Positions 1 to 64,000 of a stretch of 64,000 nt of DNA are shown here, piece by piece. The first letter of the stretch is position 1. Every line of letters starts with the position of its first letter. The notes below the pieces were generated by a model. It had not been told where the DNA came from and ran no database searches. It saw nothing but the letters and a program-made list of their open reading frames with translations. The position numbers and the translations under genes were made by a program. Location of the stretch: positions 5,122 to 69,121 of the forward strand of contig CALWIZ010000007.1 of the NCBI GenBank assembly GCA_944380885.1, in the 5' to 3' direction. This stretch comes from an uncultured Clostridia bacterium (lineage in GTDB: Bacteria > Bacillota > Clostridia > Oscillospirales > Acutalibacteraceae).

Positions 1-688
1 TGTCTGTTACAAGAGGGAAATCTTTATCAGCGGCAATGGCGTGGATTGCGCTCTTTGGATTTGTGCCCTGCATTGTGCCGAAGCAAAGTCCGCTGTTATG
101 ATCGTAACGGTAAGCGTATTCATCCACATTTGTTATCACAAAACAAAGAGAGGCGGGCATTAAAGTCCCGTTTTCACCGCCGTGTTCAAATTCAGCTCCT
201 GCCCATGCGGCAAGGTCGGCGTCGCCGGTGCAGTCGGCGTAAACCTTTGCACGGTAGACTTTTAATCCGCTTTTATTAGAGACCAAAATTCCGGTAACAT
301 TACCGGCGCCGTCGGTATTTACCGAACAAAGCTGAGTGCCGAACAATACGTCCACACCGTATTCATTTATAAAATCATCATATACCCTTTTGAGCACTTC
401 GGAATCTATCGGTACCCATGTTAAGTCCTGCGGCATTATATGAGGCGACTGGGCTTTAGCAGAATTAAGTATTTTTTCCGCCATGCCGCGGTAGATTATT
501 TTTTCATTGTCGGAAAACGGAGACCAAGAGGGAACAAGACCGCCTGTACCCATTCCTCCAAGCATATAGGAAGCTTCAATCAGCAGAGTTTTCGCGCCTT
601 CACGTGCTGCGGAAGCTGCGGCAGCGCAACCGGCAGGACCGCCTCCTGCTACTATTACATCATAATTATCGCATATATCCATACTCAT
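1..688 (-). CDS. FAD-dependent oxidoreductase, N-terminal ~229 codons (gene continues past the left window edge)
   Basis: Absent from the ORF track because it is open at the window edge. My reverse-complement translation from ATG 688-686 reads MSMDICDNYDVIVAGGGPAGCAAAASAAREGAKTLLIEASYMLGGMGTGGLVPSW... This is a Rossmann GxGxxG FAD-binding start of the FAD_oxidored type often found in glycan loci. The + strand ORFs 46..279 and 440..715 are its shadows. Confidence 0.8.
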   Translation of the reverse strand, partial: MSMDICDNYDVIVAGGGPAGCAAAASAAREGAKTLLIEASYMLGGMGTGGLVPSWSPFSDNEKIIYRGMAEKILNSAKAQSPHIMPQDLTWVPIDSEVLKRVYDDFINEYGVDVLFGTQLCSVNTDGAGNVTGILVSNKSGLKVYRAKVYADCTGDADLAAWAGAEFEHGGENGTLMPASLCFVITNVDEYAYRYDHNSGLCFGTMQGTNPKSAIHAIAADKDFPLVTD

Positions 689-975
689 TTTAAATTCTGC
701 TTTTTGCATATATAAAGCCCCTCTTCAAGCAATATATTTTTTGGTTACAGTATAATATAGAAATCTATATACAGGCAAGAAATTTATTGCTTTTGAACGG
801 ACAAATATTGTTTTTTAACTTTATTTGCCAAGAAAAGTATTTTTTTACTTGTAAAAAACAGTTTAAAATAAATAACTATGACAGAATTACATCTTATTAC
901 TGAAAAAAATTATTTATTTCAGTTTCTTTATTATTGCTTTTTGCAATAATTGTCCACATCAATTAAAAAAAATTC

Positions 976-1005
976 TTGTAATAATAAATGCCTCTTTGGT
1001 ATAAT
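976..1005 (+). promoter_or_regulatory. sigma-A-type promoter for the glycan locus
   Basis: -35 TTGTAA at 976-981, 18-nt spacer, extended -10 TGGTATAAT ending at 1005. It lies in a 350-nt AT-rich gap about 33 nt upstream of ATG 1039. Confidence 0.5.
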
Positions 1006-1038
1006 TTAAACAAAAGAGAGATTAAATGGGGTATTATT

Positions 1039-3963
1039 ATGACGAAAAATGCTTGGATTAATAAACGAATACTTCAAAAAATATTGTCTATATTTGTTAC
1101 CGGAGTTGTTTTTGCGACATTTTTCGCACAGACTCCAAAACTGAATGCCGAGGAAAATTCAGCAAATATTTTCGATTCGGACACGGTTTCGGCAGACAAT
1201 GTTCAAACAGGTGTGCCGGCTTATACTGATTATCTTGCGGGCTATTCAGATGCAGAATACTCGGACAATGAGGTTTTGATTACAGCTGATAACTATTCGG
1301 GCGGAAGCGATGATATAGAATTTATTACTAATTACTCCGGTTCGGAAGGTCGGTCGGTTTTAACGAGTGAAGACGGTTATGCCGAATGGACTTTTACCGT
1401 TGAGCAGGCAGGACTTTACAATATAGTTCTTAGATATTTTCCGTATGAGGGCAAGGGCGGCGACATTAACCGCAGCCTTACGATAGACGGAAAAGCTCCC
1501 TTTGAAGAAGCGCAGTATCTTACTTTTTACAGAGTATGGAAAGAGGTCTACGATGGAGAGCGTACCGACTCTGACGGCAATGATATACGTCCGAATGAGG
1601 AGGAAGTAAGGGAATGGACCGAAACTTTTTTAGAGGATTCAACCGGTTATGCCGGCGAGCCGCTTAAGTTTTATTTCACTGAGGGCATGCATGTTATAAG
1701 GCTTTCCTCGGATCGCGAGCCGATGCTTATTGAGAGCTTAAAGCTCTGCGGAACCACGGATGCCAGAACTTATTCAGAAGTAAAAGCCGAATATGAAAGC
1801 AAGGGCTATAAGCCGGCCGGCGGCAAAACTCAATATTTACAAGCTGAGGATATGTTTGAGAAATCATCACGGAGTATTTTTCCGCAGAACGACCGCAGTT
1901 CGGCGGCAACTCAGCCGCAGGATATCTTCTTAGTGAAGCTTAATTCAATGGGTGGAAGCAACTGGCAGAACTCCGGAGCATGGGTTTCATGGAAACTTAA
2001 GGTTGAAGAAAGCGGGCTTTATAAAATAGCTCCCAGATTCAAGCAGAATTTCTCATCCGGAAAGTATGTAAGCAGAAAGCTGACTATTGACGGAGAGGTG
2101 CCGTTTAAAGAAGCCGAAAGCTTAAAATTCGATTACAGCGGTGATTGGCAGGTTAAAGCGCTCGGCGACGAAGAAAACGGAGATTATCTTTTTTATTTTG
2201 AGGCAGGAAAGGAATACACGATATCCATGGAGGTTGTTCTTGGCAGTATGGGCGAAATACTGACAAGGGTAGACCGCGTTGTGGACGCGCTCAATGAGTG
2301 TTACCGCGAAATACTTATGATTACCGGCACCACTCCGGACAGCTACCGCGAATACAATTTTCAAGAGATTATTCCTGAAACTCTTGAGAAACTGGATTCA
2401 CAGGCGAAAGAGCTTGAAAGTATTTCGGAAATGATGGTTGAAGCCACGGGTGCTCGGGGCGAGAGTGTAACTACGCTCGATCAGCTTGTTTTTCTTATAA
2501 ATAAGATGACAGATGATCCGGATACTATCGGGGGACTTTTCACACAGTTCAAAGATAATATTTCGTCTCTCGGATCGTGGATACAGTCAATTTCGCAGCA
2601 GCCGCTGTCGCTTGATTATTTTGCGATAGTTCCGGCTGATAAGGAAATACCGAAAGCGGACGGAGGTTTTTTGGAGAATCTCGCTTTCGGATTCAAGTCG
2701 TTTATAGCATCGTTCGTGGTGGATTACAGTGCGCTCGGAAGTGAAAATGATGGTTCTTCCTCCGATTCGATAACGGTATGGCTTTCAACCGGACGCGATC
2801 AGTATAATGTTATTCGTCAGCTTATAGACGGTACATTTTCGCCGCAACATGGAACTAATGTGAATCTGCAATTGGTTGGAGAGGGTACTTTGCTGCCTTC
2901 TGTGCTTACAGGAAAAGGTCCCGATGTTTCGCTTTCCAACGCTGTTGACAGCACGAGTTCCATTGAAAATCCGATAGACTATGCCGTAAGACATGCGGTT
3001 GAGGATTTAAAGCAGTTTGATGATTACGAAGAAGTCATAAAACGTTTTCACGAAAGCGCAATAGTTCCATATCAGTTTGACGGCGGCACATACGCGCTGC
3101 CGGAGACGCAGACCTTCAGCATGATGTTTGTGCGGACTGATATTTTTGAAGAAATGAATCTTGAGATACCGAAAACCTGGGATGAGCTTGAGACTATAAT
3201 ACCGGAGCTTCAGAAAAAGAATATGTCGGTGGGCATACCGCACGATTTGAATGCCCTTTTAATGTTCATGTATCAGCGGAACACCCCGCTGTATCTCGAT
3301 GACGGTGCGAGAACAAACCTTGATTCAAAGGTTGCGATTCAGTGCTTCCAGAAACTTACTGAATATTTTACTCTTTATAATCTGCCGACAGATTATGATT
3401 TTTATAACCGTTTCCGTTCGGGTGAGATACCGATAGGAATTCAGGATTATACAGTTTATAACCAGCTTTCGCTTTTCGCACCGGAAATACGCGGGGATTG
3501 GATTATGACGTCTGTCCCGGGTACGGTAGATGAAAACGGCAATATAAACAATTCTATCACCGCAAAGGGAACGGCAGTAATGATGCTTAAAGGCGTAAGA
3601 AATAAAGAAGCGGCATGGGATTTCATGAAATGGTGGACTTCCGCCGAAACTCAGAGCGAGTTTACGAATCAGATGCAGAATATCTTAAGCTCCGGCATGC
3701 AGGCGACCGCCAATGTAGAAGCGCTTTCTATGCTTCCGTGGCCGGTAAGGGACTATAAGAATATAGAAGAACAGTGGTCAAATGTTGTGGGTACTCCAGA
3801 GGTTCCGGGCGGATACTATACAACTCGTGTGGTGAATTTTGCTTTTAATGATGTATACAATACCAAAAAAGATCCCGGAGATACATTACAGAGCTATATA
3901 GAGTCACTTAACAGCGAGCTTTCACGCAAGAGAAAAGAATTCGGAATTGAGCAAGGAGAATGA
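1039..3963 (+). CDS. giant extracellular sugar-binding protein: signal/anchor, two CBM6/35-like modules, family-1 ABC solute-binding domain
   Basis: Start moved to ATG 1039 (MTKNAWINKRILQKILSIFVTGVVFATFFAQ, hydrophobic signal) because the track start at 988 lies inside the promoter. There are two internally similar modules: YAEWTFTVEQAGLYNIVLRYFP...RSLTIDGKAPFEEA and AWVSWKLKVEESGLYKIAPRFK...RKLTIDGEVPFKEA. The C-terminal ~450 aa is SBP-like. Its stop overlaps the permease start (ATGA at 3960). Confidence 0.8.
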   Translation: MTKNAWINKRILQKILSIFVTGVVFATFFAQTPKLNAEENSANIFDSDTVSADNVQTGVPAYTDYLAGYSDAEYSDNEVLITADNYSGGSDDIEFITNYSGSEGRSVLTSEDGYAEWTFTVEQAGLYNIVLRYFPYEGKGGDINRSLTIDGKAPFEEAQYLTFYRVWKEVYDGERTDSDGNDIRPNEEEVREWTETFLEDSTGYAGEPLKFYFTEGMHVIRLSSDREPMLIESLKLCGTTDARTYSEVKAEYESKGYKPAGGKTQYLQAEDMFEKSSRSIFPQNDRSSAATQPQDIFLVKLNSMGGSNWQNSGAWVSWKLKVEESGLYKIAPRFKQNFSSGKYVSRKLTIDGEVPFKEAESLKFDYSGDWQVKALGDEENGDYLFYFEAGKEYTISMEVVLGSMGEILTRVDRVVDALNECYREILMITGTTPDSYREYNFQEIIPETLEKLDSQAKELESISEMMVEATGARGESVTTLDQLVFLINKMTDDPDTIGGLFTQFKDNISSLGSWIQSISQQPLSLDYFAIVPADKEIPKADGGFLENLAFGFKSFIASFVVDYSALGSENDGSSSDSITVWLSTGRDQYNVIRQLIDGTFSPQHGTNVNLQLVGEGTLLPSVLTGKGPDVSLSNAVDSTSSIENPIDYAVRHAVEDLKQFDDYEEVIKRFHESAIVPYQFDGGTYALPETQTFSMMFVRTDIFEEMNLEIPKTWDELETIIPELQKKNMSVGIPHDLNALLMFMYQRNTPLYLDDGARTNLDSKVAIQCFQKLTEYFTLYNLPTDYDFYNRFRSGEIPIGIQDYTVYNQLSLFAPEIRGDWIMTSVPGTVDENGNINNSITAKGTAVMMLKGVRNKEAAWDFMKWWTSAETQSEFTNQMQNILSSGMQATANVEALSMLPWPVRDYKNIEEQWSNVVGTPEVPGGYYTTRVVNFAFNDVYNTKKDPGDTLQSYIESLNSELSRKRKEFGIEQGE

Positions 3964-4892
3964 GTTCTATGTCTGTAACCCCATTAAAACGAAGCAATAA
4001 AAAGAGTCTTGGACATAAGATTAAAAGCAACGCAATATGCTACGCCTTGACATTACCGTATTTTGCTATATTTTTTATTTTTACGGTATGTCCGGTACTG
4101 ATTTCCATATTTCTTAGTTTCACAACATTTAATGTACTTGAAGCGCCGGTATTTATAGGCATTGAAAATTACGCAAGAATGTTTTTGGACGATGACGTAT
4201 TTATAATCGCTATAAAGAATACATTTATTCTTGCTGCCATTACCGGTCCTGTAAGCTATCTGCTGTCTTTGGCTGTGGCATGGCTTATAAACGATCTTAA
4301 CCGTTTTATGAGGGCGTTTATTACAGTTATCTTTTTTGCGCCTTCGCTCTCGGGAAACGCGCTGCTGATTTGGACGGTTCTTTTCAGCAGTGATGCCTAT
4401 GGCTATGCAAACGGTTTTCTGATGAATCTCGGAATTATCAATCAGCCGATTCGCTGGCTGCAGGATCCGAAGTATATGATGACACTTGTTATTGTAGTTG
4501 TGCTGTGGTCATCACTCGGTACAAGTTTCCTTTCGTTTATTGCCGGACTTCAGGGTATAAACCGTTCATATTACGAGGCGGGAGCGATTGACGGCATACG
4601 CAACCGCTGGCAGGAGCTTTGGTACATAACCTTGCCGGCAATGCGTCCGCAGCTCATGTTCGGCGCGGTAATGAGTATTTCCAGCGCGTTTTCAATAGGA
4701 GATGTCGTAACGCGTCTTGTCGGTTTTCCGAGCACGAATTACGCGGTTCATACAATTATCAATCATCTGCAGGATTACGGCGGAATCAGATATGAAATGG
4801 GTTATGCGTCAGCCATTGCCACGGTGCTGTTTTTGGCTATGATAATAACCAACAGAATAGTAAGAAATCTGCTTTCCAAGGTTGGCGAATAA
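3960..4892 (+). CDS. carbohydrate ABC transporter permease (CUT1, MalF/UgpA-like)
   Basis: 310 aa, six hydrophobic segments, EAA-type loop YYEAGAIDGIRNRWQELWYITLPAMRP. Translationally coupled to the upstream SBP gene. Confidence 0.9.
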   Translation: MSSMSVTPLKRSNKKSLGHKIKSNAICYALTLPYFAIFFIFTVCPVLISIFLSFTTFNVLEAPVFIGIENYARMFLDDDVFIIAIKNTFILAAITGPVSYLLSLAVAWLINDLNRFMRAFITVIFFAPSLSGNALLIWTVLFSSDAYGYANGFLMNLGIINQPIRWLQDPKYMMTLVIVVVLWSSLGTSFLSFIAGLQGINRSYYEAGAIDGIRNRWQELWYITLPAMRPQLMFGAVMSISSAFSIGDVVTRLVGFPSTNYAVHTIINHLQDYGGIRYEMGYASAIATVLFLAMIITNRIVRNLLSKVGE

Positions 4893-4911
4893 GCTCAAGG
4901 AGAATGACTAT

Positions 4912-5784
4912 ATGGCAACTGCAAAATTAGCTAAAAGAACCAAACAGCTGAATCGTTCGCTTGCAGGCAACCTAGGCGTTTATACGGTTCTCTTTATTCT
5001 GGCGGTTTTTATGGTGCTTCCGTTGGTGTATACTCTGGTATCATCAGTAAAGCCACTGGAAGAATACTGGGTTTTTCCGCCTAAATTTACAGTAGATCAT
5101 CCTACTATGAAAAATTATAAGGATTTATTTACCATGTTGACCGATTCTATGATTCCGTTTTCAAGGTATCTTTTCAATACCGCGTTTGTTTCAATCGTAG
5201 GTACTGCCGGTCATGTTATACTCTCTTCTATGTGTGCGTTTGGCCTTGCAAAGCACAGATTTCCCGGTTCAAAAATAATGTTTTCAATGGTGGTTCTGGC
5301 GCTTATGTTCAATACCACTGTTACCAGAATACCTAACTTTATTATAATGTCGAAGCTTAATATGCTTGATACATATGCCGCGCTGATTGTTCCGGCGTTC
5401 GGTTCCTCGCTCGGTCTTTACCTTATGAAGCAGTTTATGGATTCAATGGTAAACGACTCGGTGCTTGAATCCGCACGTATTGACGGTGCGGGTGAGTGGA
5501 GGGTGTACTGGAGAATGGTAATGCCGATGGTAAAGCCGGCATGGCTTACACTTATTATATTTTCGTTCCGTGACTTATGGAATATCGGCAGCACTACATA
5601 TATTCAGAGCGAACCGCTTAAAACCCTTAATTATGTTATGTCGCAGATTTCCGCGGGCGGCGTTGCGCGCGCAGGTGCAGCAGCCGCGGCAGGTGTAATT
5701 ATGATGATTGTACCGATAACGGTATTTATTATCACGCAGAGCAACGTTGTGGAAACAATGGGCTCCTCCGGCATGAAGGAGTAA
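4912..5784 (+). CDS. carbohydrate ABC transporter permease (CUT1, MalG/UgpE-like)
   Basis: Start chosen at ATG 4912, 9 nt after AAGGAG. EAA loop LESARIDGAGEWRVYWRMVMPMVKP. Multi-pass membrane protein. Confidence 0.9.
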   Translation: MATAKLAKRTKQLNRSLAGNLGVYTVLFILAVFMVLPLVYTLVSSVKPLEEYWVFPPKFTVDHPTMKNYKDLFTMLTDSMIPFSRYLFNTAFVSIVGTAGHVILSSMCAFGLAKHRFPGSKIMFSMVVLALMFNTTVTRIPNFIIMSKLNMLDTYAALIVPAFGSSLGLYLMKQFMDSMVNDSVLESARIDGAGEWRVYWRMVMPMVKPAWLTLIIFSFRDLWNIGSTTYIQSEPLKTLNYVMSQISAGGVARAGAAAAAGVIMMIVPITVFIITQSNVVETMGSSGMKE

Positions 5785-5788
5785 GGCA

Positions 5789-7912
5789 ATGAAGAATATA
5801 TTAGTAAAAGCAGCAGCGCTTCTGCTTGTGATGACAGCGCTTAGTTCCGGTTTGACGGCATTTGCCCAAACTGCGGCATATGTTCCCTATACTACCTATA
5901 CATACAGCTATGACGGTGAGGCACAGGAAAGTCCTAACGCTTTTGTGCCGGTTGAAAGATATGACGCTACGTCGCTTGGAACTGCGGAGCTTAAAAACCC
6001 AAGCGATTTGTTTGTTGATACTGAAAGCGGCAGGGTTTATATAGCCGATACCGGCAATAACCGTATTCTGATACTGGATAACAGCCTCAAACTCATAAAT
6101 ATTTTTTCGGAATTTGAAAACACCGAAAAGGGAGGCATGGATAAGTTTAACGGACCGCAGGGGGTTTTTGTTTCCTCACGTGGGCATGTATTTGTGGCGG
6201 ATACCGAAAACGGCCGTATTGTGGAATTTGATGCTCAGTTAAAAATGATTCGGATTTTAACCGAGCCGGTTTCGCCTTTTTGGCCTGAAGATATGTCTTT
6301 TAAGCCGATAGCACTGGTTGTGGACAGCGGAAACCGCATTTACGCCCTTTCCCAGAATATGAACGAGGGTGTTGTGAATTTAAGCGAAACCGGCGAATTT
6401 TTAGGATTTTACGGTGCTCAGAAGGTTCAACAAAGCATTTTCGACTGGTTTACTCAGCTTTTTCAGAATGAGGAAAAAAGCAAGCGTACCGTAAAAACCG
6501 TGCCGCGTGTTTATAACAGTATCGCAATAGACAGCCGTGATTTTGTATGGTTGACCGCGAACTCGATTGAAAAGCAGGATCAGATAGATTATATGACCTC
6601 AAAGTCTCTGACAAGCGCGCCGATAAAGCGTCTTAATCCCAAGGGAGACGATGTGCTTTTCCGAAATGCGAAATGGGCTCCGGGCGGCGACCTCGGTGAA
6701 GAGCCTTCAAGCATCGTAGATGTTACCATGAAGGACAACGGAATATATTCGATACTTGACAGTAACAAGAATAAAATTTTCACTTATGACAATAACGGCA
6801 ACCTGCTTTATGCCTTCGGCGCTTCGGGACAGCAGTTGGGAACTTTCAATCTCTGCACATCGATTTCCTACTTCGGTAATGATTTGCTGGTGCTTGATAA
6901 GGGCAACGGCACTATTACGCGTTTGGAACAGACTGATTACGGCGCTTTGATAGAAAGAGCGATAGTCGCAGATGCCAACCGTGAATTTGAAGAATCGCTT
7001 GAATGCTGGAATTCGGTTTTAAAGCAGAATCAGAATTTTGATATGGCATATACCGGAATTGCCGACGCTTTTCTGCGCAACGGCGATTACGAGGAAGCAA
7101 TGGAATATTTTAAAACCGCCCGTGATACTGAAAACTACTCAAGAGCTTTCAAAAGCTACCGTTCTGAATTTGTACGTGAAAATCTGATTTACATAGTTTT
7201 GGTTGTATGCGCGGTATTAGCGGTATTTTTCATTGTCAACAAGAAAATCAAAAAATTCAACAATAAGTTTTATTATTCTGACAGCAAACACACGCTGCTT
7301 GACGAATTCCTTTATTCGTTTTACAGTATTTATCACCCGATGAAGGGCGCATGGTGTATAAAGGCGGAAAGACGGGGCAGCGTCCGGGCGGCGCATATTA
7401 TAAATCTTCTTGTTATAGCGACCTTTATTTTCAAGGGCATAGGAACAGGATATATTTTCAATAATGTGTTGATTCAGAATTTTGATATTGTACGCACGGT
7501 CTTAAGTGTTGTTCTGCCAATACTTTTATGGTGTGTTTCAAGCTGGTCATTAACTACATTGTGCGGCGGCGAGGGAAATATCAAACAGATATATGTTGCC
7601 ACTTCTTATTCGCTTATGCCGCTTGTCGTGATAAATATACCAATGACCATTATAAGCAACTTTCTCGCAATAGAAGAGCAGGCGTTTCTGACCTTTATGA
7701 TTTTTCTTTCTTTTGCGTGGAGTCTGCTGCTGATTTTTGCATCTACAATGACAATACATGATTATACAATGGGCAAAAATCTGTTTACGGTAATTCTTTC
7801 GGTTGTGGGAATGCTTATAATACTTTTCCTTGCGATACTGCTGATTATTCTTTCGAATAAGATAGTTTCTTTCATACAGCAGATTTACGAGGAAGTAATC
7901 AACCGTTTATAA
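5789..7912 (+). CDS. secreted NHL-repeat beta-propeller + TPR + C-terminal Yip1-type multi-pass membrane domain protein
   Basis: Signal peptide MKNILVKAAALLLVMTALSSGLTAFAQ. NHL-type repeats GRVYIADTGNNRILILD and GHVFVADTENGRIVEFD. TPR-like segment WNSVLKQNQNFDMAYTGIADAFLRNGDYEEAMEYFKTA. About 5 TM helices follow from roughly residue 470 with Yip1-like spacing. Confidence 0.7.
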   Translation: MKNILVKAAALLLVMTALSSGLTAFAQTAAYVPYTTYTYSYDGEAQESPNAFVPVERYDATSLGTAELKNPSDLFVDTESGRVYIADTGNNRILILDNSLKLINIFSEFENTEKGGMDKFNGPQGVFVSSRGHVFVADTENGRIVEFDAQLKMIRILTEPVSPFWPEDMSFKPIALVVDSGNRIYALSQNMNEGVVNLSETGEFLGFYGAQKVQQSIFDWFTQLFQNEEKSKRTVKTVPRVYNSIAIDSRDFVWLTANSIEKQDQIDYMTSKSLTSAPIKRLNPKGDDVLFRNAKWAPGGDLGEEPSSIVDVTMKDNGIYSILDSNKNKIFTYDNNGNLLYAFGASGQQLGTFNLCTSISYFGNDLLVLDKGNGTITRLEQTDYGALIERAIVADANREFEESLECWNSVLKQNQNFDMAYTGIADAFLRNGDYEEAMEYFKTARDTENYSRAFKSYRSEFVRENLIYIVLVVCAVLAVFFIVNKKIKKFNNKFYYSDSKHTLLDEFLYSFYSIYHPMKGAWCIKAERRGSVRAAHIINLLVIATFIFKGIGTGYIFNNVLIQNFDIVRTVLSVVLPILLWCVSSWSLTTLCGGEGNIKQIYVATSYSLMPLVVINIPMTIISNFLAIEEQAFLTFMIFLSFAWSLLLIFASTMTIHDYTMGKNLFTVILSVVGMLIILFLAILLIILSNKIVSFIQQIYEEVINRL

Positions 7913-7923
7913 AGGAGATTGTT

Positions 7924-10539
7924 ATGAGAATACAAAAATTCAATTATGTATTGCGTTCGATCTGTCTGATGTTGATTGCAGGTATGTTAAGCTGTTTGGT
8001 CGCTGTTGGCACTTCCGGAAATGGAGAAGAAAGTGCCTCCGGCACATCTGCGCCGGATTTATCAAAGCACGGCATGTATGCCGGCAGCTCTGAAATGCTT
8101 GGCAATATGCAGCGTATAGCAACTTCAGGCGAATTAGAGCTTTATGCTAACAAAGAAACAGCTGAGATAGCGGTGCGCGATGTTTCCTCGGGCGAGGTGT
8201 GGTCCGCAATTCCGTATGACTACAATAAAGACGGTAAAGCCAGTGATGAAACCAAGGCGTCGCTCGCGTCCTTTATCAGTCTTACATATTACGATTCTGC
8301 CAGCAAGGAATACACGATGAACGGATATGAAGACTGTATTTCACGCGGACAGTTTGAATTTGAGACGATTGACAACGGTGTACGAATAAATATGCAAATC
8401 GGAACTCTCAAGGATCAGTTTAACGTCCCGTTTGCGGCAGAGGCCGAGCGTTTTGAGGAAAAGGTTTTAAGCAAACTTTCAGGTATAGCGAAACGCAGAG
8501 TGGAGGCGTTTTACACCAAATATTCCGCAGATGATGAAAAACTTGATTCGGAAGTGAAAGAAAGACTTTTGAATCTTTATCCGGGGCTTGCCGACTTTGA
8601 CTTTTATATTCTGCGCGACGACGCGACAGAACGCGATATTTCGGTTTTAAACGGATATATTTCCGAAACCGATTATACTGCAGAGGATTATAATGACGAC
8701 GCGAAAAAATCAGGTTCAGCCGAGCGCGGAGAAGCGGCGGCGTTATTTGAAATTCCGATTGAATTTTATTTGAGCGATAACAGCTTGGTTGTGAACATTA
8801 ACGCAAAAGAAATTTCTTACGACAAATCGTCTTTTGTGCTTAATAAAATCAGACTTATGGAATATTTCGGAGCCGGCAAATCGGTTAATTCCGGGTACAT
8901 TTTTGTACCGGACGGTTCAGGCAGTATTATAAACTTTAATACCGATGGGACAAAGAAAATTTTAAACACTGTAAACAGAGTTTACGGTCAGGACTATACG
9001 CTCTTGCAGAAGAATGAATATCAAAACCTTTCTGAACAGGCTTATCTTCCTGTTTTTGGGATAAAAGAGAATAACAGGGCATTTGTAGGCATTATTGAAG
9101 ACGGAGACGCGATGTCTCAGATCGTAAGCCAGTCAGGCAATATAATTTCAGGGTATGAAACCGTTTCAGCTGAGTTTAACTACGCGGTGGTACAGAGCTA
9201 CCTGTATGAGGACGGCAAAAAACAAAACGGTCAGTGGACATATATCAGCAAGGATTATTATGATGGAAATTACACAATCCGCTATAAATTCATGACCGGT
9301 GAGGATGCGGGATATGTCGGCATGGCAAAAGTATACCGTGATTATCTCATAAAAAACGGCAGTCTTAAAAAGCTTGAAAAGACAGATGATTCAGCCTTTT
9401 ATCTTGAGGTAATAGGTCTTATTACCCGCAAAGATTCGTTTTTCGGAATACCCTATAATAAAAAGATAGCAGTTACAAGCTTTTCAGACGCTGTCGAGCT
9501 TATGGAAGACCTGAAAGAAAACGGCGTAACAAATATCAAGCTGCGTTATAAGGGCTGGGCAAACGGAGGATTTAACAATACCGTGCCTTCTAAGGCGACA
9601 CCGGAAAAGAAGCTCGGAGGAAAAGACGGATTAGAAAGCCTTGCGGAATATATAAAGAAAAATAATTACTCGCTTTTCCTTGATGTCAACTTCCATATAG
9701 TGAGAAATAATAAATTATTTGACAGCTTTGTTCCGTTGTTTGATTCACCTCGTTCAAATGACGACAATATTGTGGCGATGACCCCGCCTGAAGAGCTGAA
9801 CAATATTTCCGCAGAACAGAATTTCTATTATGCGATAAAGCCTTCCAAGATGGGGGATTACTATTCGTCGTATTTTGATAGTTATAAAAAATACGGCATC
9901 GGAGCATCCTCGATTTCATATGCGGGCAATATGCTTTATTCCGATTTTGATAAGGATAACGGTGTGACGCGTCAAAAATCGCTTGAAATGCTTAAAGAAA
10001 ATTTGAATAACAACTCGGAAGCAATAGGAGATCTTCTTACAGACGGCGGCAATGCCTATATATTCCCGTATGCAGGCGATATACTTAATATTCCGCTATC
10101 TGACAGCGGAAATATCGTTGAGGACGAAAGCGTTCCGTTTATGCAGATAGTGCTTCACGGATACATACAGTATGCGGGAGCCGCTGTTAATCTTTCTGAT
10201 AATCTTCAGATATCGCTGCTGAAAAGCGCTGAATACGGAGCCAATCTTTATTTTACGCTCGGATATGAAAATACCGGCGCGCTTAAGGATACATCTCTTT
10301 CTTATATGTATTCGATAGATTACAGTACGTGGAAAAGCGATATCGTAAGCCTTTACAAAAAGTATAACAGCGTTTTTGCCACACTTCAGAATCAGGCTAT
10401 CAAAGGCCATGAAAAGCTGGCGGAAAATGTTTATAAAACTACTTATGAAGACGGCACTCAGGTGGCGGTAAACTACGGTGATAATGCGGTCAGAGTGAAC
10501 GGAAAGACCGTTGACGCTATGGATTTTGCCGTAGTCTGA
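7924..10539 (+). CDS. large exported protein of unknown function (DUF5696-like, recalled from memory)
   Basis: 871 aa, good RBS AAGGAG, N-terminal anchor LMLIAGMLSCLVAVG. I recognise no catalytic motif. Gene neighbourhoods of giant SBP, 2 permeases, a YIP1-family protein and this protein recur in Firmicutes annotations as DUF5696. I cannot verify this without a search. Confidence 0.5.
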   Translation: MRIQKFNYVLRSICLMLIAGMLSCLVAVGTSGNGEESASGTSAPDLSKHGMYAGSSEMLGNMQRIATSGELELYANKETAEIAVRDVSSGEVWSAIPYDYNKDGKASDETKASLASFISLTYYDSASKEYTMNGYEDCISRGQFEFETIDNGVRINMQIGTLKDQFNVPFAAEAERFEEKVLSKLSGIAKRRVEAFYTKYSADDEKLDSEVKERLLNLYPGLADFDFYILRDDATERDISVLNGYISETDYTAEDYNDDAKKSGSAERGEAAALFEIPIEFYLSDNSLVVNINAKEISYDKSSFVLNKIRLMEYFGAGKSVNSGYIFVPDGSGSIINFNTDGTKKILNTVNRVYGQDYTLLQKNEYQNLSEQAYLPVFGIKENNRAFVGIIEDGDAMSQIVSQSGNIISGYETVSAEFNYAVVQSYLYEDGKKQNGQWTYISKDYYDGNYTIRYKFMTGEDAGYVGMAKVYRDYLIKNGSLKKLEKTDDSAFYLEVIGLITRKDSFFGIPYNKKIAVTSFSDAVELMEDLKENGVTNIKLRYKGWANGGFNNTVPSKATPEKKLGGKDGLESLAEYIKKNNYSLFLDVNFHIVRNNKLFDSFVPLFDSPRSNDDNIVAMTPPEELNNISAEQNFYYAIKPSKMGDYYSSYFDSYKKYGIGASSISYAGNMLYSDFDKDNGVTRQKSLEMLKENLNNNSEAIGDLLTDGGNAYIFPYAGDILNIPLSDSGNIVEDESVPFMQIVLHGYIQYAGAAVNLSDNLQISLLKSAEYGANLYFTLGYENTGALKDTSLSYMYSIDYSTWKSDIVSLYKKYNSVFATLQNQAIKGHEKLAENVYKTTYEDGTQVAVNYGDNAVRVNGKTVDAMDFAVV

Positions 10540-10565
10540 TATTTACGGAAAAAGGAGTCGATACA

Positions 10566-11528
10566 ATGAAAAAGGCAAATCCGGTTTTCGTCAGGCGCCG
10601 TCTTTCGCTGTCATTCAGGCAGAAAAAGCAGCTTACATACTGGGCGTTTCTCATTCCGTTCTTATTGGGATTTTTCCTTATAATGCTCGGTATTTATATA
10701 AATTCGCTTCAATACAGCTTTAATGATGTTATAATTGACGGCGCGGACGGATTTCATCTGGAATGGCTGGGCTGGGAAAACTATAATTACGCGCTTAATA
10801 AAGATCCGAACTTTGTAACTAATATTCAGAGCTCAATAGTGACAATGCTCACCAATATACCTCTGGTAATACTTTATTCGCTGATGATAGCCGTAATACT
10901 GAACAGAGAAATGAAAGGACGTACATTTTTCAGGGCGGTTTTTTTCATACCGGTTATCTTGGCTACGGGTTTTATGACCAAGGCGGATTTAAACAATATG
11001 GTTTCCGACCAGATGTGGAACAATATGGGCGTGGCTACTTCTGCCGCGACAGACACCGAAATGGCTAACGGGCTTTTTAATTCGGTGGAGATGCAGAATT
11101 ACCTGACAAGCTTCGGTCTGAGTCCTGAAATTTCTCAGTATATTTTGACAGCCGCCCAGAATATATACGACATCGTAAATATTTCCGGCGTTCAGATGGT
11201 AATTTTTCTTGCGGGAATACAGTCAATTTCTCCTGCGATTTATGAGTCGGCGTCAATAGACGGCGCTACCGCGTGGGAGTCCTTCTGGCTTATTACCTTC
11301 CCGATGATAAGTCCGCTGATAATAGTAAATGTGGTGTATACGGTCATAGATTCGTTTACTTCATCAAACAATATTATAATGCAGCAAATCCAAGAGCAGA
11401 CATATCAATCCAACGGAATGGGACTGGCGTCCGCTATGGCGTGGTTTTATTTCCTTGTGGTGGCGGTATGCGTAATAATAATTACCCTTATTATACGCGG
11501 ATATGTTTACTATCAGCAGAGAGATTGA
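10566..11528 (+). CDS. carbohydrate ABC transporter permease (second system, MalF-like)
   Basis: 320 aa, multi-pass, EAA loop YESASIDGATAWESFWLITFPMISP, RBS AAAGGAG. Confidence 0.85.
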   Translation: MKKANPVFVRRRLSLSFRQKKQLTYWAFLIPFLLGFFLIMLGIYINSLQYSFNDVIIDGADGFHLEWLGWENYNYALNKDPNFVTNIQSSIVTMLTNIPLVILYSLMIAVILNREMKGRTFFRAVFFIPVILATGFMTKADLNNMVSDQMWNNMGVATSAATDTEMANGLFNSVEMQNYLTSFGLSPEISQYILTAAQNIYDIVNISGVQMVIFLAGIQSISPAIYESASIDGATAWESFWLITFPMISPLIIVNVVYTVIDSFTSSNNIIMQQIQEQTYQSNGMGLASAMAWFYFLVVAVCVIIITLIIRGYVYYQQRD

Positions 11529-11538
11529 GGTGGCAGAA

Positions 11539-12507
11539 ATGAAAGGTATTTTAAAGGGACAAAGAGAAAAAAAGCCATCACGTTTGGCGGAAGCTTTTTC
11601 TAAAAACCGTATAAGAAGAACGCTCGGTCAGATTTTTATATACGTACTGCTGATTGAAATTGCGTTTGTAATCCTGTTTCCTCTGCTTTCCAAGTTTTCG
11701 GCCTCACTTATGAGCAGCAGCGATATGTACGACCGCACGGTAATATTCATTCCGCGTAATCCCACGCTTGAAAATTACAAGGTTGTGTGGGAGGAAGCAT
11801 TCTTTCTTATAGCGACAAAAAATACACTTCTGATTTCGCTTTTAGCGGCGGTATTGCAGACGCTAATATGCGCTATGACAGGTTACGGTCTGGCTAAGGT
11901 TAAATCAAAACTGGGCAATTTGGTGCTTTTATTTGTTGTGCTGACAATTTTAATTCCGCCGCAAATAATACTTGTGCCTATGTTTTTAAAGTTCCGTTTC
12001 TTCGATATTGCGGGAATTATAAAGGCTATAAGCGGCGGTACGATAACTCTTATGAATTCTGTATGGCCCATTGTTATCCTATCGGTTACGGGTCTCGCTT
12101 TTAAAAACGGCTTATATATTTTCATAATGCGTCAGTTCTATAAAGGAATACCCGAGGAAATAGAGGAAGCGGCAAGCATTGACGGATACGGGATCTTCCC
12201 GACCTATTTCAAGGTTGTGCTTCCGATGTCCGTACCAATGATGATAACTATATTCATGTTCTCGTTTTCGTGGCAGTGGACGGATACGTTTTACTCCGGT
12301 ATGTTCTTTTCAGAGCTGAAAGTACTTTCAAATACAATATTTACTATGACCTCGGCGTTCCATTCGGGCAACTTTGCGGGCAATTACAGCACGTCGTCGC
12401 TTTTGCAGACCGGTGTGCTTATGGCAATAATTCCACTGGTTATAATTTATATTTTTGCACAGCGCAAGATAATAGGCGGTATAGAGCGTAGCGGTCTTGT
12501 CGGTTAA
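11539..12507 (+). CDS. carbohydrate ABC transporter permease (second system, MalG-like)
   Basis: Start set at ATG 11539 after GAGGTGG. EAA loop EEAASIDGYGIFPTYFKVVLPMSVP. Confidence 0.85.
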   Translation: MKGILKGQREKKPSRLAEAFSKNRIRRTLGQIFIYVLLIEIAFVILFPLLSKFSASLMSSSDMYDRTVIFIPRNPTLENYKVVWEEAFFLIATKNTLLISLLAAVLQTLICAMTGYGLAKVKSKLGNLVLLFVVLTILIPPQIILVPMFLKFRFFDIAGIIKAISGGTITLMNSVWPIVILSVTGLAFKNGLYIFIMRQFYKGIPEEIEEAASIDGYGIFPTYFKVVLPMSVPMMITIFMFSFSWQWTDTFYSGMFFSELKVLSNTIFTMTSAFHSGNFAGNYSTSSLLQTGVLMAIIPLVIIYIFAQRKIIGGIERSGLVG

Positions 12508-12546
12508 ACCGGCAGTTTAGGCTAAATTTTTAAGAGGAGAATTACT

Positions 12547-15500
12547 GTGTATAATAAATCGCAAATATTTCGTATTCTTGACAAGCAGTCAAATTTCAAT
12601 CAAACACTTGAACCTTACCTTTTTAAAACGGTAGATACTCTTGATGTAAAGGGCTATGAAACTTTTGACAGACTGGACAGCCCGCCCGCGGATGAGCTTT
12701 ACCGCGATATGCAGGAAGGATATGTTTGGGGAAAAGAGAAGATTTACTGCTGGTTTAAGGCTGAATATAAGGTGCCGGAAGAGCTTGCCGGCAAAAAGCT
12801 TTACCTTTATCCTGAGTTTGACGGATATGAGGGGCTGCTTTTTGTAAACGGAGTGCCGCATACCAATTACGCTTCTAAAATTTGCGTAAACACTCACGGG
12901 AATCATTATTGCAAGGCATTCACGTTAGGGGCCGATGCGGGAGAAGTTTTTAAGCTTGATCTTGAGGCTTACGCAGGTCATGATTTTGAGGGGAATCATC
13001 CTTTTGCCCCGGCGGCGAAACACAGCTACAATTTAAAGCTGGGAAAGTTTCGCGTATGTGTTAAAGACGAGCTTATATACAAATTTTATTACGATTATAA
13101 GGTTTTGCAGGATTTGCATGACGCACTGCCTGAAAACAACTTTAAGCGTGCGGAAATCTTAAAAGTATTTTTGAAGCTGCACGAGGTACTTTACTGCGAT
13201 ATAAAAAATTGCAGGGAGGAAGACTGGCGTGAAGGTGTGCGCTTAGGAATTGAAATAATGGCTCCTGTGCTGAAAAAGCATAATTCGGAGTCAGTTCCGC
13301 GCGCCGGAATATTAGGTCATTCTCATATGGATACCGCATGGACATGGGAAATAGATGAGACCATTAAAAAATGTGCCAGAACATATGCGAACCAACTGAA
13401 TTTAATGGATCAGTACCCCGATTATCTTTTTATTCAAAGCTCTTCTCTTCACCTTAAATTTATGGAGGAGCATTATCCAAAGCTGTTCGAAAGAATCAAG
13501 AAAAGGATTTTAGAGGGAAGATATGAGCCAAACGGAGGCGTGTGGGTCGAATGTGACTGCAATATCACAGGCGGAGAATTTATGGTTCGTCAGTTCCTCT
13601 GGGGACAGAACTATACCAGAAAGCATTTCGGATATACCTCAAATTCCTTCTATCTGCCTGATACTTTCGGTTACAGCGCGGCGCTTCCGCAGATTATGAA
13701 GGGCTGCCATGTTGATTATTTCCTTACAACTAAACTTGGCTGGAACGAAAACAACAAATTTCCGTATGAAACCTATTATTGGCAGGGTATAGACGGTTCA
13801 AAGGTACTTGTCCATCATAATGTAACTCATCTTCCCCCTTCTCCGTCAAGAATTATCGGAGCGCTTGATGCTTTACAGCAGAAATCGGTAAACAACGAAA
13901 GACTGGTTACCTTCGGTTACGGTGACGGTGGCGGCGGTCCGGAAGACGCTATGCTTGAAACGGCTGAAAGAATTAAGGATTTAGAAGGCTGCCCTAAGGT
14001 TTACTACACCACCGTAGGGGACTTTATGAAAAATTTAGAGGCCAATCTTTTTGAACCCTCTACTTACCGCGGAGAACTTTATCTTGAGAATCACCGCGGA
14101 ACACTCACCAATCAGCACACCATTAAAAGAAACAACCGAAAGGCGGAAATTGCTATCCATAACGCAGAACTCTTAACCGTTATGGATGCGGTGGATAAAG
14201 GCAAAACAGCTTCTTCCGAGAATATAAATCCGCTTGTTGAGACATTGCTTGTAAATCAGTTCCACGATATCCTGCCCGGAACCTGCATTCCTGAGGCGCA
14301 TGACCGCAGCATAAGAGAAACCACTAAGGTAATCACCGACGCTGAAGCGATTTGCGTAAACCTTATGCGCGGTAATAATGCCGACAGTACCGTAACGCTT
14401 TTCAACCCTCTTTCCTTTGAGAGGAAAGACGTCATTGAAATTCCGGGAGAGCATTATATTGAAGCCGCGGGAACGGCACAGCAGATAGTTACCAAAAACG
14501 ACGGAAAAACCTTTTTGCACGTTTGCGGAATAAAGCTGGGCGCTTTTGAGGGCAAAGCGTTTTCATTTACGGAAAATGCGGAAAATGGGACTTCTCCGTT
14601 TAAATTCGTCGGTAAAACGCTTGAAACTCCTTTTGCGGTTGTCACGTTTGATAAAAAAGGCTATATGTCCTCATTCATCGACAAGCGCACCGGAAGAGAA
14701 CTTAGGGGAGAGTCATACAGCCTTAATACATTTATCTTCGGTGAAGAGGTTTCGGCGGCGTGGGACTGCTGGAATATAGATATAGATTACGAGAAAAAAA
14801 TGTCCGACTGTGCCGAGCTTCTTTCATTCGAACCTGTAAGCGACGGAGCAGTAGAGTTCCGCATCCGCGCAGAATACAGAATTTCGGACAAAACAACTCT
14901 TTCACAGGACATAGTTTTCTATTCCGCGAGCCCGAGGGTTGATTTTGAAACGACTGTCGACTGGAACGATAAGCACAGACTGCTTAAGACGGTATTTGAC
15001 ACATCGGTCCGCGCGGAATATTCGGTGCATGAAATTCAGTTCGGAAATGTCAAGCGTCCGACTAACCGCAATACCGAGGTACAGCAGGCGCGTTTTGAGG
15101 TGTCAAATCATAAGTATACCGATATTTCCGAGCCGTCATACGGTATTTCAATACTTAACGACTGTAAGTACGGGCTTTCGGTGCTTGATTCCAATATATC
15201 GCTTACTCTGCATAAGGGCGGAAGCAAGCCGGATCCGCGCGGCGATAAGGGCGTACACAAGTTTACATATTCCTTCTATCCTCATACCGGTACTTTTTGT
15301 GCTGAAAACACTGTGCATGAGGCGTATTATCTCAATAATCCGGTGCTTAGCTTCGCCGGCAGCCGCGAGATGTCCGGAATTGTTCGGATTGAAAAGGAAA
15401 ATGTCATTGCGGAAACGATAAAACCATGCGAGGAAAATCAGAAGGCTTACATAGCAAGAGTATATGAGTCGGAGGGCAGTTTTGTCAAAACAGGTATCAC

Positions 15501-15630
15501 ATTCAAAGGTGCCGTAAGGGTCTGCAGAACCGATATGCTCGAGCAAAATGAACAAGAAATTACCGATTTCAACAATGTAAAGTATTCCTTCAAGCCCTTT
15601 GAAATCAGCACTTTCAAGGTATATTATTGA
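12547..15630 (+). CDS. GH38 alpha-mannosidase (cytoplasmic, no signal peptide)
   Basis: GTG start after AGGAGAA. GH38 hallmarks are HSHMDTAWTWEIDET, GGVWVECDCNITGGE, LPDTFGYSAALPQIM and NQFHDILPGT. 1027 aa. Confidence 0.9.
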   Translation: MYNKSQIFRILDKQSNFNQTLEPYLFKTVDTLDVKGYETFDRLDSPPADELYRDMQEGYVWGKEKIYCWFKAEYKVPEELAGKKLYLYPEFDGYEGLLFVNGVPHTNYASKICVNTHGNHYCKAFTLGADAGEVFKLDLEAYAGHDFEGNHPFAPAAKHSYNLKLGKFRVCVKDELIYKFYYDYKVLQDLHDALPENNFKRAEILKVFLKLHEVLYCDIKNCREEDWREGVRLGIEIMAPVLKKHNSESVPRAGILGHSHMDTAWTWEIDETIKKCARTYANQLNLMDQYPDYLFIQSSSLHLKFMEEHYPKLFERIKKRILEGRYEPNGGVWVECDCNITGGEFMVRQFLWGQNYTRKHFGYTSNSFYLPDTFGYSAALPQIMKGCHVDYFLTTKLGWNENNKFPYETYYWQGIDGSKVLVHHNVTHLPPSPSRIIGALDALQQKSVNNERLVTFGYGDGGGGPEDAMLETAERIKDLEGCPKVYYTTVGDFMKNLEANLFEPSTYRGELYLENHRGTLTNQHTIKRNNRKAEIAIHNAELLTVMDAVDKGKTASSENINPLVETLLVNQFHDILPGTCIPEAHDRSIRETTKVITDAEAICVNLMRGNNADSTVTLFNPLSFERKDVIEIPGEHYIEAAGTAQQIVTKNDGKTFLHVCGIKLGAFEGKAFSFTENAENGTSPFKFVGKTLETPFAVVTFDKKGYMSSFIDKRTGRELRGESYSLNTFIFGEEVSAAWDCWNIDIDYEKKMSDCAELLSFEPVSDGAVEFRIRAEYRISDKTTLSQDIVFYSASPRVDFETTVDWNDKHRLLKTVFDTSVRAEYSVHEIQFGNVKRPTNRNTEVQQARFEVSNHKYTDISEPSYGISILNDCKYGLSVLDSNISLTLHKGGSKPDPRGDKGVHKFTYSFYPHTGTFCAENTVHEAYYLNNPVLSFAGSREMSGIVRIEKENVIAETIKPCEENQKAYIARVYESEGSFVKTGITFKGAVRVCRTDMLEQNEQEITDFNNVKYSFKPFEISTFKVYY

Positions 15631-15709
15631 TATTTTCCTAAATATATCCATATATATTAGGATTATCTGACAATTCGCAAAAAATGTCCACATCTATTAA
15701 ATTTATTTC

Positions 15710-15738
15710 TTGCACAAAGTTTTTCAATTTTTTATAAT
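15710..15738 (+). promoter_or_regulatory. internal sigma-A-type promoter (TTGCAC-17-TATAAT)
   Basis: TTGCAC at 15710-15715, 17-nt spacer, TATAAT at 15733-15738, in the 138-nt AT-rich gap between the GH38 and GH30 genes. Confidence 0.5.
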
Positions 15739-15768
15739 AATTATATGCAAAATGGGAGGAAATTTAAA

Positions 15769-17073
15769 ATGAGCTCTATCAAATGGTTTTCCACAACCGA
15801 GAATGAATACTGGAAAGAAATCGAATATAAACCCTCTGACAATACAAATAAAACCACACTCGGCACTACGGGTGCAGTTGATCAGACGATAGACGGATTT
15901 GGCGGTTGTTTTAACGAACTCGGTCAGATAGCGTTAGAAAAGCTGCCCGAAAGCGACAGGGAAAAGATATTGGATTTACTTTTCGACCCGAATGAGGACG
16001 GTCTGCGCTTTAATTATTGCCGTACGCCTATGGGCGCGAGTGATTATGCTGAGCGCTGGTATAGCTACAATGAAACAGAAGAAGACTATGCAATGGAAAA
16101 TTTCAGCATAGACGGTGACAGAAAATATCTTCTTCCGTATATCAAAGCAGCGCTGAAGCGCAAACCCGATATGAAATTGTTTGCTTCTCCCTGGAGTCCT
16201 CCGACATGGATGAAATTCCCCAAGGCTTATAATTTCGGAACATTAAACTGGAACGAAAAAAATTTAAAAGCATATGCGCTTTATTTTGCCAAATATGTTG
16301 AGGCTTATAAAAAAGAAGGCATAAAGATAGATCAGGTACATATTCAGAATGAACCGTTTTCCGATCAGAAATTCCCGTCATGCAAATGGACGGGAGAGCA
16401 GTTCATTGACTTTATAGGCAATTATATAGGACCGCTCTTTGAAGAAAAAGGAATAGATACGGATATTTTTCTCGGTACCCTCAACAGCGGAATCATTGAG
16501 AGCTTCAACGGTTATGTAAACGCACTTATGCACGACAAGAAAGCCTCAAAATATACAAAGGGAATGAGTTTTCAGTGGGCAGGCAAAAATATGCTCCCGC
16601 TTGCGAAGGCGAGCTTTCCCGACCTTTACACAATACAGTCCGAGAACGAGTGCGGAGACGGCTGGAATTCATGGGGATACGCCTTATATGTTTACAGCCT
16701 CTTCAGGCATTATCTCAACTACGGGGTCAGGGCATATGTGTACTGGAATATGATATTAAGCGAAGGCGGAATGAGCACCTGGGGCTGGCGTCAGAACTCT
16801 ATGATTACCGTTGAGGACAACGGAACTTATAAACTTAACCCCGAATTTTACATAATGAAGCACTTCTCACGATATGTGGCTCCGGGTGCAGTTCGGCTTG
16901 AGCTTGCCGGCCGCTGGACTTCAAACTCAATAGCTTTCCGCAATACTGACGGCAGTATCGTACTTATTGCCCAAAATCCATTTAAAGAGGCACAGACAGT
17001 TGAATTTACCCACGAAGCAAATACTTATTCTTTTGAACTTCCTGCAGATTCGGTAAACACAATTATTTTATAA
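15769..17073 (+). CDS. GH30 glycoside hydrolase (glucosylceramidase/beta-1,6-glucanase-type fold)
   Basis: Start at ATG 15769 after GGGAGG. Motifs DGFGGCFNELG, ASPWSPPTWMK, acid/base HIQNEP and nucleophile-region IQSENECGDG. No signal peptide. Confidence 0.85.
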   Translation: MSSIKWFSTTENEYWKEIEYKPSDNTNKTTLGTTGAVDQTIDGFGGCFNELGQIALEKLPESDREKILDLLFDPNEDGLRFNYCRTPMGASDYAERWYSYNETEEDYAMENFSIDGDRKYLLPYIKAALKRKPDMKLFASPWSPPTWMKFPKAYNFGTLNWNEKNLKAYALYFAKYVEAYKKEGIKIDQVHIQNEPFSDQKFPSCKWTGEQFIDFIGNYIGPLFEEKGIDTDIFLGTLNSGIIESFNGYVNALMHDKKASKYTKGMSFQWAGKNMLPLAKASFPDLYTIQSENECGDGWNSWGYALYVYSLFRHYLNYGVRAYVYWNMILSEGGMSTWGWRQNSMITVEDNGTYKLNPEFYIMKHFSRYVAPGAVRLELAGRWTSNSIAFRNTDGSIVLIAQNPFKEAQTVEFTHEANTYSFELPADSVNTIIL

Positions 17074-17085
17074 GGAGGATTTTGT

Positions 17086-18471
17086 ATGAAAAAATGGGTC
17101 AGTTTGTTTCTCTGCGTTTTAATGGCGCTTTCGGCCGCGGCATGCGGCGACTCGAAAGGAAAAGGCGGGGACACTTCCGATAACGCTGTTTCTGATGAAG
17201 TCGTTGTTGATTTAGGGGGTTATACCTTCACGATTTTAGACGGCGACAAAGCGCATTTTGCTCCCGAATCGGGTACAGCGCTCAACGACCGCACGCTTGA
17301 AATTGTAGAAGAGGTTGAAAAAACTTTCAACTGCAATATTGAAGTACAGGTAGTCGACCCTTCCGCAATGTTCAACAAGATTCAGCCGAGCATTATGGCA
17401 GGGGATAAAACAGCTGACTTGGTGGTGAGCACCACATGGACATTCGGTCAGCTTATCAGCGCCGATTTAATGGCGGATCTCAACACTTTTGATGAGCTCG
17501 ATCTTTCGAATCCGTGGTGGAACCAGAGTGTTATTCCAAAATGCACCTTAAACGGCAAGGTGTTGGCCGCAAGCGGCTCTTTCCTTACCCATATCGAAAA
17601 AATATGGGTTATGTTCTTCAATAAAAAGATTTGGCAGGAGCTAAACTACGAGGACCCGTACCAGCTTGTACGCGACGGAAAATGGACATGGGACAAATGG
17701 GACGAGTTTGCCAAAGGAGCCATGCGCGATTATGACGGCAACGGAGTTGTGGATTCGGAAAAGGATCGTTGGGGACTTGTCGCTCCGGTAGGAGATTTTT
17801 CCAAAGCAATGTTTCTTTCAATGGGCGGCGAATATTATAAGGCGGACGGCAACGGCGGTATAACCCTCGCCTGCAATAATGAGGCATCTTATAATATGTT
17901 CAATAAAATGAGTAAGATTATACGCGAGGATAAGGTCATGTATAAGGATTCACCCGACGCCGCGGTAACCTTTACAGCGGATAAAAGCCTTTTCTTCTCT
18001 TATCTGCTTATGCCCGATCAGCATTCGCTTCATCCGCTCAGAGATATGGAAAGTGATTTCGGCGTGCTTCCTATGCCTAAATATGATGAATCGCAGGAAA
18101 ATTACATAGGGGCAGTAGATCATAACGCTCCTCTCTTCGGTGTTCCTAAGTCCAATCCCAATAAGCGCGAGGTTGGTATCATATTAGAGGCGTTGGGAAG
18201 ACGCTTCCAGGGAATAGATAAGTACAAGACAGACGACTGGGCAGGCGTTTACTGGCGCGACGATGAAACCGTTGAAATGATAGACGATTATATTATTCCG
18301 AGCGCGGGATACGATTACATAATCCGTAATGCCAACAGCACTCTTGGCCTTCCGGTATCTGCGATTGAGGGTGCCATATTCGGCAATAGTGAATCCGGAG
18401 ACCTTGCAAGTACGATGAAGGCTATTGAATCTCCTATAAATGAAGCACTGAAAGATTTATTTGGAAAATAA
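17086..18471 (+). CDS. ABC transporter sugar-binding lipoprotein (family 1 SBP)
   Basis: Signal with lipobox-like MALSAAAC|GDS, RBS AAGGAGG, 461 aa. The size and Trp-rich composition are typical of CUT1 binding proteins. Confidence 0.8.
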   Translation: MKKWVSLFLCVLMALSAAACGDSKGKGGDTSDNAVSDEVVVDLGGYTFTILDGDKAHFAPESGTALNDRTLEIVEEVEKTFNCNIEVQVVDPSAMFNKIQPSIMAGDKTADLVVSTTWTFGQLISADLMADLNTFDELDLSNPWWNQSVIPKCTLNGKVLAASGSFLTHIEKIWVMFFNKKIWQELNYEDPYQLVRDGKWTWDKWDEFAKGAMRDYDGNGVVDSEKDRWGLVAPVGDFSKAMFLSMGGEYYKADGNGGITLACNNEASYNMFNKMSKIIREDKVMYKDSPDAAVTFTADKSLFFSYLLMPDQHSLHPLRDMESDFGVLPMPKYDESQENYIGAVDHNAPLFGVPKSNPNKREVGIILEALGRRFQGIDKYKTDDWAGVYWRDDETVEMIDDYIIPSAGYDYIIRNANSTLGLPVSAIEGAIFGNSESGDLASTMKAIESPINEALKDLFGK

Positions 18472-18492
18472 TGAAAGGGAGAAATACCGTAT

Positions 18493-19650
18493 ATGAAAAT
18501 TAAAAAGTATGTTCCGATATTTGTAAGCGTAATGCTTCTTATTTCTGCCCTCTGCCCGCTTAACTCATCGGCGGCTGAAGAAACAAAAGCCCGCCCGAAG
18601 CTGACGATAGGCAAATTTGATAAGGCGCCTACTATAGATGGTAAGGTTACCGCGGCCGAGTGGGGAGAAAAATCCTTTTCAATCGGAGAAAATCAGCCCA
18701 ATGTTACGGTTTATAAAACCGAAATCAAGAATGAAGAAGGCGAGGTTACCGGTTACAAACCTCTTAATAAAACCACCACAGATGTATATATGGGCTGGGA
18801 TGATACTCATGTTTATTTAGGTGTTGTGGCAAAATATACCGATCATTATGCTTTGGCTATATTGGGAAATCAGCTCTGGCAGGATGACTGCATACAAACC
18901 AAAATTTCGGCAACCGAAAAAGGTACTCAGTATAATGATATTGACTTCGGTATCAGTTCAAGCACCGGAAAGGCACTTGCTCATGTATGGAATCCTACTC
19001 AGGGTGGTATGAAATACGGTCAGCTTCAGGCGGGCAAAGGCAAAGATTTCATGATCACCCGTGAGGGCGATGTAACGACATATGAAATTGCGTTCCCGCT
19101 CAAAAGCTTTGCAACCACGGTTTTGAAGCTGAAGCAGAACGATAAAATTTCCTTTTCGTTAGTTCAGCATATGAGCAAAAATGACACAAAAGGCAACGGT
19201 GCGGGCTTTTACGAGTTTGCCGGTGGAATAGTAATGGATAAGGAAATATCCAATACCGCGGTTATTACTCTCGGCGCGGCAAAAAAACTTGCCGGCTCAA
19301 ACACCAATGAGCCGGTTGCCTCAAATAACAGCAGCGGCGGGAACAATCAGGGCGGAAGCACCACGTCGTCTACGCAAAGCGGCAATAATTCCAATGTAAC
19401 TTCAAGTGATAATTCATCGTCGACCGGCAGTGATATTTCTTCTGATTCTTCGGATATTGAAAGTGATATTAACACTTCGTCGGACAGCAGTACAAATGAT
19501 GTTGATAGTGATACTGCCGGAACCAATGCCGATGAAACAAGCGAGAAAGAGCAAGGCACAAAAAATGTTTTAATTATTGTAATTGTATGCGTTGTGGCTC
19601 TCGCTGTTCTGGGCGCGGCGTTCTATTTCTTGATTTTGCGCAAAAAATAA
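18493..19650 (+). CDS. cell-surface protein: signal peptide, CBM9/DOMON-like sugar-binding domain, Ser/Asn/Thr-rich linker, C-terminal TM anchor
   Basis: The start GKFDKAPTIDGKVTAAEWGE is typical of family-9-like carbohydrate-binding domains. Low-complexity linker SNNSSGGNNQGGSTTSSTQSGNNSNVTSSDNSSS... C-terminal helix VLIIVIVCVVALAVLGAAFYFLILRKK. Confidence 0.55.
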   Translation: MKIKKYVPIFVSVMLLISALCPLNSSAAEETKARPKLTIGKFDKAPTIDGKVTAAEWGEKSFSIGENQPNVTVYKTEIKNEEGEVTGYKPLNKTTTDVYMGWDDTHVYLGVVAKYTDHYALAILGNQLWQDDCIQTKISATEKGTQYNDIDFGISSSTGKALAHVWNPTQGGMKYGQLQAGKGKDFMITREGDVTTYEIAFPLKSFATTVLKLKQNDKISFSLVQHMSKNDTKGNGAGFYEFAGGIVMDKEISNTAVITLGAAKKLAGSNTNEPVASNNSSGGNNQGGSTTSSTQSGNNSNVTSSDNSSSTGSDISSDSSDIESDINTSSDSSTNDVDSDTAGTNADETSEKEQGTKNVLIIVIVCVVALAVLGAAFYFLILRKK

Positions 19651-19680
19651 ACTGAAAATTTATAAATCGGAGGCAAAACG

Positions 19681-21606
19681 ATGAAAAGCGTTAAAAGATT
19701 TTCAGCATTATTGACATCAATTATAATGACATTTTCTCTGATTATAGTTTCAGCGTCCGACGCAGAAATAAAAATTATTAAAGAGGTTACTCCTGAGACT
19801 ATGGATTGGTCGGCGGAGGAAGTAGCATATATTGATTTTTCCGAAATTGACAGCATTTCCCTTGAGGACGGCGCTGTGGGACACGGAATAAAACTTTTAC
19901 CTAATAACGGCGCTACTTCATGGAAAGCGGCAAACCGGCTTTCGGAAGACGGATATCTGCTTTTCGGTAAAGAAGCAAATACTGACGGCGGCAATCCGGA
20001 AAAGCTGGATTTCGGCAATGTCTATTTTAATGTTGATGTACCGCTTGCGGAAAAGGCAAAAACCGCATATGCGTTAAAGGTGGATTATTACGGCGGCGGA
20101 ATCGGAGTTGACGCCGGTTCGTATATAACATTTTGCTACAATAATTCGGAAAAGGCGGAATATACCACCGGTCAGTATAAATACGGCTCTACCTATAACA
20201 GCGGTAAAGTTGAAAGTATGTATGTCCTGCTTTCAGACGCCAATCTTTCCGAAAACGTAGGGACTCCGAAGGGCGATATCCGTATGAATACATGGACCGG
20301 AGCCCAGCTTAAAATACGGCGTATTTCTATTGTCGAATATTCGCCTCTTGTAACGCCAGAGCTAAAAGAAGTATATAAGGGGCCCAAAAAGGAAATAGCC
20401 ACTATTGATTTTTCCGATTTTTCAGAGACAGATATAACAAACGGGAGCTTCGCCGGAAACGGACTCACATTGCTTACAACGCAGGATACGGGTGCGGCTA
20501 TGGCTTCCAATCTGATGGAGGACGGTTATCTTCTTCTCGGAAAACAGGCGCGGCAGACAGGCGCGGACAGCTATGCCAACGGCGCGATCTATTTAAAGCT
20601 GGATATTGCTCCCGCGGATAAGGGCAATACGGCATATGCCGTAAAAGTTGAGTATTACGGAGGAGGCATAGGTACAGATGCCGGCTCTTATATAGATTTG
20701 CGTTATAACAGCGCGACAAGCTCTGCTGCGAGCAAACGCAACACATACGGTGCTACTTATAACAGCGGAAATCTTGAAGCTATGTACTTCCTCCTCGATA
20801 ATGCCGATTTTTCCGAAACAATACAGAACAGCACCTGCGGCGCGGATTTCAGGCTTGAGACCTGGTGCGGAAACGGCACAACAACCGGCGCGCAGCTTAA
20901 AATCAAATCGGTTTCTGTTGTGGAATATGATCCGTTAAAAACTTCGGAAAACGCCGAAAAGCTTTTCAATGTATATTCTGAGGGCAGTGTTCCGACCGAA
21001 ACGGCCCTTATAAATGCGAATACAGGCGAATATACCGGAATGACTTATTCTTCGGCGGTGAATGTTTATAAGCTTATCGATTTGAATGACATTGAGCATT
21101 TTGTGGCTCTTCCCGCATATGACGCAAACGGTCTCGGCACATTCGGAGTTACCGTTTCTCCGGAGGATACGTATGTAAAGAATACCAAGCAGGCAGAAAT
21201 AACCGTATATTATTGGGATGTAGGCACAGGCAATTTCAATATTGAATATAATTCATCTGACGAGGGAGCATACAAGCGCACCGAGACAGTTGTCCTTGAG
21301 GATACCAAGGAGCTTAAATCGCACACATTTACATTGACTTCAGTTGCTTTTACCGGCGCTCAGACCGGAGGCTTTGATTTTAAACTGCTTACGCGTCAGA
21401 ACGATTTCTGTATTGAGAAAATAGTTTTGACAGCCGAGGTAAAATCGGGAGACGTTAACATGGACGGCGAGGTGGCGTCTGAAGATATCGCGGCTCTTGT
21501 CAAGCACCTTATGGGGTCTGAGGTTTACGAGAATACCGATGTTAACGGAGACAATGCTGTAAACATATTGGATCTGATAAGAATTAAAAAGCTCCTTGCT
21601 GAGTAA
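19681..21606 (+). CDS. secreted three-module putative glycan-binding protein with C-terminal type I dockerin
   Basis: Signal peptide, then two ~190-aa internally repeated modules (...DYYGGGIGVDAGSY...GAQLKIRRISIVEY / ...EYYGGGIGTDAGSY...GAQLKIKSVSVVEY) and a third beta-sandwich-like module. The dockerin duplicate Ca-binding loops are GDVNMDGEVASEDIAALVKHL...DVNGDNAVNILDLIRIKKLL. Confidence 0.8.
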   Translation: MKSVKRFSALLTSIIMTFSLIIVSASDAEIKIIKEVTPETMDWSAEEVAYIDFSEIDSISLEDGAVGHGIKLLPNNGATSWKAANRLSEDGYLLFGKEANTDGGNPEKLDFGNVYFNVDVPLAEKAKTAYALKVDYYGGGIGVDAGSYITFCYNNSEKAEYTTGQYKYGSTYNSGKVESMYVLLSDANLSENVGTPKGDIRMNTWTGAQLKIRRISIVEYSPLVTPELKEVYKGPKKEIATIDFSDFSETDITNGSFAGNGLTLLTTQDTGAAMASNLMEDGYLLLGKQARQTGADSYANGAIYLKLDIAPADKGNTAYAVKVEYYGGGIGTDAGSYIDLRYNSATSSAASKRNTYGATYNSGNLEAMYFLLDNADFSETIQNSTCGADFRLETWCGNGTTTGAQLKIKSVSVVEYDPLKTSENAEKLFNVYSEGSVPTETALINANTGEYTGMTYSSAVNVYKLIDLNDIEHFVALPAYDANGLGTFGVTVSPEDTYVKNTKQAEITVYYWDVGTGNFNIEYNSSDEGAYKRTETVVLEDTKELKSHTFTLTSVAFTGAQTGGFDFKLLTRQNDFCIEKIVLTAEVKSGDVNMDGEVASEDIAALVKHLMGSEVYENTDVNGDNAVNILDLIRIKKLLAE

Positions 21607-21684
21607 TCGGCTTATAGAAAATTCAGTTCACCTGTTTTTTTCAGACAGCGGAAGCGCTTTTGAAATATTTTGTGGAGGTTGAAT

Positions 21685-24600
21685 ATGTTCAACAAATTAA
21701 AAACATCTTTAGCAGCTTTACTTTCTGCTTTGATGCTTATTACGCTTGTGCCGGTATCTTCCGGATATAGGGCGGAAGCGGCTGATGAGACGCAGAATGA
21801 TATTCAAATAATAAGAGATGATCCGTCGGCTCTTGACTGGGAGGCTGAAGAAGTCGCGTATATAGATTTTTCGGAAATCGACCAAATTTCTCTTACAGAT
21901 GGCGCCGAGGGACACGGTATAACCCTTTTGCCGAATAGCGGAGCGACCAGCTGGAAGGCTGCCAACCGGCTTTCGGATGACGGTTATATGCTGCTCGGAA
22001 AAGATTCAAATACAGATGGCAGTGATCCCGAAACTTTTGATATAGGTCATATATATTTAAGGCTGGATATTCCTTTAGAGGACAAAGCCGATACACCGTA
22101 TGCTGTAAAGCTTGACTATTACGGGGGCGGTATAGCGGTTGACGGCGGTTCTTATGTAGATCTTTACTATAATTCAACTGCCGGCAAAGAGGCGTCCTCC
22201 CGTATAACCTACGGCAGCGATACATATAACACCGGTAAGGTTGAAACCAAGTATTATTCGTTACCTGAGGCTGATTTTGCCGAGTCTGTAGGAACACCTA
22301 AGGGAGATATACGTCTTTCGACATGGAATAATGCCCAGCTTAAAATACGCAGGGTTTCGATTGTTAAATACGATCCTCTTGATATTCCTGAAATGGTAGA
22401 ACTTTCAAAGGGCAGCGAGAGTGAGGAACCGATTGCGAAAATTGACTTTTCGGATTTGTCCGGTACAGATATATCCAACGGTGCTTTTGAAGGCGACGGT
22501 CTTACATTGCTTACCACGCAGGCTACGGGCAGTACAACTGCCTCAAACCGTATGGAGGACGGTTATCTGTTGCTCGGAAAGCAGGCAAGACAGACCGAGA
22601 CGGATACTTTAACCAACGGCGCTGTATATATAAAACTTGATATTCCGCTTGTTGAAAAAGCGGAAACACCATATGCGGTAAAGATTGAATATTATGGCGG
22701 CGGGTTAGGAGTTGACAGCGGTTCTTATATCAACCTACGATATAACAGTACTTCAAGTGATAATTCCGCCAAGCGAAATACTTATGGCTCTGCATATAAC
22801 AGCGGTAAGCTGGAAACTATGTATTATTTACTTGATGACGCGGATTTCAGCGAGACAATAAGAGACAGCGGCTGCGGCGCGGATTTCAGACTTGAGACCT
22901 GGTGCGGAAACGGTACGACGACCGGCGCGCAGCTTAAAATAAAATCTGTATCCGTTGTGGCATATGACAGTGAAAACCCGCCTGCCGATCCGTCTTCACT
23001 TTTTCCGAGCGAGGCTGTGGGAGAAATACCGGATGATACCGTATTTATCAATCCTAATAAGGGACAGTATTACGGTATTACCTATTCCAGCGGCACGCCT
23101 GTCGTTCAGATAATAGATAAAGACGGCGCTGCGCATTATGCGGCTCAGTCTGTTGACTATCTTAACTTTAAAATTACAGATCCGGAAGTAAAAGCGGCGG
23201 ATAAGGTTACGCTTATAATACGCTACTGGGATATAGGCAAAAGAACATTTTCGGTAGAGTATAATGCCGAAACACCGGATCCATTGCCGGAAAACACTTC
23301 GGAAAGCTACTATACCTATTTTTCAACGTCTTCAATAGAAATGACGGACAGCAAGGAACTGCTTACTGTTGAAATTCCTTTGGAGAATGCTGCCTTTGCA
23401 GGCAAGCAGAACGGAGCAAATGATTTCCGCATACGCTCAATGTATATTACTGATTTCTATATCGAAGAGGTCGCCGTGCGTATAGGTGTAGAGGATGTTA
23501 CACAGTACAAGCCTCCGGAATTCCCTGAAATGACAGATATAAATAATTTCAAGGATAAAACAGTCGTAGGCTATCAGGCATGGTTTAAGGCGTCTGACAG
23601 TGAAACCAGCGGTTGGGATCACTGGAATTCCGGTTCTGCTCCTGCCGGAGGAAAACAGACTTTTGATGTTTATCCCGATGTGAGTGAATATCCGGACAGC
23701 GTGCTGTATCAGACCGGTTATGCCGATTTGCTTAACGGGCAGCCTGCGGTACTTTATGACGGCACATCCAAGGAAGCCATTGATTTACAGGTAAAATGGA
23801 TGCAGGAATACGGTATTGACGGCTTTGCGGTTTCACGTTTCTATTCCGGCACAAGTTCATTCCAGATACCTGGAACCAATAAGATTGATTATATGGTAGA
23901 ATCTGCGGAAAAATATGATCGGCTGTTCTATTTGGGTTATGATCTTTCCGGAATCGGCGGTAACGGTGAGTCGGGCATCAGACGTCTTCAGTTCGATTTT
24001 GTGCTTAACGTTGAACAGAAGTTTGTATCTTCTCCCAATTACGCTCAGATAGACGGCAAGCCGGTTGTAAGTCTTTGGGGCTTCCAGGGTTCGCAGTTTG
24101 ACCGTTATCCCAATACCGAGAATGCGCTTATGCTTATTAACTGGTTTAAGGAAAGAGGATATTATGTAATCGGTGGTGTTCCTGACAACGACTGGGCTAA
24201 TGATACTTCGGATTATGCGGCGGTTTATGAAGCGCTTGATATGATTACCCCGTGGACTGTCGGACGTTTCAATCACACAAACGCACAGTCTTATCTTGAA
24301 GGCAAGTACGAACAGGACAGAGCATGGCTTGATGATTACAATGCGGAGCATCCCGATGATCAGAAGGAATATATGCCGACGATTTTCCCGGGATTTTCGT
24401 GGGCAAACTGGGCGTCAGGCGCACCAAACTCAACTGCGCGGCTTGCAGGAGAGTTTATGTGGGATCAGGCTACTCTTGCTAAAAAATACGGATTCACATC
24501 TTCTTTCATAGCTATGTTTGATGAATACGACGAAGGTACATCGATTCTGAAAATGGCAGAGGACTCTATGTCTATACCGAGTGATCAGTACTTTGTTACT

Positions 24601-25851
24601 GCGGCTGCCGACGGCAAATGGCTTTCTTCGGATTTTTATATGCGGCTTACCGGAGCAATCAGCGATATGCTGCGCGGCGAACTGCCGGCAACAGATGATG
24701 TTCCGATTCCGCACGCTACCGGTCCGGTATTTTGGCGCAACGGCTTTGAGAGACGTTACATCAACTATAAGGGCAACAATAATCAGATTACTACCGCTCT
24801 TGCTAACATCGATGTATGTGTACCCGATGGTGAAGTACTTATAAACAATGGTATAGAAGATCTTTATATGCTTGATATGTATGAAGATCCTTATAAGGAA
24901 GGCTATACCACAACCGGAGATTATTCGTTTAAGCTTAACGGTCTTGCGGCTCCGGAAAGCGGAAAGGGTCAGTTTTATTTCCAGATTGCCGAAACCGACA
25001 TAGAAGTTCGCGACAATATGGTGCTTTCCTATAACTTGCGTTCCGATAATGATCTTGGCGGATTTGTATTTGTTGATTTAATGCTCGATAACGGAAAGAA
25101 ACTGAGTGAAATAAACGGCAGCAAAGTGAAAGCTAAACGCGGGACAGACGGTGAATGGACCCCGGTAACTTTGGCACTTGATTCTTCACTTACGGGCAGA
25201 ACCATTGAAAGCGTTATTATAGCGTATGAGTCGGAGTACACCGGTGAATTTGACGCTTACATAGATGATATAGTTATTGAATATGCTGACGCTACGCAAG
25301 AGGGTCTGAAAGAATTGGTTGCACGTGCCGAATCAATTATTGCCGGAGCGAATGCTGAAAGCTACACTGCAGCTTCCGTAAAAGACCTGCAGGCTGCTGT
25401 TTCAAAGGCAAATAGTCTAATTAACAGCGGCAGCGCAAGCGAATCCGCTCTCAAAGCAGCCTATTATGAGTTGGTAGACGCAATGAACGCACTTGTCGGT
25501 ATAGTAAAGACCAAGCCTGTGGCTGAAGATCCTGATGAGAATAAAACGCCGTCTGATATGAACAATAATCAGGGTAACAGTCAGAATAGCAGTCAAAATA
25601 ACAATGAAAGCAGCGGTTCAGATAATAACAGCATCACTGAAGAACCTGAGGAGACTCCCGAAGAACCGATAGAGAATCCGAACGAGTCTACAGATAAGAC
25701 GCCCGAAGAAAATCCGGCGGACACCACCGGAACTGATACGGAAAAGGGATCGTCAATACCTTGGCTTCTTATTGGAATTATAGGCGGAGTAACGGTTGTT
25801 TTACTCGGACTGATGGTCATTTATTCGGTGAAAAAAGGTAAAAAATCTTAA
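21685..25851 (+). CDS. membrane-anchored multi-domain surface enzyme: the same three N-terminal modules as the preceding gene, GH99/GH71-like (beta/alpha)8 domain, CBM-like beta-sandwich, helical FIVAR-like segment, acidic/Asn-rich linker, TM anchor
   Basis: Start at ATG 21685 after GGAGG. The N-terminal ~590 aa is collinear with ORF 19681..21606. The catalytic-like region reads VVGYQAWFKASD..GWDHWNSG...WMQEYGIDGFAVSRF...IAMFDEYDEGTSIL, which resembles the GH99 pattern YYxWY..W.HW...SFNEWHEGTQIE. The C-terminus is IPWLLIGIIGGVTVVLLGLMVIYSVKKGKKS. Confidence 0.7.
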   Translation: MFNKLKTSLAALLSALMLITLVPVSSGYRAEAADETQNDIQIIRDDPSALDWEAEEVAYIDFSEIDQISLTDGAEGHGITLLPNSGATSWKAANRLSDDGYMLLGKDSNTDGSDPETFDIGHIYLRLDIPLEDKADTPYAVKLDYYGGGIAVDGGSYVDLYYNSTAGKEASSRITYGSDTYNTGKVETKYYSLPEADFAESVGTPKGDIRLSTWNNAQLKIRRVSIVKYDPLDIPEMVELSKGSESEEPIAKIDFSDLSGTDISNGAFEGDGLTLLTTQATGSTTASNRMEDGYLLLGKQARQTETDTLTNGAVYIKLDIPLVEKAETPYAVKIEYYGGGLGVDSGSYINLRYNSTSSDNSAKRNTYGSAYNSGKLETMYYLLDDADFSETIRDSGCGADFRLETWCGNGTTTGAQLKIKSVSVVAYDSENPPADPSSLFPSEAVGEIPDDTVFINPNKGQYYGITYSSGTPVVQIIDKDGAAHYAAQSVDYLNFKITDPEVKAADKVTLIIRYWDIGKRTFSVEYNAETPDPLPENTSESYYTYFSTSSIEMTDSKELLTVEIPLENAAFAGKQNGANDFRIRSMYITDFYIEEVAVRIGVEDVTQYKPPEFPEMTDINNFKDKTVVGYQAWFKASDSETSGWDHWNSGSAPAGGKQTFDVYPDVSEYPDSVLYQTGYADLLNGQPAVLYDGTSKEAIDLQVKWMQEYGIDGFAVSRFYSGTSSFQIPGTNKIDYMVESAEKYDRLFYLGYDLSGIGGNGESGIRRLQFDFVLNVEQKFVSSPNYAQIDGKPVVSLWGFQGSQFDRYPNTENALMLINWFKERGYYVIGGVPDNDWANDTSDYAAVYEALDMITPWTVGRFNHTNAQSYLEGKYEQDRAWLDDYNAEHPDDQKEYMPTIFPGFSWANWASGAPNSTARLAGEFMWDQATLAKKYGFTSSFIAMFDEYDEGTSILKMAEDSMSIPSDQYFVTAAADGKWLSSDFYMRLTGAISDMLRGELPATDDVPIPHATGPVFWRNGFERRYINYKGNNNQITTALANIDVCVPDGEVLINNGIEDLYMLDMYEDPYKEGYTTTGDYSFKLNGLAAPESGKGQFYFQIAETDIEVRDNMVLSYNLRSDNDLGGFVFVDLMLDNGKKLSEINGSKVKAKRGTDGEWTPVTLALDSSLTGRTIESVIIAYESEYTGEFDAYIDDIVIEYADATQEGLKELVARAESIIAGANAESYTAASVKDLQAAVSKANSLINSGSASESALKAAYYELVDAMNALVGIVKTKPVAEDPDENKTPSDMNNNQGNSQNSSQNNNESSGSDNNSITEEPEETPEEPIENPNESTDKTPEENPADTTGTDTEKGSSIPWLLIGIIGGVTVVLLGLMVIYSVKKGKKS

Positions 25852-25938
25852 ATTACAAAAAAATAGTTTTTAACGGCAAAATTCCCGTTTCGTAAAAGCG
25901 GACGGGAATTTGCTGCATCTAAATTACGAGGTTGAATC

Positions 25939-26910
25939 ATGTACAGTTCAGTAAATGTTATTAAAAAGGTCGAAAAACCTGTTCTTACCTATAAGGATAT
26001 ACCTTATAAAGCGGCGCTTATATTTAATGCCGGCGTAGCTAAAATTGACGGAAAATATGTAATGCTTTTCCGCAACGATTACGGGGACTATGAAAATCAT
26101 AAGTTAGAGGGTACCAATTTAGGTCTTGCGTACAGTGAAGACGGTATAAACTGGAAAGCTGAGCCGCAGCCTTGCTTTGCGATTTCGAGTGAGGAAATTC
26201 ACCGTATATATGACCCGCGTCTTACAGTGATAGACGGTAAATGCTATATTTGTTTTGCTATGGACACAAATCACGGTATTCGCGGCGGTATAGGTTATAC
26301 CGATGATTTTAAGGAACTTAAAATCCTTTCGTTAAGCACTCCTGACAACCGCAATATGGTACTGTTTCCGGAAAAAATAAACGGCAGTTATGTAAGGCTT
26401 GAAAGACCTATGCCGGTATATTCACGCGGAAAAGACCGTTTTGATATCTGGATGTCAAAATCACCTGATTTAAAATACTGGGGGGAATCTGAACTTGTAT
26501 TGGGAGTTGAGCAGGTACCGTTTGCAAACGATAAAATCGGTCCCGCGGCTCCTCCGGTCAAAACAAAGTACGGCTGGCTTACAACCTTTCATGCGGTAGA
26601 GCGTGACGAAACACGCGGCAAGCATGGCTGGGAACCGCGCTGGACAAAGATATATTACGCCGGTATAATGCTTTTAGATCTTTACAATCCCGCAAAAGTT
26701 TTGGGAATCTGCAAAACTCCGCTTATAGCGCCTGAGCTTCCGCATGAAACTGATGAAGGCTTCCGTACCGATGTTATTTTCCCAGGTGGTATGATACTTG
26801 AGGACAATGGAGAAGTAAAAATATATTATGGTGCTTCTGATACTGTTGAATGTTTAGCTACGGCAGACGCGGAAGCGCTTGCTGAACTTTGTTTGGAGAA
26901 CGGCATTTAA
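25939..26910 (+). CDS. GH130 beta-mannoside phosphorylase/hydrolase
   Basis: 323 aa five-bladed-propeller family pattern: IFNAGVAKIDGKYVMLFR, GLAYSEDGINW, IYDPRLTVIDGKCYICFA, NRNMVLFPEKINGSYVRLERP, GPAAPPVKTKYGWLTTFH, IYYGASD. Confidence 0.85.
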   Translation: MYSSVNVIKKVEKPVLTYKDIPYKAALIFNAGVAKIDGKYVMLFRNDYGDYENHKLEGTNLGLAYSEDGINWKAEPQPCFAISSEEIHRIYDPRLTVIDGKCYICFAMDTNHGIRGGIGYTDDFKELKILSLSTPDNRNMVLFPEKINGSYVRLERPMPVYSRGKDRFDIWMSKSPDLKYWGESELVLGVEQVPFANDKIGPAAPPVKTKYGWLTTFHAVERDETRGKHGWEPRWTKIYYAGIMLLDLYNPAKVLGICKTPLIAPELPHETDEGFRTDVIFPGGMILEDNGEVKIYYGASDTVECLATADAEALAELCLENGI

Positions 26911-27018
26911 CCAAGTAAGAAAAGAAACTATGTATTTAATGATATATTATATTAGGTTAAATACGAACACGCCCACAGAGCGAAGCGGTTTACCTTCAAA
27001 TAGTAAGATATCAAAATG

Positions 27019-27084
27019 ATTATAGGCGGCAATCCGATGCGTAATCTAAAGATATTTTCGCATCGAATTGCCGCCTATAATTTT
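27019..27084. terminator. long near-perfect hairpin (23-bp stem, 17-nt loop) between convergent units
   Basis: ATTATAGGCGGCAATCCGATGCG (27019-27041) pairs with CGCATCGAATTGCCGCCTATAAT (27059-27081) with one mismatch, followed by TTT. It lies 110 nt after the GH130 stop and 60 nt after the end of the minus-strand pseudogene. Confidence 0.45.
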
Positions 27085-27143
27085 AATCCAGAAGGTATAT
27101 ATTTGGCAGAGAAACTTCGGATAAATCCTTTGCCTTTATAATG

Positions 27144-28100
27144 TTACATAATTTCAAAACTGAATATATTGAAATTTTCTGCACCATAAGTCTTTTTCGG
27201 AACAAGTTTCACAGAGTTTACACGCCAGTTAAAATTTATATTTACCAGCCGTTGATGGTTGTTTTTTACTTTATATACATAAGTGTTACAGATGCTATCA
27301 CAGTCAATTATTTCAAATTCTGATATTAGTGTTTTAGGCACCCATTCGAATTCTGGGGTTAACGTGTATCTACATGGCATATTGTGATATTTTCGGTTTA
27401 ATTTACTGTCGAACACAATACGTATAGAAGTTATATCTGTGTCTTGTGCAAGGCTATATTCAATATAATCTCCGCTGTTTCAAATCCAGCAATTTTCTAT
27501 TCCTCTTTCGTATCCGTTGCGAACTATATCGTGATTGCACGAGGCTGAAGAAGATAGAAAAGATACATTTCTTTTTTTATTAGGAATAAAACAATCATCT
27601 TGCATAAGTGTGTTTTGAAGTTCTGAAACATTTAACTTTCGTATGTCTACTTGCTGATTTACAGCTTGTGCAACGGCTGTCCCTAATGCTTGACCTAGAA
27701 TGGAACAAGTAGCCATACTCTTGACGAGCTGAGCGCGGCATGAGTAATACTTATATTGCGACCTGCGAACACAAGATTTTCAATATTTTTTGATATCATA
27801 CACCTAAGCGGAAGCCCCATGGAGACGGAGCAGGATGATATATTATAGTAGGATACCCAATCCTTGTAATTAAAAACCGGCGGGAAAATGGTCGTCCATA
27901 GTCCAGCCTGCGTAAGCAACTACATCTTCGAAATTTCCACTGGACTGAACATCGTTTTGGGTTACGGTATATTCTCCGATATAGCGACAAATTTCTCGTT
28001 TCCCGGGCAGAAATCCAACCCATTCGAGTTCCCGGTTTTCAGCGCCGTGATCTCCTTTGTTTTTCATATGGTCCCATACGCCGTAACGAATTTTTATTAG
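27144..28100 (-). pseudogene. FAD-dependent oxidoreductase remnant (C-terminal two thirds; frameshifted and interrupted)
   Basis: Family-like pieces lie in different frames. GVWDHMKNKGDHGAENRELEWVGFLPGKREICRYIGEYTVTQNDV...[13 protein letters not shown] is in ORF 27870..28388. [34 protein letters not shown] is in 27695..27919. [19 protein letters not shown] is in 27480..27716. An in-frame TGA at 27480-27482 follows, after which the same frame continues NSGDYIEYSLAQDTDITSIRIVFDSKLNRKYHNM... (ORF 27144..27416). Confidence 0.7.
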
Positions 28101-28523
28101 CTCGTCACGACAATGATCTGTATCATGAATACAATCCCAGTTCAGCTTTGCATAGGTATCTTCATATGTATGCCAGACACATTCGGTATGTTCGCGGGAT
28201 AATTTTATCCCTTCTTTGCACTCAAAACCAAAAGTATATTCAGGAATTACATAAGTTTCCCTGCTCCAATATTGGCGATGTTTTTCAGAAATAACCGTAA
28301 CAGGAAGATAGGATAGACTTTTGAGTTCAACCCATTTATCCGACCGCACTCCGCCTTCTTCAAGAGCTTCTCTTTTTGCGGCTTCCAAAGGCGTTTCATT
28401 ATTTTCGCCCTCACCGCCTATGTATTACCATTGTTCAAAATCCGCACGATGAAATACGCAGAATCCCGTTATGTCATCAGTTGTTTGATATGGTATTGCT
28501 AAAATCTGAAACGGTGCGCGCAT
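28101..28523 (-). pseudogene. NUDIX hydrolase remnant fused in frame to the oxidoreductase remnant
   Basis: NUDIX box GGEGENNETPLEAAKREALEEGGV (Gx5Ex7REUxEExGU). The ATG 28523-28521 frame (MRAPFQILAIPYQTTDDITGFCVFHRADLNNGNT*) is shifted relative to the box frame. The box frame is itself closed by TAA at 28426-28428, at the position where homologues have Q (...EQW*YIGGEGE). Confidence 0.65.
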
Positions 28524-28829
28524 TTATGCTCCGCCTTCAAATTTAATTTTACGGTCATTTTTCGTTATTTTACTATAAAAAAATTATAACATATTGCGTA
28601 GTTTGGCACAACAAACAATAATTTTTATATTAAAAGAATTTTTACCTGATTTTAAATTATGGGGTTTACAGTGTGTGCTGAACGTTTTTATGCATTATTT
28701 TTTTGTGAACTCTCTGTATTTTAGAAACTTATTGCCCGAAAACGCATAAACAAAGCCTTAACAGCACGGCGATACACCGTGCTGCTTATTTATTCATCTG
28801 AAATCACGATTATTATTACTATACAAAAC

Positions 28830-28866
28830 CTCGGCTAAAATGTAAAATATTGTGATTTTAGCCGAG
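28830..28866. repeat. perfect 12-bp inverted repeat (CTCGGCTAAAAT-13 nt-ATTTTAGCCGAG) just upstream of a promoter
   Basis: Arms at 28830-28841 and 28855-28866, followed by TCTTTTG and then the -35 box. It could be a terminator for upstream remnants or an operator. Confidence 0.4.
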
Positions 28867-28873
28867 TCTTTTG

Positions 28874-28902
28874 TTGACGCGCGGAGCATAATAATATATA
28901 AT
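28874..28902 (+). promoter_or_regulatory. near-consensus sigma-A promoter (TTGACG-17-TATAAT)
   Basis: TTGACG at 28874-28879, 17-nt spacer, TATAAT at 28897-28902, about 35 nt upstream of ATG 28937. Confidence 0.6.
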
Positions 28903-28936
28903 GTAAACGAGATATTATACTCTGACGAGGTGTATT

Positions 28937-30166
28937 ATGAGCTATATTAATCGACATATGGAACAGCGCATAACCGAACTTTCAAAAACATGGCCGGCAA
29001 TTCTGCTTACCGGTCCGCGTCAGTCCGGCAAAACCACTATGCTTAAAAACCTTGCAGAAAAGGAAAATATCGGCCGTGAATACATTTCCCTTGATGATTT
29101 AACCGTAAGAGAAATGGCAAAAAACGACCCTAAAATGTTCCTGCAGCTGCACAAACCGCCGATTATTATCGACGAGGTTCAGTACGCTCCGGAGTTGTTC
29201 ACTTATATAAAAATTCATGTGGATACACATCATAACCCCGGTGATTTCTGGTTGACCGGTTCGCAGGTTTTCAGTCTGATGAAAGGTGTTCAGGAGTCGC
29301 TTGCCGGTCGTGTTGCGCTTCTGCATATGTCGCCCCTGTCTCAAAGAGAAATTATCGGTGCGGTGCCACGTCCCTTTACTACCGACTTCGATACATTAGC
29401 AGAGGACAGCAAAAACATTCAGGCTCTTACCGCCCCTCAGATGTACGCGCGTATATGGAACGGCTGTATGCCCGGTCTTGCAAGCGGAGAATATAGCGAC
29501 AGAAATATGTTCTACTCTTCTTATTTATCCACCTACATCGAGCGTGACGTCCGCGAACTTTCCGGAGCTATTGACGCCCTGAAGTTCTCAAGATTTATCA
29601 CAGCGGTCGCTGCCCGTGCATCACAGCTTGTGAACTATAAAGCGATGGCTGACGATGCGGATATCGATCAGAACACTGCAAAGGCGTGGCTTCAGATACT
29701 TGAGACGCTGGGAATTATCTTTCTTCTGCATCCGTATTCCAATAATGTTTTAAAACGCACAATCAAAACACCGAAACTATATTTTTATGATACTGGTTTT
29801 GTCTGCTATCTTACAAAATGGTCATCGCCCGAGGTTGCAGAAAGCGGAGCTATGAGCGGGGCATTGCTTGAAAACTTTGCCGTATCCGAAATTATGAAAA
29901 GTTATCAGAATGCAGGCAAAGAACCGTATCTCAACTATTATCGCGACCGTGATGCGAGAGAAATTGACGTTATTATCGAAGGTGACGGCAAACTGTGTCC
30001 GCTGGAGATAAAGAAAACAGCCAATCCTGACAAGAGAATCACAAAGGCATTCAAGCTTATTGATAAATCGCCTCTTATGCTCGGCACATCCGCTGTGCTC
30101 TGTATGAGCGACCGCCTTTCTGCCTTCGACAAAGATAATCTCATAGTCCCGATATGGATGATATGA
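28937..30166 (+). CDS. AAA+ ATPase of the AAA_14/DUF4143 type
   Basis: Walker A GPRQSGKTT, Walker B-like PPIIIDEVQY. 409 aa with the characteristic C-terminal region ...YFYDTGFVCYL...YYRDRDAREIDVII. Confidence 0.8.
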   Translation: MSYINRHMEQRITELSKTWPAILLTGPRQSGKTTMLKNLAEKENIGREYISLDDLTVREMAKNDPKMFLQLHKPPIIIDEVQYAPELFTYIKIHVDTHHNPGDFWLTGSQVFSLMKGVQESLAGRVALLHMSPLSQREIIGAVPRPFTTDFDTLAEDSKNIQALTAPQMYARIWNGCMPGLASGEYSDRNMFYSSYLSTYIERDVRELSGAIDALKFSRFITAVAARASQLVNYKAMADDADIDQNTAKAWLQILETLGIIFLLHPYSNNVLKRTIKTPKLYFYDTGFVCYLTKWSSPEVAESGAMSGALLENFAVSEIMKSYQNAGKEPYLNYYRDRDAREIDVIIEGDGKLCPLEIKKTANPDKRITKAFKLIDKSPLMLGTSAVLCMSDRLSAFDKDNLIVPIWMI

Positions 30167-30311
30167 AGGAGTAAAAAAACAACGATTATAAAAACTTTAA
30201 AATGTCTAGAAAATTATGTCATTTAAGGAAAACGGGAATATTTTTGATAAGTAATTTACTCCCTTTAATTTTCATTAAGCGCTGATTTTACAAATCGGAT
30301 ATATAGACAAG

Positions 30312-30689
30312 TTGCTTATTAGGGATTTTTCTGCGGATTCGGTGCTTTGGGGAATTGATGGCGATTGGATGGTAAATTTCTATCCCAAAGGCAATCAATT
30401 TTATCCTACCGACCATTGCGGTGTGCTGAGAGTGCTGACAGATAAAGTTCATCCTCGATATATGGCAAGAATTCTTGAAACCGAAGGCAAAAATATGAAT
30501 TTTTCCCGCACCTATCGTGCGTCAATTGATAGAATCGAGGGTATCTCTTTTAGTGTTCCTTCATTTGACGTTCAGGAAAAAGCTATGAAGCAGGTAGTAG
30601 AATTAGAAGCAAAAATTTATGAATTGGAAAGAAAATTAGAGACTTTTGAGGGCAAAAAGGCGGAGATTTTAGCATCTTTTCTTAATTGA
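30312..30689 (+). pseudogene. orphan fragment resembling the C-terminal TRD/conserved helix of a restriction-modification specificity (HsdS-like) subunit
   Basis: 125 codons opening with TTG and no convincing RBS. The tail ...RASIDRIEGISFSVPSFDVQEKAMKQVVELEAKIYELERKLETFEGKKAEIL has the (I/L)P(L/S)xxEQ plus coiled-coil look of HsdS ends. No hsdM or hsdR lies nearby. Confidence 0.4.
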
Positions 30690-30840
30690 CAAATAAAAAT
30701 TTGGAGTCAATTTATGAAAAAGCACTCTGTAAAGCGATAAGACTTCGGCAATAAACATAATTCGGCGTTTTAGAGCATACAATTAAATAGTCACCGGGCG
30801 CACTAAAACAAGGATGGGCGCCCGCAGGGGAGTTGATTGT

Positions 30841-31104
30841 ATGAAAGAGCCGGCACAGGATAGGGCGGAGATACTCGGAGAATACATACTTGATACCGGA
30901 GCTACCGTGAGAGCGACCGCAAAGGTTTTTAAAATCAGCAAATCCACCGTACATAAAGATGTTACCGAGCGTCTCTGCCACGAAAATCCGCAGCTTTACA
31001 GGCAGGTAAAGCAGGTACTTGAGAAAAATAAGCAGGAGAGACATATACGCGGCGGAATGGCAACCAAGCGTAAGTACAAGGGTGAGGAGATAAAAAGTCT
31101 TTGA
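30841..31104 (+). CDS. spoIIID: sporulation transcriptional regulator SpoIIID
   Basis: Start at ATG 30841 after GGGGAG. TVRATAKVFKISKSTVHKDVTERL...ERHIRGGMATKRKYK matches the highly conserved SpoIIID HTH and basic tail. Confidence 0.9.
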   Translation: MKEPAQDRAEILGEYILDTGATVRATAKVFKISKSTVHKDVTERLCHENPQLYRQVKQVLEKNKQERHIRGGMATKRKYKGEEIKSL

Positions 31105-31127
31105 CGCGCTGTTTTTTGCGGCGGCGC

Positions 31128-31156
31128 TTGACAAGGGAATAACAAAGTGATATAAT
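31128..31156 (+). promoter_or_regulatory. consensus sigma-A promoter (TTGACA-17-TATAAT) driving the TPP riboswitch
   Basis: TTGACA at 31128-31133 and TATAAT at 31151-31156. Confidence 0.7.
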
Positions 31157-31164
31157 CATTTTGC

Positions 31165-31263
31165 AATTCAGGGAGCTTGATGAAACTCAGGCTGAGAGGG
31201 AGTCCGTCTTTTGACTATGGCTCCGACCTGCGACCTGATACGGATAATGCCGTCGTAGGGAAA
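31165..31263 (+). promoter_or_regulatory. TPP (thiamine pyrophosphate) riboswitch aptamer
   Basis: Conserved cores ...GGGAGC...CTGAGAGGG... and ...ACCTGATACGGATAATGCCGTCGTAGGGA. It is followed by its own terminator and then thiT. Confidence 0.85.
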
Positions 31264-31279
31264 TACACAAAATGTATTG

Positions 31280-31308
31280 CCGCGGGCATTTCTGCCCGCG
31301 GTTTTTTT
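31280..31308 (+). terminator. riboswitch expression-platform terminator
   Basis: CCGCGGGCA-TTTC-TGCCCGCGG followed by TTTTTTT. Confidence 0.8.
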
Positions 31309-31370
31309 ATTCGCCGGGGAATTGCAGAAAATAAAAATGCCGGTTTGATCCGGCGAAGGAGAGTAAAAAA

Positions 31371-31955
31371 ATGGAAATGAAAAACAAACCTGTTTACAAA
31401 CTTGCTTTAAGCGCTATATTTGTGGCGCTCGCTACCGGACTCAGCTTTATTAAGATATGGGAAATGCCGCTCGGCGGCTCAATAACGCTTCTCAGCATGC
31501 TTCCTATCGTTATGATATCTATTATGCTGGGACTTAAATGGGGAATAGGCAGCGCGTTCGTTTATTCGCTTATCCAGCTTATGTTCGGTATATCTGAGGT
31601 GCTTAGCTGGGGTCTTACGCCTGTAATGCTTGTCGGCACAATGCTGCTCGATTACATACTTCCCTTTACGGTTCTCGGCGTGGCGGGAGCGTTTGTAAAA
31701 AAAGGCTACGCGGGAATCTGCGCCGGCGTTGTTCTTGCACTCGGACTGAGATTTTTAAGCCATTTTCTGTCAGGTGTTATTATTTTCCGGAATCTTGAGC
31801 AGTTTAAACTTTTCGGAACACTTTTTGCCAACCGTCCGTATCTTTATTCCTTCTGCTACAACGGATTTTATATGATTCCGGAAATAATCATCACCACAAT
31901 AGCTGCTGTAATTCTTTTCCGTATGTCTTCGGTCAAGAAGCTGATGGCGCAGTAA
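31371..31955 (+). CDS. thiT: ECF-type thiamine transporter S component ThiT
   Basis: 194 aa, 6 TM. N-terminus KLALSAIFVALATGLSFIKIWEMPLGGSITLLSMLPI. RBS AAGGAGAG. Sits downstream of the TPP riboswitch. Confidence 0.8.
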   Translation: MEMKNKPVYKLALSAIFVALATGLSFIKIWEMPLGGSITLLSMLPIVMISIMLGLKWGIGSAFVYSLIQLMFGISEVLSWGLTPVMLVGTMLLDYILPFTVLGVAGAFVKKGYAGICAGVVLALGLRFLSHFLSGVIIFRNLEQFKLFGTLFANRPYLYSFCYNGFYMIPEIIITTIAAVILFRMSSVKKLMAQ

Positions 31956-31971
31956 TTTCATACAATTTAAA

Positions 31972-32005
31972 ACCGCCGGAGTTTTTTACCTCCGGCGGTT
32001 CTTTA
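31972..32005. terminator. bidirectional terminator between thiT (+) and the MBL hydrolase gene (-)
   Basis: ACCGCCGGAG-8 nt-CTCCGGCGGT with A/T runs on both sides. It abuts the stop codon at 32003-32005. Confidence 0.7.
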
Positions 32006-32881
32006 TGCTTTTTTCCAGTAAAGCCTGTTGTCTTTGAAATCTGCTGTAAGCTCGCCTTTGTCGTAAAGATAAGAAAGATAAGAGCGCACCGTGCTGCCTA
32101 TAACGGCGTTCTGAACAAAATTCATTACAATCGAGTACCGTTCAAAAATACCGGCAATCACATCTTCGCAGGTTGAGGGTGAAGCGCATAAATCAAGTAC
32201 TGCACTGCAGATTTCAAGCGTTACCTCTTTATTAAGTAGGGCGAGCGGCTTTATGTCCTCCTGCGGCAACGCGTGCGACGGGATAAACAGACTTCCTTCG
32301 AGATTTTTAAGCCGTTCGAGGCTCTCAAGGTGCTTTCCGGGGTCGTACAGAAAGCTGACGCGGTATTTTTCAAGAATATTCTCCCCTACGGCTGCGTCGC
32401 CTAAAAACCAGACGCCGTCCGGCGTGCCGACCGCCGCCATTGCAAAAGAATGACCATCGAACCGCTTTATCTCAAGCCCTTCGGGAAGAACGGCGGTCTC
32501 AAGCGGCTTTGCGCTGCTGCCTGAGGCGTAAAGAAATTTTGTTTTTATTCCGTCAAAAGGTCTTCCGCCAAATAGAAAAGACGGCTCAAGCACAGGATAT
32601 TCAGTATAGCAGCAGTCCTCGCCCGGGGCATAAATTTCACAGCCGGTACGCTCCTCAAGCAGGTGATTGCCGCCTATATGGTCGGCATGCGAATGGGTGT
32701 TTATTATCATTTTAAGATTAAGTCCGTTATCATCAAGCAGCCTGAGCGCCTTTTTGCCGGCATCCTTGTCGTTGCCGCTGTCGATAAGGCAGACGTCGCG
32801 GTCATTTATAAGGTATACGCCCATATTGGTGGGGCTGTCAATGTAAAATGTGCGTTCTCCGACTTTGTTCAGTGAGTACAT
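32003..32881 (-). CDS. MBL-fold metallo-hydrolase
   Basis: HxHxDH motif INTHSHADHIGG. 292 aa. RBS GGAGGA. Confidence 0.85.
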   Translation of the reverse strand: MYSLNKVGERTFYIDSPTNMGVYLINDRDVCLIDSGNDKDAGKKALRLLDDNGLNLKMIINTHSHADHIGGNHLLEERTGCEIYAPGEDCCYTEYPVLEPSFLFGGRPFDGIKTKFLYASGSSAKPLETAVLPEGLEIKRFDGHSFAMAAVGTPDGVWFLGDAAVGENILEKYRVSFLYDPGKHLESLERLKNLEGSLFIPSHALPQEDIKPLALLNKEVTLEICSAVLDLCASPSTCEDVIAGIFERYSIVMNFVQNAVIGSTVRSYLSYLYDKGELTADFKDNRLYWKKA

Positions 32882-33011
32882 AATATAATCCTCCGTTTAT
32901 TCAGGAGTATATCACATGGTAAGATTTTTTGCAAGCGCATTTTGGTTGTTTTCCCGTAAATTGACACTTGTTTTTTGTGCGGTTTTATGGTAGAATGGCG
33001 GGAAGAAAGAG

Positions 33012-33458
33012 GTGAAGCGCGTGAAGTTTATCTTCGGAAGCTTTAAACGCGCCTTTTTTAACAAAAAATTTATCGGCTTCTGCCTTATAGGAATAATAAA
33101 TACTTTCAACACGGCGTTTTTCTCATGGCTCGCTCATCTTAGGCTTCAGGAAAACATTTCGGCTTATATAGGATATTTTGTATCGCTTTCGGTAAATTAT
33201 GTCCTCAACAGCCTGATTGTTTTCAAAAACAGACTGGGAATAAGGCGTTACTTAAGATTTCTGCTTTCATATATACCGAATTTTATTATATATACTCTGG
33301 TGACAGTGCTTACTATAAACGTCTACAATATAGACCAGTTCTGGGCGACCGTGCTTGCCACAATGGCCGGCGCTCCTATAACATTTGTCATAATAAAGCT
33401 CTATGCTTTCGGCAAGGTTAAGGGTGAGAAATCAGGTGTGCGGAAAAATTTTTTGTAA
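33012..33458 (+). CDS. GtrA-family membrane protein
   Basis: 148 aa, 4 TM, N-terminal FIGFCLIGIINTFNTAFFSWL pattern. GTG start after AAAGAGG. Confidence 0.75.
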   Translation: MKRVKFIFGSFKRAFFNKKFIGFCLIGIINTFNTAFFSWLAHLRLQENISAYIGYFVSLSVNYVLNSLIVFKNRLGIRRYLRFLLSYIPNFIIYTLVTVLTINVYNIDQFWATVLATMAGAPITFVIIKLYAFGKVKGEKSGVRKNFL

Positions 33459-33473
33459 AAAAGGAAAAAAATG

Positions 33474-33502
33474 TTGACATAATAAAAAAGCGGTGTTATA
33501 CT
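33474..33502 (+). promoter_or_regulatory. sigma-A promoter (TTGACA-17-TATACT) for T-box leader 1
   Basis: TTGACA at 33474-33479 and TATACT at 33497-33502. Confidence 0.65.
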
Positions 33503-33508
33503 ATTTGA

Positions 33509-33783
33509 AAATGATAAAGGCATTGACGAAGACGGTCCGGAATGACTGCTTTAAGAGAGCCGGTGGTTGGTGTGAACCGGCAGTACGTATTCCAGAGTGA
33601 CCCATCGCTTCCGAGCCGGAGCACTGAATTCGCAAGACAGTAGGTTCTCCCGTGATTGCTGCGTAAAGGCATAGGGATTGTTGGATCCCAAGAGGTGGCG
33701 GCTTTCATGCCGCAATTTGAGTGGTACCGCGGATGTATTTTCACACCCGTCTCAAGGATTTCTTGAGACGGGTGTTTTTATTT
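33509..33783 (+). promoter_or_regulatory. T-box riboswitch leader 1 (inferred specifier AUC, Ile)
   Basis: GA/K-turn TTGACGAAGA paired with CTTCCGAGCC. AG bulge AAGAGAG. Distal loop GGTTGGTGTGAA. T-box sequence AATTTGAGTGGTACCGCGG at 33713-33731. Terminator CACCCGTCTCAAG-5 nt-CTTGAGACGGGTG plus TTTTT at 33744-33779. Candidate specifier ATC at 33604-33606, followed by G and then the CTTC strand of the basal helix. Confidence 0.8.
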
Positions 33784-33803
33784 CACAAAGGAGGCTTTTA
33801 AAA

Positions 33804-36074
33804 ATGGCAACAGTATCAACCGACAGTCAGCTTAAAGAGGTTGCGGTGAGAATCCGCGAAATGCGTGAGATATGCGGCATTTCCGAGGCCGATATGGCGC
33901 AGAAGACGGAGGTAAGCGTAGAAGAATACAGACTTTACGAGGAAGGAAAAAAGGATTTTCCTTTCACCTTTATACATAAATGCTCGCTGGCGTTCGGCAT
34001 AGGCATTACCGACCTGCTTGAAGGACAGAGCGCTCATCTTTCTTCCTACACTGTTACCCGCAAGGGTCATGGACAGCAGACCGCCAAAGAGGACGGAATA
34101 GAAATACAGAACTTAGCCCCGCTTTTCAGAAAAAAGATAGCCGAGCCGTACTGGGTAAGATATGAGTATCATTCCGAGCTTCAGGATAAGCCGATACATC
34201 TTACAAATCATTCCGGTCAGGAGTTCGACTTTGTAATGAGCGGCAGGCTCAAGGTTCAGATAGGTGAAAATGTTGAGTATCTGAGCGAGGGAGACAGTAT
34301 CTATTACAACTCTTCCACGCCTCACGGAATGATAGCCGTTGACGGCAGGGACTGCCTGTTTGTTGCTGTGGTGCTCCCCGGTGAGGACGTAAAGGAGGAC
34401 ATAATCCGCGGAACGATAGTTTCGGCTCATTCGGGAACAAAGGAATATGTTTCCTCAAAGTTCATCGATACGGTTGAGGACGAGAACGGCGTGCTTCAGA
34501 AGATAGACTTCAAAAATGAGGATAAGTTCAATTTTGCTTTTGACATTGTCGATGCGATAGCCAAAAAGGAACCCGACAAGCTGGCGATGCTCCATATAGA
34601 TAAAAACAAGACTGAGCGCAGATTTACCTTTAACGATATGAAGCGTGCCTCCAACCAGTGTGCCAACTATTTCAAGTCGCTTGGCATAAAGAAGGGCGAC
34701 AGGGTAATGCTGGTACTTAAAAGGCACTATCAGTTCTGGTACGCAATACTGGCGCTTCACAAGCTCGGAGCGATAGCGATACCCGCTACCAACCTTCTGC
34801 AGCAGCACGACTTTGAGTACCGCTTCAACGCGGCGGACGTAAGCGCCATAGTCTGCACCGCCGACGGGGACGCAGCGCATCAGGTGGATCTGGCGGAGCC
34901 TTCAAGCCCGACGCTTAAGACCAAGATACTCGTAGGCGGCAAGCGTGACGGCTGGCACGACTTTGACGAGGAGTTTCCGCTGTTCAGCGCGCATTTCTAC
35001 CGCACCGAGGACACCGCCTGCGGCGACGACCTTATGCTTATGTTCTTTACATCAGGAACCACGGGATACCCGAAGATAGCCGCCCACAGCTACAAATACG
35101 CGCTCGGACACTACATAACCGCCAAATACTGGCACGGTGTTGACGAAAACGGATTGCACTTTACAATATCCGAGACCGGCTGGGGCAAGGCGCTCTGGGG
35201 CAAGCTGTACGGTCAGTGGCTCTGCGAGGGCGCGGTATTCACCTACGACTTTGACCGCTTTGACGCGTCGGATATACTCCCTATGTTTGCGAAATACAAC
35301 ATCACAACCTTCTGCGCTCCGCCGACAATGCTGCGCATGATGATAAAGGAGGACATATCAAAGTACGACCTTTCGTCGATAAAGCATATGACCACAGCAG
35401 GCGAGGCGCTTAACCCGGAGGTTTACAGGCAGTTTGAAAAGGCGACCGGCCTTCAGATAATGGAGGGCTTCGGTCAGACCGAGCTGACGCTCGTTATTGC
35501 AAACCTTATGGGTAATCCCCACAAACTCGGATCGATGGGTATGCCTACCCCGCTTTACGATGTCGATATACTTGATCCTGACGGAAATCCGGTACCTGAC
35601 GGCGAGACCGGCGAAATAGTTGTAAAGACCTCAGAGAAAGTTCCCTGCGGCCTATTCAAGGGCTATTACAAGAACGAGGAAAAGACAAAAGAGGTATGGC
35701 ACGACGGTTATTATCACACCGGAGATACCGCGTGGAGAGACGAGGACGGCTTTTACTGGTATGTCGGCCGTGTGGACGATGTTATTAAGTCATCGGGCTA
35801 CCGCATAGGGCCGTTCGAGATAGAGAGCGTAATAATGGAGCTTCCTTATGTGCTTGAGTGCGGAGTTTCCGCTGCGCCCGACGAGATACGCGGTCAGGTG
35901 GTAAAGGCGAGTATCGTGCTTGTAAAGGGCACCGAGGGTACGGAAGAGCTTAAAAAGGAAATCCAGAACTATGTAAAGCAGCACACCGCGCCTTACAAGT
36001 ATCCGAGGATAGTAGAGTTCAAGACTGAGCTGCCTAAGACCATAAGCGGAAAGATCCAGCGTAATAAGCTGTAA
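33804..36074 (+). CDS. tri-domain fusion: XRE-type HTH + cupin + AMP-forming (medium/short-chain) acyl-CoA synthetase, paralog 1
   Basis: Start at ATG 33804 after AAAGGAGG; the track start 33678 lies inside the T-box leader. HTH: LKEVAVRIREMREICGISEADMAQKTEVSVEEYRLYEEG. Cupin: HSGQEFDFVMSGRLKVQIGE...GDSIYYNSSTPHGM. Adenylation motifs MFFTSGTTGYPK, YHTGDTAW, SGYRIGPFEIES, and the C-terminal PKTISGKIQR. Confidence 0.85.
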   Translation: MATVSTDSQLKEVAVRIREMREICGISEADMAQKTEVSVEEYRLYEEGKKDFPFTFIHKCSLAFGIGITDLLEGQSAHLSSYTVTRKGHGQQTAKEDGIEIQNLAPLFRKKIAEPYWVRYEYHSELQDKPIHLTNHSGQEFDFVMSGRLKVQIGENVEYLSEGDSIYYNSSTPHGMIAVDGRDCLFVAVVLPGEDVKEDIIRGTIVSAHSGTKEYVSSKFIDTVEDENGVLQKIDFKNEDKFNFAFDIVDAIAKKEPDKLAMLHIDKNKTERRFTFNDMKRASNQCANYFKSLGIKKGDRVMLVLKRHYQFWYAILALHKLGAIAIPATNLLQQHDFEYRFNAADVSAIVCTADGDAAHQVDLAEPSSPTLKTKILVGGKRDGWHDFDEEFPLFSAHFYRTEDTACGDDLMLMFFTSGTTGYPKIAAHSYKYALGHYITAKYWHGVDENGLHFTISETGWGKALWGKLYGQWLCEGAVFTYDFDRFDASDILPMFAKYNITTFCAPPTMLRMMIKEDISKYDLSSIKHMTTAGEALNPEVYRQFEKATGLQIMEGFGQTELTLVIANLMGNPHKLGSMGMPTPLYDVDILDPDGNPVPDGETGEIVVKTSEKVPCGLFKGYYKNEEKTKEVWHDGYYHTGDTAWRDEDGFYWYVGRVDDVIKSSGYRIGPFEIESVIMELPYVLECGVSAAPDEIRGQVVKASIVLVKGTEGTEELKKEIQNYVKQHTAPYKYPRIVEFKTELPKTISGKIQRNKL

Positions 36075-36094
36075 AAGTATTTTATTTAAAAATA

Positions 36095-36123
36095 TTGACA
36101 AATTCCTTTTGTTGTGATAAGAT
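36095..36123 (+). promoter_or_regulatory. sigma-A promoter (TTGACA-17-TAAGAT) for T-box leader 2
   Basis: TTGACA at 36095-36100 and TAAGAT at 36118-36123, beginning 21 nt after the paralog-1 stop. Confidence 0.55.
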
Positions 36124-36129
36124 GTATTA

Positions 36130-36418
36130 CATCAAAATTCAAAGGCGCTGACGAAGAGGATACGGCTGATGCTTTTAAAGAGAGATAACGGTTGGTGTAA
36201 GTTATCAGAGAAAGGCCTGTATTTGTAGCTTCCGAGCCGGGAGGAAGAAAGTTTTTAACGAGTAGAACCTCCCCGTGACTGCTGCGTAAAGGCATAGGAA
36301 TTGTTTGATTCCAAGAGTGGCGGCTTTTCTGCCGCAATTTGAGTGGTACCGCGGGCTACCGATATATATGTATTTCGGCGCTCGTCTCAAAGTCATAACT
36401 TTGGGACGAGCGTTTTTT
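36130..36418 (+). promoter_or_regulatory. T-box riboswitch leader 2 (inferred specifier GUA, Val)
   Basis: Same architecture as leader 1. CTGACGAAGAGG paired with CTTCCGAGCC. AAAGAGAG. GGTTGGTGTAA. T-box sequence AATTTGAGTGGTACCGCGG at 36336-36354. Terminator CGCTCGTCTCAAAG-6 nt-CTTTGGGACGAGCG plus TTTTTT at 36379-36418. Candidate specifier GTA at 36225-36227, followed by G and CTTC. Confidence 0.8.
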
Positions 36419-36452
36419 CGTCCCGAAAGGCTGAAGCCGAGGAGGAAAAAGT

Positions 36453-38744
36453 ATGAAACAGATAACAGGGCTTGATTACAAAATCAAGGAAATGGCGGCG
36501 CGCATAAGGGAGTTGCGCGAGATTGAGGGACTTTCGGTTGCCGATATGGCACAAAAGACCGCCGTAAGCGAGGAGGAGTACACCGCCTGTGAAAACGGCG
36601 AGAGCGATTTAAACTTCGCTTTTATATACCGCTGCGCGCTTGCGTTCAATGTAGATGTCACCGATATTATAGAGGGTCAAAGCCCGACCCTGCGCTCCTA
36701 TACCGTAACGAGAAAGGGCGAGGGTCAGCGCATTGAAAAGGCGCACGGAATGACCTATTATAACCTTGCCGCCGCCTTCCAGAACAGGATAGCCGAGCCG
36801 CTTTACGTTAAAAGCGCTTACAGTGAGGAGGCGCAGCACCGTGATATTGAGCTTACCACTCATGCCGGTCAGGAATGTGACCTTATAATAGAGGGAAAGC
36901 TCAAGGTTCAGGTGGGCGAGCATAAGGAAATTTTAGGTCCGGGGGACAGTATTTATTACGACAGTTCAACTCCGCACGGAATGATAGCCGTTGACGGCAA
37001 GGACTGTATATTCTACGCGATAGTGCTTAACCCGACCGGTGAGCCTATCCCCGAGCTTGAGGACGAAAAGCCGGTCGCCCAGAATGTGGCGCCCCACACG
37101 CCGGACACCAAGAACAGAATATACAGAAAATACACCGAGGTCACAAAGGACGAAAACGGAACACCGGTTTCTATAAAGTTCAAGAATACCGAGCATTTCA
37201 ACTTCGCTTTTGACCTTGTGGACGCTCTGGCAGATAAGGACCCTGACAAGCTGGCGATGCTGCATATCTCAAAGGATAAGACCGAGCGCAGGCTGACCTT
37301 CAAGGATATGAAAAAGGCTTCCAATCAGTGCGCCAACTATTTCAAGTCCTTAGGCATAAGAAAAGGCGACCGCGTAATGCTGGTGCTTAAAAGGCATTAC
37401 CAGTTCTGGTACGCGATACTGGGGCTTCACAAGCTGGGAGCGATAGCGATACCCGCCACAAACCAGCTTCAGGAGCACGATTTTGAGTACCGCTTCAAAA
37501 CCGCCGGCGTTTCGGCGATAATCTGCACAGCCGACGGTGATACAGCTCATCAGGCGGATATAGCGGCGGCAAACTGTCCTGAGCTTAAGCATAAGCTGAT
37601 AGTAAACGGCACGCGTGAGGGCTGGCGCCCGTTTGACGAGGAGTACACCCTTTACAGCACCCATTACAACCGTCCGGACGACGCCCCCGGAGGGGACGAC
37701 CTTATGCTGATGTTCTTTACGTCGGGAACAAGCGGATACCCGAAAATCGCCGCTCACAACTATAAATATGCCCTCGGACATTTCCACACGGCGAAATACT
37801 GGCACAACGTCGATCCTGACGGACTGCACTTTACCATTTCGGATACCGGCTGGGCAAAGGCGATGTGGGGCAAGCTGTACGGTCAGTGGCTCTGCGAGGC
37901 GGCTACTTTCGTTTACGATTTCGACCGGTTTGACGCGGCGGATATTCTTCCGATGTTCGCGAAATACAATATAACCACCTTCTGCGCGCCGCCTACGATG
38001 CTCAGAATGATGATAAAGCAGGATATCTCAAAGTACGATTTCTCGTCTGTTAAGCATATGACCACAGCGGGCGAGGCGCTGAACCCCGAGGTTTACAGGC
38101 AGTTTGAAAAGGCCACGGGTCTTCAGATACTGGAGGGCTTCGGACAGAGCGAAAGCACCATGATAATCGGCAATATGACCGGCGCACCGCATAAGATAGG
38201 CTCAATGGGCAAGCCGGCGCCGATTTACGATGTGGATATAGTGGATTCCGACGGCAACCCGGTACCTCCCGGAGAGACCGGTGAAATAGTCATAAACATT
38301 AAAAACGGTTATCCATGCGGTCTTGCCGTAGGTTATTACGGCGACGAAGAAAAGACAAAGGAAACATGGCGCGACGGATATTACCACACCGGCGACACCG
38401 CGTGGAAGGACGAGGACGGCTTTTACTGGTACGTTGGCCGCGTGGACGATGTTATCAAGTCTTCGGGCTACCGCATAGGGCCGTTCGAGATAGAAAGCGT
38501 TATAATGGAGCTTCCTTATGTGCTTGAGTGCGGCGTTTCGGCGGCTCCCGACCCGGTGCGCGGTCAGGTGGTAAAGGCGAGCATAGTTCTTGTTGACGGA
38601 ACAGAGGGCACTGAGGAGCTTAAAAAGGAAATCCAGAATTACGTAAAGCAGCATACCGCGCCTTACAAGTATCCGCGTATAGTAGTATTCAGAGACAGTC
38701 TTCCTAAAACTACCAGCGGAAAAATTCAGCGTAATAAGTTATAA
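36453..38744 (+). CDS. tri-domain fusion: XRE-type HTH + cupin + AMP-forming acyl-CoA synthetase, paralog 2
   Basis: 763 aa, collinear with paralog 1. The C-terminal halves are nearly identical in places (ILPMFAKYNITTFCAPPTMLRMMIK, YHTGDTAW.DEDGFYWYVGRVDDVIKSSGYRIGPFEIESVIMELPYVLECGVSAAPD). The inter-domain linker and mid-region are more divergent. Confidence 0.85.
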   Translation: MKQITGLDYKIKEMAARIRELREIEGLSVADMAQKTAVSEEEYTACENGESDLNFAFIYRCALAFNVDVTDIIEGQSPTLRSYTVTRKGEGQRIEKAHGMTYYNLAAAFQNRIAEPLYVKSAYSEEAQHRDIELTTHAGQECDLIIEGKLKVQVGEHKEILGPGDSIYYDSSTPHGMIAVDGKDCIFYAIVLNPTGEPIPELEDEKPVAQNVAPHTPDTKNRIYRKYTEVTKDENGTPVSIKFKNTEHFNFAFDLVDALADKDPDKLAMLHISKDKTERRLTFKDMKKASNQCANYFKSLGIRKGDRVMLVLKRHYQFWYAILGLHKLGAIAIPATNQLQEHDFEYRFKTAGVSAIICTADGDTAHQADIAAANCPELKHKLIVNGTREGWRPFDEEYTLYSTHYNRPDDAPGGDDLMLMFFTSGTSGYPKIAAHNYKYALGHFHTAKYWHNVDPDGLHFTISDTGWAKAMWGKLYGQWLCEAATFVYDFDRFDAADILPMFAKYNITTFCAPPTMLRMMIKQDISKYDFSSVKHMTTAGEALNPEVYRQFEKATGLQILEGFGQSESTMIIGNMTGAPHKIGSMGKPAPIYDVDIVDSDGNPVPPGETGEIVINIKNGYPCGLAVGYYGDEEKTKETWRDGYYHTGDTAWKDEDGFYWYVGRVDDVIKSSGYRIGPFEIESVIMELPYVLECGVSAAPDPVRGQVVKASIVLVDGTEGTEELKKEIQNYVKQHTAPYKYPRIVVFRDSLPKTTSGKIQRNKL

Positions 38745-38776
38745 TTTTTTTAAATAGTATTATAAAGGGAGGAAGT

Positions 38777-39439
38777 ATGGATTACAAACGACTGACCCTC
38801 ATCTGCGGCCATTACGGCAGCGGAAAGACAAACGTCGCCGTAAATCTTGCGTTTGACCTTAAAAGGCAGTATAATAAAACATCGATAGCGGACCTTGATA
38901 TAGTTAATCCCTACTTCCGCACAAAGGACAGCATGGAAGAGCTTGAAAGGGCGGGAATAGAGCTTATCTGCTCGGATTACGCCGGAACGAATGTGGATAT
39001 TCCGGCTCTGCCTCAGCAGATGTATTCGATAACCGACGACCGCTCAAAAAAGGTGATACTCGATATAGGGGGAGACGACCGCGGCGCTCTGGCGCTTGGG
39101 AGGCTTGCTCCGGCGATACTTGCCGAAAACGATTACGAGATGCTTATGGTGATAAACCGGTTCCGTCCGCTCACAAGGGACGCGCGTTCCACGGTAGAGG
39201 TAATGCGTGAAATCGAGTACGCGGGGGGCATACCCTTTACGGGGCTTGTAAACAACTCAAATCTGGGCGAGGAGACGACAGCGGAGGATATTCTTTCTTC
39301 GGTTACTTATGCCAATGAGGTATCACGGCTTTCCTCACTGCCGGTAATTTGCACTACCGTACACGACACGGTTTATGCCGCTGTCGCGGGTAAAATAAAT
39401 AATTTATTCCCGTTAAAGCTCCAGCCGAAAATAGGCTGA
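38777..39439 (+). CDS. small SIMIBI/MinD-ParA-like P-loop NTPase of unknown role
   Basis: N-terminal deviant Walker A ICGHYGSGKTNVAVNLA, then DLDIVNPYF and ILDIGGDD. 220 aa. No CxC metal motif of CooC type. RBS GGGAGGAAG. Confidence 0.6.
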   Translation: MDYKRLTLICGHYGSGKTNVAVNLAFDLKRQYNKTSIADLDIVNPYFRTKDSMEELERAGIELICSDYAGTNVDIPALPQQMYSITDDRSKKVILDIGGDDRGALALGRLAPAILAENDYEMLMVINRFRPLTRDARSTVEVMREIEYAGGIPFTGLVNNSNLGEETTAEDILSSVTYANEVSRLSSLPVICTTVHDTVYAAVAGKINNLFPLKLQPKIG

Positions 39440-39465
39440 GGCGGGGAAATTCAAACAAAGGAGAC

Positions 39466-39678
39466 TTGAAAATGGCTAAGCTGACATTCAAAACCGATAA
39501 CTGCAAGGGCTGCGGACTGTGCGTAGACGCCTGTCCGAAGCATGTTCTGCAGTTGGCGGCGGACAAGATCAACAAAAAAGGACATCATCCGGTCGAGGCG
39601 GTAAAGGAAGACGAGTGCATCGCCTGCGCTTTCTGCGCCACAATGTGCCCCGACTGCATAATAAAAATAGAGAGGTAA
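39466..39678 (+). CDS. 2-oxoacid:ferredoxin oxidoreductase delta subunit (2x[4Fe-4S] ferredoxin)
   Basis: 70 aa with CKGCGLCVDACP and CIACAFCATMCP. Confidence 0.85.
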   Translation: MKMAKLTFKTDNCKGCGLCVDACPKHVLQLAADKINKKGHHPVEAVKEDECIACAFCATMCPDCIIKIER

Positions 39679-39687
39679 GTGAAAAAT

Positions 39688-40755
39688 ATGTCAGAAAAGG
39701 TTTTGATGAAGGGCAACGAGGCGCTGGCGGAAGCCGCCATAATCGCCGGCTGCCGTCATTATTTCGGTTATCCCATAACCCCGCAGACCGAGGTTGCCGC
39801 CTATATGGCAAAGAGAATGCCGAAAATCGGCGGAACATTTTTACAGGCTGAAAGCGAGATTGCCGCAATAAATATGGTTTACGGCGTATCCTCGACCGGC
39901 CACAGGGTCATGACATCGTCTTCAAGCCCAGGAATTTCGCTTAAGGGCGAGGGACTTTCCTATCTTGCCGGTTCAGATCTTCCGGCGCTTGTAATCAACG
40001 TACAGCGCGGCGGCCCGGGACTCGGCGGAATACAGCCGTCGCAGTCGGACTATTTTCAGGCTACAAAGGGCGGCGCACACGGCGACTTCCATATGATAGT
40101 TCTGGCGCCCGCTTCGGTTCAGGAAATGGCTGACCTTACCGTAAAGGGCTTTGAGCTTGCCGATAAATACCGTATGACCTCTATGGTTCTGGCGGACGGT
40201 ACTATGGGTCAGATGATGGAACCTGTTTCGCTTGAATACGATATAAAGCCTGCCCCCGAAAAGCCGTGGGCGACTACGGGAACAAAAATGCAGAGAGAGC
40301 ATAACATTATAAATTCGCTTTCACTTGTTCCCGAAGAGCTTGAGAGGTTAAATATAGAGCGCTACAAGAGATATGACGAGGTCGAGAAAAATGAGGTCAT
40401 GTACGAGGAGTATATGATGGACGACGCCGAGATCTGCATAGCGGCGTTCGGTATTGCCGCCCGTGTCTCAAAGAACGCGATTACCGAGGCGAGAAGACAG
40501 GGCATAAAGGCCGGTATGATAAGACCGATAACCCTCTGGCCGTTCCCGAAGGCGCCGTTTAAAAAAGCGGCTAAGAGCGTAAAGCAGTTTATTTCTGTTG
40601 AGCTTTCAATGGGACAGATGATAGAGGACGTTCGTCTGGCGACCGAATGCAGAGTGCCCGTAACTCTCTGCAACCGCGTGGGCGGTATGATACCGTCGCC
40701 TGAGATGGTACTTGAGGCTATTAAGGAAGCCGCGAAAAACGGAGGTGCAAGATAA
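39688..40755 (+). CDS. vorB: 2-oxoacid:ferredoxin oxidoreductase alpha subunit (VorB-like)
   Basis: Start taken at ATG 39688 (MSEKVLMKGNEALAEAAIIAGC...); GTG 39679 is an alternative. The ~355-aa size and N-terminal KGNEA..EAAI.AG pattern fit the KorA/VorB/PorA family. Confidence 0.8.
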   Translation: MSEKVLMKGNEALAEAAIIAGCRHYFGYPITPQTEVAAYMAKRMPKIGGTFLQAESEIAAINMVYGVSSTGHRVMTSSSSPGISLKGEGLSYLAGSDLPALVINVQRGGPGLGGIQPSQSDYFQATKGGAHGDFHMIVLAPASVQEMADLTVKGFELADKYRMTSMVLADGTMGQMMEPVSLEYDIKPAPEKPWATTGTKMQREHNIINSLSLVPEELERLNIERYKRYDEVEKNEVMYEEYMMDDAEICIAAFGIAARVSKNAITEARRQGIKAGMIRPITLWPFPKAPFKKAAKSVKQFISVELSMGQMIEDVRLATECRVPVTLCNRVGGMIPSPEMVLEAIKEAAKNGGAR

Positions 40756-41510
40756 TGGTAGTATTTGAAAAACCACACGCGCTGACAGATGTGCCGATGC
40801 ACTACTGCCCGGGCTGTACGCACGGTATAGTTCACCGCCTTGTCGCCGAGGTTATAGACGAGTTAGGGATAGAGGGAAAGACGGTTGGAATAGCGCCGGT
40901 CGGCTGTTCGGTTATGGCGTACAATTACTTTAACTGCGATATGATAGAGGCGGCTCACGGCCGCGCTCCGGCAGTCGCCACAGGCGTTAAGCGTGCCGAG
41001 CCGGACAATATCGTGTTTACATATCAGGGCGACGGAGATCTTGCGTCAATCGGTACCGCCGAAACGGTACATTCCGCCGCGAGAAACGAGAATATAACCG
41101 TTATATTCATAAACAACGCGATTTACGGTATGACCGGCGGACAGATGGCTCCTACCTCTCTGCCCGGTCAGGTGACCCAGACCTCTCCCTACGGCAGGGA
41201 CGTAAAGCTCTGCGGCTACCCGGTAAAGGTCTGCGAAATGCTTTCACAGCTTGACGGACCGGAATACCTTGAGCGTGTTGCGGTAAATAACGTAAAGAAT
41301 ATAAAGAACGCTAAAAAGGCAATTAAAAAAGCGTTCCAGAATCAGATAGACGGCAAGGGATTTTCGCTTGTCGAGGTAATCTCAAGCTGCCCGACAAACT
41401 GGGGTCTTACTCCGCAGAACGCGCTCAAATGGATAGACGAAAAAATGATACCATATTACCCGCTGGGCGTTTATAAAGACCGCTCTGCCGCCAAGGAGGA
41501 AACGAAATGA
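40755..41510 (+). CDS. 2-oxoacid:ferredoxin oxidoreductase beta subunit (TPP-binding)
   Basis: YCPGCTHGIVHR, GDGDLASIG, NNAIYGMTGGQ. The start overlaps the alpha-subunit stop. Confidence 0.85.
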   Translation: MVVFEKPHALTDVPMHYCPGCTHGIVHRLVAEVIDELGIEGKTVGIAPVGCSVMAYNYFNCDMIEAAHGRAPAVATGVKRAEPDNIVFTYQGDGDLASIGTAETVHSAARNENITVIFINNAIYGMTGGQMAPTSLPGQVTQTSPYGRDVKLCGYPVKVCEMLSQLDGPEYLERVAVNNVKNIKNAKKAIKKAFQNQIDGKGFSLVEVISSCPTNWGLTPQNALKWIDEKMIPYYPLGVYKDRSAAKEETK

Positions 41511-42052
41511 GTACAACACAGTTTTTGTTTGCCGGATTCGGCGGTCAGGGTATACTCTTCGCCGGAAAATTCGCGGCGTATAAGGGACTTATCGGGGAAA
41601 AGCAGGTGAGCTGGCTGCCGTCATACGGACCCGAAATGCGCGGTGGCACAGCGAGCTGCAGCGTTATTATAAGCGATGAGCCGGTAGGCTCTCCTATCGT
41701 TTCAAAGCCTGATGTGCTTATTGCCATGAACCTGCCCTCGCTTGACAGGTACGAAAGCGCTGTTGCCGTGGGAGGAACCATTTTTGTTGATTCCACTCTT
41801 ATCGACCGCAAGGTTGAGCGTGACGATGTCGCGGTTTACTATGTCCCGGCGACCCGTCTTGCAAGCGATAACGGTATGCCGACACTTGCCAATATGATAC
41901 TTATGGGAAATATTCTTAAGGTAATGAATGATTTTGACGAGGAAAGCGTTACCGAAGCACTTAAAAAGGTTGTTTCCGCGAAGCATGCGGATATGCTTGA
42001 TGTAAACCTTAAGGCGCTTAAAATAGGCGCTGAATATAAAGAGGAAGTGTAA
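41507..42052 (+). CDS. 2-oxoacid:ferredoxin oxidoreductase gamma subunit
   Basis: 181 aa, [14 protein letters not shown]...[10 protein letters not shown]. 4-nt overlap with the beta-subunit gene. Confidence 0.85.
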
Positions 42053-42055
42053 GTC

Positions 42056-43120
42056 ATGGAAATCAAGATTGTAAAAACCGATTCTCCCAAGGAAAAACCC
42101 GACAGCAGCACATTAGGCTTCGGAAAAATTTTCACCGACCATATGTTTATTATGGATTATTCGCGTGAGAAAGGTTGGCACGACGCGAGGATAGTACCGT
42201 TTGGCAATATTTCTCTGCACCCGGCGTCAACCGTACTGCATTACGGCTCCGAAATTTTTGAGGGTCTTAAAGCGTACCGCCGCGCGGACGGGAAGGTTCA
42301 GCTTTTCAGACCGATTGAAAATATCCGCAGAATGAATAATTCCGCTGAAAGACTCTGCCTGCCGCAGATAGACGAAAAGGACGCTATGCAGATACTTGAG
42401 ACTTTTGTTTCGCTTGAGCAGGACTGGACGCCGTCAGCTGAGGGAACTTCCCTTTACCTGCGCCCATTTATGTTCGGAAACGATGAGTCGCTGGGCGTTC
42501 ACGCGGTGCACAACGCGACTTATATGATTATCGCGTCTCCTGTCGGAAGCTATTATAAAGAGGGCATAAACCCCGTAAAGATTATGATAGAGGACGAGGA
42601 CGTGCGCGCGGTAAGAGGAGGCACAGGCTACGCCAAGTGCGGCGGAAACTATGCTGCCAGCAACCGCGCCGGCGAGAGAGCCGAGCAGAAGGGTTATTCT
42701 CAGGTGCTCTGGCTTGACGGCGTTGAGCGCAAGTATATAGAGGAAGTCGGCGCTATGAACGTTATGTTCAAAATCGGCGGCGAGATTGTAACCCCGAAGC
42801 TCACGGGTTCAATTCTTCCGGGAATCACCAGAAAGTCCTGCATTGAGGTGCTTAAAGACGAGGGCTATACCGTAAACGAGAGACTTTTAAGCGTTGACGA
42901 GCTTGGAGAGGCGCTTAAGAACGGAACGCTTGAGGAGGCATGGGGCTGCGGTACCGCGGCGGTCGTCTCCCCGATAGGCGAGCTTTGCTACAAGGACGTT
43001 AAATACACTATCAACAACGGCGAGATCGGCAAGGTCACACAGCATCTTTATGATACTCTCACCGGAATACAGTGGGGCAAAATCGAGGATAAGTACGGCT
43101 GGACATATCCGATTAAGTAA
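42056..43120 (+). CDS. ilvE: branched-chain amino acid aminotransferase
   Basis: 354 aa fold-type IV pattern: FTDHMF, LHYGSEIFEGLKAYR, LYLRPFMFG, GTGYAKCGGNYAAS, GITRKS. Confidence 0.9.
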   Translation: MEIKIVKTDSPKEKPDSSTLGFGKIFTDHMFIMDYSREKGWHDARIVPFGNISLHPASTVLHYGSEIFEGLKAYRRADGKVQLFRPIENIRRMNNSAERLCLPQIDEKDAMQILETFVSLEQDWTPSAEGTSLYLRPFMFGNDESLGVHAVHNATYMIIASPVGSYYKEGINPVKIMIEDEDVRAVRGGTGYAKCGGNYAASNRAGERAEQKGYSQVLWLDGVERKYIEEVGAMNVMFKIGGEIVTPKLTGSILPGITRKSCIEVLKDEGYTVNERLLSVDELGEALKNGTLEEAWGCGTAAVVSPIGELCYKDVKYTINNGEIGKVTQHLYDTLTGIQWGKIEDKYGWTYPIK

Positions 43121-43127
43121 CTAAAAA

Positions 43128-43163
43128 AAGCGTATCCGTTTTTTTGCGGATACGCTTTTATTT
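43128..43163 (+). terminator. rho-independent terminator after ilvE
   Basis: AAGCGTATCCG-loop TTTTTTTG-CGGATACGCTT followed by a T-rich tail. The same GCGTATCCG/CGGATACGC stem recurs after htpG. Confidence 0.85.
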
Positions 43164-43180
43164 GTCGAGAAACCTTGAAC

Positions 43181-43421
43181 GGAAAGCAAATTGTATAAAC
43201 GTAATTTCAGTCAAACCTTTTTGGAAGGTTTGCGTATTCTATCTAAAGGCGGAGCCTTTAGCCTCTTTCCGCAGAAAGCGGAACTTTTTTGTCTTATAAA
43301 ACTCAGGAAAGGGTGAAAAAACAGTCCGGTGGACTGTTCCTGTGGGAACCCCTCCTCGTTGGTTTCCTTTTAACTGACTATTTATTTGTGCAAGTTTTTA
43401 ATTGGAGATGACTTTCTTGAC
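43181..43421. repeat. multi-hairpin intergenic repeat, full-length copy A (MITE-like)
   Basis: Aligns with 61467-61706 over its whole length and with 51354-51455 over the left half. Hairpins: CAAACCTTTTTGGAAGGTTTG (43212-43232), TAAAGGCGGAGCCTTTA (43244-43260), TTCCGC-AGAAA-GCGGAA plus T6 (43267-43290), A-run plus ACAGTCC-GGT-GGACTGT (43315-43337). Confidence 0.8.
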
Positions 43422-43495
43422 ACTCTCAAGCACCCGAAAGGGTGCTTTTGTCGTTAAACGCAGCTATAAAATTTTTATATGTATACTCTTGAGCA

Positions 43496-44002
43496 TTAAG
43501 GTGTAATCGTAACATTTTTGAAAACCGCCGAAAATGAGCCGTTTATACTCTCTGCCGAAATCGGAAGTCCCGTTGCTCCGAGGTAAAGGTTGTATTCTGC
43601 GTCCTGCGCCTCGCCTGAAACGTATATGAGGTCCGCGTCGGCAGACGCTTTTGTTTCGGGGTCGAAAGTATCGGCAAGTATCGCATAAAGCCTGCCGCAC
43701 ATTCCGCTCTCGTCAAGCGGAGAAATGCTGTAAGGATATTCAAGCTCGTCAAATTCTGCATGTACTTCACTGCCACTGAAAATAAGGGTAAGCCCCTCTA
43801 CATTTTCAGGCGATATCAGCTCAAACCGAGTCTCGCCATCCTTTGAAACACTGACCTCGGCGGAGCAGCACTCGTTGTAAAGCGTTATATCCGCCGTAAA
43901 GGTTATGCCTTTTGTATAAGGCGTGATATCCGAACCGGAAGCGCCGCAGGCACAAAGCAGCATCGCAGATAAAGCGGCTAAAAAAGCTGTGATTTTCCTC
44001 AA
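43496..44002 (-). CDS. lipoprotein of unknown function
   Basis: TTG start after GAGGGAG. Signal plus lipobox MRKITAFLAALSAMLLCAC|GAS. 168 aa. Last gene of the nnr unit. Confidence 0.65.
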   Translation of the reverse strand: MRKITAFLAALSAMLLCACGASGSDITPYTKGITFTADITLYNECCSAEVSVSKDGETRFELISPENVEGLTLIFSGSEVHAEFDELEYPYSISPLDESGMCGRLYAILADTFDPETKASADADLIYVSGEAQDAEYNLYLGATGLPISAESINGSFSAVFKNVTITP

Positions 44003-44018
44003 GCTGAAAGACTCCCTC

Positions 44019-45467
44019 TTACAGCTCCTTTATCATATCAGACGGCAGCATCGCACGTTCGCCGCGTTTGGCGGCGGCCTTGTCGCCTGCCTGCCCGTGA
44101 AGATACACCCCGGCCTTTGCCGCATCATCAGCGGAAAATCCCTGAGCCAGCAGGGAAACTATTATGCCCGAAAGCAGGTCGCCGCTGCCGCCCGTCGCCA
44201 TACCGGGATTGCCTGTCAGGTTGAAAAATATTTCTCCTTCAGGAGTAGCAATAATGGTATTCGCGCCTTTGAGCACCAGTACGCAGCCGTATTCCGCCGC
44301 GAATTTGCGTGCTGCCCCCACTCGGTCAGCCTCGATATCCGTGACGGTAAGCGAGCACAGTCTTGCCATTTCGCCGGGGTGCGGCGTCAGAATGACAGGA
44401 GCTTTGCGTTTCTTAATAATATCTATGCTGCCGCACAGGGCGTTTATGCCATCTGCATCGATTACAAGCGGGATTTTTGATTTTTCGCAGAGGTTTTTTA
44501 CTATTTCTGCGGTATCACGATTATTGCCGAGACCGCAGCCGACAAGCACCGCAGAACAGCCGGCAAGTATTTTTTCGTAATCTATTCCGTCAGGCGGCAG
44601 CGTGCCTTTTTCGGTCTGCTTTAAGGGGACGCATACGGCTTCCGGAACCGAAGCGGTAAACGGAGCGTATATACCGTCGCACAAAACCGCCTTGAGTATC
44701 CCGACGCCGCTTCTGAGCGCTGCCTTTGCCGCGAGTATCGCCGCGCCCGCCATTCCGTAGCTGCCGCAGAACATGACCGCCGTGCCGAAGCTGCCCTTGT
44801 GGGAATTGCGGCGGCGTTTTTCAAAGACCGGCTTTTCAGTTGTAAGATAACTGTAAGAGACCGGCTCTGCCCCGATATCCGCCACCTGTACCTCGCCGCA
44901 CATATCGCTGCCGGCGGGCAGTACAAGACACGGCTTTAATGCTATGAATGTGACAGTAAGATCGGCTTTGACTGCCGTGCCGAGGATTTTTCCGCTGTCC
45001 GACTCGACTCCGCTCGGCACATCTACCGAGATTTTAACGCCGCTTGCGGTGTTAATTGCCTTTACTGCTTCCGCGGCGGCACCCTCAAGAGGACGGTCAA
45101 GACCTATTCCGAAAAGAGCGTCCACAGTTATGTCGGTATTTTCAGGTATAATTTTTCCTTTTTTCGCGAGGTACAGCTTGCCGTAATAATAAGCGGCGTT
45201 TTCGGTTTTGGGCGCGCCCAGCGGTGTTACCACCGTTACGTCGGCCCCGTGCTGAGCGAGTATTTCGGCGATAACGCAGCCGTCGCCCCCGTTGTTGCCT
45301 TTGCCGCATACTACCGCTATTCTTTTTCCGGCGCAGCCGTATTTCCGCATAATTATTTCAGCCGCGGCGCTGCCGGCGCGGAACATAAGCTCCCTTAAAG
45401 AAAAAGCGCCGCTTTTTACGGCGTTTTCCTCTGACTCTCTTATCAAAGCCACGGATAATACCTTCAA
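44019..45467 (-). CDS. nnr: bifunctional NAD(P)H-hydrate repair enzyme (epimerase/ADP-dependent dehydratase)
   Basis: 482 aa. YjeF-N part VVCGKGNNGGDGCV, C-terminal carbohydrate-kinase part GNPGMATGGSGDLLSG. TTG start after GGGAGGGAG. Confidence 0.85.
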   Translation of the reverse strand: MKVLSVALIRESEENAVKSGAFSLRELMFRAGSAAAEIIMRKYGCAGKRIAVVCGKGNNGGDGCVIAEILAQHGADVTVVTPLGAPKTENAAYYYGKLYLAKKGKIIPENTDITVDALFGIGLDRPLEGAAAEAVKAINTASGVKISVDVPSGVESDSGKILGTAVKADLTVTFIALKPCLVLPAGSDMCGEVQVADIGAEPVSYSYLTTEKPVFEKRRRNSHKGSFGTAVMFCGSYGMAGAAILAAKAALRSGVGILKAVLCDGIYAPFTASVPEAVCVPLKQTEKGTLPPDGIDYEKILAGCSAVLVGCGLGNNRDTAEIVKNLCEKSKIPLVIDADGINALCGSIDIIKKRKAPVILTPHPGEMARLCSLTVTDIEADRVGAARKFAAEYGCVLVLKGANTIIATPEGEIFFNLTGNPGMATGGSGDLLSGIIVSLLAQGFSADDAAKAGVYLHGQAGDKAAAKRGERAMLPSDMIKEL

Positions 45468-45481
45468 AACGGCTCCCTCCC

Positions 45482-45994
45482 TTATTTGAACGCGCTGTTC
45501 GCTATGAATTTAGGAACAAATTTCACTACAGCCGAACGCACACGCTCGTCCGGAGCGAAAACAAGATATATCGTTCCTTTGCCTTCGGCTGACGATACCA
45601 TAAGATACGCGTCCGGATCGTCTGTATTGCAGGCGACGGTAAGCTCCTTCGGATTTACCGAGGCTATCTGCGAAGGATTGAATTTATCGATTCTCGAAAC
45701 CGTCTGAAGTTCAAAGGAAAGCACACGCTTGCGGGAGCTTTTGCTTATTATTTTATCTATATCCATCGTGCCGTTGGTTACAATATACTCATACTCTATA
45801 TTGAAGCGGCAGCTTAGCTTGTACGCTCCGAAAATCACACCTGCCATAAGCAGAAAGGCAAAAGCGGCGAGGTATCCGCTGAACATGAAGAGCAGAAAGC
45901 AAAGCACAAAGGCGAGAAACCAGATACCGATTACGGCGGCGATATCCTTTCCCGTTTTCCTTATGGAAATTATCTGTTCAAAAAAAGTATCCAT
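45482..45994 (-). CDS. two-TM membrane protein of unknown function
   Basis: Start taken at MDTFFEQIISIRK (45994). Two adjacent TM helices, then a soluble tail. Family not recognised with certainty. Confidence 0.55.
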   Translation of the reverse strand: MDTFFEQIISIRKTGKDIAAVIGIWFLAFVLCFLLFMFSGYLAAFAFLLMAGVIFGAYKLSCRFNIEYEYIVTNGTMDIDKIISKSSRKRVLSFELQTVSRIDKFNPSQIASVNPKELTVACNTDDPDAYLMVSSAEGKGTIYLVFAPDERVRSAVVKFVPKFIANSAFK

Positions 45995-46112
45995 GTAATA
46001 TCCCCTCAACAAAGCAAATATAATTATATATACATTATACACCAAAGCTCATTGTACTTGCAATAGATTTTGTTTTAGTATATAATAAATTTACCTTTTA
46101 TTAACAAGTGAG

Positions 46113-46391
46113 GTGCTGATTTTGCGTATTAAAGACGGTTACAGCGTTGTAAATCTTCAGGGACAGAACACCGTAGTGGCAAACGCGGCTATTTCCGCGG
46201 AGCTTCAGAATACCATAGTGCTTACCGATACATCGCTTTTTCTCTGGAATATGCTGAAAAACGGCGATGTTTCAAAGTCCCAGATGCTCGACGCGCTGCT
46301 TGATAATTTTGATATTTCAACTGTGCTTGCGCTGAGTGATATTGATATTTTTATCAGGACTATGAGAGAGAACGGAATTATAGAGGAATAA
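46113..46391 (+). CDS. PqqD-family (RRE-like) small protein
   Basis: 92 aa, TTG start after GTGAGGTG. The pattern ...IVLTDTSLFLWNMLKNGDVSKSQMLDALLDNFDIS...DIDIFIRTMRENGIIEE is typical of PqqD-like peptide chaperones. Stop is immediately followed by the next ATG. Confidence 0.6.
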   Translation: MLILRIKDGYSVVNLQGQNTVVANAAISAELQNTIVLTDTSLFLWNMLKNGDVSKSQMLDALLDNFDISTVLALSDIDIFIRTMRENGIIEE

Positions 46392-48047
46392 ATGAAAAAC
46401 AGGGAAACTCTTAAATGGATATATCAGAGGATAAAGCTGTATTTTCCACTTGTGCTGCTGATTTCTCTGACGACCGCGTTGTCCGCGGTCTCGGGCGTGG
46501 CTATCGCGCTTATTACAAAGCGTGTGTTCGACGCGGCGACTTCTGAAGGCGGCGGAAGCCTTTTTTCGGCGGGGGCGCTGCTTTTCGCGGTTATAATTTT
46601 TCAGGTGCTGCTTAGCGCGGCGCAGTCGCTTCTTAACGCTTATGCCTCGGGAAAGCTGACCGTAAGTATAAGAAATTATCTGTTTAAAAGGGTTTGTGAA
46701 AAAAGGTATTCGGATATTTCCGCGTACCATTCGGGCGACCTTTTGAACAGGTTTACGTCTGACGCGGACGTTATAGTCTCAAGCGCCGTTTCGGTTATGC
46801 CGGGAATTGTCTCGATAATAACAAAGATAATCGCCGGCGTAGGCGCCATGCTGCTGCTCAATCCTCTGCTTGCGGCGGTGATACTGCTGCTCGGAGCGGC
46901 TGTTCCGGCTGTCGGCCGGCTGATAAATAAAAAATACAAGAAGCTGCACAAGGAAGTTCAGAAAACCGAAGGCGAAGTGCGCTCGTTTTTACAGGAGTGT
47001 TTTGAGAATATAGTTGTCATAAAGACCTTTGCAAGCGAACTCCCCTTTACCGGCAGACTCGGCGATCGTATGGATAAGAATTTCCGTATCAAAATGAAGA
47101 GGACAGGCATAACCGTATTTTCGCATATATGTCTTTATTCATTTTTTACTTTGGGATATTACGCGGTAATGCTGTGGGGAGCCGGAGGGCTTGCCGCCGG
47201 AACGGTGACTTACGGTACGCTTATGGCTTTTCTTCAGCTTATCTCCCAGCTCCGCGCGCCGCTTCAGAATGTTTCGGGCATAATGCCGCAGTATTATTCG
47301 GCGCTGGCGTCGGCAGAACGGCTTATCGAGCTGGACAGGCTTGAGACGGAGGAGGTTCCGCATGAAGCCGCAAAACTTGACAAGATTAAGAAAAATTTCC
47401 GCGAGCTTGAAATCAAAAACGTCAGCTTTTCCTACGGCGGCGAGAATATACTGGATAATTGCAGCTTTTCGGCGGGTAAAGGACATATAACTGCAATAAC
47501 AGGCGAATCGGGCAGCGGAAAAAGCACGCTTTTCAAGGTAATACTCGGGCTCTATACGCCGCAGAAAGGCAGTATTACGGTAAACGGGGATATCAAGGTA
47601 GATGCCTCTGTAAGGGGACTGTTCTCATATGTGCCCCAGGGAAATATGGTGCTTTCGGGAACCGTGAGGGACAATATAACTCTGTGCAACCCGAATGTAA
47701 GCGAGGAGCGTCTGGCCGATGCGGCAAAAGCGGCGGAAATATACGATTACATTATGTCTCTGCCGGACGGGTTCGATACGGTGCTTTCCGAAAGGGGAGC
47801 CGGTCTTTCAGAGGGACAGATACAGCGTATCTCGATAGCGCGTGCCCTGCTTGTGGACGCTCCGGTGCTGCTGCTTGACGAGGCGACCAGCGCGCTTGAC
47901 GAGCAGACCGAAACCGCCGTTCTCGCCAATATAAAGCAGATGACCGGCAAAACCGTGCTGTTCATAACCCACCGCAACACGAGCCTTAAGGTATGCGACA
48001 CGATAGTTCATGTATCAAACGGAAAATTTACGGATATAAGCCGGTAA
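46392..48047 (+). CDS. ABC exporter, fused permease/ATPase (MsbA/type I exporter-like)
   Basis: Six-TM N-terminal half. Walker A GESGSGKST, signature LSEGQIQR, Walker B LLLDEATSALD. Confidence 0.85.
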   Translation: MKNRETLKWIYQRIKLYFPLVLLISLTTALSAVSGVAIALITKRVFDAATSEGGGSLFSAGALLFAVIIFQVLLSAAQSLLNAYASGKLTVSIRNYLFKRVCEKRYSDISAYHSGDLLNRFTSDADVIVSSAVSVMPGIVSIITKIIAGVGAMLLLNPLLAAVILLLGAAVPAVGRLINKKYKKLHKEVQKTEGEVRSFLQECFENIVVIKTFASELPFTGRLGDRMDKNFRIKMKRTGITVFSHICLYSFFTLGYYAVMLWGAGGLAAGTVTYGTLMAFLQLISQLRAPLQNVSGIMPQYYSALASAERLIELDRLETEEVPHEAAKLDKIKKNFRELEIKNVSFSYGGENILDNCSFSAGKGHITAITGESGSGKSTLFKVILGLYTPQKGSITVNGDIKVDASVRGLFSYVPQGNMVLSGTVRDNITLCNPNVSEERLADAAKAAEIYDYIMSLPDGFDTVLSERGAGLSEGQIQRISIARALLVDAPVLLLDEATSALDEQTETAVLANIKQMTGKTVLFITHRNTSLKVCDTIVHVSNGKFTDISR

Positions 48048-48164
48048 AAACGCGGCTTATAGGTTAAAAAAGAACAGCCCATTGCGCCGCATCTGTCGCC
48101 AAAAAAACAAAATGCGGCTGAACGCCGCAAAAAAAAATGAAATTCGAGGTTTATCGACAGACTG

Positions 48165-48204
48165 AACCGGACACCCATAAAAAATGTGGGTGTCCGGTTT
48201 TTTA
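48165..48204 (+). terminator. rho-independent terminator
   Basis: AACCGGACACCCA-9 nt-TGGGTGTCCGGTT followed by TTTT. Confidence 0.75.
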
Positions 48205-48245
48205 CGGTAATATAAAGAAAATAAGCGGGCGATAATGCGAAAAAT

Positions 48246-49091
48246 TTAATTTCCGCTCAGCTTTTTATCGATTTCCTCCGCCGCGGAAGTAAGGTAACCG
48301 CACTCAAAGCGCTCGAAAACGCCGTTGTCCACCATCTGCGAGAGCGACGGGTCAACCGGCATTTTAGCAAGCAGCGGCACGCCCAGCTCTTTCGCCACGG
48401 TCTCGCTGCCCGAGCCGAAAAGCTCGATTTTCTTTCCGCAGTCGGGGCATACGACATAGCTCATATTCTCAACAATGCCGAGCACCGGAATGTCCATCAT
48501 AGCCGCCATATTGTAGGCCTTTTTCACTATAAGTGAAACAAGGTCCTGCGGAGATGTAACGATAACCACGCCGTCAAGCGGAATAGTCTGGAAAACGGTA
48601 AGCGGAACGTCGCCCGTTCCGGGAGGACAGTCAATTATAAGATAATCAAGGTCCCCCCATACTACATCGTGCCAAAACTGCTTTACGGCTCCCGCGATGA
48701 TAGGGCCGCGCCACAGCACCGGCGAATCCTTTTCGGGCAGCATCATATTTATTGAAATTATCTTTATGCCTGATTCGGTCTCAGCGGGGAGTATGCCTAT
48801 CTCGTTCTGCATAGCGGGCGAGGTAATACCGAAGGTTTTGGGTATTGACGGGCCGGTAATGTCCGCGTCAAGTATGCCGACATTTTTACCCATTCTGTTA
48901 AGCAGAACCGCAAGCATTGAGGCGGTCATTGATTTTCCGACGCCGCCCTTGCCGCTTACCACGCCGATAACGTGTTTAATATTGTTGTATTCACCTGTAG
49001 GCTCTATAAGGCTCTGAGGATCGCGCGAGGCGCAGCTTTCCCCGCATGACGAACAGTCGCCCGAACAGCCCTGATGTGTTTGTTCTGACAT
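48246..49091 (-). CDS. mrp: Mrp/NBP35/ApbC-family Fe-S cluster carrier ATPase
   Basis: Start at ATG 49091 after AGAGGA. Cys-rich N-terminus GCSGDCSSCGESC, Walker A SGKGGVGKS, and CPDCG. Confidence 0.85.
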   Translation of the reverse strand: MSEQTHQGCSGDCSSCGESCASRDPQSLIEPTGEYNNIKHVIGVVSGKGGVGKSMTASMLAVLLNRMGKNVGILDADITGPSIPKTFGITSPAMQNEIGILPAETESGIKIISINMMLPEKDSPVLWRGPIIAGAVKQFWHDVVWGDLDYLIIDCPPGTGDVPLTVFQTIPLDGVVIVTSPQDLVSLIVKKAYNMAAMMDIPVLGIVENMSYVVCPDCGKKIELFGSGSETVAKELGVPLLAKMPVDPSLSQMVDNGVFERFECGYLTSAAEEIDKKLSGN

Positions 49092-49247
49092 ATTTTTTCC
49101 TCTTTTCAATCATTATATAAAGTTATTATACCGCTGAGAAGCAGAAAAATCAATCGCCGCACACAAAAAATTCCAGCTGTATTTTTGTTTGTCTTTACGC
49201 CGCCATACAAGCAATATCCGCTTTGCTGCTTATATTTTAATTGTAAT

Positions 49248-49274
49248 TTAGCACTCTTTAAATGCGAGTGCTGA
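49248..49274. promoter_or_regulatory. CIRCE operator (HrcA binding site)
   Basis: TTAGCACTC-TTTAAATGC-GAGTGCTGA matches the consensus TTAGCACTC-N9-GAGTGCTAA at 17/18 positions. It lies 100 nt upstream of htpG. Confidence 0.8.
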
Positions 49275-49373
49275 AATTCTTATATTATTCATAATTTGTT
49301 AACACAATTAGCTCAAAAAGGCTCTATACTATATGTCAGTTAAAGTCAAACTCTTAAAAAAAGGTGATATAAA

Positions 49374-51281
49374 ATGCGTACAAAACAGTTTAAATCAGAA
49401 TCCAAAAAGCTTATGGATATGATGATTAACTCCATTTATACCCATAAGGAAATTTTCCTGCGCGAGCTTATCTCCAACGCCAGCGACGCGCTTGACAAGC
49501 TCTATTTCCGCTCTCTTACCGATAATTCGGTCGGAATAGCGCCCGACGATTTCGAGATCCGTATCGAGATAGATAAGGACAAAAGGCTTTTGAAAATTAT
49601 TGATAACGGCTGCGGAATGACCGAGGAGGAACTGGACAAAAACCTCGGAACAATAGCTAAGTCCGGTTCGCTTGCCTTCAAGCAGGAAAACGAGAAAAAG
49701 GAAAACGTGGATATAATAGGTCAGTTCGGCGTAGGCTTCTACTCGGCGTTTATGGTAAGCGACCATGTAACGGTTGAAAGCCGCGCGTTCGGCTCTGATG
49801 AGGCGTTCCGCTGGGAGTCAAGCGGTGCCGAGGGCTACACGGTAGAGCCATGCGAGAAAGAAACGGTCGGCACCACGGTTACCCTCCATATCAAGGAGAA
49901 AACCGAGGACGAAAATTACGACGAGTATCTTGACCAGTACCGCATAAGCGCTCTTGTCAAGAAGTATTCCGACTATATCCGCCACCCGATCAGAATGGAA
50001 TTTACCACAAAAGAGCCGGTTGAGAAAAAAGAGGGCGACGAAAGCAAGGAAACCGAGTACAGGGACGTTACCGAGCTTCGCACCCTCAACAGTATGATAC
50101 CTATCTGGAAAAAGTCGAAAAGCGAGATAAAGCCTGAGGAATACAACAGCTTTTACAAGGATAAATTTTACGATTACGAAGATCCGGCAAGGGTTATCCA
50201 CTCAAAGACCGAGGGTCAGGCGACCTATTCTGCGCTGTTGTTTATACCGAAGCACGCGCCGTTTGACTACTATACAAAGGATTTTGAGAAGGGACTTCAG
50301 CTTTACTCAAAGGGCGTGCTGATAATGGACAAGTGTGCCGACCTGCTGCCCGACTATTTCAGCTTTGTAAAGGGTCTTGTGGACAGTGAGGATCTTTCGC
50401 TCAATATTTCCCGTGAAACTCTCCAGCACGACGGTCAGTTAAAGCTCATCGCCAAAACGGTTGAGAAAAAGATAAAATCGGAGCTTGAAAAAATGCTCAA
50501 GGACGACCGTGAGGCGTATGAGGAATTTTTCAAGACCTTTGGAATACAGCTCAAATTCGGGGTATATAATGACTACGGTATGCACAAGGACACCCTTAAG
50601 GATCTGCTTTTGTTCCATTCTTCAAATGAAAAGAAATATGTCACATTAAAAGAATATGCCGGGCGTATGAAAGAGGGTCAGGATACTATCTACTACGCCT
50701 GCGGCGAGACCGATGAGAAGATAGAAATGCTCCCCCAGACCGACGCGGTGAAGGACAAGGGCTATGAGATACTTTACCTTACCGAGAACGTAGACGAGTT
50801 CGCGCTCAAAATGATGGGCGAATACGACGGCAAGAAGTTTATGAACATCTGCGACGATAATCTGAATCTCGACAGCGAGGAAGAGAAAAAAGCGCTTGAG
50901 GAGGAAAACACCGCCGCTAAGGATATGTTTGAGGCTATGAAGGAGAGCATAGGCGATAAGATAAACGCCGTAAGGTTCACCAACAAGCTGAAAAACCATC
51001 CGGTCTGCCTTACAAGCGAGGGCGGCATATCCCTTGAGATGGAAAAAGTACTCAATTCAATGCCCGGAGCGGCTGACAACAAGGTAAAGGCTCAGCTTGT
51101 GCTTGAGATAAACGCATCCCACCCGATAGCTGAAAAGCTCAAAGAGCTTTATGAAAATGATAAGGAGCTGCTCGGCAAATACGCTAAGCTGCTTTACGGA
51201 GAAGCCTGCCTGATAGGCGGCAAATCTGTTCCGGACCCGGCGGAGCACAGCGCCCTTGTCTGCGAGCTTATGGTAAAATAA
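49374..51281 (+). CDS. htpG: molecular chaperone HtpG (Hsp90)
   Basis: FLRELISNASDALDK, IGQFGVGFYSAFMV. 635 aa. Confidence 0.95.
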   Translation: MRTKQFKSESKKLMDMMINSIYTHKEIFLRELISNASDALDKLYFRSLTDNSVGIAPDDFEIRIEIDKDKRLLKIIDNGCGMTEEELDKNLGTIAKSGSLAFKQENEKKENVDIIGQFGVGFYSAFMVSDHVTVESRAFGSDEAFRWESSGAEGYTVEPCEKETVGTTVTLHIKEKTEDENYDEYLDQYRISALVKKYSDYIRHPIRMEFTTKEPVEKKEGDESKETEYRDVTELRTLNSMIPIWKKSKSEIKPEEYNSFYKDKFYDYEDPARVIHSKTEGQATYSALLFIPKHAPFDYYTKDFEKGLQLYSKGVLIMDKCADLLPDYFSFVKGLVDSEDLSLNISRETLQHDGQLKLIAKTVEKKIKSELEKMLKDDREAYEEFFKTFGIQLKFGVYNDYGMHKDTLKDLLLFHSSNEKKYVTLKEYAGRMKEGQDTIYYACGETDEKIEMLPQTDAVKDKGYEILYLTENVDEFALKMMGEYDGKKFMNICDDNLNLDSEEEKKALEEENTAAKDMFEAMKESIGDKINAVRFTNKLKNHPVCLTSEGGISLEMEKVLNSMPGAADNKVKAQLVLEINASHPIAEKLKELYENDKELLGKYAKLLYGEACLIGGKSVPDPAEHSALVCELMVK

Positions 51282-51297
51282 TTTTAAAAGAAAAAAC

Positions 51298-51337
51298 CGC
51301 GTATCCGTATTTTTGAGTGCGGATACGCGTTTCAGTT
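51298..51337 (+). terminator. rho-independent terminator after htpG
   Basis: CGCGTATCCG-12 nt-CGGATACGCG followed by TTTCAGTTT. Confidence 0.75.
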
Positions 51338-51353
51338 TGTTAAAAAACTCAAA

Positions 51354-51455
51354 CGAAAAGCAAATTGTATATATGCAGAAGTTTAGGTCAAACCTTTTCA
51401 AAGGTTTGCGGTTTCTAAAGGCAGAGCCTTTAGCCGCTTTCCGCAGAAAGCGGAA
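51354..51455. repeat. multi-hairpin intergenic repeat, truncated copy B (left half only)
   Basis: CGAAAAGCAAATTGTATATATG...TCAAACCTTTTCAAAGGTTTGCGGTTTCTAAAGGCAGAGCCTTTAGCCGCTTTCCGCAGAAAGCGGAA aligns with copies A and C. It ends at 51455, directly against the pyrI stop codon (51456-51458). Confidence 0.8.
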
Positions 51456-51872
51456 TTATTTCGCCTTTGTCTCGCAGTATATGCAGCGGTAGATCCTGCG
51501 GGCGCGGTCGGTTAATTTAAAAATCTGGGGCAGCTCCTGCTCGGTCGCCGAAATGCAGCGCGGATTTTTACAGGTCAGCACGCCGGTCAGCTTTTCGGGA
51601 AGGGCTATGCTCTTTTTCTCAACTGTTTTGCCGTCCTTTATTATGTTTACCGTGACGTCGGGATCAACATATCCCAAAATATCGGTATCAACATCAAAAT
51701 CCGAATCGATTTTGATAATATCCTTTTTGCCCATTTTGCGGCTGGAAACATTTTTTATAAGCGCCACCGAGCAGTCGAGCGAATCAAGCCCCAAAAGATT
51801 GTAAATCCGCATGCCCTGTCCGGCGGTAATGTGGTCTATCACTATTCCGTTCTTTATGGAATCAATATTCAT
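51456..51872 (-). CDS. pyrI: aspartate carbamoyltransferase regulatory subunit
   Basis: 138 aa. IKNGIVIDHI and the Zn motif CKNPRC...CIYCE. Confidence 0.9.
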   Translation of the reverse strand: MNIDSIKNGIVIDHITAGQGMRIYNLLGLDSLDCSVALIKNVSSRKMGKKDIIKIDSDFDVDTDILGYVDPDVTVNIIKDGKTVEKKSIALPEKLTGVLTCKNPRCISATEQELPQIFKLTDRARRIYRCIYCETKAK

Positions 51873-52784
51873 TTATTCCACCTCCAGCAGCATTAAAATA
51901 AGCGCCATTCTCATATATTTGCCGTAAAGCACCTGCTTGAAATAGCAGGCACGGGGGTCTTTGTCAACAGCAACGCTTATTTCGTTGACACGGGGCAGCG
52001 GGTGAAGTATACACATATCGGCGCGCGCGTTTTTGAGCTTTTCGGGAGTTAATATATAGCTGTCTTTGAGCCGGAGATAATCCTCTTCGTTGAAGAAACG
52101 CTCTCTCTGTACCCTTGTCATATAGAGAATATCAAGCTGCGGCATAGGCTCCTCAAGGCTTGTCGTTTCGGTGTAGGGGATACCCTTGTCGTCAAGCGTC
52201 TGCTTTACATAGCCGGGCAGCTTTAACTCCTGCGGCGAGATAAGCACGAATTTTACGCCCATATAGCGGGACAGCGCGGCTATTAGCGAATGTACCGTCC
52301 TGCCGAATTTAAGGTCGCCGCAAAGACCGACTGTCAGGTTCTCAAAGCCGCCCTTCTCGCGGTAAATCGTAAGCAGGTCGGCAAGTGTCTGGGTCGGGTG
52401 ATTGTGGCCGCCGTCGCCGGCGTTTATCACCGGAACGCTCGCGTTCATTGCCGCCACAAGCGGCGCGCCCTCTTTAGGGTGGCGCATGGCTATGATATCG
52501 GCATAGCAGGATATTACTTTAGCGGTGTCCGCCACGCTCTCGCCCTTTGAGGCTGAAGAACTCTGCGCCTCTGAAAAGCCTATTACGTTTCCGCCAAGCT
52601 CGTACATAGCCGCCTCAAAGCTGAGCCTTGTTCTTGTGGACGGCTCGAAAAACAGGGTGGCGAGCTTTTTGCCTTTGCATTTTTCACTGTATTTCGCCGG
52701 ATTTCCTATAATATCGTTGGCGGTTTTTATAAGCTGTTCAAGCTCGTCTGTATTAAGCTCTAAAATATCTATAAGGCTTCTCAT
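51873..52784 (-). CDS. pyrB: aspartate carbamoyltransferase catalytic subunit
   Basis: [22 protein letters not shown]. 303 aa. Directly abuts pyrI. Confidence 0.95.
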
Positions 52785-53425
52785 TTCGCCGCACCTATCC
52801 AGCTTTCGTCTGACGGGTTGTTTCTGAACGCTATAAGCCGCTTTATATCCTCCGGCTTTATATAGCCGTTCTCCGCCGCTACCTCGGCTATGCAGTCAAA
52901 ATCGGTAAGGCTTATGTTTTTAAGGTTCGCCGCGGCTAAGCGGTCAAGCCCCTTCTGCATTCCGTAGGTGAATATTGAGGCTATACCCAGCACTTCTGCG
53001 CCTGCCTCACGCAGAGCCTCCGCAACCTCGATAACGCTGCCGCCGGTGGAAATAAGGTCTTCTATGATAACTACCTTCTGACCCTTTTCGAGTCTGCCTT
53101 CAATGCGGTTCTGTCTGCCGTGGTCTTTGTTGCCCGAACGGACATATCCCATAGGCATATCAAGCAGGTGAGCTGTTATCGCCGCGTGGGCGATACCGGC
53201 GGTTGATGTGCCCATAAGCACCTCAGCTTCCGGATAATTTTCCTTTACCACTTTGGCAAGGCTTTGCTCAACGTCGTTTCTCACTTCGGGAGCTGTAAGG
53301 GTAAGCCGGTTGTCACAGTAAACCGGACTTTTAATGCCGCTCGCCCATGTAAAAGGCTCCTCGGGGCGGAAGAAAACTGCCTGTATTTTTAAAAGGTCGC
53401 TTGCTATAAGTCTTTTGATATCCAT
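52781..53425 (-). CDS. pyrE: orotate phosphoribosyltransferase
   Basis: PRPP motif [13 protein letters not shown]. 214 aa. 4-nt overlap with pyrB. Confidence 0.9.
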
Positions 53426-53437
53426 TTTTTCTGCTCC

Positions 53438-54136
53438 TTATCCTACAAATTCCTTAACGCAGCGTTCGTATGCCGCCACGGGGTCTTCCGCCGCGGTTAT
53501 CGGTCTGCCGACAACGATATAATCGCTGCCTATTTGCTTTGCCCTTTCGGGGGTTGTCACTCTTGACTGGTCGCCCTTGTCGCCGTCGGCGAAGCGAATG
53601 CCGGGGGTGACGGTGTAAAAGCCCTTTCCGCAGACGCTGTGCACCGCCGCCGCCTCGAGCGGTGAGCAGACAACGCCGTCAAGTCCCGCTCTTTTGGCGT
53701 TTAAGGCGTAGTGCATAACCACCTTTTCCATCGGCTTTTCTATAAGCAGGTCAGAGCGCATTCTTTCCTCGCTCGTTGAGGTAAGCTGGGTCACGGCTAT
53801 AAGTATCGGTCTTGTGCCGTCGGGACGGGTAAGCCCCTCAAGCGCCGCCTCCATCATAGCGACGGTGCCGCCCGCGTGCAGGTTGCACATATCGACATCA
53901 AGGCGGGAGAGCACCGCCATAGATTTTTTGACCGTGTTCGGAATATCGTGCAGCTTAAGGTCTAAAAATATTTTGTGACCTTTTTCCTTTATGTCCCTTA
54001 CAATCTGCGGGCCCTCAGCGTAAAAAAGCTCCATACCTATCTTGACAAAAGGCTTTACGCCGGTAAACTTATCAAGAAATGACATACATTCAGCTTTGCC
54101 GGCGAAATCGCAGGCTATTATAACGTCCTTACCCAT
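53438..54136 (-). CDS. pyrF: orotidine 5'-phosphate decarboxylase
   Basis: [19 protein letters not shown]. 232 aa. Confidence 0.9.
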
Positions 54137-55046
54137 TGTGCGCTCCTCCTATAATATCTTTAAGATTGTTTATACCGTATTTCTGCATTACACGCGGCAG
54201 GTCTTCTATAATATTTTTGCAGGCGAACGGCTCCACAAGGTTCGCCGCTCCTACCTCGACGGCGGCAGCTCCCGCCAGCATCATTTCAATTACGTCCTCG
54301 GCTGTGGAAATGCCGCCCATACCGACTATCGGGATTTTTACCGCCTCGTATACCTGATAGACCATTCTTACCGCAACCGGCTTTATCGCAGGTCCCGAAA
54401 AACCGCCGGCTTTGTTGGCAAGCACCGGCTTTTTGGTTTTAAGGTCTATTCTCATTCCGAGCAGGGTGTTTATAAGCGAAAGTCCGTCCGCTCCCGCTGC
54501 CTCGCAGGCTTTGGCTATCTCGGTTATATCTGTAACATTCGGGGAGAGCTTTATAAGCACCGGCTTTTTTGTCACCTTTTTTACCGCCGCGGTGACCGCC
54601 GCCGCGTTTTCGCAGCTTGTGCCGAAAGCCAGTCCGCCGCCGTGGACATTAGGGCAGGAAATGTTTATCTCAAACCAGCCTATCGCGTCCTCACGGTCTA
54701 AAATCTCGACCGCCGCCGTGTAATCCTTTACCGAAAAGCCGCTTACATTCGCCATAAGCGGTTTTTTGAATACCTTTTTAAGCCTCGGCAGCTCCTCTGT
54801 AAGCACCTTTTCGGCTCCGGGGTTCTGAAGCCCCACGGAGTTGAGCATTCCCGCCTCACATTCGGCGATTCTCGGTGTCGGGTTGCCGAAGCGCGGCTCT
54901 ATCGTCGTTCCCTTAAAGGAAATCGAGCCTAAGCAGTTAATATTGTAAAGCTCGGCGAACTCATAGCCAAATCCGAAAGTGCCGCTTGCCGGTATTACGG
55001 GATTGTCAAGCCTTACGCCGCAGAGAGTTACTTCAGTGCTTCCCAT
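54129..55046 (-). CDS. pyrD: dihydroorotate dehydrogenase B, catalytic subunit
   Basis: [22 protein letters not shown]. 305 aa. 8-nt overlap with pyrF. Confidence 0.9.
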
Positions 55047-55771
55047 TCGATTTCCTCCCTTTCAAATACCGGCCCGTCCTTGCAGACCCGCTTCGCGCCG
55101 TTTTTGGTCATTAAACTGCACCCCATACAGGCGCCGAAGCCGCAGCCCATACGCTCCTCAAAGCTGAACTGTCCTGACGTTTCAGCGTTCGCGTTTACCG
55201 CCTTAAACATGGGCAGCGGTCCGCAGGAATAAATATAGCTGTACTCGGTTTTGTCCATAGCCGCGGTCACAAAGCCCTTTATGCCGTGACTGCCGTCGGC
55301 GGTGGTGACAAAAACCTCACATCCGAGATTTTTGAACTCATTTTCGTAAAATATTTCTGTTCTTGTGTTAAAGCCTAAAATAACAGCAGGCTTTTTGCCC
55401 TCGCTTATCAGCTTTTTGCAGAGTGCGTATAGCGGGGGGATACCCACGCCGCCGCCTATTATAAGCGGTTTTTCGCCGCTTCCCCGTGTATCAAACCCGT
55501 TGCCTAAGGAGATAAGCAAGTCAAGCTCATCGCCGGACTTTTTAAGACTTAAATTCTCCGTTCCGCCGCCGACCGTTTTGTATATAAGGGTAAGGCTGTC
55601 GCCGTCATAATCGCATATAGAAATAGGGCGGCGCAGATAAAACCCCTCTAACTTTATATTGACGAACTGCCCGGGAGCGGTAATATCCGAGGTGTCCCCC
55701 GCCAGTACCATTTTATAGACTGACGGGGCGATATTTTCGTTTGATGTTATTTTAAAAATTTCCTGTTTCAT
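55028..55771 (-). CDS. pyrK: dihydroorotate dehydrogenase B, electron-transfer (FAD/2Fe-2S) subunit
   Basis: [16 protein letters not shown]-terminal [10 protein letters not shown]. 247 aa. 19-nt overlap with pyrD. Confidence 0.9.
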
Positions 55772-55780
55772 TTTATCACC

Positions 55781-58700
55781 TTAGGCGTCAATGGTGGAGA
55801 TGCCGAGGGTGGTTTCCTCAAGCACCGATAAAAGCACCTCTACCGTGTCGAGCGATGTGAACATCGTGACGTTGTTCTCAACGGCGCAGCGGCGTATCTC
55901 GTGGCCGTCGGTTATACCGTCAGGCGAGCTTATATCCCTTGTGTTTATAACATAGGTCACATAGCCCTGTCTTATGGCGTCCGGAATTTCACGGCTGCCG
56001 TCGCTTATCTTCTTAACCGCGTGGGTGCGTATACCGTTTTCCTTTAAGAATTTAGCCGTACCCTCGGTCGCCTGAATGTTAAAGCCCATATTGTAGAAAC
56101 GGCGGATAAGGGGCAGAGCCTCCTCCTTGTCCTTGTCGGCTATCGTGGCAAGTACCGTGCCGTAGTTCGTAACATTCATACCGCTTGCCTTAAGCGCCTT
56201 GTAAAGCGCCCTTGTCAGCCTGTCGTCGTAGCCTATCGCTTCTCCGGTAGACTTCATTTCGGGCGAGAGGTAGGCGTCAAGTCCTCTGAGCTTTGAGAAC
56301 GAGAACGCCGGAGCCTTTACATACCAGCGCTTTTTCTCCGCCGGATATATCCTGTCAAAGCCCTGCTCTTTAAGGGACTTTCCGAGTATTACAAGTGTAG
56401 CTATGTCGGCAAGACTGTAACCCGTCGCCTTTGAGAGGAAGGGGACTGTTCTTGACGAGCGGGGATTTACCTCGATTATAAATACGTTTTCGTCCTTATC
56501 GACTATAAACTGTATGTTGTAAAGTCCTACAATGCCTATGCCGAGCCCCAGCTTTTTTGTATAGTCAAGTATGGTTTCCTTGGTTTTTTCGCTTATGCTG
56601 AAGGTCGGGTAAACGCTTATAGAGTCGCCGCTGTGTATTCCGGTGCGCTCAACAAGCTCCATAATACCGGGCACGAAAACGTCGGTGCCGTCGCATATCG
56701 CGTCGACCTCTACCTCCTTGCCCGAAATGTACTTATCTACAAGCACCGGCTTGTCCTCGTCTATCTCAACGGCGGTGCGCAGATATCTGCGGAGCTGTTT
56801 TTCGTCGGCGACTATCTGCATGGCTCTGCCGCCCAGCACGAACGACGGGCGCACAAGCACCGGATAGCCTATTTCCGCCGCCGCTTTAACGCCGTCCTCA
56901 ATTTTTGTTACCGCCTGTCCGCGCGGCTGTGGTATGTCAAGCTCTTTGAGCACCTTTTCAAATAAATCCCTGTTTTCGGCGCGGTCAATAGCGTCGCAGT
57001 CGGTGCCGATTATCTTAACGCCGCGGTCGTGCAGACTGTCTGAAAGATTGATAGCGGTCTGACCGCCTAAAGACGCTATTACACCTATCGGGTTTTCAAG
57101 GTGGATAATGTTCATAACGTCCTCGGTGCAGAGCGGCTCAAAATACAGCTTGTCAGAGCAGGTGTAGTCGGTCGAGACGGTTTCGGGGTTGTTGTTTATG
57201 ATTATCGCCTCATAGCCGGATTTTTTGATTGTGGTTACGGCGTGCACCGTTGAATAGTCAAACTCCACACCCTGACCTATTCTGATAGGACCTGAGCCTA
57301 AAACGATTATCTTCTTCTTATCGGATACCACCGACTCGTTTTCTTCCTCGTAGGTCGAGTAGAAATAGGGGATATAGCTTTCAAACTCGGAGGCGCAGGA
57401 GTCTATCATCTTGTAGACCGGGAACATATTTTTTTCACAGCGTATATTATAAATATCCTTGCCGGTCATACCCCACAGCTTGCCGATAAAGTCGTCCGAA
57501 AAGCCCATTTTCTTCGCCTGATACAAAAGTTCGGTGTCGCCCTTGTTAGCGGCGAGCTTTCTTTCCATTCGGACGATATTTTTAATCTTTTCAAGGAAAA
57601 GCATATCGATTTTTGTCCGGTCGTATATAAGACCCATATCGGTATTACGGCGCAGAAGCTCGGTTACGGCGCATATGCGGTCGTCGGTGCCGTCGGCAAT
57701 GTAGCTTAAAAGCTCTTCCTCAGAATAGCTGTCAAACTTTTTCATATAAAGGTGGTTTATGCCTATTTCAAGCGAACGCGCCGCCTTTAAGAGGCTTTCC
57801 TCTATCGTTCTGCCTATGCTCATTACCTCGCCGGTCGCTTTCATCTGGGTGGAGAGCTTGTTGTTCGCGGATGAAAACTTATCAAACGGGAAACGGGGCA
57901 TTTTTGAAACAACATAGTCAAGCGCCGGCTCAAAAGACGCCGGAGTGTTGGCGAGCATAATCTCGTCAAGGTGCATACCGACCGATATTTTCGCCGATAC
58001 CCTCGCTATCGGGTAGCCGCTCGCCTTTGAGGCTAACGCAGAAGAACGTGAAACACGGGGGTTTACCTCTATGAGATAGTAATTAAAGGAAAGCGGGTCA
58101 AGCGCGAACTGCACGTTGCAGCCGCCCTCTATTTTAAGGGCACGGATTATTTTAAGCGCGCTGTCACGCAGCATATGGTATTCCTTGTTGGTAAGGGTCT
58201 GTGAGGGGCATACCACTATCGAGTCGCCTGTGTGTATTCCCACCGGGTCTATGTTTTCCATATTGCATATGGTAATGGCGGTGTCGTTCGCGTCACGCAT
58301 TACCTCGTATTCTATTTCCTTGTATCCCTTTATGCTTTTTTCCACAAGCACCTGATGAACAGGGGATAACTCAAGCGCGCCGCGCAGAATTTCGGCGCAT
58401 TCCCCGGCGTTGTCGGCAAAGCCGCCGCCCGTGCCGCCTAAGGTAAAGGCGGGGCGCAGTACGACAGGGTAGCCTATCTTTTCTGCGGCGTCAAGTCCGG
58501 CTTCCATGCTCTCGGCTATTATAGAGGGCAGTACCGGCTCGCCTATCTCCTCGCAAAGCTCCTTGAAAAGCTCTCTGTCCTCGGCGCGCTCTATGCTGCG
58601 GCTCGATGTGCCTAAAAGCTCCACATTACATTCACGCAGAACGCCTTTTTTCTCAAGCTGCATAGCAAGGTTGAGTCCGGTCTGACCGCCTATTCCGGGC

Positions 58701-58960
58701 ACAATAGCGTCGGGGCGCTCGTAGCGTATGACCTTCGCGAGATATTCAAGGTTTAAAGGTTCCATATAAACCTTGTCCGCTACCGTGGTGTCGGTCATTA
58801 TCGTGGCGGGGTTGGAGTTGCAGAGTACTACCTCGTAGCCCTCCTCTTTAAGCGCTAAGCACGCCTGCGTTCCGGCATAGTCAAACTCCGCCGCCTGACC
58901 TATTACGATAGGGCCGGAGCCTATTACAAGTATCTTTTTAAGGTCGGTTCTCTTAGGCAT
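55781..58960 (-). CDS. carB: carbamoyl-phosphate synthase large subunit
   Basis: 1059 aa. [23 protein letters not shown] is duplicated internally as [21 protein letters not shown]. Confidence 0.95.
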
Positions 58961-60047
58961 TTTCTTTCCCCTCCATCAGGCTGATAAACTGGTCGAACAG
59001 ATAGGCGCTGTCCTGCGGACCGGGCGCGCTTTCGGGGTGGTACTGAACGGAGAATATCATATCCTTTTCGTCCTTTACACCCTCGACCGTGTTGTCAAGT
59101 ATGTTTTTGTGCGTAACGGTAAGTCCTGTGCCTTTAAGGCTTTCCTCTCTTACCGCGTAGCTGTGGTTCTGCGAGGTAATTTCAATCTTTCCGGTCTCAA
59201 GGTTCTTTACCGGGTGGTTTCCGCCTCTGTGACCGAATTTCAGCTTGTAGGTTTCTGCGCCTAAAGCAAGCGAAATCATCTGATGACCGAGACAAATACC
59301 GAATATCGGGTATTTGCCCTTAAGCTGTCTTACAAGCCCGATTACCGGCGTTACGTCCTCGGGGTCTCCCGGGCCGTTTGATAAGAAAATACCGTCCGGC
59401 TTGCATTTGATGACGTCCTCCGCCGAGGTGTTGTAGGGCATTACGGTCACGTTACAGCCGCGCGCGTTAAGGCTTCTTATAATGTTGTGCTTTATTCCGC
59501 AGTCGATAGCGACCACATTAAAACGGGCGTTTGCGGTTCTTGAATACCAGCGCTTTTTACAGCTTACCCTTGAAACGGCGTCGTGCGGAACGGGGGTTTC
59601 TCTTATTATTTGGAGCGCTTTTTCGTCGGACGTATCAATATCGGTTATAATGCCGCGGCGGCTTCCGAGGTCTCGTATGCTTCTTGCTAATTTTCTTGTG
59701 TCTATACCCTCTATTCCGGGGATTTTGTATTCCTCCATAACTTCAGAGAGGGTTTTTGTATAGCGAAAGTTTGAGGGCAGATCGTTGTACTCCCTTACGA
59801 TAAGTCCGCCTATTGTCGGCACTTTAGTCTCATAGTCCTCGTCGGCTATACCGTAGTTGCCTATGAGCGGATAGGTCATAACCACCGCCTGATATGTATA
59901 TGACGGGTCGGAAATTATTTCCTGATATCCTACAACCGATGTGTTGAAAACCAGCTCGCACACACGCTCGCCGTCAAAGCCGAAGCCGTAGCCGGTGTAA
60001 ACCGCGCCGTCCTCGGTTACAAGTTTTTTCATCTTTCGCTCTGCCAT
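58953..60047 (-). CDS. carA: carbamoyl-phosphate synthase small (glutaminase) subunit
   Basis: GICLGHQ catalytic Cys, [16 protein letters not shown] 60047 has a GGAGG RBS. An alternative ATG at 60032 overlaps the pyrC stop. Confidence 0.9.
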
Positions 60048-61258
60048 ACCGTTTTACCTCCGCATACTGTAATAAGATTTCTGCCGTTTACCTTTACGCC
60101 CTCAAACGGGGTGCTCCTGCCCATCGAGAGAAATTCCGCCGGATTTATCACGTACTCCGCGCCAAGGTCATAAACGCAGAAGTCTCCTGTGTCTTCTATC
60201 CCGAAACGCTTTCTCGGGTTAATTGCCATAAGCTCTGTAAGTTTTTCAAGCGTTATTATTCCGGTCTTTACAAGGAAAGTATACAACACCGGAAAGGCGG
60301 TTTCAAGTCCCACAACGCCCATAAGGCTTTTTTCAAGCCCGCGCGACTTTTCCTCCGCCGAGTGTGGGGCGTGGTCGGTGGCTACCATATCTACCGTGCC
60401 GTCCTTTATACCCTCTATAAGCGCAAGCCTGTCCCTTGCCGAGCGCAGGGGCGGGTTCATTTTAAACCTGCCGTCTTCCTTTAAGTCGCTGTCGTCAAGC
60501 ACAAGGTAGTGGGGAGCGGTCTCGCAGGTCACGTCAAGCCCTTCGGCTTTCGCTTTTCTTATAAGCTCCACGCTCTCGGCGGTCGAGATATGGCAGACGT
60601 GGTATTTACAGCCGGTTTCTTTCACAAGCCGCAAATCACGCTCTATCTGCCGCCATTCGCTCTCACTGCATATGCCTTTGTGTCCGTGCGCTTTCGCGTA
60701 CTCTCCGTCGTGTATATATCCGCCCTTTAAAAGGGAGTTGTCCTCGCAGTGGGCGGCGATTATTTTTCCGAGCCGCTTTGCCTCAAGCATCGCGCGGCGC
60801 ATCAGATCCTCGCTCTGCACGCCCCTGCCGTCGTCCGAAAAGGCTATGCAGTTTGGTGCCGTACTTTCCAAATCGGCAAGCTCCGCTCCGGCTTCGCCCT
60901 TTGTTATGGCGGCGTAAGGGTGTACCTTTATAACGGCGGTTTCCTTTATAATGTCGGTCTCAATTTTTAAATTCTCGGCACTGTCGGGCACAGGATTCAG
61001 GTTCGGCATTGTGCAGACGTCGGTATAACCGCCCCTTGCCGCCGCAAGCGAGCCCGATTTTATAGTTTCCTTATAAAAAAATCCCGGTTCTCTGAAATGT
61101 ACGTGTACATCGCAAAAAGCCGGTAAAACATAAATATTATTAAAATCGGAAAAACTGCCGGCAAAGGAACCGGCGGAAATAAAGGAATCAAGCGGAAAAT
61201 CTTTCTTTATGAAAGAACCGTTTTTATATATGTTTGCGTTTTTGAGTCGCAGTTCCAT
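60029..61258 (-). CDS. pyrC: dihydroorotase
   Basis: DVHVHFREPG, ATDHAPH. 409 aa. RBS GGGAGAG. Confidence 0.9.
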   Translation of the reverse strand: MELRLKNANIYKNGSFIKKDFPLDSFISAGSFAGSFSDFNNIYVLPAFCDVHVHFREPGFFYKETIKSGSLAAARGGYTDVCTMPNLNPVPDSAENLKIETDIIKETAVIKVHPYAAITKGEAGAELADLESTAPNCIAFSDDGRGVQSEDLMRRAMLEAKRLGKIIAAHCEDNSLLKGGYIHDGEYAKAHGHKGICSESEWRQIERDLRLVKETGCKYHVCHISTAESVELIRKAKAEGLDVTCETAPHYLVLDDSDLKEDGRFKMNPPLRSARDRLALIEGIKDGTVDMVATDHAPHSAEEKSRGLEKSLMGVVGLETAFPVLYTFLVKTGIITLEKLTELMAINPRKRFGIEDTGDFCVYDLGAEYVINPAEFLSMGRSTPFEGVKVNGRNLITVCGGKTVWQSER

Positions 61259-61276
61259 AGCTTACTCTCCCGTAAT

Positions 61277-61306
61277 AAAATAAAAAACCTGCTTTTCAAG
61301 CAGGTT
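61277..61306 (-). terminator. leader attenuator hairpin directly upstream of pyrC
   Basis: On the minus strand, AACCTGCTT-GAAA-AGCAGGTT followed by TTTTTATTTT, 20 nt before the pyrC RBS. An upstream leader segment TTTAAGCAGGG could pair with the 5' arm as an antiterminator. Confidence 0.6.
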
Positions 61307-61392
61307 ACAGGCATAAAGACACAGACTGATTTTCAGCCTTTTTTACAATCTTGCCGGCGTCACAGCACCCTGCTTAAAGATTTGTTTTTATT

Positions 61393-61421
61393 ATTTTACC
61401 ACACGCAAGTTGTAAAGTCAA
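61393..61421 (-). promoter_or_regulatory. sigma-A promoter of the pyr operon (TTGACT-17-TGgTAAAAT)
   Basis: Minus-strand reading: -35 TTGACT at 61421-61416, 17-nt spacer, extended -10 TGGTAAAAT ending at 61393. Confidence 0.55.
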
Positions 61422-61466
61422 CACAAACCGGAAGAAAAAAATTCAGACTGTCGATAAATTTAAAAC

Positions 61467-61706
61467 GGAAAGCAAATTGTACAAATATAAAAGTTTCGGT
61501 CAAACCTTTTTTAAAGGTTTGCGGATTCCAAAGGCAGAGCCTTTGGACGCTTTCCGCAGAAAGCGGAACTCTTTTTGCCTAATTAAACGCAGGAAAGGGT
61601 GAAAAAACAGTCCGGTGGACTGTCCCTGTGGGAAACCCTCGTCGGGGGTTTCCCTTTAACCTGCTCTTTATTTGTGCAATTTCCCAATTAAAGATGACTT
61701 TTTTAC
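61467..61706. repeat. multi-hairpin intergenic repeat, full-length copy C (MITE-like)
   Basis: Collinear with copy A. It carries the block CAGGAAAGGGTGAAAAAACAGTCCGGTGGACTGT(C/T)CCTGTGGGAA, which differs from copy A at one position. Internal ends AAATTGTACAAATA (left) and TATTTGTGCAATTT (right) form a 13/14 inverted repeat. It lies between the pyr promoter and the AT-rich island. Confidence 0.8.
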
Positions 61707-61723
61707 AAGCCGAGAAAAAATCA

Positions 61724-61954
61724 TCAATCGTCCTCAAGCAGTTTTGAGGGCGGAATATTCAAGACCTGAGCGATTTTAAAAAGAGTTTCGAGTGAAATAC
61801 CTTTGACCGTTCCGGAACCTTCCACTTGTCCTACAAAGCTGACACTTTTATCAATCATTTCCGCAAGGACTTCCTGCGTTAAACCAGCCTTTTTTCGGTA
61901 ATATGCTATTTTAAGTCCAAGTGTTATATAACGCTCCGGAAATTCGGTTTTCAC
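61724..61954 (-). CDS. XRE-family HTH transcriptional regulator
   Basis: 76 aa, LGLKIAYYRKKAGLTQEVLAEMIDKSVSFVGQVE. Confidence 0.8.
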   Translation of the reverse strand: MKTEFPERYITLGLKIAYYRKKAGLTQEVLAEMIDKSVSFVGQVEGSGTVKGISLETLFKIAQVLNIPPSKLLEDD

Positions 61955-62011
61955 ACTATCGCCTCCCGCAAAACAATTATCTGTATATAAAGTGAGCGGC
62001 TGATATTTAAA

Positions 62012-62320
62012 CTACTTTATCAGTCCTTTGACAATGGAAGAAATACTATCAAGCTGTTTATCGTCCAAATGTTTTAAATCTTCAATCAGCGCACTTAATT
62101 TTTCAGGATTTTGAGATTTATAATCAAAAAATTCATCAGGTGTAAGTCCTAAATATTCGCAGATATAAAAGAAAGCAGACATTGACGGTAACGACTTGCC
62201 GGACTCAATATTGTTGATATAGCCAGCGTTTTGTCCGATAGATAAACTCATATCCCTTGCCGAAACACCTTTTTTGTTTCTCAACTGTGCTAATCTAAGC
62301 GGAAAATCTTCCTCATACAT
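62012..62320 (-). CDS. XRE-family HTH transcriptional regulator
   Basis: Start at ATG 62320 after GAGGTGG. LRLAQLRNKKGVSARDMSLSIGQNAGYINNIESGKSLPS. Confidence 0.8.
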   Translation of the reverse strand: MYEEDFPLRLAQLRNKKGVSARDMSLSIGQNAGYINNIESGKSLPSMSAFFYICEYLGLTPDEFFDYKSQNPEKLSALIEDLKHLDDKQLDSISSIVKGLIK

Positions 62321-62478
62321 TTGCGTCACCACCTCACATAACATTGTATCCTATAAAACGTTTAATAATTACGGAACATTTCCTTTAAATGTGTTGATAT
62401 ATAGGATTAAAAATGATATTATTGGTTATATGCTGGAATTAAAGCGATGACTTAAAATTTATATGTGAGGTTAGAAAA

Positions 62479-62958
62479 ATGTTTGAAAATACTTGTTGCT
62501 TTTTCGGTCACAGAAAAATAGAGGACAGCGAGGAGCTTCGCGCAAGACTGTATAAGACGCTTGAAAAACTTATTACACAGGAAAACATCGATACTTTCCT
62601 GTTCGGGAGCAGAAGCGATTTCAACAGGCTATGCTACGATACTGTAACGGTATTAAAACAAAAATACCCCCACATAAGACGTATCTATGTGAGGGCGGAA
62701 TACAGGTTTATAGACGACGAATACAAAAAATATCTTCTGTCCTTTTACGAGGATACCTATTATTCCGACAGGGCAGTATCCGCCGGAAAATATGTTTACA
62801 TAGAACGCAACCGCGAGATGATAGACAAAAGCCGGATATGCGTTGTATATTACAGTCCCGATTACCTGCCGCCGCACGGAAAAAACGGCACCGCCACCGC
62901 CTTTAATTACGCATTTAAAAAGGGGAGAAAACTTTTAAACTTTTACGTGGCGCAATAA
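62479..62958 (+). CDS. SLOG-superfamily (DUF1273/YpsA-like) protein
   Basis: 159 aa. The N-terminal CCFFGHRK motif, then FLFGSRSDFNRLC, resemble DUF1273 proteins (xTGHRP...G..G.D). Divergent from the XRE gene. Assignment is from memory only. Confidence 0.5.
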   Translation: MFENTCCFFGHRKIEDSEELRARLYKTLEKLITQENIDTFLFGSRSDFNRLCYDTVTVLKQKYPHIRRIYVRAEYRFIDDEYKKYLLSFYEDTYYSDRAVSAGKYVYIERNREMIDKSRICVVYYSPDYLPPHGKNGTATAFNYAFKKGRKLLNFYVAQ

Positions 62959-63053
62959 AATTATTATACGGATTTTCAGGCAAAAAAGAAAGGCGCCCGG
63001 ACATAAAACGCGGAAGCCTTTTTTAAATTCGATAAATCTAACTGCCGTAATTT

Positions 63054-63800
63054 TTATTTTTTAAATACAAACAGATATTCGTGCGCAATCAGTAAAAAAT
63101 TATATTTTACGCTGTTTGTTTTCCAATATCCTGTTGCCTTGCAGTTATGCTGTTCTTTTATAATAATTTCCTTTAGCTTGAAACCGGCGTCCTGAAATAT
63201 TTTCATTACTTCAAAGGACATTGGTATCATACAGCCTTTTTTGCGTGTATCGCCCATCAGTATGGCGCAAAACCTGTCTTTTTTCAAAACCCGATAACTC
63301 TCTGAAGCTACTTTTTTAATTTCTTTCAAAAACTCTTTGACACCGAACTGTGACAAATCGTTTTCCAAACCTTCGCTATATTTAATAATATCGGCATAAG
63401 GCGGGTGAGTACAGATAAGGTCTATACTCTCGTCCGGAACAAAATCAAGATTTCTTGCATCGCCCTTATGAATGTAAACCTTTCCGCAGGCTCTCTCATG
63501 TTCAAAGTCTGTCTTTTCACGGCAACGTGCAAGTGCCGCGTCGTTTACATCAACACCGATTATATCCCGATTCAAAAGTTTCGCTTCTACAAGAGTAGTT
63601 CCTCCGCCGGCGAATTGATCTAAAACAATATCCCCTTCTTTTGAATATCGCAATATAATGTTTCTGGGAATGTAAGGTGACCAATTACCGCGCCATTTTG
63701 CATCGTGAGTCGCCCAATCGCCGCGCTTCGGAAAAGACCAATGTGTAGTCATTTCCAATTCAAAATCATCCGGTTCCCATTTAGTTATTTTCTTAGCCAT
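63054..63800 (-). CDS. SAM-dependent DNA methyltransferase (N6-A/N4-C type)
   Basis: Motif I region GDIVLDQFAGGGTTLVEAKLLNRDIIGVDVN, then motif IV DLICTHPPYADII. 248 aa. The ATG overlaps the stop of the upstream gene (TAATG). Confidence 0.8.
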   Translation of the reverse strand: MAKKITKWEPDDFELEMTTHWSFPKRGDWATHDAKWRGNWSPYIPRNIILRYSKEGDIVLDQFAGGGTTLVEAKLLNRDIIGVDVNDAALARCREKTDFEHERACGKVYIHKGDARNLDFVPDESIDLICTHPPYADIIKYSEGLENDLSQFGVKEFLKEIKKVASESYRVLKKDRFCAILMGDTRKKGCMIPMSFEVMKIFQDAGFKLKEIIIKEQHNCKATGYWKTNSVKYNFLLIAHEYLFVFKK

Positions 63801-64000
63801 TACTTAAAAACCTCTGATATTATCCCGTTTTCCAAATCTTTAATATTGTATATATGATCCATCACATCAAATGTTTCTTCAAGATTATTGCGTGCACTTG
63901 TCCATCCCTTTCCGTCCGTGAACCATACAAATGTAAAACCGTCAATGGTGTCAGTCTCAATGGCAAGAGTCTTGTAGCTGCGGGCAGTTTCATTGAGCTT
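63800..64000 (-). CDS. 3' end of an unidentified gene translationally coupled to the methyltransferase (candidate restriction endonuclease)
   Basis: My translation of the minus strand gives ...KLNETARSYKTLAIETDTIDGFTFVWFTDGKGWTSARNNLEETFDVMDHIYNIKDLENGIISEVFK*. The frame is open to the window edge. The function is inferred only from position. Confidence 0.4.
   Translation of the reverse strand, partial: KLNETARSYKTLAIETDTIDGFTFVWFTDGKGWTSARNNLEETFDVMDHIYNIKDLENGIISEVFK

What the first reader, a model, noticed from the sequence alone, without database searches (positions are those of the whole stretch)
1039..10539. Conserved-looking but uncharacterised five-gene cassette: giant CBM-fused SBP, two permeases, NHL-TPR-Yip1 protein, DUF5696-like protein
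The first importer is unusual. Its binding protein is roughly twice the normal size because two CBM6/35-like modules and a helical spacer precede the SBP fold. It is immediately followed by two large exported or membrane proteins with no assigned function. From memory, this gene string recurs in Firmicutes with DUF-type annotations only. It may be an undescribed polysaccharide capture and processing machine coupled to an ABC importer. That would make it a Gram-positive functional analogue of SusC/D-type surface complexes.
Basis: partly seen in the sequence, partly recalled or inferred. Interest (0 to 1): 0.7.

Follow-up and report, generated by a model that had tools for sequence, protein, structure and literature searches.

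The report
Conserved Gram-positive glycan capture-and-import cassette
The five genes are real. They are the middle of a rigidly conserved, never-studied eight-gene set in Firmicutes that pairs two sugar importers with a surface enzyme-like protein and a membrane scaffold, probably to seize and import mannose-rich glycans.

Summary
Positions 1039-10539 encode a 974-aa binding protein, two permeases, an NHL-TPR-Yip1 membrane protein and an 871-aa DUF5696 protein. The binding protein has two homologous CBM35-like beta-sandwiches, a four-helix bundle and an oligosaccharide-SBP fold.

In 80 related loci from Bacilli and Clostridia, the five genes precede DUF5696 in 75 of 75 informative loci. A second permease pair (window 10566-12507) follows it in 76 of 77. 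An ordinary lipoprotein SBP (window 17086-18471) accompanies the set in 72 loci. The core is therefore eight genes forming two ATPase-less CUT1-type importers.

DUF5696 is not an orphan fold. Its AF2 model matches GH129 and GH129-like enzymes (Foldseek E 1e-31 to 1e-25), then GH101. A NagBb-type GH129 sequence itself passes Pfam's DUF5696 threshold. However, the GH129 catalytic positions are not invariant, so activity is unproven.

DUF5696 clades track the flanking enzymes: GH76; GH38; GH26/GH113; GH38/GH20-like/GH18; GH27-like. This resembles the way PULs diversify. In this window cytoplasmic GH38, GH30 and GH130 follow, which suggests a mannose-rich glycan. I found no paper on this family. 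A physical complex remains an inference.

The parts
976..1005 (+). Promoter-like site (TTGTAA, 18 nt, TG-extended TATAAT) ahead of the first gene
   Evidence: Consensus scan, 10 of 12 matches with a TG extension. It is a pattern match only.
1039..3963 (+). Giant secreted binding protein, 974 aa. Type-I signal peptide (no lipobox Cys) and a linker. CBM35-like module a, aa 70-242 (nt 1246-1764). CBM35-like module b, aa 258-403 (nt 1810-2247). Four-helix bundle and connector, aa 404-560 (nt 2248-2718). Oligosaccharide-SBP fold, aa 577-967 (nt 2767-3939).
   Evidence: Pfam. AF2 model pLDDT 85.5. Modules a and b are homologous, E 2e-23. Module b matches the CITase CBM35, E 3.9e-5, and aa 438-507 look coiled-coil-like. 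The SBP part has TM 0.72-0.82 to oligosaccharide SBPs 5ci5, 5yse, 9xf5 and 5f7v. All modules are present in 75 of 75 orthologues.
3960..4892 (+). Permease 1 of importer 1 (MalF/UgpA-like, 6 TM, EAA loop present)
   Evidence: BPD_transp_1, NCBIfam UgpA-like, TM scan. Median 58% identity to distant orthologues.
4882..5784 (+). Permease 2 of importer 1 (MalG/UgpE-like, EAA loop present)
   Evidence: BPD_transp_1, NCBIfam UgpE-like. Median 53% identity to distant orthologues.
5789..7912 (+). NHL-TPR-Yip1 membrane protein, 707 aa. Signal peptide aa 4-22. Extracellular NHL beta-propeller about aa 60-370 (nt 5966-6898). Juxtamembrane TPR aa 385-460 (nt 6941-7168). TM helix aa 465-483. Five-TM Yip1 domain aa 514-687 (nt 7328-7849).
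   Evidence: Pfam. Profile versus PDB: PknD-derived Pizza propellers E 9.5e-65, PknD sensor 3.8e-30. Hydropathy topology. Fused in 33 loci, split into NHL-TPR-TM plus Yip1 in 42.
7924..10539 (+). DUF5696 protein, 871 aa. N-terminal membrane anchor or signal, N-terminal beta-sandwich carrying a helical insertion, a partly broken (beta/alpha)8 barrel (about aa 490-820) and a C-terminal beta-sandwich. Remote GH129/GH101 homologue.
   Evidence: PF18952 at 632 bits. AF2 pLDDT 88.3, pTM 0.83. Foldseek: 5opq E 2.6e-31, 5wzr 9.5e-26, GH101 about 1e-15. Profile versus PDB sequences E 2.4e-8. hhalign to a NagBb-like sequence 96.5%. Residue conservation.
10566..11528 (+). Permease A of importer 2 (6 TM, EAA loop, long extracellular insertion about aa 139-199)
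   Evidence: BPD_transp_1. The orthologue lies directly after DUF5696 in 76 of 79 loci. Retained in the reduced variant L083.
11503..12507 (+). Permease B of importer 2. The true start is probably ATG 11539, which follows a GAGGTG ribosome-binding site.
   Evidence: BPD_transp_1, orthology, sequence context read.
12547..15630 (+). GH38 alpha-mannosidase, no signal peptide (cytoplasmic)
   Evidence: Four GH38 Pfam domains, N-terminus. GH38 is an operon-mate in 12 related loci.
15745..17073 (+). GH30 family enzyme, no signal peptide
   Evidence: Pfam, N-terminus.
17086..18471 (+). Ordinary lipoprotein SBP ('SBP2', 461 aa, LSAAAC lipobox). It is the eighth conserved gene and the likely partner of permeases A and B.
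   Evidence: Pfam. A homologue occurs in 72 loci: just upstream of the giant SBP in most of them (chiefly Bacilli), downstream of permease B in 13 cases (chiefly Clostridia). It is the most divergent member, 25% identity. L083 keeps only this SBP type with permeases A and B.
18493..19650 (+). Exported protein with a C-terminal TM anchor, fold unknown. Conserved in the window's clade.
19681..25851 (+). Two exported proteins of unknown catalytic type that share a domain: 641 aa with a dockerin, and 1393 aa with FIVAR.
25939..26910 (+). GH130 beta-mannoside phosphorylase-type enzyme, cytoplasmic. Last gene of the glycan locus.
   Evidence: Pfam, N-terminus.

Best explanation
The region is the core of a widespread Firmicute glycan-acquisition module. 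It is a Gram-positive polysaccharide-utilisation locus built around a fixed eight-gene platform.

Shown:
- Two CUT1-type ABC importers are encoded without an ATPase. Importer 1 is the giant secreted binding protein plus permeases 1 and 2. Importer 2 is permeases A and B plus an ordinary lipoprotein SBP.
- Between them sit an NHL-propeller/TPR/Yip1 membrane protein and a membrane-tethered GH129-like ectoprotein (DUF5696).
- Order and content are essentially invariant across Bacilli and Clostridia.
- Flanking glycoside hydrolases differ from clade to clade.

Inferred mechanism:
1. The giant binding protein has no lipid anchor. It uses its tandem CBM35-like modules to hold polymeric glycan, or the cell wall, at the surface.
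2. Its helical bundle acts as a spacer or docking element.
3. DUF5696 cuts or trims the captured chain by a retaining alpha-glycosidase-type reaction. The candidate nucleophile is D674 and the candidate acid/base is D734.
4. The two SBP domains feed two size or structure classes of oligosaccharide to their own permease pairs. A shared MsmX/MsmK-type ATPase encoded elsewhere supplies the energy, since all four permeases keep the EAA loop.
5. NHL-TPR-Yip1 is a membrane scaffold tied to DUF5696 and permeases A and B.

In this window the imported sugars would be finished in the cytoplasm by GH38, GH30 and GH130. That points to a mannose-rich glycan such as yeast-type mannan or high-mannose N-glycan.
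For: - Synteny: all five upstream genes in 75 of 75 loci; two further permeases in 76 of 77; SBP2 in 72 loci.
- The order persists at 26-30% DUF5696 identity in L082 and L084, where no other CAZyme is nearby.
- Reduced variant L083 keeps NHL-TPR-Yip1, DUF5696 and permeases A and B with ordinary SBPs.
- The genes are packed at -26 to +39 nt with no convincing + strand terminator.
- The giant SBP, NHL protein and DUF5696 all have export signals or anchors. GH38, GH30 and GH130 have none.
- The giant SBP architecture and its oligosaccharide-SBP fold.
- DUF5696 relates to GH129/GH101. 74 of 81 sequences carry a carboxylate at 674 and 78 of 81 carry Asp at 734.
- DUF5696 clades track the flanking enzymes. 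Among 160 operon-mates: GH38 12, GH26 12, GH76 6, GH113 5, GH125 3, GH2 beta-mannosidase-type 3.
- Some genomes carry two or three cassettes.
- The family is large: 7,424 clusters at 50% identity.
Against: - No tool here tested protein-protein contact, so 'one machine' is inference from synteny alone.
- The NagBb catalytic positions are not invariant in DUF5696. The best structural equivalent of nucleophile D435 is position 666, which is Tyr in the window protein and Asp in only 58 of 81.
- Position 674 is Asn in the GH76-linked clade. Acid/base E478 aligns with the invariant G709/N710. Alignment confidence is low in that stretch.
- Importer 1 is unexpectedly conserved (44-58% identity) across clades with different flanking enzymes. 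That fits a common ligand or a structural constraint better than simple substrate-specific capture.
- The substrate is inferred only from neighbouring enzyme families.
Confidence: 0.55

Rival explanations
1. This is an ordinary enzyme-plus-transporter locus with no special machine. DUF5696 is simply a divergent GH129-type exo-alpha-glycosidase at the cell surface. The two importers work independently, as in other Gram-positive PULs. NHL-TPR-Yip1 is a loosely associated accessory protein.
For: - DUF5696 shares fold and Pfam-level homology with GH129.
- CUT1 importers next to glycoside hydrolases are the norm in Firmicutes.
- Nothing here demonstrates physical coupling.
- CAZyme surveys already report 'GH129' genes in Paenibacillus, which may be these proteins.
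Against: - Strict order is kept across two bacterial classes and down to 26% identity. That is much tighter than the variable layout of typical Gram-positive PULs, whose flanks do vary here.
- The giant SBP lacks a lipid anchor, so it needs some partner or the wall to stay on the cell.
- Fusion and split forms of NHL-TPR and Yip1 show these parts act together.
Confidence: 0.25
2. DUF5696 is a catalytically inactive glycosidase-fold ectodomain. It would serve as a glycan-binding or ancillary subunit of importer 2, comparable to surface glycan-binding proteins of Bacteroidota or to the GH13-like heavy chains (4F2hc/rBAT) of eukaryotic amino-acid transporters (comparison from general knowledge).
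For: - None of the three GH129/GH101-type catalytic positions is invariant.
- One clade (L009-L013, L060) has no carboxylate at either 666 or 674.
- The protein is always encoded between Yip1 and permease A, often with overlapping stop and start codons.
- It is present whatever the flanking enzyme type.
Against: - 75 of 81 sequences keep a carboxylate at 666 or 674.
- D330, D734, R683, N710, H745 and W545 are invariant or nearly so across clades with different presumed substrates. That pattern is typical of a catalytic centre.
- In L082 and L084, DUF5696 is the only glycosidase-like gene near the transporter.
Confidence: 0.15
3. The cassette recycles or remodels the cell's own envelope or exopolysaccharide rather than foraging for external glycans.
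For: - Some CBM35 modules bind bacterial wall uronic acids. The CsxA CBM35 (2vzp) appears among the weak hits.
- L082 and L084 sit among housekeeping genes with no other CAZymes.
Against: - Operon-mates are mostly enzymes for plant or fungal mannans, galactan, chitin or N-glycans.
- Sugar-responsive regulators (GntR/LacI-type in 50 loci, AraC, two-component systems) accompany the cassette.
- Multiple diversified copies per genome fit nutrient foraging.
Confidence: 0.05

Closest known systems
Gram-positive polysaccharide utilisation loci with CUT1 ABC importers (for example the Roseburia intestinalis beta-mannan locus and the Streptococcus pneumoniae N-glycan locus; named from general knowledge)
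   Same: SBP-dependent two-permease importers without their own ATPase. Co-located extracellular and cytoplasmic glycoside hydrolases. Sugar-responsive regulators in many related loci.
   Different: A fixed eight-gene core with two importers. A secreted SBP fused to two CBM35-like modules and a helical bundle. An NHL-TPR-Yip1 membrane protein. A DUF5696 ectoprotein. I know of none of these in described loci, and the literature searches found none.
Bacteroidota Sus-like systems (SusC/D with surface glycan-binding proteins and a surface hydrolase)
   Same: The logic is shared: a conserved capture-and-import core that recurs in several copies per genome and diversifies together with variable flanking enzymes. 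Surface binding modules sit beside a surface glycosidase-fold protein.
   Different: There is no homology. There is no TonB-dependent transporter and no SusD fold, and the cell has a single membrane. Transport is by ABC importers. Physical assembly is unproven here.
GH129 (NagBb alpha-N-acetylgalactosaminidase 5wzn; GH129-like DagB 3,6-anhydro-D-galactosidase 5opq) and GH101
   Same: The same three-domain fold (Foldseek E 2.6e-31 and 9.5e-26, TM 0.67-0.72 on the target). Sequence-profile homology. A NagBb-type sequence scores 57.4 bits on the DUF5696 Pfam model.
   Different: 12-14% identity. An N-terminal membrane anchor and a roughly 100-aa helical insertion. No hit of the window protein to the GH129 or GH101 Pfam models. 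The NagBb nucleophile and acid/base positions are not invariant. It is always embedded in a transporter operon.
YknWXYZ of Bacillus subtilis (a Yip1-family membrane protein as accessory subunit of an ABC transporter; from general knowledge, not tested)
   Same: A bacterial Yip1-domain membrane protein encoded with, and presumably acting on, an ABC transporter.
   Different: YknXYZ is an exporter-type system with its own ATPase. Here Yip1 is fused or adjacent to an extracellular NHL propeller and TPR, and it accompanies SBP-dependent importers.
Extracellular NHL beta-propeller sensor domain of M. tuberculosis PknD
   Same: Closest solved relative of the NHL ectodomain (profile E 3.8e-30; derived Pizza designs 9.5e-65). 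Both are extracellular and membrane-tethered.
   Different: There is no kinase or other cytoplasmic output domain. The anchor is a Yip1 five-helix bundle.

Membership tests
Pfam PF18952 (DUF5696) | Score above the gathering threshold (25.6 bits) over most of the model | tested here: met
   632.5 bits, model positions 2-612 of 612.
CAZy GH129 | Three-domain fold: N-terminal beta-sandwich, (beta/alpha)8 barrel, C-terminal beta-sandwich | tested here: met
   Foldseek top hits are 5opq (E 2.6e-31), 8rzk and 5wzr (E 9.5e-26), with target TM 0.67-0.72.
CAZy GH129 | Significant direct sequence similarity to characterised members or to the family model | tested here: inconclusive
   Single-sequence phmmer gives only E 0.0037. 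There is no hit to PF11308 or PF12905 at E<=1. The profile reaches E 2.4e-8 and hhalign gives 96.5%. A NagBb-like sequence passes the DUF5696 model. CAZy's own assignment could not be consulted.
CAZy GH129 | Catalytic nucleophile Asp (NagBb D435, DagB D486) at the end of beta-4 | tested here: inconclusive
   Position 666, the nearest structural equivalent, is Tyr in the window protein and Asp in 58 of 81. Position 674 is Asp in the window protein; across the 81 it is D 70, E 4, N 7. The alignment is of low confidence here. No coordinates were available for superposition.
CAZy GH129 | Acid/base Glu (NagBb E478) | tested here: not met
   hhalign places E478/E479 opposite G709/N710, and N710 is Asn in 80 of 81. 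DagB also lacks this residue (PMC5698469).
CUT1-type ABC carbohydrate importer | Cluster-B/D-type SBP plus two BPD_transp_1 permeases carrying EAA loops | tested here: met
   SBP_bac_1/8 and BPD_transp_1 hits for both sets. EAA-type motifs were read in all four permeases. The SBP fold has TM 0.72-0.82 to oligosaccharide SBPs.
CUT1-type ABC carbohydrate importer | Cognate ATPase (MsmX/MsmK/MalK type) | tested here: not met
   None lies in the cassette, the window or the loci. The only ABC_tran hits are exporter or FtsX types. A shared ATPase encoded elsewhere is usual for this class in Firmicutes (general knowledge).
CBM35 | Score above the family threshold or a clear match to solved CBM35 modules | tested here: inconclusive
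   Pfam CBM_35 scores 18.7 bits against a cut-off of 28. The family profile matches CITase CBM35 at E 3.9e-5 and more weakly 2vzp and 2w47. Some orthologues carry precomputed PF16990 hits. Module a is homologous to module b. Ligand-binding residues were not examined.
NHL repeat beta-propeller / TPR / Yip1 | Pfam thresholds for each domain | tested here: met
   NHL 60.8 bits (cut-off 20), TPR_1 30.6 (27.8), Yip1 35.8 (28.6). The propeller is confirmed against PDB. Five TM helices lie in the Yip1 part.
Sus-like PUL (Bacteroidota) | SusC TonB-dependent transporter plus SusD lipoprotein pair | tested here: not met
   No such domains occur in any gene of the locus. The resemblance is functional only.
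Gram-positive PUL (operational definition: degradative enzyme, carbohydrate transporter and regulator in one locus; from general knowledge) | All three gene classes co-located | tested here: inconclusive
   Enzymes and transporters are present in the window. No regulator was seen next to the window's operon. Regulators are present in most related loci: GntR/LacI-type in 50, plus AraC and two-component systems.

The most novel reading that the evidence does not exclude
NHL-TPR-Yip1, DUF5696 and permeases A and B, with the unanchored CBM-SBP docked on them, form a single membrane-embedded 'utilisome' of Gram-positive bacteria. In it a GH129-derived ectodomain is structurally coupled to an ABC importer and hands over, or gates, substrate. 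This would be a previously unrecognised class of accessory subunits for SBP-dependent importers, present in thousands of Firmicute lineages.
Probability: 0.25. Interest if true: 0.85.

Novelty: new variant of a known kind. Interest (0 to 1): 0.62.

Why it matters
How single-membrane bacteria hold on to polysaccharides and pass the fragments to ABC importers is much less understood than the Sus paradigm of Bacteroidota.

This cassette is abundant. DUF5696 alone forms about 7,400 clusters at 50% identity. It occurs in soil Paenibacillus and in gut and rumen Lachnospiraceae and Ruminococcaceae.

It is rigidly organised and occurs in genetically tractable hosts. Three of its component types have no studied role in sugar uptake: a CBM-fused SBP, an NHL-TPR-Yip1 protein and a GH129-like ectoprotein.

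If the parts work together, it would give a concrete, testable model for Gram-positive glycan capture. It would probably also yield a new glycosidase specificity or family, and a marker for predicting mannan or N-glycan use in microbiomes.

Tried and rejected
- The 48-sequence DUF5696 alignment was too diverse to seed the genome scan. A 10-sequence alignment worked.
- I tried to map GH129 catalytic residues. A search with a NagBb fragment returned only frameshifted fragments. I rebuilt a NagBb-like C-terminal 465 aa from three frames of contig L081 and aligned it by hmmsearch and hhalign. The catalytic stretch aligns with low confidence. Model coordinates are not exposed, so no structural superposition was possible.
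- The C-terminal-half profile against PDB did not extend to the catalytic strands.
- I looked for gene fusions between DUF5696 and other cassette parts, and for appended CBMs in long DUF5696 forms (up to 1,460 aa). There were no fusions and no recognisable extra domains.
- NCBIfam has no model for DUF5696.
- Cluster look-ups gave no source names, so the organism is known only as an uncultured Clostridia lineage. The nearest loci are labelled Clostridia or Ruminococcaceae MAGs.
- Literature searches for DUF5696, PF18952, Yip1/NHL/SBP combinations and CBM35-SBP found nothing on the cassette.
- A Paenibacillus O199 secretome paper reports 'GH129, GH130 and CBM35' only on cellulose. These may be the same genes as annotated by dbCAN, but I could not verify this.
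- PDB searches of the dockerin protein and the 1,393-aa protein gave nothing beyond the dockerin.
- Rejected: chance adjacency (synteny in 75 of 75 loci).
- Rejected: NHL-TPR-Yip1 as a signalling receptor (no cytoplasmic output domain).
- Rejected: an exporter role (SBP-dependent BPD_transp_1 permeases are importers).


Full report
**1. What is in the window**

Positions 1039-10539 hold five tightly packed + strand genes. Spacings are -4, -11, +4 and +11 nt.

Pfam assigns them as follows:
- A 974-aa protein with SBP_bac_1/8 only in its C-terminal 40%, plus a sub-threshold CBM_35 hit.
- Two BPD_transp_1 permeases.
- A 707-aa NHL/TPR/Yip1 protein.
- An 871-aa protein matching DUF5696 at 632 bits.

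**2. The giant binding protein**

An AlphaFold2 model built on 42 homologues has pLDDT 85.5. It shows, in order:
- an N-terminal hydrophobic helix and a disordered linker;
- beta-sandwiches at aa 79-237 and aa 265-400;
- a four-helix bundle at aa 404-519;
- an SBP fold at aa 577-967.

The two sandwiches are homologous to each other (hhalign 99.6%, E 2e-23). A family profile matches the second sandwich to the CBM35 of cycloisomaltooligosaccharide glucanotransferase (E 3.9e-5). The same profile matches aa 438-507 to coiled-coil proteins.

The SBP part superposes on oligosaccharide-binding proteins at target TM 0.72-0.82. These include binders of sophoro-oligosaccharides, cycloisomalto-oligosaccharides, cycloalternan and maltodextrin.

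The signal peptide ends in an AxA-type site and there is no lipobox cysteine, in the window protein and in its orthologues. The protein is therefore secreted without the lipid anchor usual for Gram-positive SBPs.

**3. The unit is larger than five genes**

I examined the best 80 loci. They come from Paenibacillus, Cohnella, Bacillus, Lederbergia, Lachnospiraceae (Roseburia, Butyrivibrio, Herbinix, Anaerotaenia) and Ruminococcaceae.

Results of the synteny analysis:
- In all 75 loci with enough upstream DNA, the giant SBP, permease 1, permease 2, NHL-TPR and Yip1 precede DUF5696 in that order.
- NHL-TPR-Yip1 is one polypeptide in 33 loci. In 42 it is split into an NHL-TPR protein with a C-terminal TM helix plus a five-TM Yip1 protein.
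- In 76 of 77 loci a second permease pair follows DUF5696 directly. These are orthologues of window 10566-11528 and 11503-12507.
- An ordinary SBP of about 460 aa, orthologous to window 17086-18471, is present in 72 loci. It lies just upstream of the giant SBP in most of them (chiefly Bacilli) and after the second permease pair in 13 cases (chiefly Clostridia).

The conserved core is thus eight genes encoding two complete SBP-dependent importers. All four permeases keep the EAA loop (sequences). No ATPase is encoded nearby.

Loci of very distant DUF5696 proteins (26-30% identity) keep the same seven-gene order with no other CAZyme nearby (L082, L084).

One reduced variant, L083, has only NHL-TPR-Yip1, DUF5696 and permeases A and B, together with ordinary SBPs and a LamG-type protein. 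So NHL-TPR-Yip1, DUF5696 and permeases A and B are the irreducible set. The giant SBP with permeases 1 and 2 is a second, usually interleaved subsystem.

**4. What DUF5696 is**

The AF2 model has pLDDT 88.3 and pTM 0.83. It shows an N-terminal anchor, a beta-sandwich domain with a helical insertion, a partly broken (beta/alpha)8 barrel and a C-terminal beta-sandwich.

Foldseek against the PDB ranks:
- the GH129-like 3,6-anhydro-D-galactosidase DagB first (5opq, E 2.6e-31);
- then GH101 (about 1e-15);
- then GH36 and GH31 (about 1e-11).

The relationship is also visible in sequence. The family profile hits DagB and NagBb chains at E 2.4e-8. hhalign to a NagBb-like sequence that I reconstructed from a frameshifted contig gives 96.5% probability over 432 columns. 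That NagBb-like sequence scores 57.4 bits on Pfam's DUF5696 model, above the model's cut-off. This is higher than its scores on the GH101 (38.7) or GH129 (31.7) models.

The converse does not hold. The window protein and 47 relatives show no hit to those two models at E<=1. DUF5696 is therefore a deep sister branch of GH129/GH101, not an orphan and not an outright member.

**5. Is DUF5696 an enzyme?**

NagBb uses D435 (in YLDVF) as nucleophile and E478 as acid/base. DagB keeps only the first of these (PMC5698469; the sequence context comes from my reconstruction).

Across 81 DUF5696 sequences:
- Position 666, at the end of beta-4, is Asp in 58 and Tyr in the window protein.
- Position 674 is Asp in 70 (including the window), Glu in 4 and Asn in 7.
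- 75 of 81 have a carboxylate at one or both positions.
- The GH76-linked clade has neither.
- E478 aligns with G709/N710, and N710 is Asn in 80 of 81.

The residues conserved across the family are D330 (in a VPDGSG loop of the N-domain), R683 and E770, each in 81 of 81. Also conserved are D103, N710 and H745 (80), D357 (79), and D734 and D259 (78).

This pattern suggests a conserved functional centre that differs from NagBb's. I rate catalytic activity of the window protein at about even odds or slightly better. D674 and D734 are the working candidates.

**6. The NHL-TPR-Yip1 protein**

Hydropathy gives this topology: a signal peptide, an ectodomain at aa 23-464, one TM helix at aa 465-483, a short basic cytoplasmic loop, and five Yip1 helices.

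The propeller's closest solved relatives are the PknD sensor domain and the Pizza designs derived from it. There is no cytoplasmic output domain, so a scaffold or binding role is more plausible than signalling.

**7. Substrate clues**

I scanned 160 same-strand, contiguous operon-mates from about 75 loci. The commonest families are:

| Family | Count |
|---|---|
| GH38 | 12 |
| GH26 | 12 |
| GH76 | 6 |
| GH113 | 5 |
| GH20-like | 5 |
| GH53 | 4 |
| GH43 | 4 |
| DUF5060 | 4 |
| GH125 | 3 |
| GH2 beta-mannosidase-type | 3 |
| GH18 | 2 |

These enzymes follow the DUF5696 tree. There is a GH76 clade, the window's GH38 clade, a GH26/GH113/DUF5060 clade, a GH38/GH20-like/GH18 clade and a GH27-like-CBM6 clade. 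Several genomes hold two or three cassettes. This is how PULs diversify.

In the window, GH38, GH30 and GH130 lack signal peptides, so they would act on imported oligosaccharides. That suggests a mannose-rich glycan.

**8. An unexplained pattern**

I compared the window with 67 distant loci. Median identities are:
- permeases 1 and 2: 58% and 53%;
- giant SBP: 41-44% in both CBM-like modules and the SBP domain, 33% in the helical bundle;
- permeases A and B, Yip1, NHL and DUF5696: 33-39%, with TPR at 43%;
- SBP2: 25%.

SBP2 thus looks like the specificity element. Importer 1 is conserved irrespective of the flanking enzymes. Either it carries a common ligand, or it is constrained by interactions with partners.

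**9. Literature and scale**

No paper in the library mentions DUF5696 or PF18952, or describes this gene set. Paenibacillus CAZyme surveys do list 'GH129' genes. One secretome study found 'GH129, GH130 and CBM35' only on cellulose. These may be the same proteins as annotated by dbCAN, but that is unverified. The DUF5696 family comprises 7,424 clusters at 50% identity at E<=1e-3, and 4,223 at E<=1e-30.

**10. Verdict**

A conserved, undescribed glycan capture and import platform is well supported by synteny, domain architecture and context. That it is a single physical machine, and that DUF5696 is catalytically active, remain inferences.

I rate it a new variant of a known kind: a Gram-positive PUL with an ABC importer carrying a distinctive, fixed set of accessory components. 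Interest is 0.62.

Noticed in passing
window 19681-21606 and 21670-25851: Two exported proteins in the same operon, 641 aa with a C-terminal dockerin and 1,393 aa with a FIVAR domain. They share an N-terminal domain, since both hit the same ORF of L001. Neither matches any Pfam catalytic family or any PDB sequence. They may be unrecognised extracellular glycan-active enzymes, and the dockerin implies a cellulosome-type organism.
   Followed up: partly
window 18493-19650: A 385-aa exported protein with an unknown N-terminal domain of about 230 aa, a long Ser/Thr/Asn-rich linker and a C-terminal TM anchor. It is conserved next to the cassette only in the window's clade (five loci).
   Followed up: partly
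window 11503-11539: The mechanical ORF for permease B starts at ATG 11503, which has no ribosome-binding site and overlaps permease A by 26 nt. ATG 11539 follows a GAGGTG motif and is the more likely start.
   Followed up: no
window 1567-1617 (giant SBP aa 177-193): CBM-like module a carries an insertion absent from module b. Its motif DxxGNDIRPxQxExPxW is nearly invariant in all orthologues. It is a candidate ligand or partner-binding loop.
   Followed up: no
window 33678-36074 and 36453-38744: Two adjacent paralogous proteins combine a cupin domain (one also has an HTH domain) with a full AMP-binding (acyl/aryl-CoA ligase-type) enzyme. This is an unusual fusion and is unrelated to the glycan locus.
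   Followed up: no
L082 953-1912 and L084 634-1593: In the two most distant cassettes examined, the only nearby sugar-related gene is a divergently transcribed ROK-family protein (regulator or sugar kinase). No glycoside hydrolases flank the cassette.
   Followed up: no
L083 1667-2968: In the reduced cassette variant a 433-aa Laminin_G_3 (concanavalin-like) protein occupies the place of the giant SBP and permeases 1 and 2. It may substitute for the CBM modules.
   Followed up: no
L081 94-1700: The only database relatives of NagBb (GH129) found by the protein search were frameshifted fragments on low-coverage contigs. Their precomputed annotation already listed both DUF5696 and GH101 Pfam hits.
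   Followed up: yes

Follow-up and report, generated by a model that had tools for sequence, protein, structure and literature searches.

A 9.7-kb segment of the plus strand (33474-43163), within the 64-kb stretch of uncultured Clostridia DNA analyzed here (the window), carries two promoter/T-box leader units, two synthetases, a P-loop NTPase, an oxidoreductase, ilvE and a terminator. We think it probable from these features that the segment serves demand-gated salvage of exogenous branched-chain acids, in which reductive carboxylation would convert 2-methylbutyrate to Ile and isobutyrate to Val. The original prediction of a T-box-gated anabolic route from branched-chain acids to amino acids was upheld by the Ile and Val specifiers, the MacsMa- and MbcS-like ligases, a VorB-type alpha subunit and ilvE; the substrates, the direction and the in vivo regulation of the operon are those that we infer from its sequence. 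All of the predicted parts were found in place or within a few bases of it (Table 1); the gene coordinates held overall, with the start of synthetase 1 corrected to the ATG at 33804.

Table 1. Features of the operon, with positions in the window.
Feature	Coordinates	Strand	Description
Promoter P1	33474..33502	+	TTGACA-17-TATACT, TG-extended -10, sigma-70-like; 11/12 matches in consensus scan
T-box leader 1, Ile-specific	33514..33780	+	Rfam RF00230; specifier AUC
Synthetase 1, Ile type	33804..36074	+	756 aa; HTH, Cupin_2, AMP-binding, AMP-binding_C (Pfam, NCBIfam)
Promoter P2	36095..36123	+	TTGACA-17-TAAGAT, TG-extended -10, sigma-70-like; consensus scan
T-box leader 2, Val-specific	36139..36419	+	Rfam RF00230; specifier GUA
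Synthetase 2, Val type	36453..38744	+	763 aa; three-part architecture as synthetase 1 (Pfam, NCBIfam)
SIMIBI-class P-loop NTPase	38777..39439	+	220 aa; Pfam CbiA, 28.8 bits
Oxidoreductase delta	39466..39678	+	70 aa; 2x[4Fe-4S] ferredoxin-like; Pfam Fer4 families
Oxidoreductase alpha, VorB type	39679..40755	+	358 aa; Pfam POR_N, PFOR_II
Oxidoreductase beta	40755..41510	+	251 aa; TPP-binding, N-terminal CPGC motif; Pfam TPP_enzyme_C
Oxidoreductase gamma	41507..42052	+	181 aa; Pfam POR, 126 bits; overlaps beta by 4 nt
IlvE	42056..43120	+	class IV type II branched-chain aminotransferase; NCBIfam equivalog matches
Intrinsic terminator, operon end	43126..43159	+	bidirectional hairpin, A and T runs either side

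Operon organization and conservation

ORF coordinates and a terminator scan showed that synthetase 2, ilvE and the genes between them overlap or are closely packed and share one closing terminator, and that the stop codon of synthetase 1 is not followed by a terminator ahead of P2. A survey of gene order in relatives, proposed as a check on the original prediction, found the eight-gene order to be identical in 36 of 80 related loci, most of the remaining loci being minor variants, and T-box leaders precede both synthetases nearly everywhere among the 80. Because this order recurs and T-boxes stand before both synthetases, the operon lies far beyond chance. A P1-type promoter is kept in the same place relative to the leader in 55 related loci, P2 is conserved across 56, and a fused HTH-cupin-synthetase occurs in at least 589 species genomes. 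Neither a ferredoxin-reducing system nor an acid transporter is encoded within the operon. Dockerin and glycan-use genes lie nearby, and the host setting is that of fibre-degrading gut/rumen Clostridia.

Two T-box leaders with Ile and Val specifiers

Both leaders matched the Rfam T-box model over its full length. The match to leader 1 (33514-33757, model positions 1-219) scored 95.2 bits (E 1.3e-19), above the gathering score of 93, and the match to leader 2 (36139-36392) scored 85.9 bits (E 2.6e-19), 7 bits under it, so that only the first leader passes the model at its gathering score; orthologues of leader 2 in three related loci (L016, L073 and L079) scored 95.6-101.6 bits. In leader 1 the AUC specifier (33604-33606) is followed by G 33607, the CUUC strand of the closing helix (33608-33611), a UGGU bulge (33722-33725) and a strong terminator hairpin (33743-33775) with its U run. 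Leader 2 has the same elements: GUA (36225-36227), G 36228, CUUC (36229-36232), the UGGU bulge (36344-36347) and a strong hairpin (36377-36414) preceding a U run.

The specifiers were located by a stem I alignment and consensus fold, which placed an invariant triplet one base 5′ of the closing GAAG:CUUC helix and had compensatory changes at 16 of 21 predicted pairs. In the sampled alignment this triplet was AUC in 15/15 Ile-type leaders and GUA in 15/15 Val-type leaders. Across 80 related genomes there were zero exceptions to the pairing of specifier with synthetase type: all 67 leaders before synthetase-1 types carried AUC, and those before synthetase-2 types carried GUA (60) or GUC (3). In one locus (L068) the two leaders share 81% identity but have AUC in one and GUC in the other at the specifier column, and the enzymes 3′ of them retain Ile-type and Val-type signatures, respectively. 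In 24 of the 67 orthologous leaders of the Ile type, the specifier is followed by C in place of the usual purine. We conclude from the full-length RF00230 matches, the terminators and the specifiers tied to synthetase paralogues that the leaders are T-boxes, as first proposed; in vivo, leader 1 is predicted to answer to tRNA-Ile and leader 2 to tRNA-Val.

An isovalerate-to-Leu arm had also been envisaged. Nothing within the 64-kb window points to isovalerate or Leu, and about 30 relatives carry an adjacent Leu T-box module with a different fused ligase. We therefore drop this arm: the operon reads Ile and Val only, and the Leu module is a separate one, in relatives.

Paralogous synthetases and their predicted substrates

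Synthetases 1 and 2 are paralogues with 71% identity. Synthetase 1 comprises an XRE-like HTH (residues 16-74), a cupin (∼95-195) and an AMP-forming short branched-chain acyl-CoA synthetase (237-756); its HTH_3/HTH_19 matches fall under the Pfam cut-offs, and the HTH of synthetase 2 passes. The ligase domain of synthetase 1 matched MacsMa (PDB 3ETC) with 624 bits over residues 237-754, and the best NCBIfam model for the two synthetases was MbcS (452 and 437 bits, both far under its equivalog cut-off of 850). The residue corresponding to Acs Trp414 is Gly in both paralogues (Gly557 in synthetase 1). Only one acetate-pocket site separates them, the Acs Val310 position, which is Gly in the Ile type (Gly461 in synthetase 1) and Ala in the Val type (Ala468 in synthetase 2), a difference that fits the one-carbon gap between 2-methylbutyrate and isobutyrate. 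We propose that synthetase 1 may be a 2-methylbutyrate-CoA ligase and synthetase 2 an isobutyrate-CoA ligase.

Alternatively, the Ile arm could begin with propionate, with synthetase 1 forming propionyl-CoA, the oxidoreductase forming 2-oxobutyrate and ilv enzymes finishing the route, while the Val arm used isobutyrate. Reductive carboxylation of propionate to 2-oxobutyrate (the alpha-ketobutyrate synthase route) is a described Ile route in clostridia and rumen bacteria, and an Ile T-box shows the amino acid needed, not the precursor used. MacsMa is also able to adenylate propionate (PMC10455477). We nevertheless consider this alternative unlikely, because the larger-pocket pattern at the Acs Val310 position belongs to the Ile type, whereas a C3 versus C4 substrate pair would call for the reverse, because 2-methylbutyrate is the acid with which the closest characterized enzymes best carry the reaction to its end, and because no copies of ilvB, ilvC or ilvD are linked within the window or in the related loci.

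Most paralogue-specific residues fall inside the N-terminal HTH-cupin module, in which the cupin His/Glu/His triad is invariant (H136/E140/H174 in synthetase 1). This module probably acts as a ligand sensor or regulator specific to each paralogue.

Oxidoreductase, aminotransferase and P-loop protein

The alpha subunit of the oxidoreductase scored 539 bits against the NCBIfam VorB model NF005507, a subfamily-level model with a cut-off of 399. Scores against the POR and IOR models were far lower (93.6 and 64.7 bits), those against the generic 2-oxoacid and 2-oxoglutarate alpha models were 317 and 237 bits, and these matches, like those to the KOR and oxalate models, were all below cut-off. Alpha alone reaches a curated NCBIfam cut-off; gamma reaches none, the best matches of beta, whose start overlaps the alpha stop codon, fall below theirs, and delta falls below those of OGOR_delta and PorD_KorD. 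The alpha scores agree with the VOR-like enzyme originally predicted, in a family whose substrate range is hard to read from sequence. The ilvE assignment was confirmed by two NCBIfam models, PRK13357 (485 bits, cut-off 307) and TIGR01123 (400 bits, cut-off 250).

The P-loop protein has a Walker A motif (CGHYGSGKT) together with DVGGDDRG and NNSN motifs. A PDB sequence search gave no relative, and Foldseek found only generic likeness of its AF2 model (pLDDT 87.6) to SRP54, FtsY and MinD (TM about 0.55-0.6). Its gene is always directly 5′ of the oxidoreductase genes, with linkage to vorD kept in every variant, and the protein is probably a VOR-linked accessory factor.

Proposed pathway and its direction

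Uncharged cognate tRNA is the signal by which a T-box switches on its genes, and a ligase of the AMP-forming kind serves to activate its substrate; together these properties indicate the biosynthetic direction. In the proposed pathway, uncharged tRNA-Ile would pair with the AUC of leader 1 and stabilize the antiterminator, allowing synthetase 1 to be made, which would convert 2-methylbutyrate to 2-methylbutyryl-CoA with formation of AMP. Uncharged tRNA-Val would read the GUA of leader 2 and let transcription pass into the downstream genes, so that transcription from P2 and read-through from P1 would yield synthetase 2, the P-loop protein, the four-subunit VOR-type oxidoreductase and IlvE. Synthetase 2 would form isobutyryl-CoA from isobutyrate, the oxidoreductase would use CO2 and reduced ferredoxin to convert the acyl-CoAs to 3-methyl-2-oxopentanoate and 2-oxoisovalerate, and IlvE would transaminate these to Ile and Val, respectively. 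Because Ile limitation opens leader 1 only, VOR and IlvE would then need basal or Val-triggered read-through of leader 2, and this dependence is a gap in the regulatory logic.

The same enzymes could be pictured as supplying branched acyl-CoA primers for membrane branched-chain fatty acids, with the synthetases salvaging acids and IlvE and VOR running oxidatively, starting from the amino acids, given that the role of MbcS, the best NCBIfam model, is lipid-primer supply and that VOR is reversible. We regard this as highly unlikely: oxidative IlvE and VOR induced at uncharged tRNA-Val would drain a scarce amino acid, T-box control is a hallmark of amino-acid supply genes, no fab genes are linked, and the C-N hydrolase that some locus variants carry beside the aminotransferase would pull transamination toward the amino acid. 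Fermentation of branched-chain amino acids through 2-oxoacid and acyl-CoA to acid, the catabolic direction in which proteolytic clostridia run the same aminotransferase and oxidoreductase families, is scarcely credible here, since AMP-forming ligases conserve no energy in the acid-forming direction, T-boxes switch on when the amino acid is lacking and not when it is abundant, and a phosphotransacylase/kinase pair and an ADP-forming ligase are both absent by Pfam and NCBIfam.

Comparison with known systems

Branched-acid carboxylation in rumen and gut anaerobes was reportedly established by Allison, Bryant, Robinson and co-workers between the 1960s and 1980s as physiology and enzymology, without genes. 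The formation of Val, Ile and Leu from branched-chain volatile fatty acids by reductive carboxylation is attributed to Allison et al. (1984) in PMC7709123, and a 2020 proteomics paper on Prevotella bryantii still described the reverse reaction as "not proven yet but ... theoretically possible". The salvage route proposed here would share the chemistry of the rumen work of Allison et al. (acid to acyl-CoA, ferredoxin-dependent carboxylation to the 2-oxoacid, then transamination) and its gut/rumen setting, Clostridia with neighboring dockerin and glycan-use genes in this case; it differs in being a defined operon with regulators and in covering Ile and Val only.

The preferred substrate of MacsMa, the medium-chain acyl-CoA synthetase of Methanosarcina acetivorans, is 2-methylbutyrate (PMC10455477). 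Of the proteins with solved structures, MacsMa is the one nearest to the catalytic domain, and the synthetases share with it the Gly replacing Acs Trp414; it is archaeal and has neither the HTH-cupin extension nor a T-box, and VOR/ilvE linkage is not known for it. The two acids for which MbcS, the methylbutyryl-CoA synthetase of S. aureus, is selective, 2-methylbutyrate and isobutyrate, are exactly those predicted here; isovalerate is a poor substrate for it and acetate is inactive (PMC10026030). Unlike the synthetases here, MbcS feeds lipid synthesis and is a single gene without N-terminal fusion. The oxidoreductase resembles VOR (2-oxoisovalerate:ferredoxin oxidoreductase, EC 1.2.7.7, methanogen VorB type) as a multi-subunit, TPP- and Fe-S-dependent enzyme, and is distinguished from the methanogen enzyme by four separate subunits ordered delta-alpha-beta-gamma with a dedicated P-loop gene 5′ of them. 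Tersteegen et al. are said to have regarded the methanogen VOR enzymes as anabolic in 1997.

The N-terminal 200 residues of the synthetases have the HTH_3-cupin arrangement of XRE-cupin regulators (PDB 1Y9Q) and of HppE, HEPD and MPnS (Foldseek E 5e-10 to 1e-8), with a His-x3-Glu...His triad at positions comparable to those of cupin metal sites. Overall superposition on these two-domain proteins is poor (TM about 0.3) because the domain orientation differs. Unlike in those proteins, the module forms one chain with an acyl-CoA ligase, and oxygen-dependent chemistry is unlikely, the host being an anaerobe.

The original prediction held that this layout was undescribed. Within an incomplete coverage of the literature we found no published account of such a compact T-box gene layout, and among the T-box targets named in the 2008 survey by Wels et al. 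there is neither a CoA ligase nor an oxidoreductase. Knowledge of the chemistry dates from the 1960s, and the widely conserved genetic architecture appears to be undescribed. The leaders belong to the same riboswitch class, and follow the same logic, as those of the Bacillus subtilis ilv-leu operon, ileS and valS. Control by the tRNA of one amino acid over enzymes common to several amino acids has precedent. Here T-box control falls on salvage enzymes (acyl-CoA ligases and VOR), not a de novo pathway, transporters or tRNA ligases, and, unlike known branched-chain T-box leaders, two differing specificities stand in series within one transcription unit.

Layout and conservation of the operon

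Every element that the original prediction had listed for 33474-43163 on the + strand was present in the sequence as described. Two genes encoding HTH/cupin/AMP-binding proteins of 756 aa (synthetase 1, referred to here as the Ile type) and 763 aa (synthetase 2, the Val type), with a mutual identity of 71%, each follow a promoter and a T-box leader. Downstream lie genes for a 220-aa P-loop protein, for the four oxidoreductase subunits delta, alpha, beta and gamma (70, 358, 251 and 181 aa) and for IlvE. Neighbouring genes in the stretch that runs from synthetase 2 through ilvE overlap or are separated by gaps of only 3-32 bases, and a hairpin terminator closes the operon. Both promoters kept their position across the related loci (∼55 promoter regions), with conserved −35 and extended −10 boxes. 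The sequence contains no terminator between synthetase 1 and P2, and thus transcripts from P1 are expected to enter leader 2.

A search for relatives of the fused synthetases identified at least 589 carriers among species-representative genomes, and the loci compared with the window here (L numbers) were fetched from the best 80 of these. They came from gut and rumen Clostridia MAGs (Acutalibacteraceae, Ruminococcaceae, Oscillospiraceae and some Lachnospiraceae), and one of them, L001, was 99% identical to the window. The survey of gene order proposed in the original prediction recovered the exact eight-gene order in 36 of the 80 loci. At least five loci carried a single synthetase gene, with an Ile leader in front every time. 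Six loci had an ilvE paralogue and a carbon-nitrogen hydrolase inserted downstream of synthetase 2 and ahead of the P-loop gene; the inserted paralogue was divergent (∼48% identity), and the top match of the hydrolase was a YafV-type amidohydrolase model (125 bits, cut-off 249). A pair of transaminase and omega-amidase would render amino-acid formation irreversible if glutamine were the amino donor.

Coordinates of operon elements and neighbouring features in the window, and of features in the related loci from other genomes (L numbers)
Feature	Locus	Coordinates	Strand	Remarks
Promoter P1	window	33474-33502	+	sigma-70-like, TG-extended −10
T-box leader 1	window	33514-33757	+	
Fused N-terminal module, synthetase 1	window	33804-34400	+	residues 1-200
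Promoter P2	window	36095-36123	+	sigma-70-like, TG-extended −10
T-box leader 2	window	36139-36392	+	
Fused N-terminal module, synthetase 2	window	36453-37050	+	residues 1-200
Closing hairpin terminator	window	43126-43159	+	after ilvE
Glycan-utilisation cluster	window	988-26910	+	
Dockerin-bearing protein	window	19681-21606		within glycan cluster
DUF4143/AAA_14 ATPase and S-subunit fragment	window	28937-30689	+	
TPP riboswitch	window	31159-31955 (with the transporter gene)	+	
Mrp/NUBPL-type ATPase	window	48246-49109	−	
Pyrimidine biosynthesis operon	window	51873-61258	−	
1059-aa ORF	window	55781-58960		in pyrimidine operon
Leader with C after AUC	L002	369-629		example
Leader with C after AUC	L014	4423-4679		example
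Leader with C after AUC	L079	9713-9976		example
Leader of the AUC/GUC pair	L068	60-325		
Leader of the AUC/GUC pair	L068	2738-3004		
Inserted ilvE paralogue and hydrolase	L041	14861-16786		
Inserted ilvE paralogue and hydrolase	L045, L047, L052, L060, L064			
Leu module	L013	19364-22262		
Leu module	L019	9825-12683		
Leu module	L032	10985-16084		
Leu module	L042	10164-15089		
Leu module	L047, L049, L057, L060, L062-L064			upstream of synthetase 1

Isoleucine and valine specifiers in the two leaders

With few exceptions, the 80 related loci had a T-box leader ahead of each synthetase gene. Scored with the Rfam T-box model, as the original prediction had proposed, leader 1 reached 95.2 bits, above the RF00230 gathering score of 93. 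Leader 2 fell short of that score at 85.9 bits, although it matched the full model with an E-value of 2.6e-19. Its orthologues in three related loci (L016, L073 and L079) scored 95.6-101.6 bits, above the gathering score; leader 1 thus passes the threshold itself, and leader 2 does so only through its orthologues. Both leaders contain the T-box sequence AAUUUGAGUGGUACCGCGG, including a UGGU bulge that would fit a tRNA with the discriminator base A73, and each ends in a terminator hairpin (15 and 17 pairs, respectively, followed by a U run) that shares sequence with the 3′ half of the T-box helix. No tRNA gene was found in the 64-kb window.

The Rfam alignments put AUC at the specifier position of leader 1 and GUA at that of leader 2. 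An alignment of Stem I from 30 leaders, 15 per kind, gave an RNAalifold consensus fold of 21 predicted pairs, 16 of which showed compensatory changes. In this fold an invariant triplet is followed by one base and then by CUUC, which pairs with GAAG in the closing helix; the aligned triplet was AUC in all 15 first leaders and GUA in all 15 second leaders. The same division held without exception over all related loci, where each of the 67 full-length leaders of synthetase-1-type genes had AUC and the leaders of synthetase-2-type genes had either GUA (n = 60) or GUC (n = 3).

A conserved purine is expected after the codon in T-box specifier loops. The base after AUC is G in the window, but 24 of the 67 orthologous Ile-type leaders have a C there (CCCAUCCCUUCC; examples in the table). 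The two leaders of one locus, L068, were 81% identical, compared with 63-72% in other loci, and carried AUC and GUC at the specifier column, while the enzymes downstream of them kept their Ile-type and Val-type signatures. This pair looks like the product of a recent duplication or gene conversion that was followed by a one-base change in specificity.

Two probable synthetases for 2-methylbutyrate and isobutyrate

Both synthetases matched the Pfam AMP-binding (227 and 220 bits for synthetases 1 and 2) and AMP-binding_C (72 and 75 bits) domains, and their PKTxSGKI motif aligns with the Acs Lys609 motif, which holds the catalytic lysine. The solved structure nearest to the catalytic domain (residues ∼237-756) was PDB 3ETC (624 bits), the Methanosarcina acetivorans enzyme MacsMa, for which 2-methylbutyrate is the preferred substrate (PMC10455477). 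The top NCBIfam family was Staphylococcus aureus MbcS, an enzyme that is selective for 2-methylbutyrate and isobutyrate; isovalerate and butyrate are poor substrates of MbcS, and acetate is not a substrate (PMC10026030). With scores of 452 and 437 bits, the two synthetases missed the MbcS equivalog cut-off of 850, and by this measure they are relatives of MbcS and not MbcS equivalogs. Gly557 of synthetase 1 and Gly564 of synthetase 2 align with Trp414 of Escherichia coli Acs, and a change of Trp414 to Gly opens the acyl pocket beyond acetate (PMC10455477).

A comparison of 67 Ile-type with 52 Val-type enzymes yielded 18 positions with fixed, paralogue-specific differences, of which 3 are in the catalytic domain. 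One of the three aligns with Acs Val310, which we take to be a residue of the acetate pocket; Ile-type enzymes have Gly at this position, and Val-type enzymes have Ala. An extra methyl group on the enzyme (Ala) set against a substrate one carbon shorter would fit a pairing of 2-methylbutyrate with Ile and of isobutyrate with Val. We infer a preference for 2-methylbutyrate and isobutyrate from this Gly/Ala difference at the Val310 position, taken together with the nearest characterised enzymes and the T-box specifiers. An alternative for the Ile arm is that propionate is activated and converted to 2-oxobutyrate; this route is disfavoured, because both the acyl-pocket pattern and the nearest characterised synthetases speak against it. 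With 2-methylbutyrate and isobutyrate as the probable substrates, the paralogue pair would offer a natural system for Gly/Ala tuning of C5 versus C4 selectivity.

A VOR-like oxidoreductase and the direction of the pathway

The alpha subunit of the oxidoreductase scored 539 bits with the VorB model NF005507, well above the cut-off of 399, whereas its scores with the generic 2-oxoacid (317), 2-oxoglutarate (237), PorA (93.6) and IOR (64.7) models were all below the respective cut-offs. Alpha reaches the VorB cut-off and scores far lower with PorA and IOR, which favours the predicted VOR-like type over a pyruvate or indolepyruvate type. The beta (TPP), gamma and delta (2x[4Fe-4S]) subunits had the expected Pfam domains but missed all NCBIfam cut-offs, the top NCBIfam match of beta being a 2-oxoglutarate-type model (130 bits, cut-off 364), so that the VOR label is carried by the alpha subunit and the context. 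IlvE passed two equivalog cut-offs (PRK13357, 485 bits versus 307; TIGR01123, 400 bits versus 250). No ilv or leu genes were found outside the operon in the 64-kb window.

A T-box permits expression of its genes when the matching tRNA lacks its amino acid, and the function of an AMP-forming ligase is to activate an acid. The combination of T-box logic, activating ligases, VOR and IlvE therefore points to a biosynthetic route that leads from the branched acids to Ile and Val. Two other roles for the operon, as a supply of lipid primers or as a catabolic module, rank low because neither sits easily with a T-box-controlled operon or with an AMP-forming ligase.

A third T-box module in related loci

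In ∼30 of the 80 relatives, a third T-box was located beside the operon, with a CUC (Leu) specifier and Rfam scores of 116-132 bits. This T-box is followed by a LeuA-like protein (HMGL-like and LeuA_dimer domains), which lacks the RDGEQ motif and scored below the isopropylmalate synthase cut-offs (283 bits versus 532). The gene after it encodes an 830-aa protein in which a xylose-isomerase-like TIM barrel is joined to an acyl-CoA ligase (PRK12583, 698 bits versus 832). The ligase in this fusion differs from the operon synthetases, and an Amidohydro_2 protein is sometimes present. The module may constitute a Leu-specific arm of the relatives. The original prediction had implied that Leu formation from isovalerate was covered as well; this part did not hold for the window, which has no Leu element. 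A tblastn search of the window with the Leu-module proteins returned matches to the two synthetases only, at 25-27% identity.

The fused HTH-cupin module

The N-terminal module of synthetase 2 exceeded the Pfam cut-offs for HTH_19 (33.2 bits versus 30.2) and HTH_3 (24 versus 23), and that of synthetase 1 scored below them (22 and 21.8 bits). The AF2 model of the module comprises an XRE-type helical domain, with pLDDT values of 85-96 for the helices, and a cupin barrel. Its closest structural matches were the HTH_3-cupin regulator 1Y9Q and the enzymes HppE, HEPD and MPnS, whose similar HTH-like helical domain does not bind DNA. The cupin residues His136, Glu140 and His174 were invariant in 53 sequences and are arranged as in the metal site of cupins. 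The module holds 15 of the 18 positions at which the paralogues have fixed differences, two of them (H132E and N169D) close to the triad. An inverted-repeat scan of P1 and P2 and a reading by eye of ∼55 orthologous promoter regions revealed no conserved operator palindrome, which weakens the case for a DNA-binding role of the HTH domain, and we therefore do not claim autoregulation. In a search for standalone relatives of the module, most matches were pieces of the full synthetase fusion that came from short contigs. Our working hypothesis, a speculative one, is that the module acts as a paralogue-specific ligand sensor.

The P-loop protein linked to the oxidoreductase

In every operon variant, the P-loop gene was directly upstream of the delta-subunit gene, and this fixed linkage suggests that its product has an accessory role for the oxidoreductase. 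Its homologues number more than 8000 and are labelled 'hypothetical protein' at NCBI, and a PDB sequence search found no relative. The AF2 model (pLDDT 87.6) has a SIMIBI NTPase fold, and Foldseek matched it to SRP54, FtsY and MinD with a probability of 1.0 and TM values of 0.5-0.6, which indicates generic likeness only. The motifs GHYGSGKT (Walker A) and DVGGDD (a DxxG-type Walker B) are invariant. Matches to Mrp and ParA models in Pfam and NCBIfam were confined to the P-loop, at ∼20 bits, and the protein has neither the CxxC of Mrp/ApbC nor the KGG of MinD/ParA, nor any CooC/NifH features. C10 is the only invariant cysteine, and a function as an Fe-S carrier (Mrp/ApbC) or in NifH-like electron transfer is unsupported with a single such residue. 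A second P-loop ATPase in the window, unrelated in sequence to that of the operon, is an Mrp/NUBPL-type Fe-S carrier (Pfam ParA PF10609, 301 bits).

Neighbourhood of the operon

Just upstream of the operon, with its TPP-dependent enzyme, is an ordinary TPP riboswitch (RF00059, 60.1 bits; gathering score 54.3) that precedes a gene for a ThiT/YuaJ-type thiamine transporter. The glycan-utilisation cluster farther upstream encodes ABC sugar transporters, a GH38 alpha-mannosidase, GH30, a GH130 mannoside phosphorylase and DUF5696, and together with the dockerin-bearing protein it suggests that the bacterium degrades fibre or glycans and has cellulosome-type components. A DUF4143/AAA_14 ATPase gene followed by a 125-aa fragment of a type I restriction-modification S subunit is probably the remnant of a mobile or defence element. 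The pyrimidine biosynthesis operon downstream of the ilvE-containing operon includes genes for aspartate carbamoyltransferase, a phosphoribosyltransferase, OMP decarboxylase, dihydroorotate dehydrogenase B with its electron-transfer subunit, the carbamoyl-phosphate synthase small chain and dihydroorotase, as well as the 1059-aa ORF.

Discussion

Neither the pathway chemistry nor the T-box mechanism is new, and the enzyme families are likewise known. Fibre-degrading bacteria of the rumen and gut have long been recognised to use branched-chain volatile fatty acids as growth factors, and these acids also serve as feed additives; to our knowledge, the Firmicutes genes for the conversion of branched acids to amino acids are still only vaguely defined. 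A 2020 paper on Prevotella bryantii proteomics still regarded gene-level proof of the reverse reaction as lacking. Our literature search, with incomplete coverage, found no published account of the operon, nor of acyl-CoA ligases or VOR being controlled by a T-box, and the T-box survey of Wels et al. 2008 contains no T-box control of either; both agree with the earlier view that the compact T-box layout had not been described.

The operon provides a definite, testable set of genes, present in at least 589 species-level genomes, and its Ile and Val specifier codons act as a built-in label that assigns a substrate to each paralogous ligase. It would allow the trait to be predicted from metagenomes, and it could refine models of auxotrophy and cross-feeding in the gut, with proteolytic fermenters making the acids and fibre degraders using them. 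It also exposes two conserved parts, the fused HTH-cupin module and the VOR-linked P-loop NTPase. We considered, as a rather unlikely extension, that the operon forms a three-layer control system of previously undescribed components that goes beyond a riboswitch-run pathway. The HTH-cupin modules would then sense Ile or Val, or the two acids, in a paralogue-specific manner and gate the enzyme or its transcription, and the P-loop NTPase would mature or energise the oxidoreductase for the uphill carboxylation. If true, this system and the Leu module of the relatives would amount to a modular Ile/Val/Leu salvage regulon in hundreds of gut and rumen Clostridia species.

The leaders themselves are a clear example of series wiring between two T-boxes that differ in specificity. 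Under this arrangement, limitation for Ile alone would yield synthetase 1 only, and expression of VOR and IlvE would require either the opening of leader 2 or basal read-through. In the Bacillus subtilis ilv-leu operon, a single Leu T-box controls enzymes that are shared, which is a precedent for similarly imperfect control logic.

Follow-up and report, generated by a model that had tools for sequence, protein, structure and literature searches.

An isoleucine T-box leader likely gates an acyl-CoA synthetase gene at the head of a putative fatty-acid-to-isoleucine/valine operon

Why should an RNA element that switches genes on under amino-acid starvation stand in front of a gene for an acyl-CoA synthetase, rather than, as elsewhere in the T-box family, an aminoacyl-tRNA synthetase gene, an ilv or leu gene, or a transporter gene? 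The question is raised by T-box leader 1, which runs from its 5' flank to the U-tract of its terminator at positions 33514-33783 of the window, the 64-kb stretch of DNA from an uncultured Clostridia bacterium that was analysed here (features lie on the plus strand unless indicated otherwise). An earlier note on this DNA had read an Ile codon in the leader and suggested that the synthetase activates 2-methylbutyrate for isoleucine synthesis. The explanation that we regard as likely is that leader 1 is an Ile-specific T-box attenuator, gating the synthetase gene acs1 at the head of an operon that would turn fatty acids into isoleucine and valine.

The leader is matched over the full length of the Rfam T-box model RF00230 (model positions 1-219) by nucleotides 33514-33757 of the plus strand, with a score of 95.2 bits against a gathering score of 93 (E 1.3e-19). 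This is just 2 bits over the gathering score, which 13 of 16 scored leaders from related loci, of Ile and Val types together, fail to reach, at 70-93 bits with E values of 1e-13 or better (the 16 range from 70.6 to 105.2 bits, E 1e-13 to 1e-22). What makes leader 1 more than a chance match is that the same leader precedes the orthologous gene at 75 related loci, with covariation. These leaders are about 75% identical in sequence, their terminator and antiterminator are intact, and the K-turn, the AG bulge, the ATC triplet and the basal helix show no variation among them. A predicted promoter, P1 (33474-33502; TTGACA-17-TATACT), found in a consensus scan with 11 of 12 consensus matches and an extended -10 TG, lies just upstream, and a second leader further along the operon has a promoter aligned at the same place. 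The earlier note had picked out the K-turn, AG bulge, distal loop, T-box sequence and terminator by eye, and all of them were found at the coordinates given below.

Stem I extends from a GC/GC base to the distal loop (33520-33616), in the covariance-model (CM) alignment and in the minimum-free-energy fold, which has the same architecture. The K-turn is formed by UGA (33524-33526) opposite GA (33613-33614), followed by the basal helix GAAG/CUUC (33528-33531 with 33608-33611), the helix above the codon, GGUC/GACC (33534-33537 with 33599-33602), the AG bulge AGAGA (33554-33558) and the distal loop GGUUGGUGUGA (33565-33575), the last two being elements that in the T-box family dock on the tRNA elbow. 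UGA/GA, AGAGA and the distal loop motif GGUUGGUG are invariant or nearly so in 73 distinct orthologs. The fold drawn by hand in the earlier note, GAAG-AC-GGTC...GACC-C-ATC-G-CTTC, proved to be the minimum-free-energy fold itself. Single-sequence folding energy is no better for stem I than for shuffled sequences (z = -0.02), and the support for this stem therefore comes from conservation and covariation and not from thermodynamics. Applied to the alignment of the 73 stem I sequences, RNAalifold returned no more than the base and distal helix (10 pairs, -3.9 kcal/mol); because it was no help with the specifier loop, covariation was counted on an explicit stem I structure. In that structure 89.1% of cells are paired, whereas sliding the partners leaves 26-45% paired. 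Both members have changed in 17 of the 24 pairs, and none of 500 shuffles reaches the observed values. The GGUC/GACC helix itself covaries, one of its pairs occurring as UA 38, CG 15, UG 8 and AU 5 times and the next as CG 24, UA 16 and AU 7 times.

Downstream of stem I, the CM alignment places stem II with its GAA...AGUA motif (33619-33649), stem IIA/B (33651-33663) and stem III (33697-33713). Between the last two stands a hairpin that the Rfam model lacks, GGGAU/AUCCC (33674-33689; 16 inserted nt), which the second leader keeps with compensatory changes (GGAAU/AUUCC). The T-box sequence AATTTGAGTGGTACCGCGG (= AAUUUGAGUGGUACCGCGG) at 33714-33732 begins the antiterminator region (33714-33756), in which UUUGAG (33716-33721) pairs with CUCAAG (33751-33756) and GCGG (33729-33732) with CCGU (33747-33750), around a 7-nt bulge, UGGUACC (33722-33728); the fold of 33716-33757 has an energy of -9.5 kcal/mol. 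Within this region GUGGUACCGCG is identical in all ten leaders with printed alignments, which come from 7 of 10 scanned loci. The terminator scan gives an intrinsic terminator at 33743-33783, a 15-bp stem (33743-33775) with a U-tract, and the fold of 33716-33782 reaches -27 kcal/mol (z = -4.9). The terminator's 5' arm and the antiterminator's 3' arm overlap, with 33747-33756 common to both, such that a UGGN bulge sits in an antiterminator that competes with an intrinsic terminator. Leader 1 thus shares with the T-box family (RF00230; among its transcriptional members tyrS, ileS and ilv-leu of Bacillus subtilis) a stem I with K-turn, specifier codon, AG bulge and distal loop, the stem II GAA/AGUA motif, stems IIA/B and III, a 14-nt T-box sequence, the UGGN bulge and mutually exclusive antiterminator and terminator structures. 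Judged from its sequence, it is a real T-box riboswitch of the transcription-attenuating type with an Ile specifier.

Which amino acid is sensed depends on the specifier codon, AUC at 33604-33606, which adjoins G33607 and then the CUUC of the basal helix. In agreement with the earlier choice of ATC as the codon just 5' of that helix, the CM aligns AUC to the codon columns and the G to the next position, and it does the same with AUC in 6 of 6 orthologous Ile-type leaders shown and with GUA in 4 of 4 second leaders. The comparison of orthologs that had been proposed as a check gives ATC in 75 of 75 leaders from other species, with both flanks varying: the base before it is C in 48, T in 23 and A in 4, and the base after it A in 42, C in 24 and G in 9. 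The purine that the earlier note had seen after the codon is therefore present in the window, as G, but gives way to C in 24 of the 75 orthologs. AUC also follows the placement rule of TBDB, which counts from the 3' end of the specifier bulge and puts the codon at nucleotides 2-4, and its 'C-rule' (PMC7778990), and the amino-acid class that it names matches that of the regulated genes (VOR and IlvE, below). Leader 1 and its orthologs differ from the family in this part of stem I. Neither the S-turn (AGUA/GAA) nor a conserved 3' purine was found in them; the site of the S-turn is occupied by the covarying Watson-Crick helix GGUC/GACC, and the codon sits in a specifier loop that is compact, an internal loop of 2 x 5 nt. 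The assignment to the T-box family stands despite the missing S-turn, the S-turn and purine being typical of the family and not defining.

The gene behind this leader, acs1 (33804-36074; ribosome binding site AAAGGAGG at 33787-33794), was first taken for a short-chain acyl-CoA synthetase. It does carry the AMP-binding and AMP-binding_C domains of such an enzyme (Pfam, E 3e-67 and 1e-19), but it is not a plain synthetase: the 756-aa product is a fusion in which HTH_3/HTH_19 and Cupin_2 domains precede the catalytic part. The best PDB match, over residues 237-754, is 3ETC (E 2.8e-186), the MacsMa enzyme of Methanosarcina acetivorans, and the HTH-cupin part had no PDB sequence match at E <= 0.01. 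Among solved homologs MacsMa is thus nearest to the catalytic part of acs1, and the acid that it prefers is 2-methylbutyrate (PMC10455477). MacsMa differs from acs1 in being archaeal and in lacking the HTH-cupin N-terminal domain, and the text consulted (PMC10455477) mentions neither T-box control nor an operon with VOR and IlvE. Among curated families, the best-scoring NCBIfam model is MbcS (NF047394), with 452 bits for acs1 and 437 bits for its paralog acs2, short of the equivalog cut-off of 850; judged by these scores the two proteins are related to MbcS and not the same protein. According to PMC10026030, MbcS is a branched short-chain acyl-CoA synthetase of Staphylococcus aureus that activates acids taken from the medium. 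Unlike acs1 and acs2, it feeds lipid synthesis, has no HTH-cupin part and is not described there as T-box regulated. The catalytic domains of acs1 are, in sum, closely similar to those of characterised branched-acid enzymes.

The paralog, acs2 (36453-38744; 763 aa), is 71% identical to acs1 and has the same Pfam architecture. It follows a leader of its own, leader 2 (36139-36392), which lies between a promoter P2 (36095-36123) and a terminator (36377-36414), is paralogous to leader 1, and precedes acs2, a P-loop gene, the VOR genes and ilvE. Leader 2 scores 85.9 bits against the Rfam T-box model, below the gathering score, with an E value of 9e-18. Its specifier is GUA (Val; 36225-36227), followed by G, and GTA is found in all 58 orthologous second leaders that could be parsed. 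Concerted evolution of the two leaders was considered and rejected: outside stem I, the within-genome identity of Ile and Val leaders (0.74) is about that found between genomes (0.71-0.76). The proteins encoded behind ATC and GTA leaders form two clean clades, with specifier and clade coupled in 125 of 125 proteins. Of 16 residues that separate these clades, 13 sit in the HTH-cupin domain, and the three in the catalytic domain are G, L and L in acs1 as opposed to A, M and M in acs2; the smaller residues might, as a weak indication, suit the larger acid needed for isoleucine. The Ile specifier, the homologs and the operon together make 2-methylbutyrate the most likely substrate for acs1; for acs2 we infer isobutyrate. 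The fused HTH-cupin part could form a second, ligand-specific layer of control, for example by sensing an end product.

Next to acs2 is a conserved P-loop protein of 220 aa (38777-39439), CbiA/ParA-like by a weak Pfam CbiA match and without an NCBIfam match, whose gene separates vorD from the synthetase genes in all related loci of sufficient length. It is followed by a four-subunit 2-oxoacid:ferredoxin oxidoreductase of the 2-oxoisovalerate (VOR) type (39466-42052), encoded as delta ferredoxin (39466-39678), alpha (39679-40755), beta (40755-41510) and gamma (41507-42052). The alpha subunit scores 539 bits against the NCBIfam VorB subfamily model (cut-off 399); beta, gamma and delta match 2-oxoacid:ferredoxin oxidoreductase models below their cut-offs. 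The Pfam domains are POR_N, PFOR_II, TPP_enzyme_C and POR, and the 70-aa delta reading frame has two CxxCxxCxxxCP motifs. The last gene, ilvE (42056-43120; 354 aa), encodes a branched-chain amino acid aminotransferase that exceeds the cut-offs of PRK13357 (485 bits, cut-off 307) and the equivalog TIGR01123 (400 bits, cut-off 250). A bidirectional terminator (43126-43159), a 13-bp palindromic stem with T runs on both strands, closes the operon. A weak 'trpB motif' match on the minus strand (43118-43214, E 0.98) is just this terminator.

The order acs1-acs2-P-loop-vorDABC-ilvE is kept in every related locus that extends far enough, and sequence comparison shows the content of the operon and the register of its specifiers to be conserved. 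The GTDB species set contains at least 505 related gene copies, and at least 75 related genome loci keep the pattern; Oscillospirales of gut and rumen are the hosts. Two departures are seen. In L007, L044 and L062 a single acs with an Ile T-box stands directly before the P-loop, vor and ilvE genes, and in L059, L064, L075 and L079 the Ile T-box is the sole leader of the whole operon. In about 18 related loci there is also a third T-box leader with a weaker match; of the 19 leaders of this kind, 17 have CUC (Leu) as specifier, and a leuA-like gene follows most of them. No dedicated synthetase for isovalerate and leucine was seen in the window operon.

How would the two leaders act on one set of genes? 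Transcription would start near 33509, and stem I would present AUC to the anticodon of tRNA-Ile(GAU). The ACCA end of the uncharged tRNA would then pair with UGGU (33722-33725) and stabilise the antiterminator, such that polymerase would pass the terminator at 33743-33783 and transcribe acs1. UGGU predicts a discriminator A73 in the cognate tRNA, as the earlier note had remarked, and bacterial tRNA-Ile has A73. A tRNA search gave no tRNA genes in the 64-kb window and no tRNA-Ile in 40 related loci. It gave only a tRNA-Val(UAC) with A73-CCA, in one related locus (L030), which fits leader 2. The Val-specific T-box (GUA) would in turn gate acs2, for isobutyrate, and with it the P-loop, VOR and ilvE genes that the two synthetases have in common. 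The terminator scan found none between the acs1 stop codon and leader 2, and P1 transcripts therefore cannot extend into VOR and ilvE without passing the Val gate as well. With these genes behind the Val gate, Ile starvation alone would induce acs1 and not obviously the rest of the pathway.

In the pathway as we picture it, acs1 would convert 2-methylbutyrate to 2-methylbutyryl-CoA, VOR would reductively carboxylate the latter to 2-oxo-3-methylvalerate at the expense of reduced ferredoxin, and IlvE would transaminate this 2-oxoacid to isoleucine. The suggestion of a 2-methylbutyrate-to-isoleucine route in the earlier note is strengthened by the Val T-box with its paralogous synthetase, by the VorB-type and ilvE genes and by the homology to MacsMa. 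Synthesis rather than degradation is the direction we favour, because T-boxes respond to starvation and AMP-forming synthetases run towards activation. A more far-reaching joint reading is offered tentatively, as possible and somewhat short of probable: the specifiers would be built-in labels naming the genes of a reductive-carboxylation route, acs1 and acs2 would be 2-methylbutyrate- and isobutyrate-CoA ligases that share the P-loop protein, VOR and IlvE, the hosts would depend on cross-fed branched fatty acids for their isoleucine and valine, the HTH-cupin part could exert control, and T-box decoding by a specifier loop that lacks the S-turn would be a structural variant.

Could the leader instead be read in another register or at another triplet, as UCN (Ser) at +1, as YAU (His/Tyr) at -1 or as the upstream CCC (Pro), and so sense a different tRNA? 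The atypical specifier loop leaves room for the idea: it lacks the S-turn, the Rfam model needs a 5-nt insertion there, and the posterior probability falls to about 0.5 at that point in the window, whereas AUC is placed with high posterior probability in two related loci, L054 and L076. The +1 frame always spells a serine codon (UCA, UCC or UCG). Against this, all 75 leaders keep each of the three bases A, U and C, between neighbours that vary on both sides. Because the base after ATC is free, a +1 reading would need different tRNA-Ser isoacceptors in close relatives; because the base before it varies, the -1 frame encodes His, Tyr or Asn. Moreover, the +1 frame of the homologous leader 2 is UAG or UAA, a stop codon, which fixes the register for both leaders. 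The triplet just upstream, CCC or ACC, had been named in advance as a possible competitor, and CCC, CCT or CCA does precede ATC in 67 of the 75 leaders (CCC 46, CCT 18, CCA 3). The CM does not choose it, however, and it varies, the remaining eight leaders having CTT (3), ACC (2), GCA, ACT or ATT; in the window C33601-C33602 lie inside the covarying GGUC/GACC helix (33599-33602). Considering also that the regulated genes are all branched-chain amino acid genes, a reading other than AUC is very improbable.

If the codon is Ile, the job of acs1 might still be a different one. It might mainly supply 2-methylbutyryl-CoA as primer for anteiso branched-chain fatty acids when isoleucine, from which this primer usually derives, is scarce, a role compatible with the main reading and modelled on MbcS, the best NCBIfam match of both synthetases, which, according to PMC10026030 and PMC11167679, supports branched-chain fatty acid synthesis from exogenous acids. 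While acs1 is indeed the only gene strictly behind the Ile gate in the window, it always shares an operon with VOR and ilvE, which lead to an amino acid; in the seven related loci with one Ile T-box that T-box gates acs, VOR and ilvE together, and no fatty-acid synthesis genes lie nearby. A main role in lipid synthesis is thus unlikely. A route from propionate to isoleucine through 2-oxobutyrate is known biochemically in some anaerobes, and acs1 might activate propionate, with propionyl-CoA reductively carboxylated to 2-oxobutyrate for the ordinary ilv pathway. The Ile specifier would fit equally well, and 2-oxoacid:ferredoxin oxidoreductases are often promiscuous. We nevertheless think this a little less likely still: the synthetase is coupled directly to IlvE, with no ilvB, ilvC or ilvD in the operon, the Val paralog better fits a matched pair of branched acids, isobutyrate and 2-methylbutyrate, and the smaller acs1 residues, a weak indication, suit a larger acid. 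MacsMa forms acyl-adenylates from C3 to C8 acids, which would admit propionate, but completes CoA ligation best with 2-methylbutyrate (PMC10455477). Finally, the operon might be catabolic, running from isoleucine and valine through 2-oxoacids and acyl-CoA to fatty acids behind an incidental T-box or a decayed leader. The narrow margin of the Rfam score in the window would agree with decay, and VOR enzymes can run either way, oxidation being the better known of their two directions. However, a T-box induces at amino-acid scarcity, the opposite of catabolic need, AMP-forming synthetases spend ATP in making acyl-CoA and are not used for acid release, and the leader has been kept with covariation and with intact terminator and antiterminator across 75 loci, all of which makes a catabolic operon hardly credible.

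The proposed Ile-gated anabolic operon would correspond to a route familiar from biochemistry. Allison and co-workers and Whitman and co-workers reportedly showed by labelling that rumen bacteria and methanogens make valine, isoleucine and leucine by reductive carboxylation of isobutyrate, 2-methylbutyrate and isovalerate. That fibre degraders of rumen and gut need or profit from these same three acids, and carboxylate them to the three amino acids, has been known since the 1960s and forms the basis of feed additives. One operon here encodes the three activities of this classical route, acid activation, a ferredoxin-dependent 2-oxoacid synthase and a transaminase. The labelling work was biochemical; in the literature searched, it was found tied neither to these genes nor to riboswitch control, and no specific assignment of the pathway genes in these Firmicutes was found. 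Use of 2-methylbutyrate for isoleucine is cited in PMC10658910. In the full-text literature searched, there were no T-boxes linked to acyl-CoA synthetases, VOR, branched fatty acids or this operon, an earlier description being possible, and Wels et al. 2008 mention no CoA enzymes as T-box targets. As in thrZ of B. subtilis, where tandem T-boxes stand in one leader, more than one T-box acts on a transcription unit; unlike thrZ, this operon has two specificities, a whole gene between its T-boxes, and successive gates within the operon.

The T-box sequence itself reports the amino acid that the operon serves. One synthetase paralog is under an Ile switch and its partner under a Val switch, both ahead of VOR and IlvE, and this arrangement yields a direct, testable assignment of genes, substrates and direction. 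The operon adds to the T-box repertoire a target gene of a new class and a specifier loop that is unusual. If the assignment is true, it would be the first gene-level identification of the route by which Oscillospirales of gut and rumen make branched-chain amino acids from branched short-chain fatty acids. It would also improve the annotation of a very abundant gut protein family now called just 'acyl-CoA synthetase', and dependence on branched fatty acids would become predictable from genomes.

A complete T-box leader (leader 1) occupies 33509-33783 on the + strand. The full-length Rfam covariance model of the family (RF00230, gathering score 93) aligns to 33514-33757 with a score of 95.2 bits (E 1.3e-19), and only two Rfam families reach the curated threshold within the 64-kb window, the T-box and a TPP riboswitch (31159-31278, 60.1 bits). 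The riboswitch precedes the gene for a ThiT/YuaJ-type thiamine transporter (31371-31955), an ordinary pairing. Leader 1 follows a predicted promoter, P1 (33474-33502), of near-consensus sequence (TTGACA, 17 nt, TG-TATACT). It consists of a K-turn (UGA 33524-26 against GA 33613-14), a basal helix (GAAG 33528-31 with CUUC 33608-11), the AG bulge AGAGA (33554-58), the distal loop GGUUGGUGUGA (33565-75), stem II including its GAA/AGUA motif (33619-49), stem IIA/B (33651-63), stem III (33697-713), the T-box sequence AAUUUGAGUGGUACCGCGG (33714-32), and a terminator made of a 15-bp stem (33743-33775) and a U run after it. An extra hairpin between stem IIA/B and stem III (33674-33689) has a counterpart, with compensatory changes, in the paralogous leader 2. 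The antiterminator pairs UUUGAG with CUCAAG and GCGG with CCGU around a 7-nt bulge, UGGUACC; its folding energy is -9.5 kcal/mol, and it has 33747-33756 in common with the far stronger terminator. The antiterminator/terminator region as a whole folds at -27 kcal/mol (z = -4.9). Each T-box element named in the earlier note was found where that note had put it.

Stem I had also been folded by hand, and the minimum free energy structure of 33518-33618 proved identical: GAAG-AC-GGUC...GACC-C-AUC-G-CUUC. When an explicit six-helix structure was scored by pair counts on 73 orthologs, 89.1% of the cells were paired, against 26-45% with the partners slid; both sides change in 17 of 24 pairs, and none of 500 shuffles reached any observed measure. 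The helix just above the codon (33534-37/33599-602) covaries, with UA (38), CG (15), UG (8) and AU (5) at one pair and CG (24), UA (16) and AU (7) at its neighbor. Because this covarying helix lies directly above the codon, the specifier "loop" of the lineage is a small internal loop, a compact 2 x 5 nt to which the 5' strand contributes AC and the 3' strand Y-AUC-N (33532-33533 and 33603-33607; alignment columns 15-20 and 90-98). Where the canonical T-box of the Rfam consensus has an AGUA/GAA S-turn, this lineage has covarying Watson-Crick pairs.

The proposal that AUC (33604-33606) is an isoleucine specifier is borne out by the covariance model, whose codon columns fall on this rather than a different triplet, with G33607 in the next position and CUUC entering the basal helix. 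The posterior probability of the specifier in the window is about 0.5, low because the model must insert five bases, and ten related loci were therefore scanned with the same Rfam library. In each of the six Ile-type leaders with printed alignments, AUC occupied the codon columns, and its placement had high posterior probability in loci L054 and L076. Individual parsing of the leaders, anchored on the K-turn and basal helix, gave ATC as the specifier triplet in 75 of 75 orthologs, so that the Ile codon is indeed conserved, and both flanks were variable. The preceding triplet is CCC (46), CCT (18), CCA (3), CTT (3), ACC (2), GCA, ACT or ATT; the following base is A (42), C (24) or G (9). The purine that usually stands 3' of a T-box codon, and that the earlier note had remarked on, is thus present in the window but replaced by C in 24 of the 75 species. 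Among the 73 aligned distinct stem I sequences, the A, T and C of the codon are invariant, at a mean column identity of 69%. The position also agrees with the TBDB rule, under which the specifier occupies nt 2-4 of the specifier bulge, counted from its 3' end, and a 3' C is preferred (PMC7778990). A different specifier register is effectively excluded: the -1 frame would mean His, Tyr or Asn depending on the species, while the +1 frame (UCN) would require close relatives to use different tRNA-Ser isoacceptors, would leave the invariant A unexplained, and reads UAG or UAA, i.e. stop codons, in the homologous leader 2. The RNA is atypical only in its missing S-turn and, in a third of the species, in a non-purine that follows the codon; judged by its sequence, leader 1 is a member of the T-box family, with every testable defining feature present and no other departure.

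The gene behind leader 1, acs1, runs from an ATG at 33804, nine bases past AAAGGAGG, to 36074. The earlier description of its product as an acyl-CoA synthetase holds for the AMP-binding and AMP-binding_C domains, but this is not a plain synthetase, as a helix-turn-helix and cupin (residues ~16-190) are fused at the N-terminus. The catalytic part matches PDB 3ETC, the medium-chain acyl-CoA synthetase of Methanosarcina acetivorans (MacsMa), at E 2.8e-186, and the preferred substrate of MacsMa is 2-methylbutyrate (PMC10455477). The top curated family is MbcS, the branched short-chain acyl-CoA synthetase of S. aureus, with a score far under the equivalog cut-off. A paralog, acs2, is 71% identical; both proteins carry the fused XRE-type HTH plus cupin (33804-34400 and 36453-37050; ~200 aa), which MacsMa and MbcS lack and which had no relative in a search of PDB sequences. 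Of 16 residues that cleanly separate the Ile from the Val clade of these proteins, 13 lie within the HTH-cupin domain (positions 10-126), a hint that each paralog may have a ligand or partner of its own. Only three are catalytic-domain residues, G461, L464 and L563 in the Ile clade and A, M and M in the Val clade, where MacsMa has G, V and V; this is a weak hint that the Ile enzyme may be suited to a larger acid.

Directly after acs1 come a predicted promoter, P2 (36095-36123), and leader 2 (36139-36392), with the specifier GUA (Val) at 36225-36227 and a terminator at 36377-36414. Leader 2 scores 85.9 bits (E 9e-18) and is missed by a default Rfam scan because this is below the gathering threshold of 93. 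A scan of the window found no terminator between acs1 and leader 2, so leader 2, despite its own promoter, should also gate transcripts from P1. Behind it lie acs2, a P-loop protein, a 2x[4Fe-4S] ferredoxin, the alpha, beta and gamma subunits of a 2-oxoacid:ferredoxin oxidoreductase (VOR) and a branched-chain aminotransferase. The alpha subunit passes the NCBI VorB model (539 bits vs a cut-off of 399), and the aminotransferase passes the IlvE models (485 bits vs 307). The P-loop protein (38777-39439, 220 aa) has a weak CbiA/ParA-like match and matched no NCBIfam family; its gene sits between the synthetase genes and vorD in all related loci that are long enough, and it may be a helper in maturation or activation of the Fe-S/TPP enzyme. 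A bidirectional terminator (43126-43159) closes the operon. An Rfam "trpB motif" match on the minus strand (43118-43214, 30 bits, E 0.98) coincides with this terminator and most likely reflects chance.

A search for relatives of the downstream protein, in which each GTDB species was represented by a single genome, gave at least 505 gene copies. The 80 loci obtained all come from gut or rumen MAGs, under the labels Acutalibacteraceae, Oscillospiraceae, Ruminococcaceae or Clostridia; one locus (L001) is from the same species as the window. With a profile built from the window's leaders, a leader was found upstream of the gene in nearly all loci, and the order acs1-acs2-P-loop-vorDABC-ilvE is conserved in all that extend far enough. 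The second leader reads GTA in 58 of 58 parsed cases. The synthetases form two clean clades, behind ATC leaders (75) and behind GTA leaders (50), with the nearest neighbor sharing the specifier label in 125 of 125 cases and an exact two-cluster UPGMA separation; it follows that the duplication is old and that both paralogs have retained their respective specifiers. Some loci have a single acs1-type gene and an Ile T-box immediately before P-loop-vor-ilvE (L007, L044, L062), and others have adjacent acs1 and acs2 without a second leader (L059, L064, L075, L079); in all of these the whole pathway is predicted to be gated by the Ile T-box alone. Two Lachnospiraceae MAGs (L072, L077) gave no T-box match; upstream they have an additional, distant AMP-binding paralog. 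A third, weaker T-box leader occurs in 18 related loci (19 leaders in total), with the specifier CUC (Leu) in 17 of 19 and a different or ambiguous triplet in the other two. Most of these lie just past ilvE, before a leuA-like gene of the isopropylmalate or citramalate synthase type (for example 18387-18567 in L013, 18278-18491 in L057 and 9825-10055 in L029), and the neighborhood is therefore a branched-chain amino acid supply cluster. The window is without a counterpart, ilvE being followed by the bidirectional terminator and an NAD(P)HX repair gene.

Sequence analysis thus identifies a T-box, predicted to attenuate transcription, whose specifier is an Ile codon and whose putative acceptor-binding bulge is UGGU; the one operon behind it encodes an enzyme for activation, a reversible oxo-acid enzyme that depends on ferredoxin, and a transaminase. 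Uncharged tRNA-Ile(GAU) would hold the antiterminator and allow acs1 to be made; acs1 would convert 2-methylbutyrate to its CoA ester, VOR would reductively carboxylate the ester to 2-oxo-3-methylvalerate, and IlvE would turn this into isoleucine. An equivalent route would lead, via acs2, from isobutyrate to valine. No tRNA-Ile gene was seen in the window or in 40 related loci, the sole relevant tRNA seen being a tRNA-Val(UAC) with A73-CCA in one related locus (L030). VOR and ilvE stand behind the Val gate in the window, so Ile starvation alone should raise acs1 and leave the shared VOR and IlvE uninduced, unless leader 2 leaks or further copies of these two enzymes are present.

T-boxes are turned on when their amino acid runs short, and AMP-forming synthetases work in the direction of thioester formation; the predicted direction is therefore anabolic, and a catabolic operon is effectively excluded. 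It is possible that acs1 supplies a lipid primer, as MbcS does, a role compatible with isoleucine synthesis, but acs1 is always linked to VOR and ilvE, which favors the amino acid. Activation of propionate by acs1, with conversion to 2-oxobutyrate, would also fit and agrees equally with an Ile specifier, yet three things accord better with the route from 2-methylbutyrate: the homologs, the coupling of the synthetase directly to IlvE, and the presence of a matched paralog for Val.

Full-text searches found no literature link of T-boxes to acyl-CoA synthetases, VOR or branched fatty acids, though an earlier description is possible. An in silico survey of T-box regulons (Wels et al. 2008) does not mention such target genes, and TBDB may list such leaders without comment. 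What appears to be new is the target of the T-box and not the RNA, and the claim to novelty is a moderate one. A 641-aa protein with a C-terminal type I dockerin, encoded at 19681-21606 among sugar-binding and glycoside-phosphorylase genes, suggests a cellulosome-bearing, fiber-degrading host. Fiber-degrading bacteria have classically been reported to need branched-chain fatty acids. The specifiers assign predicted substrates and a predicted direction to a very abundant but vaguely annotated gut protein family, and with them this classical requirement can be tested at the level of genes.
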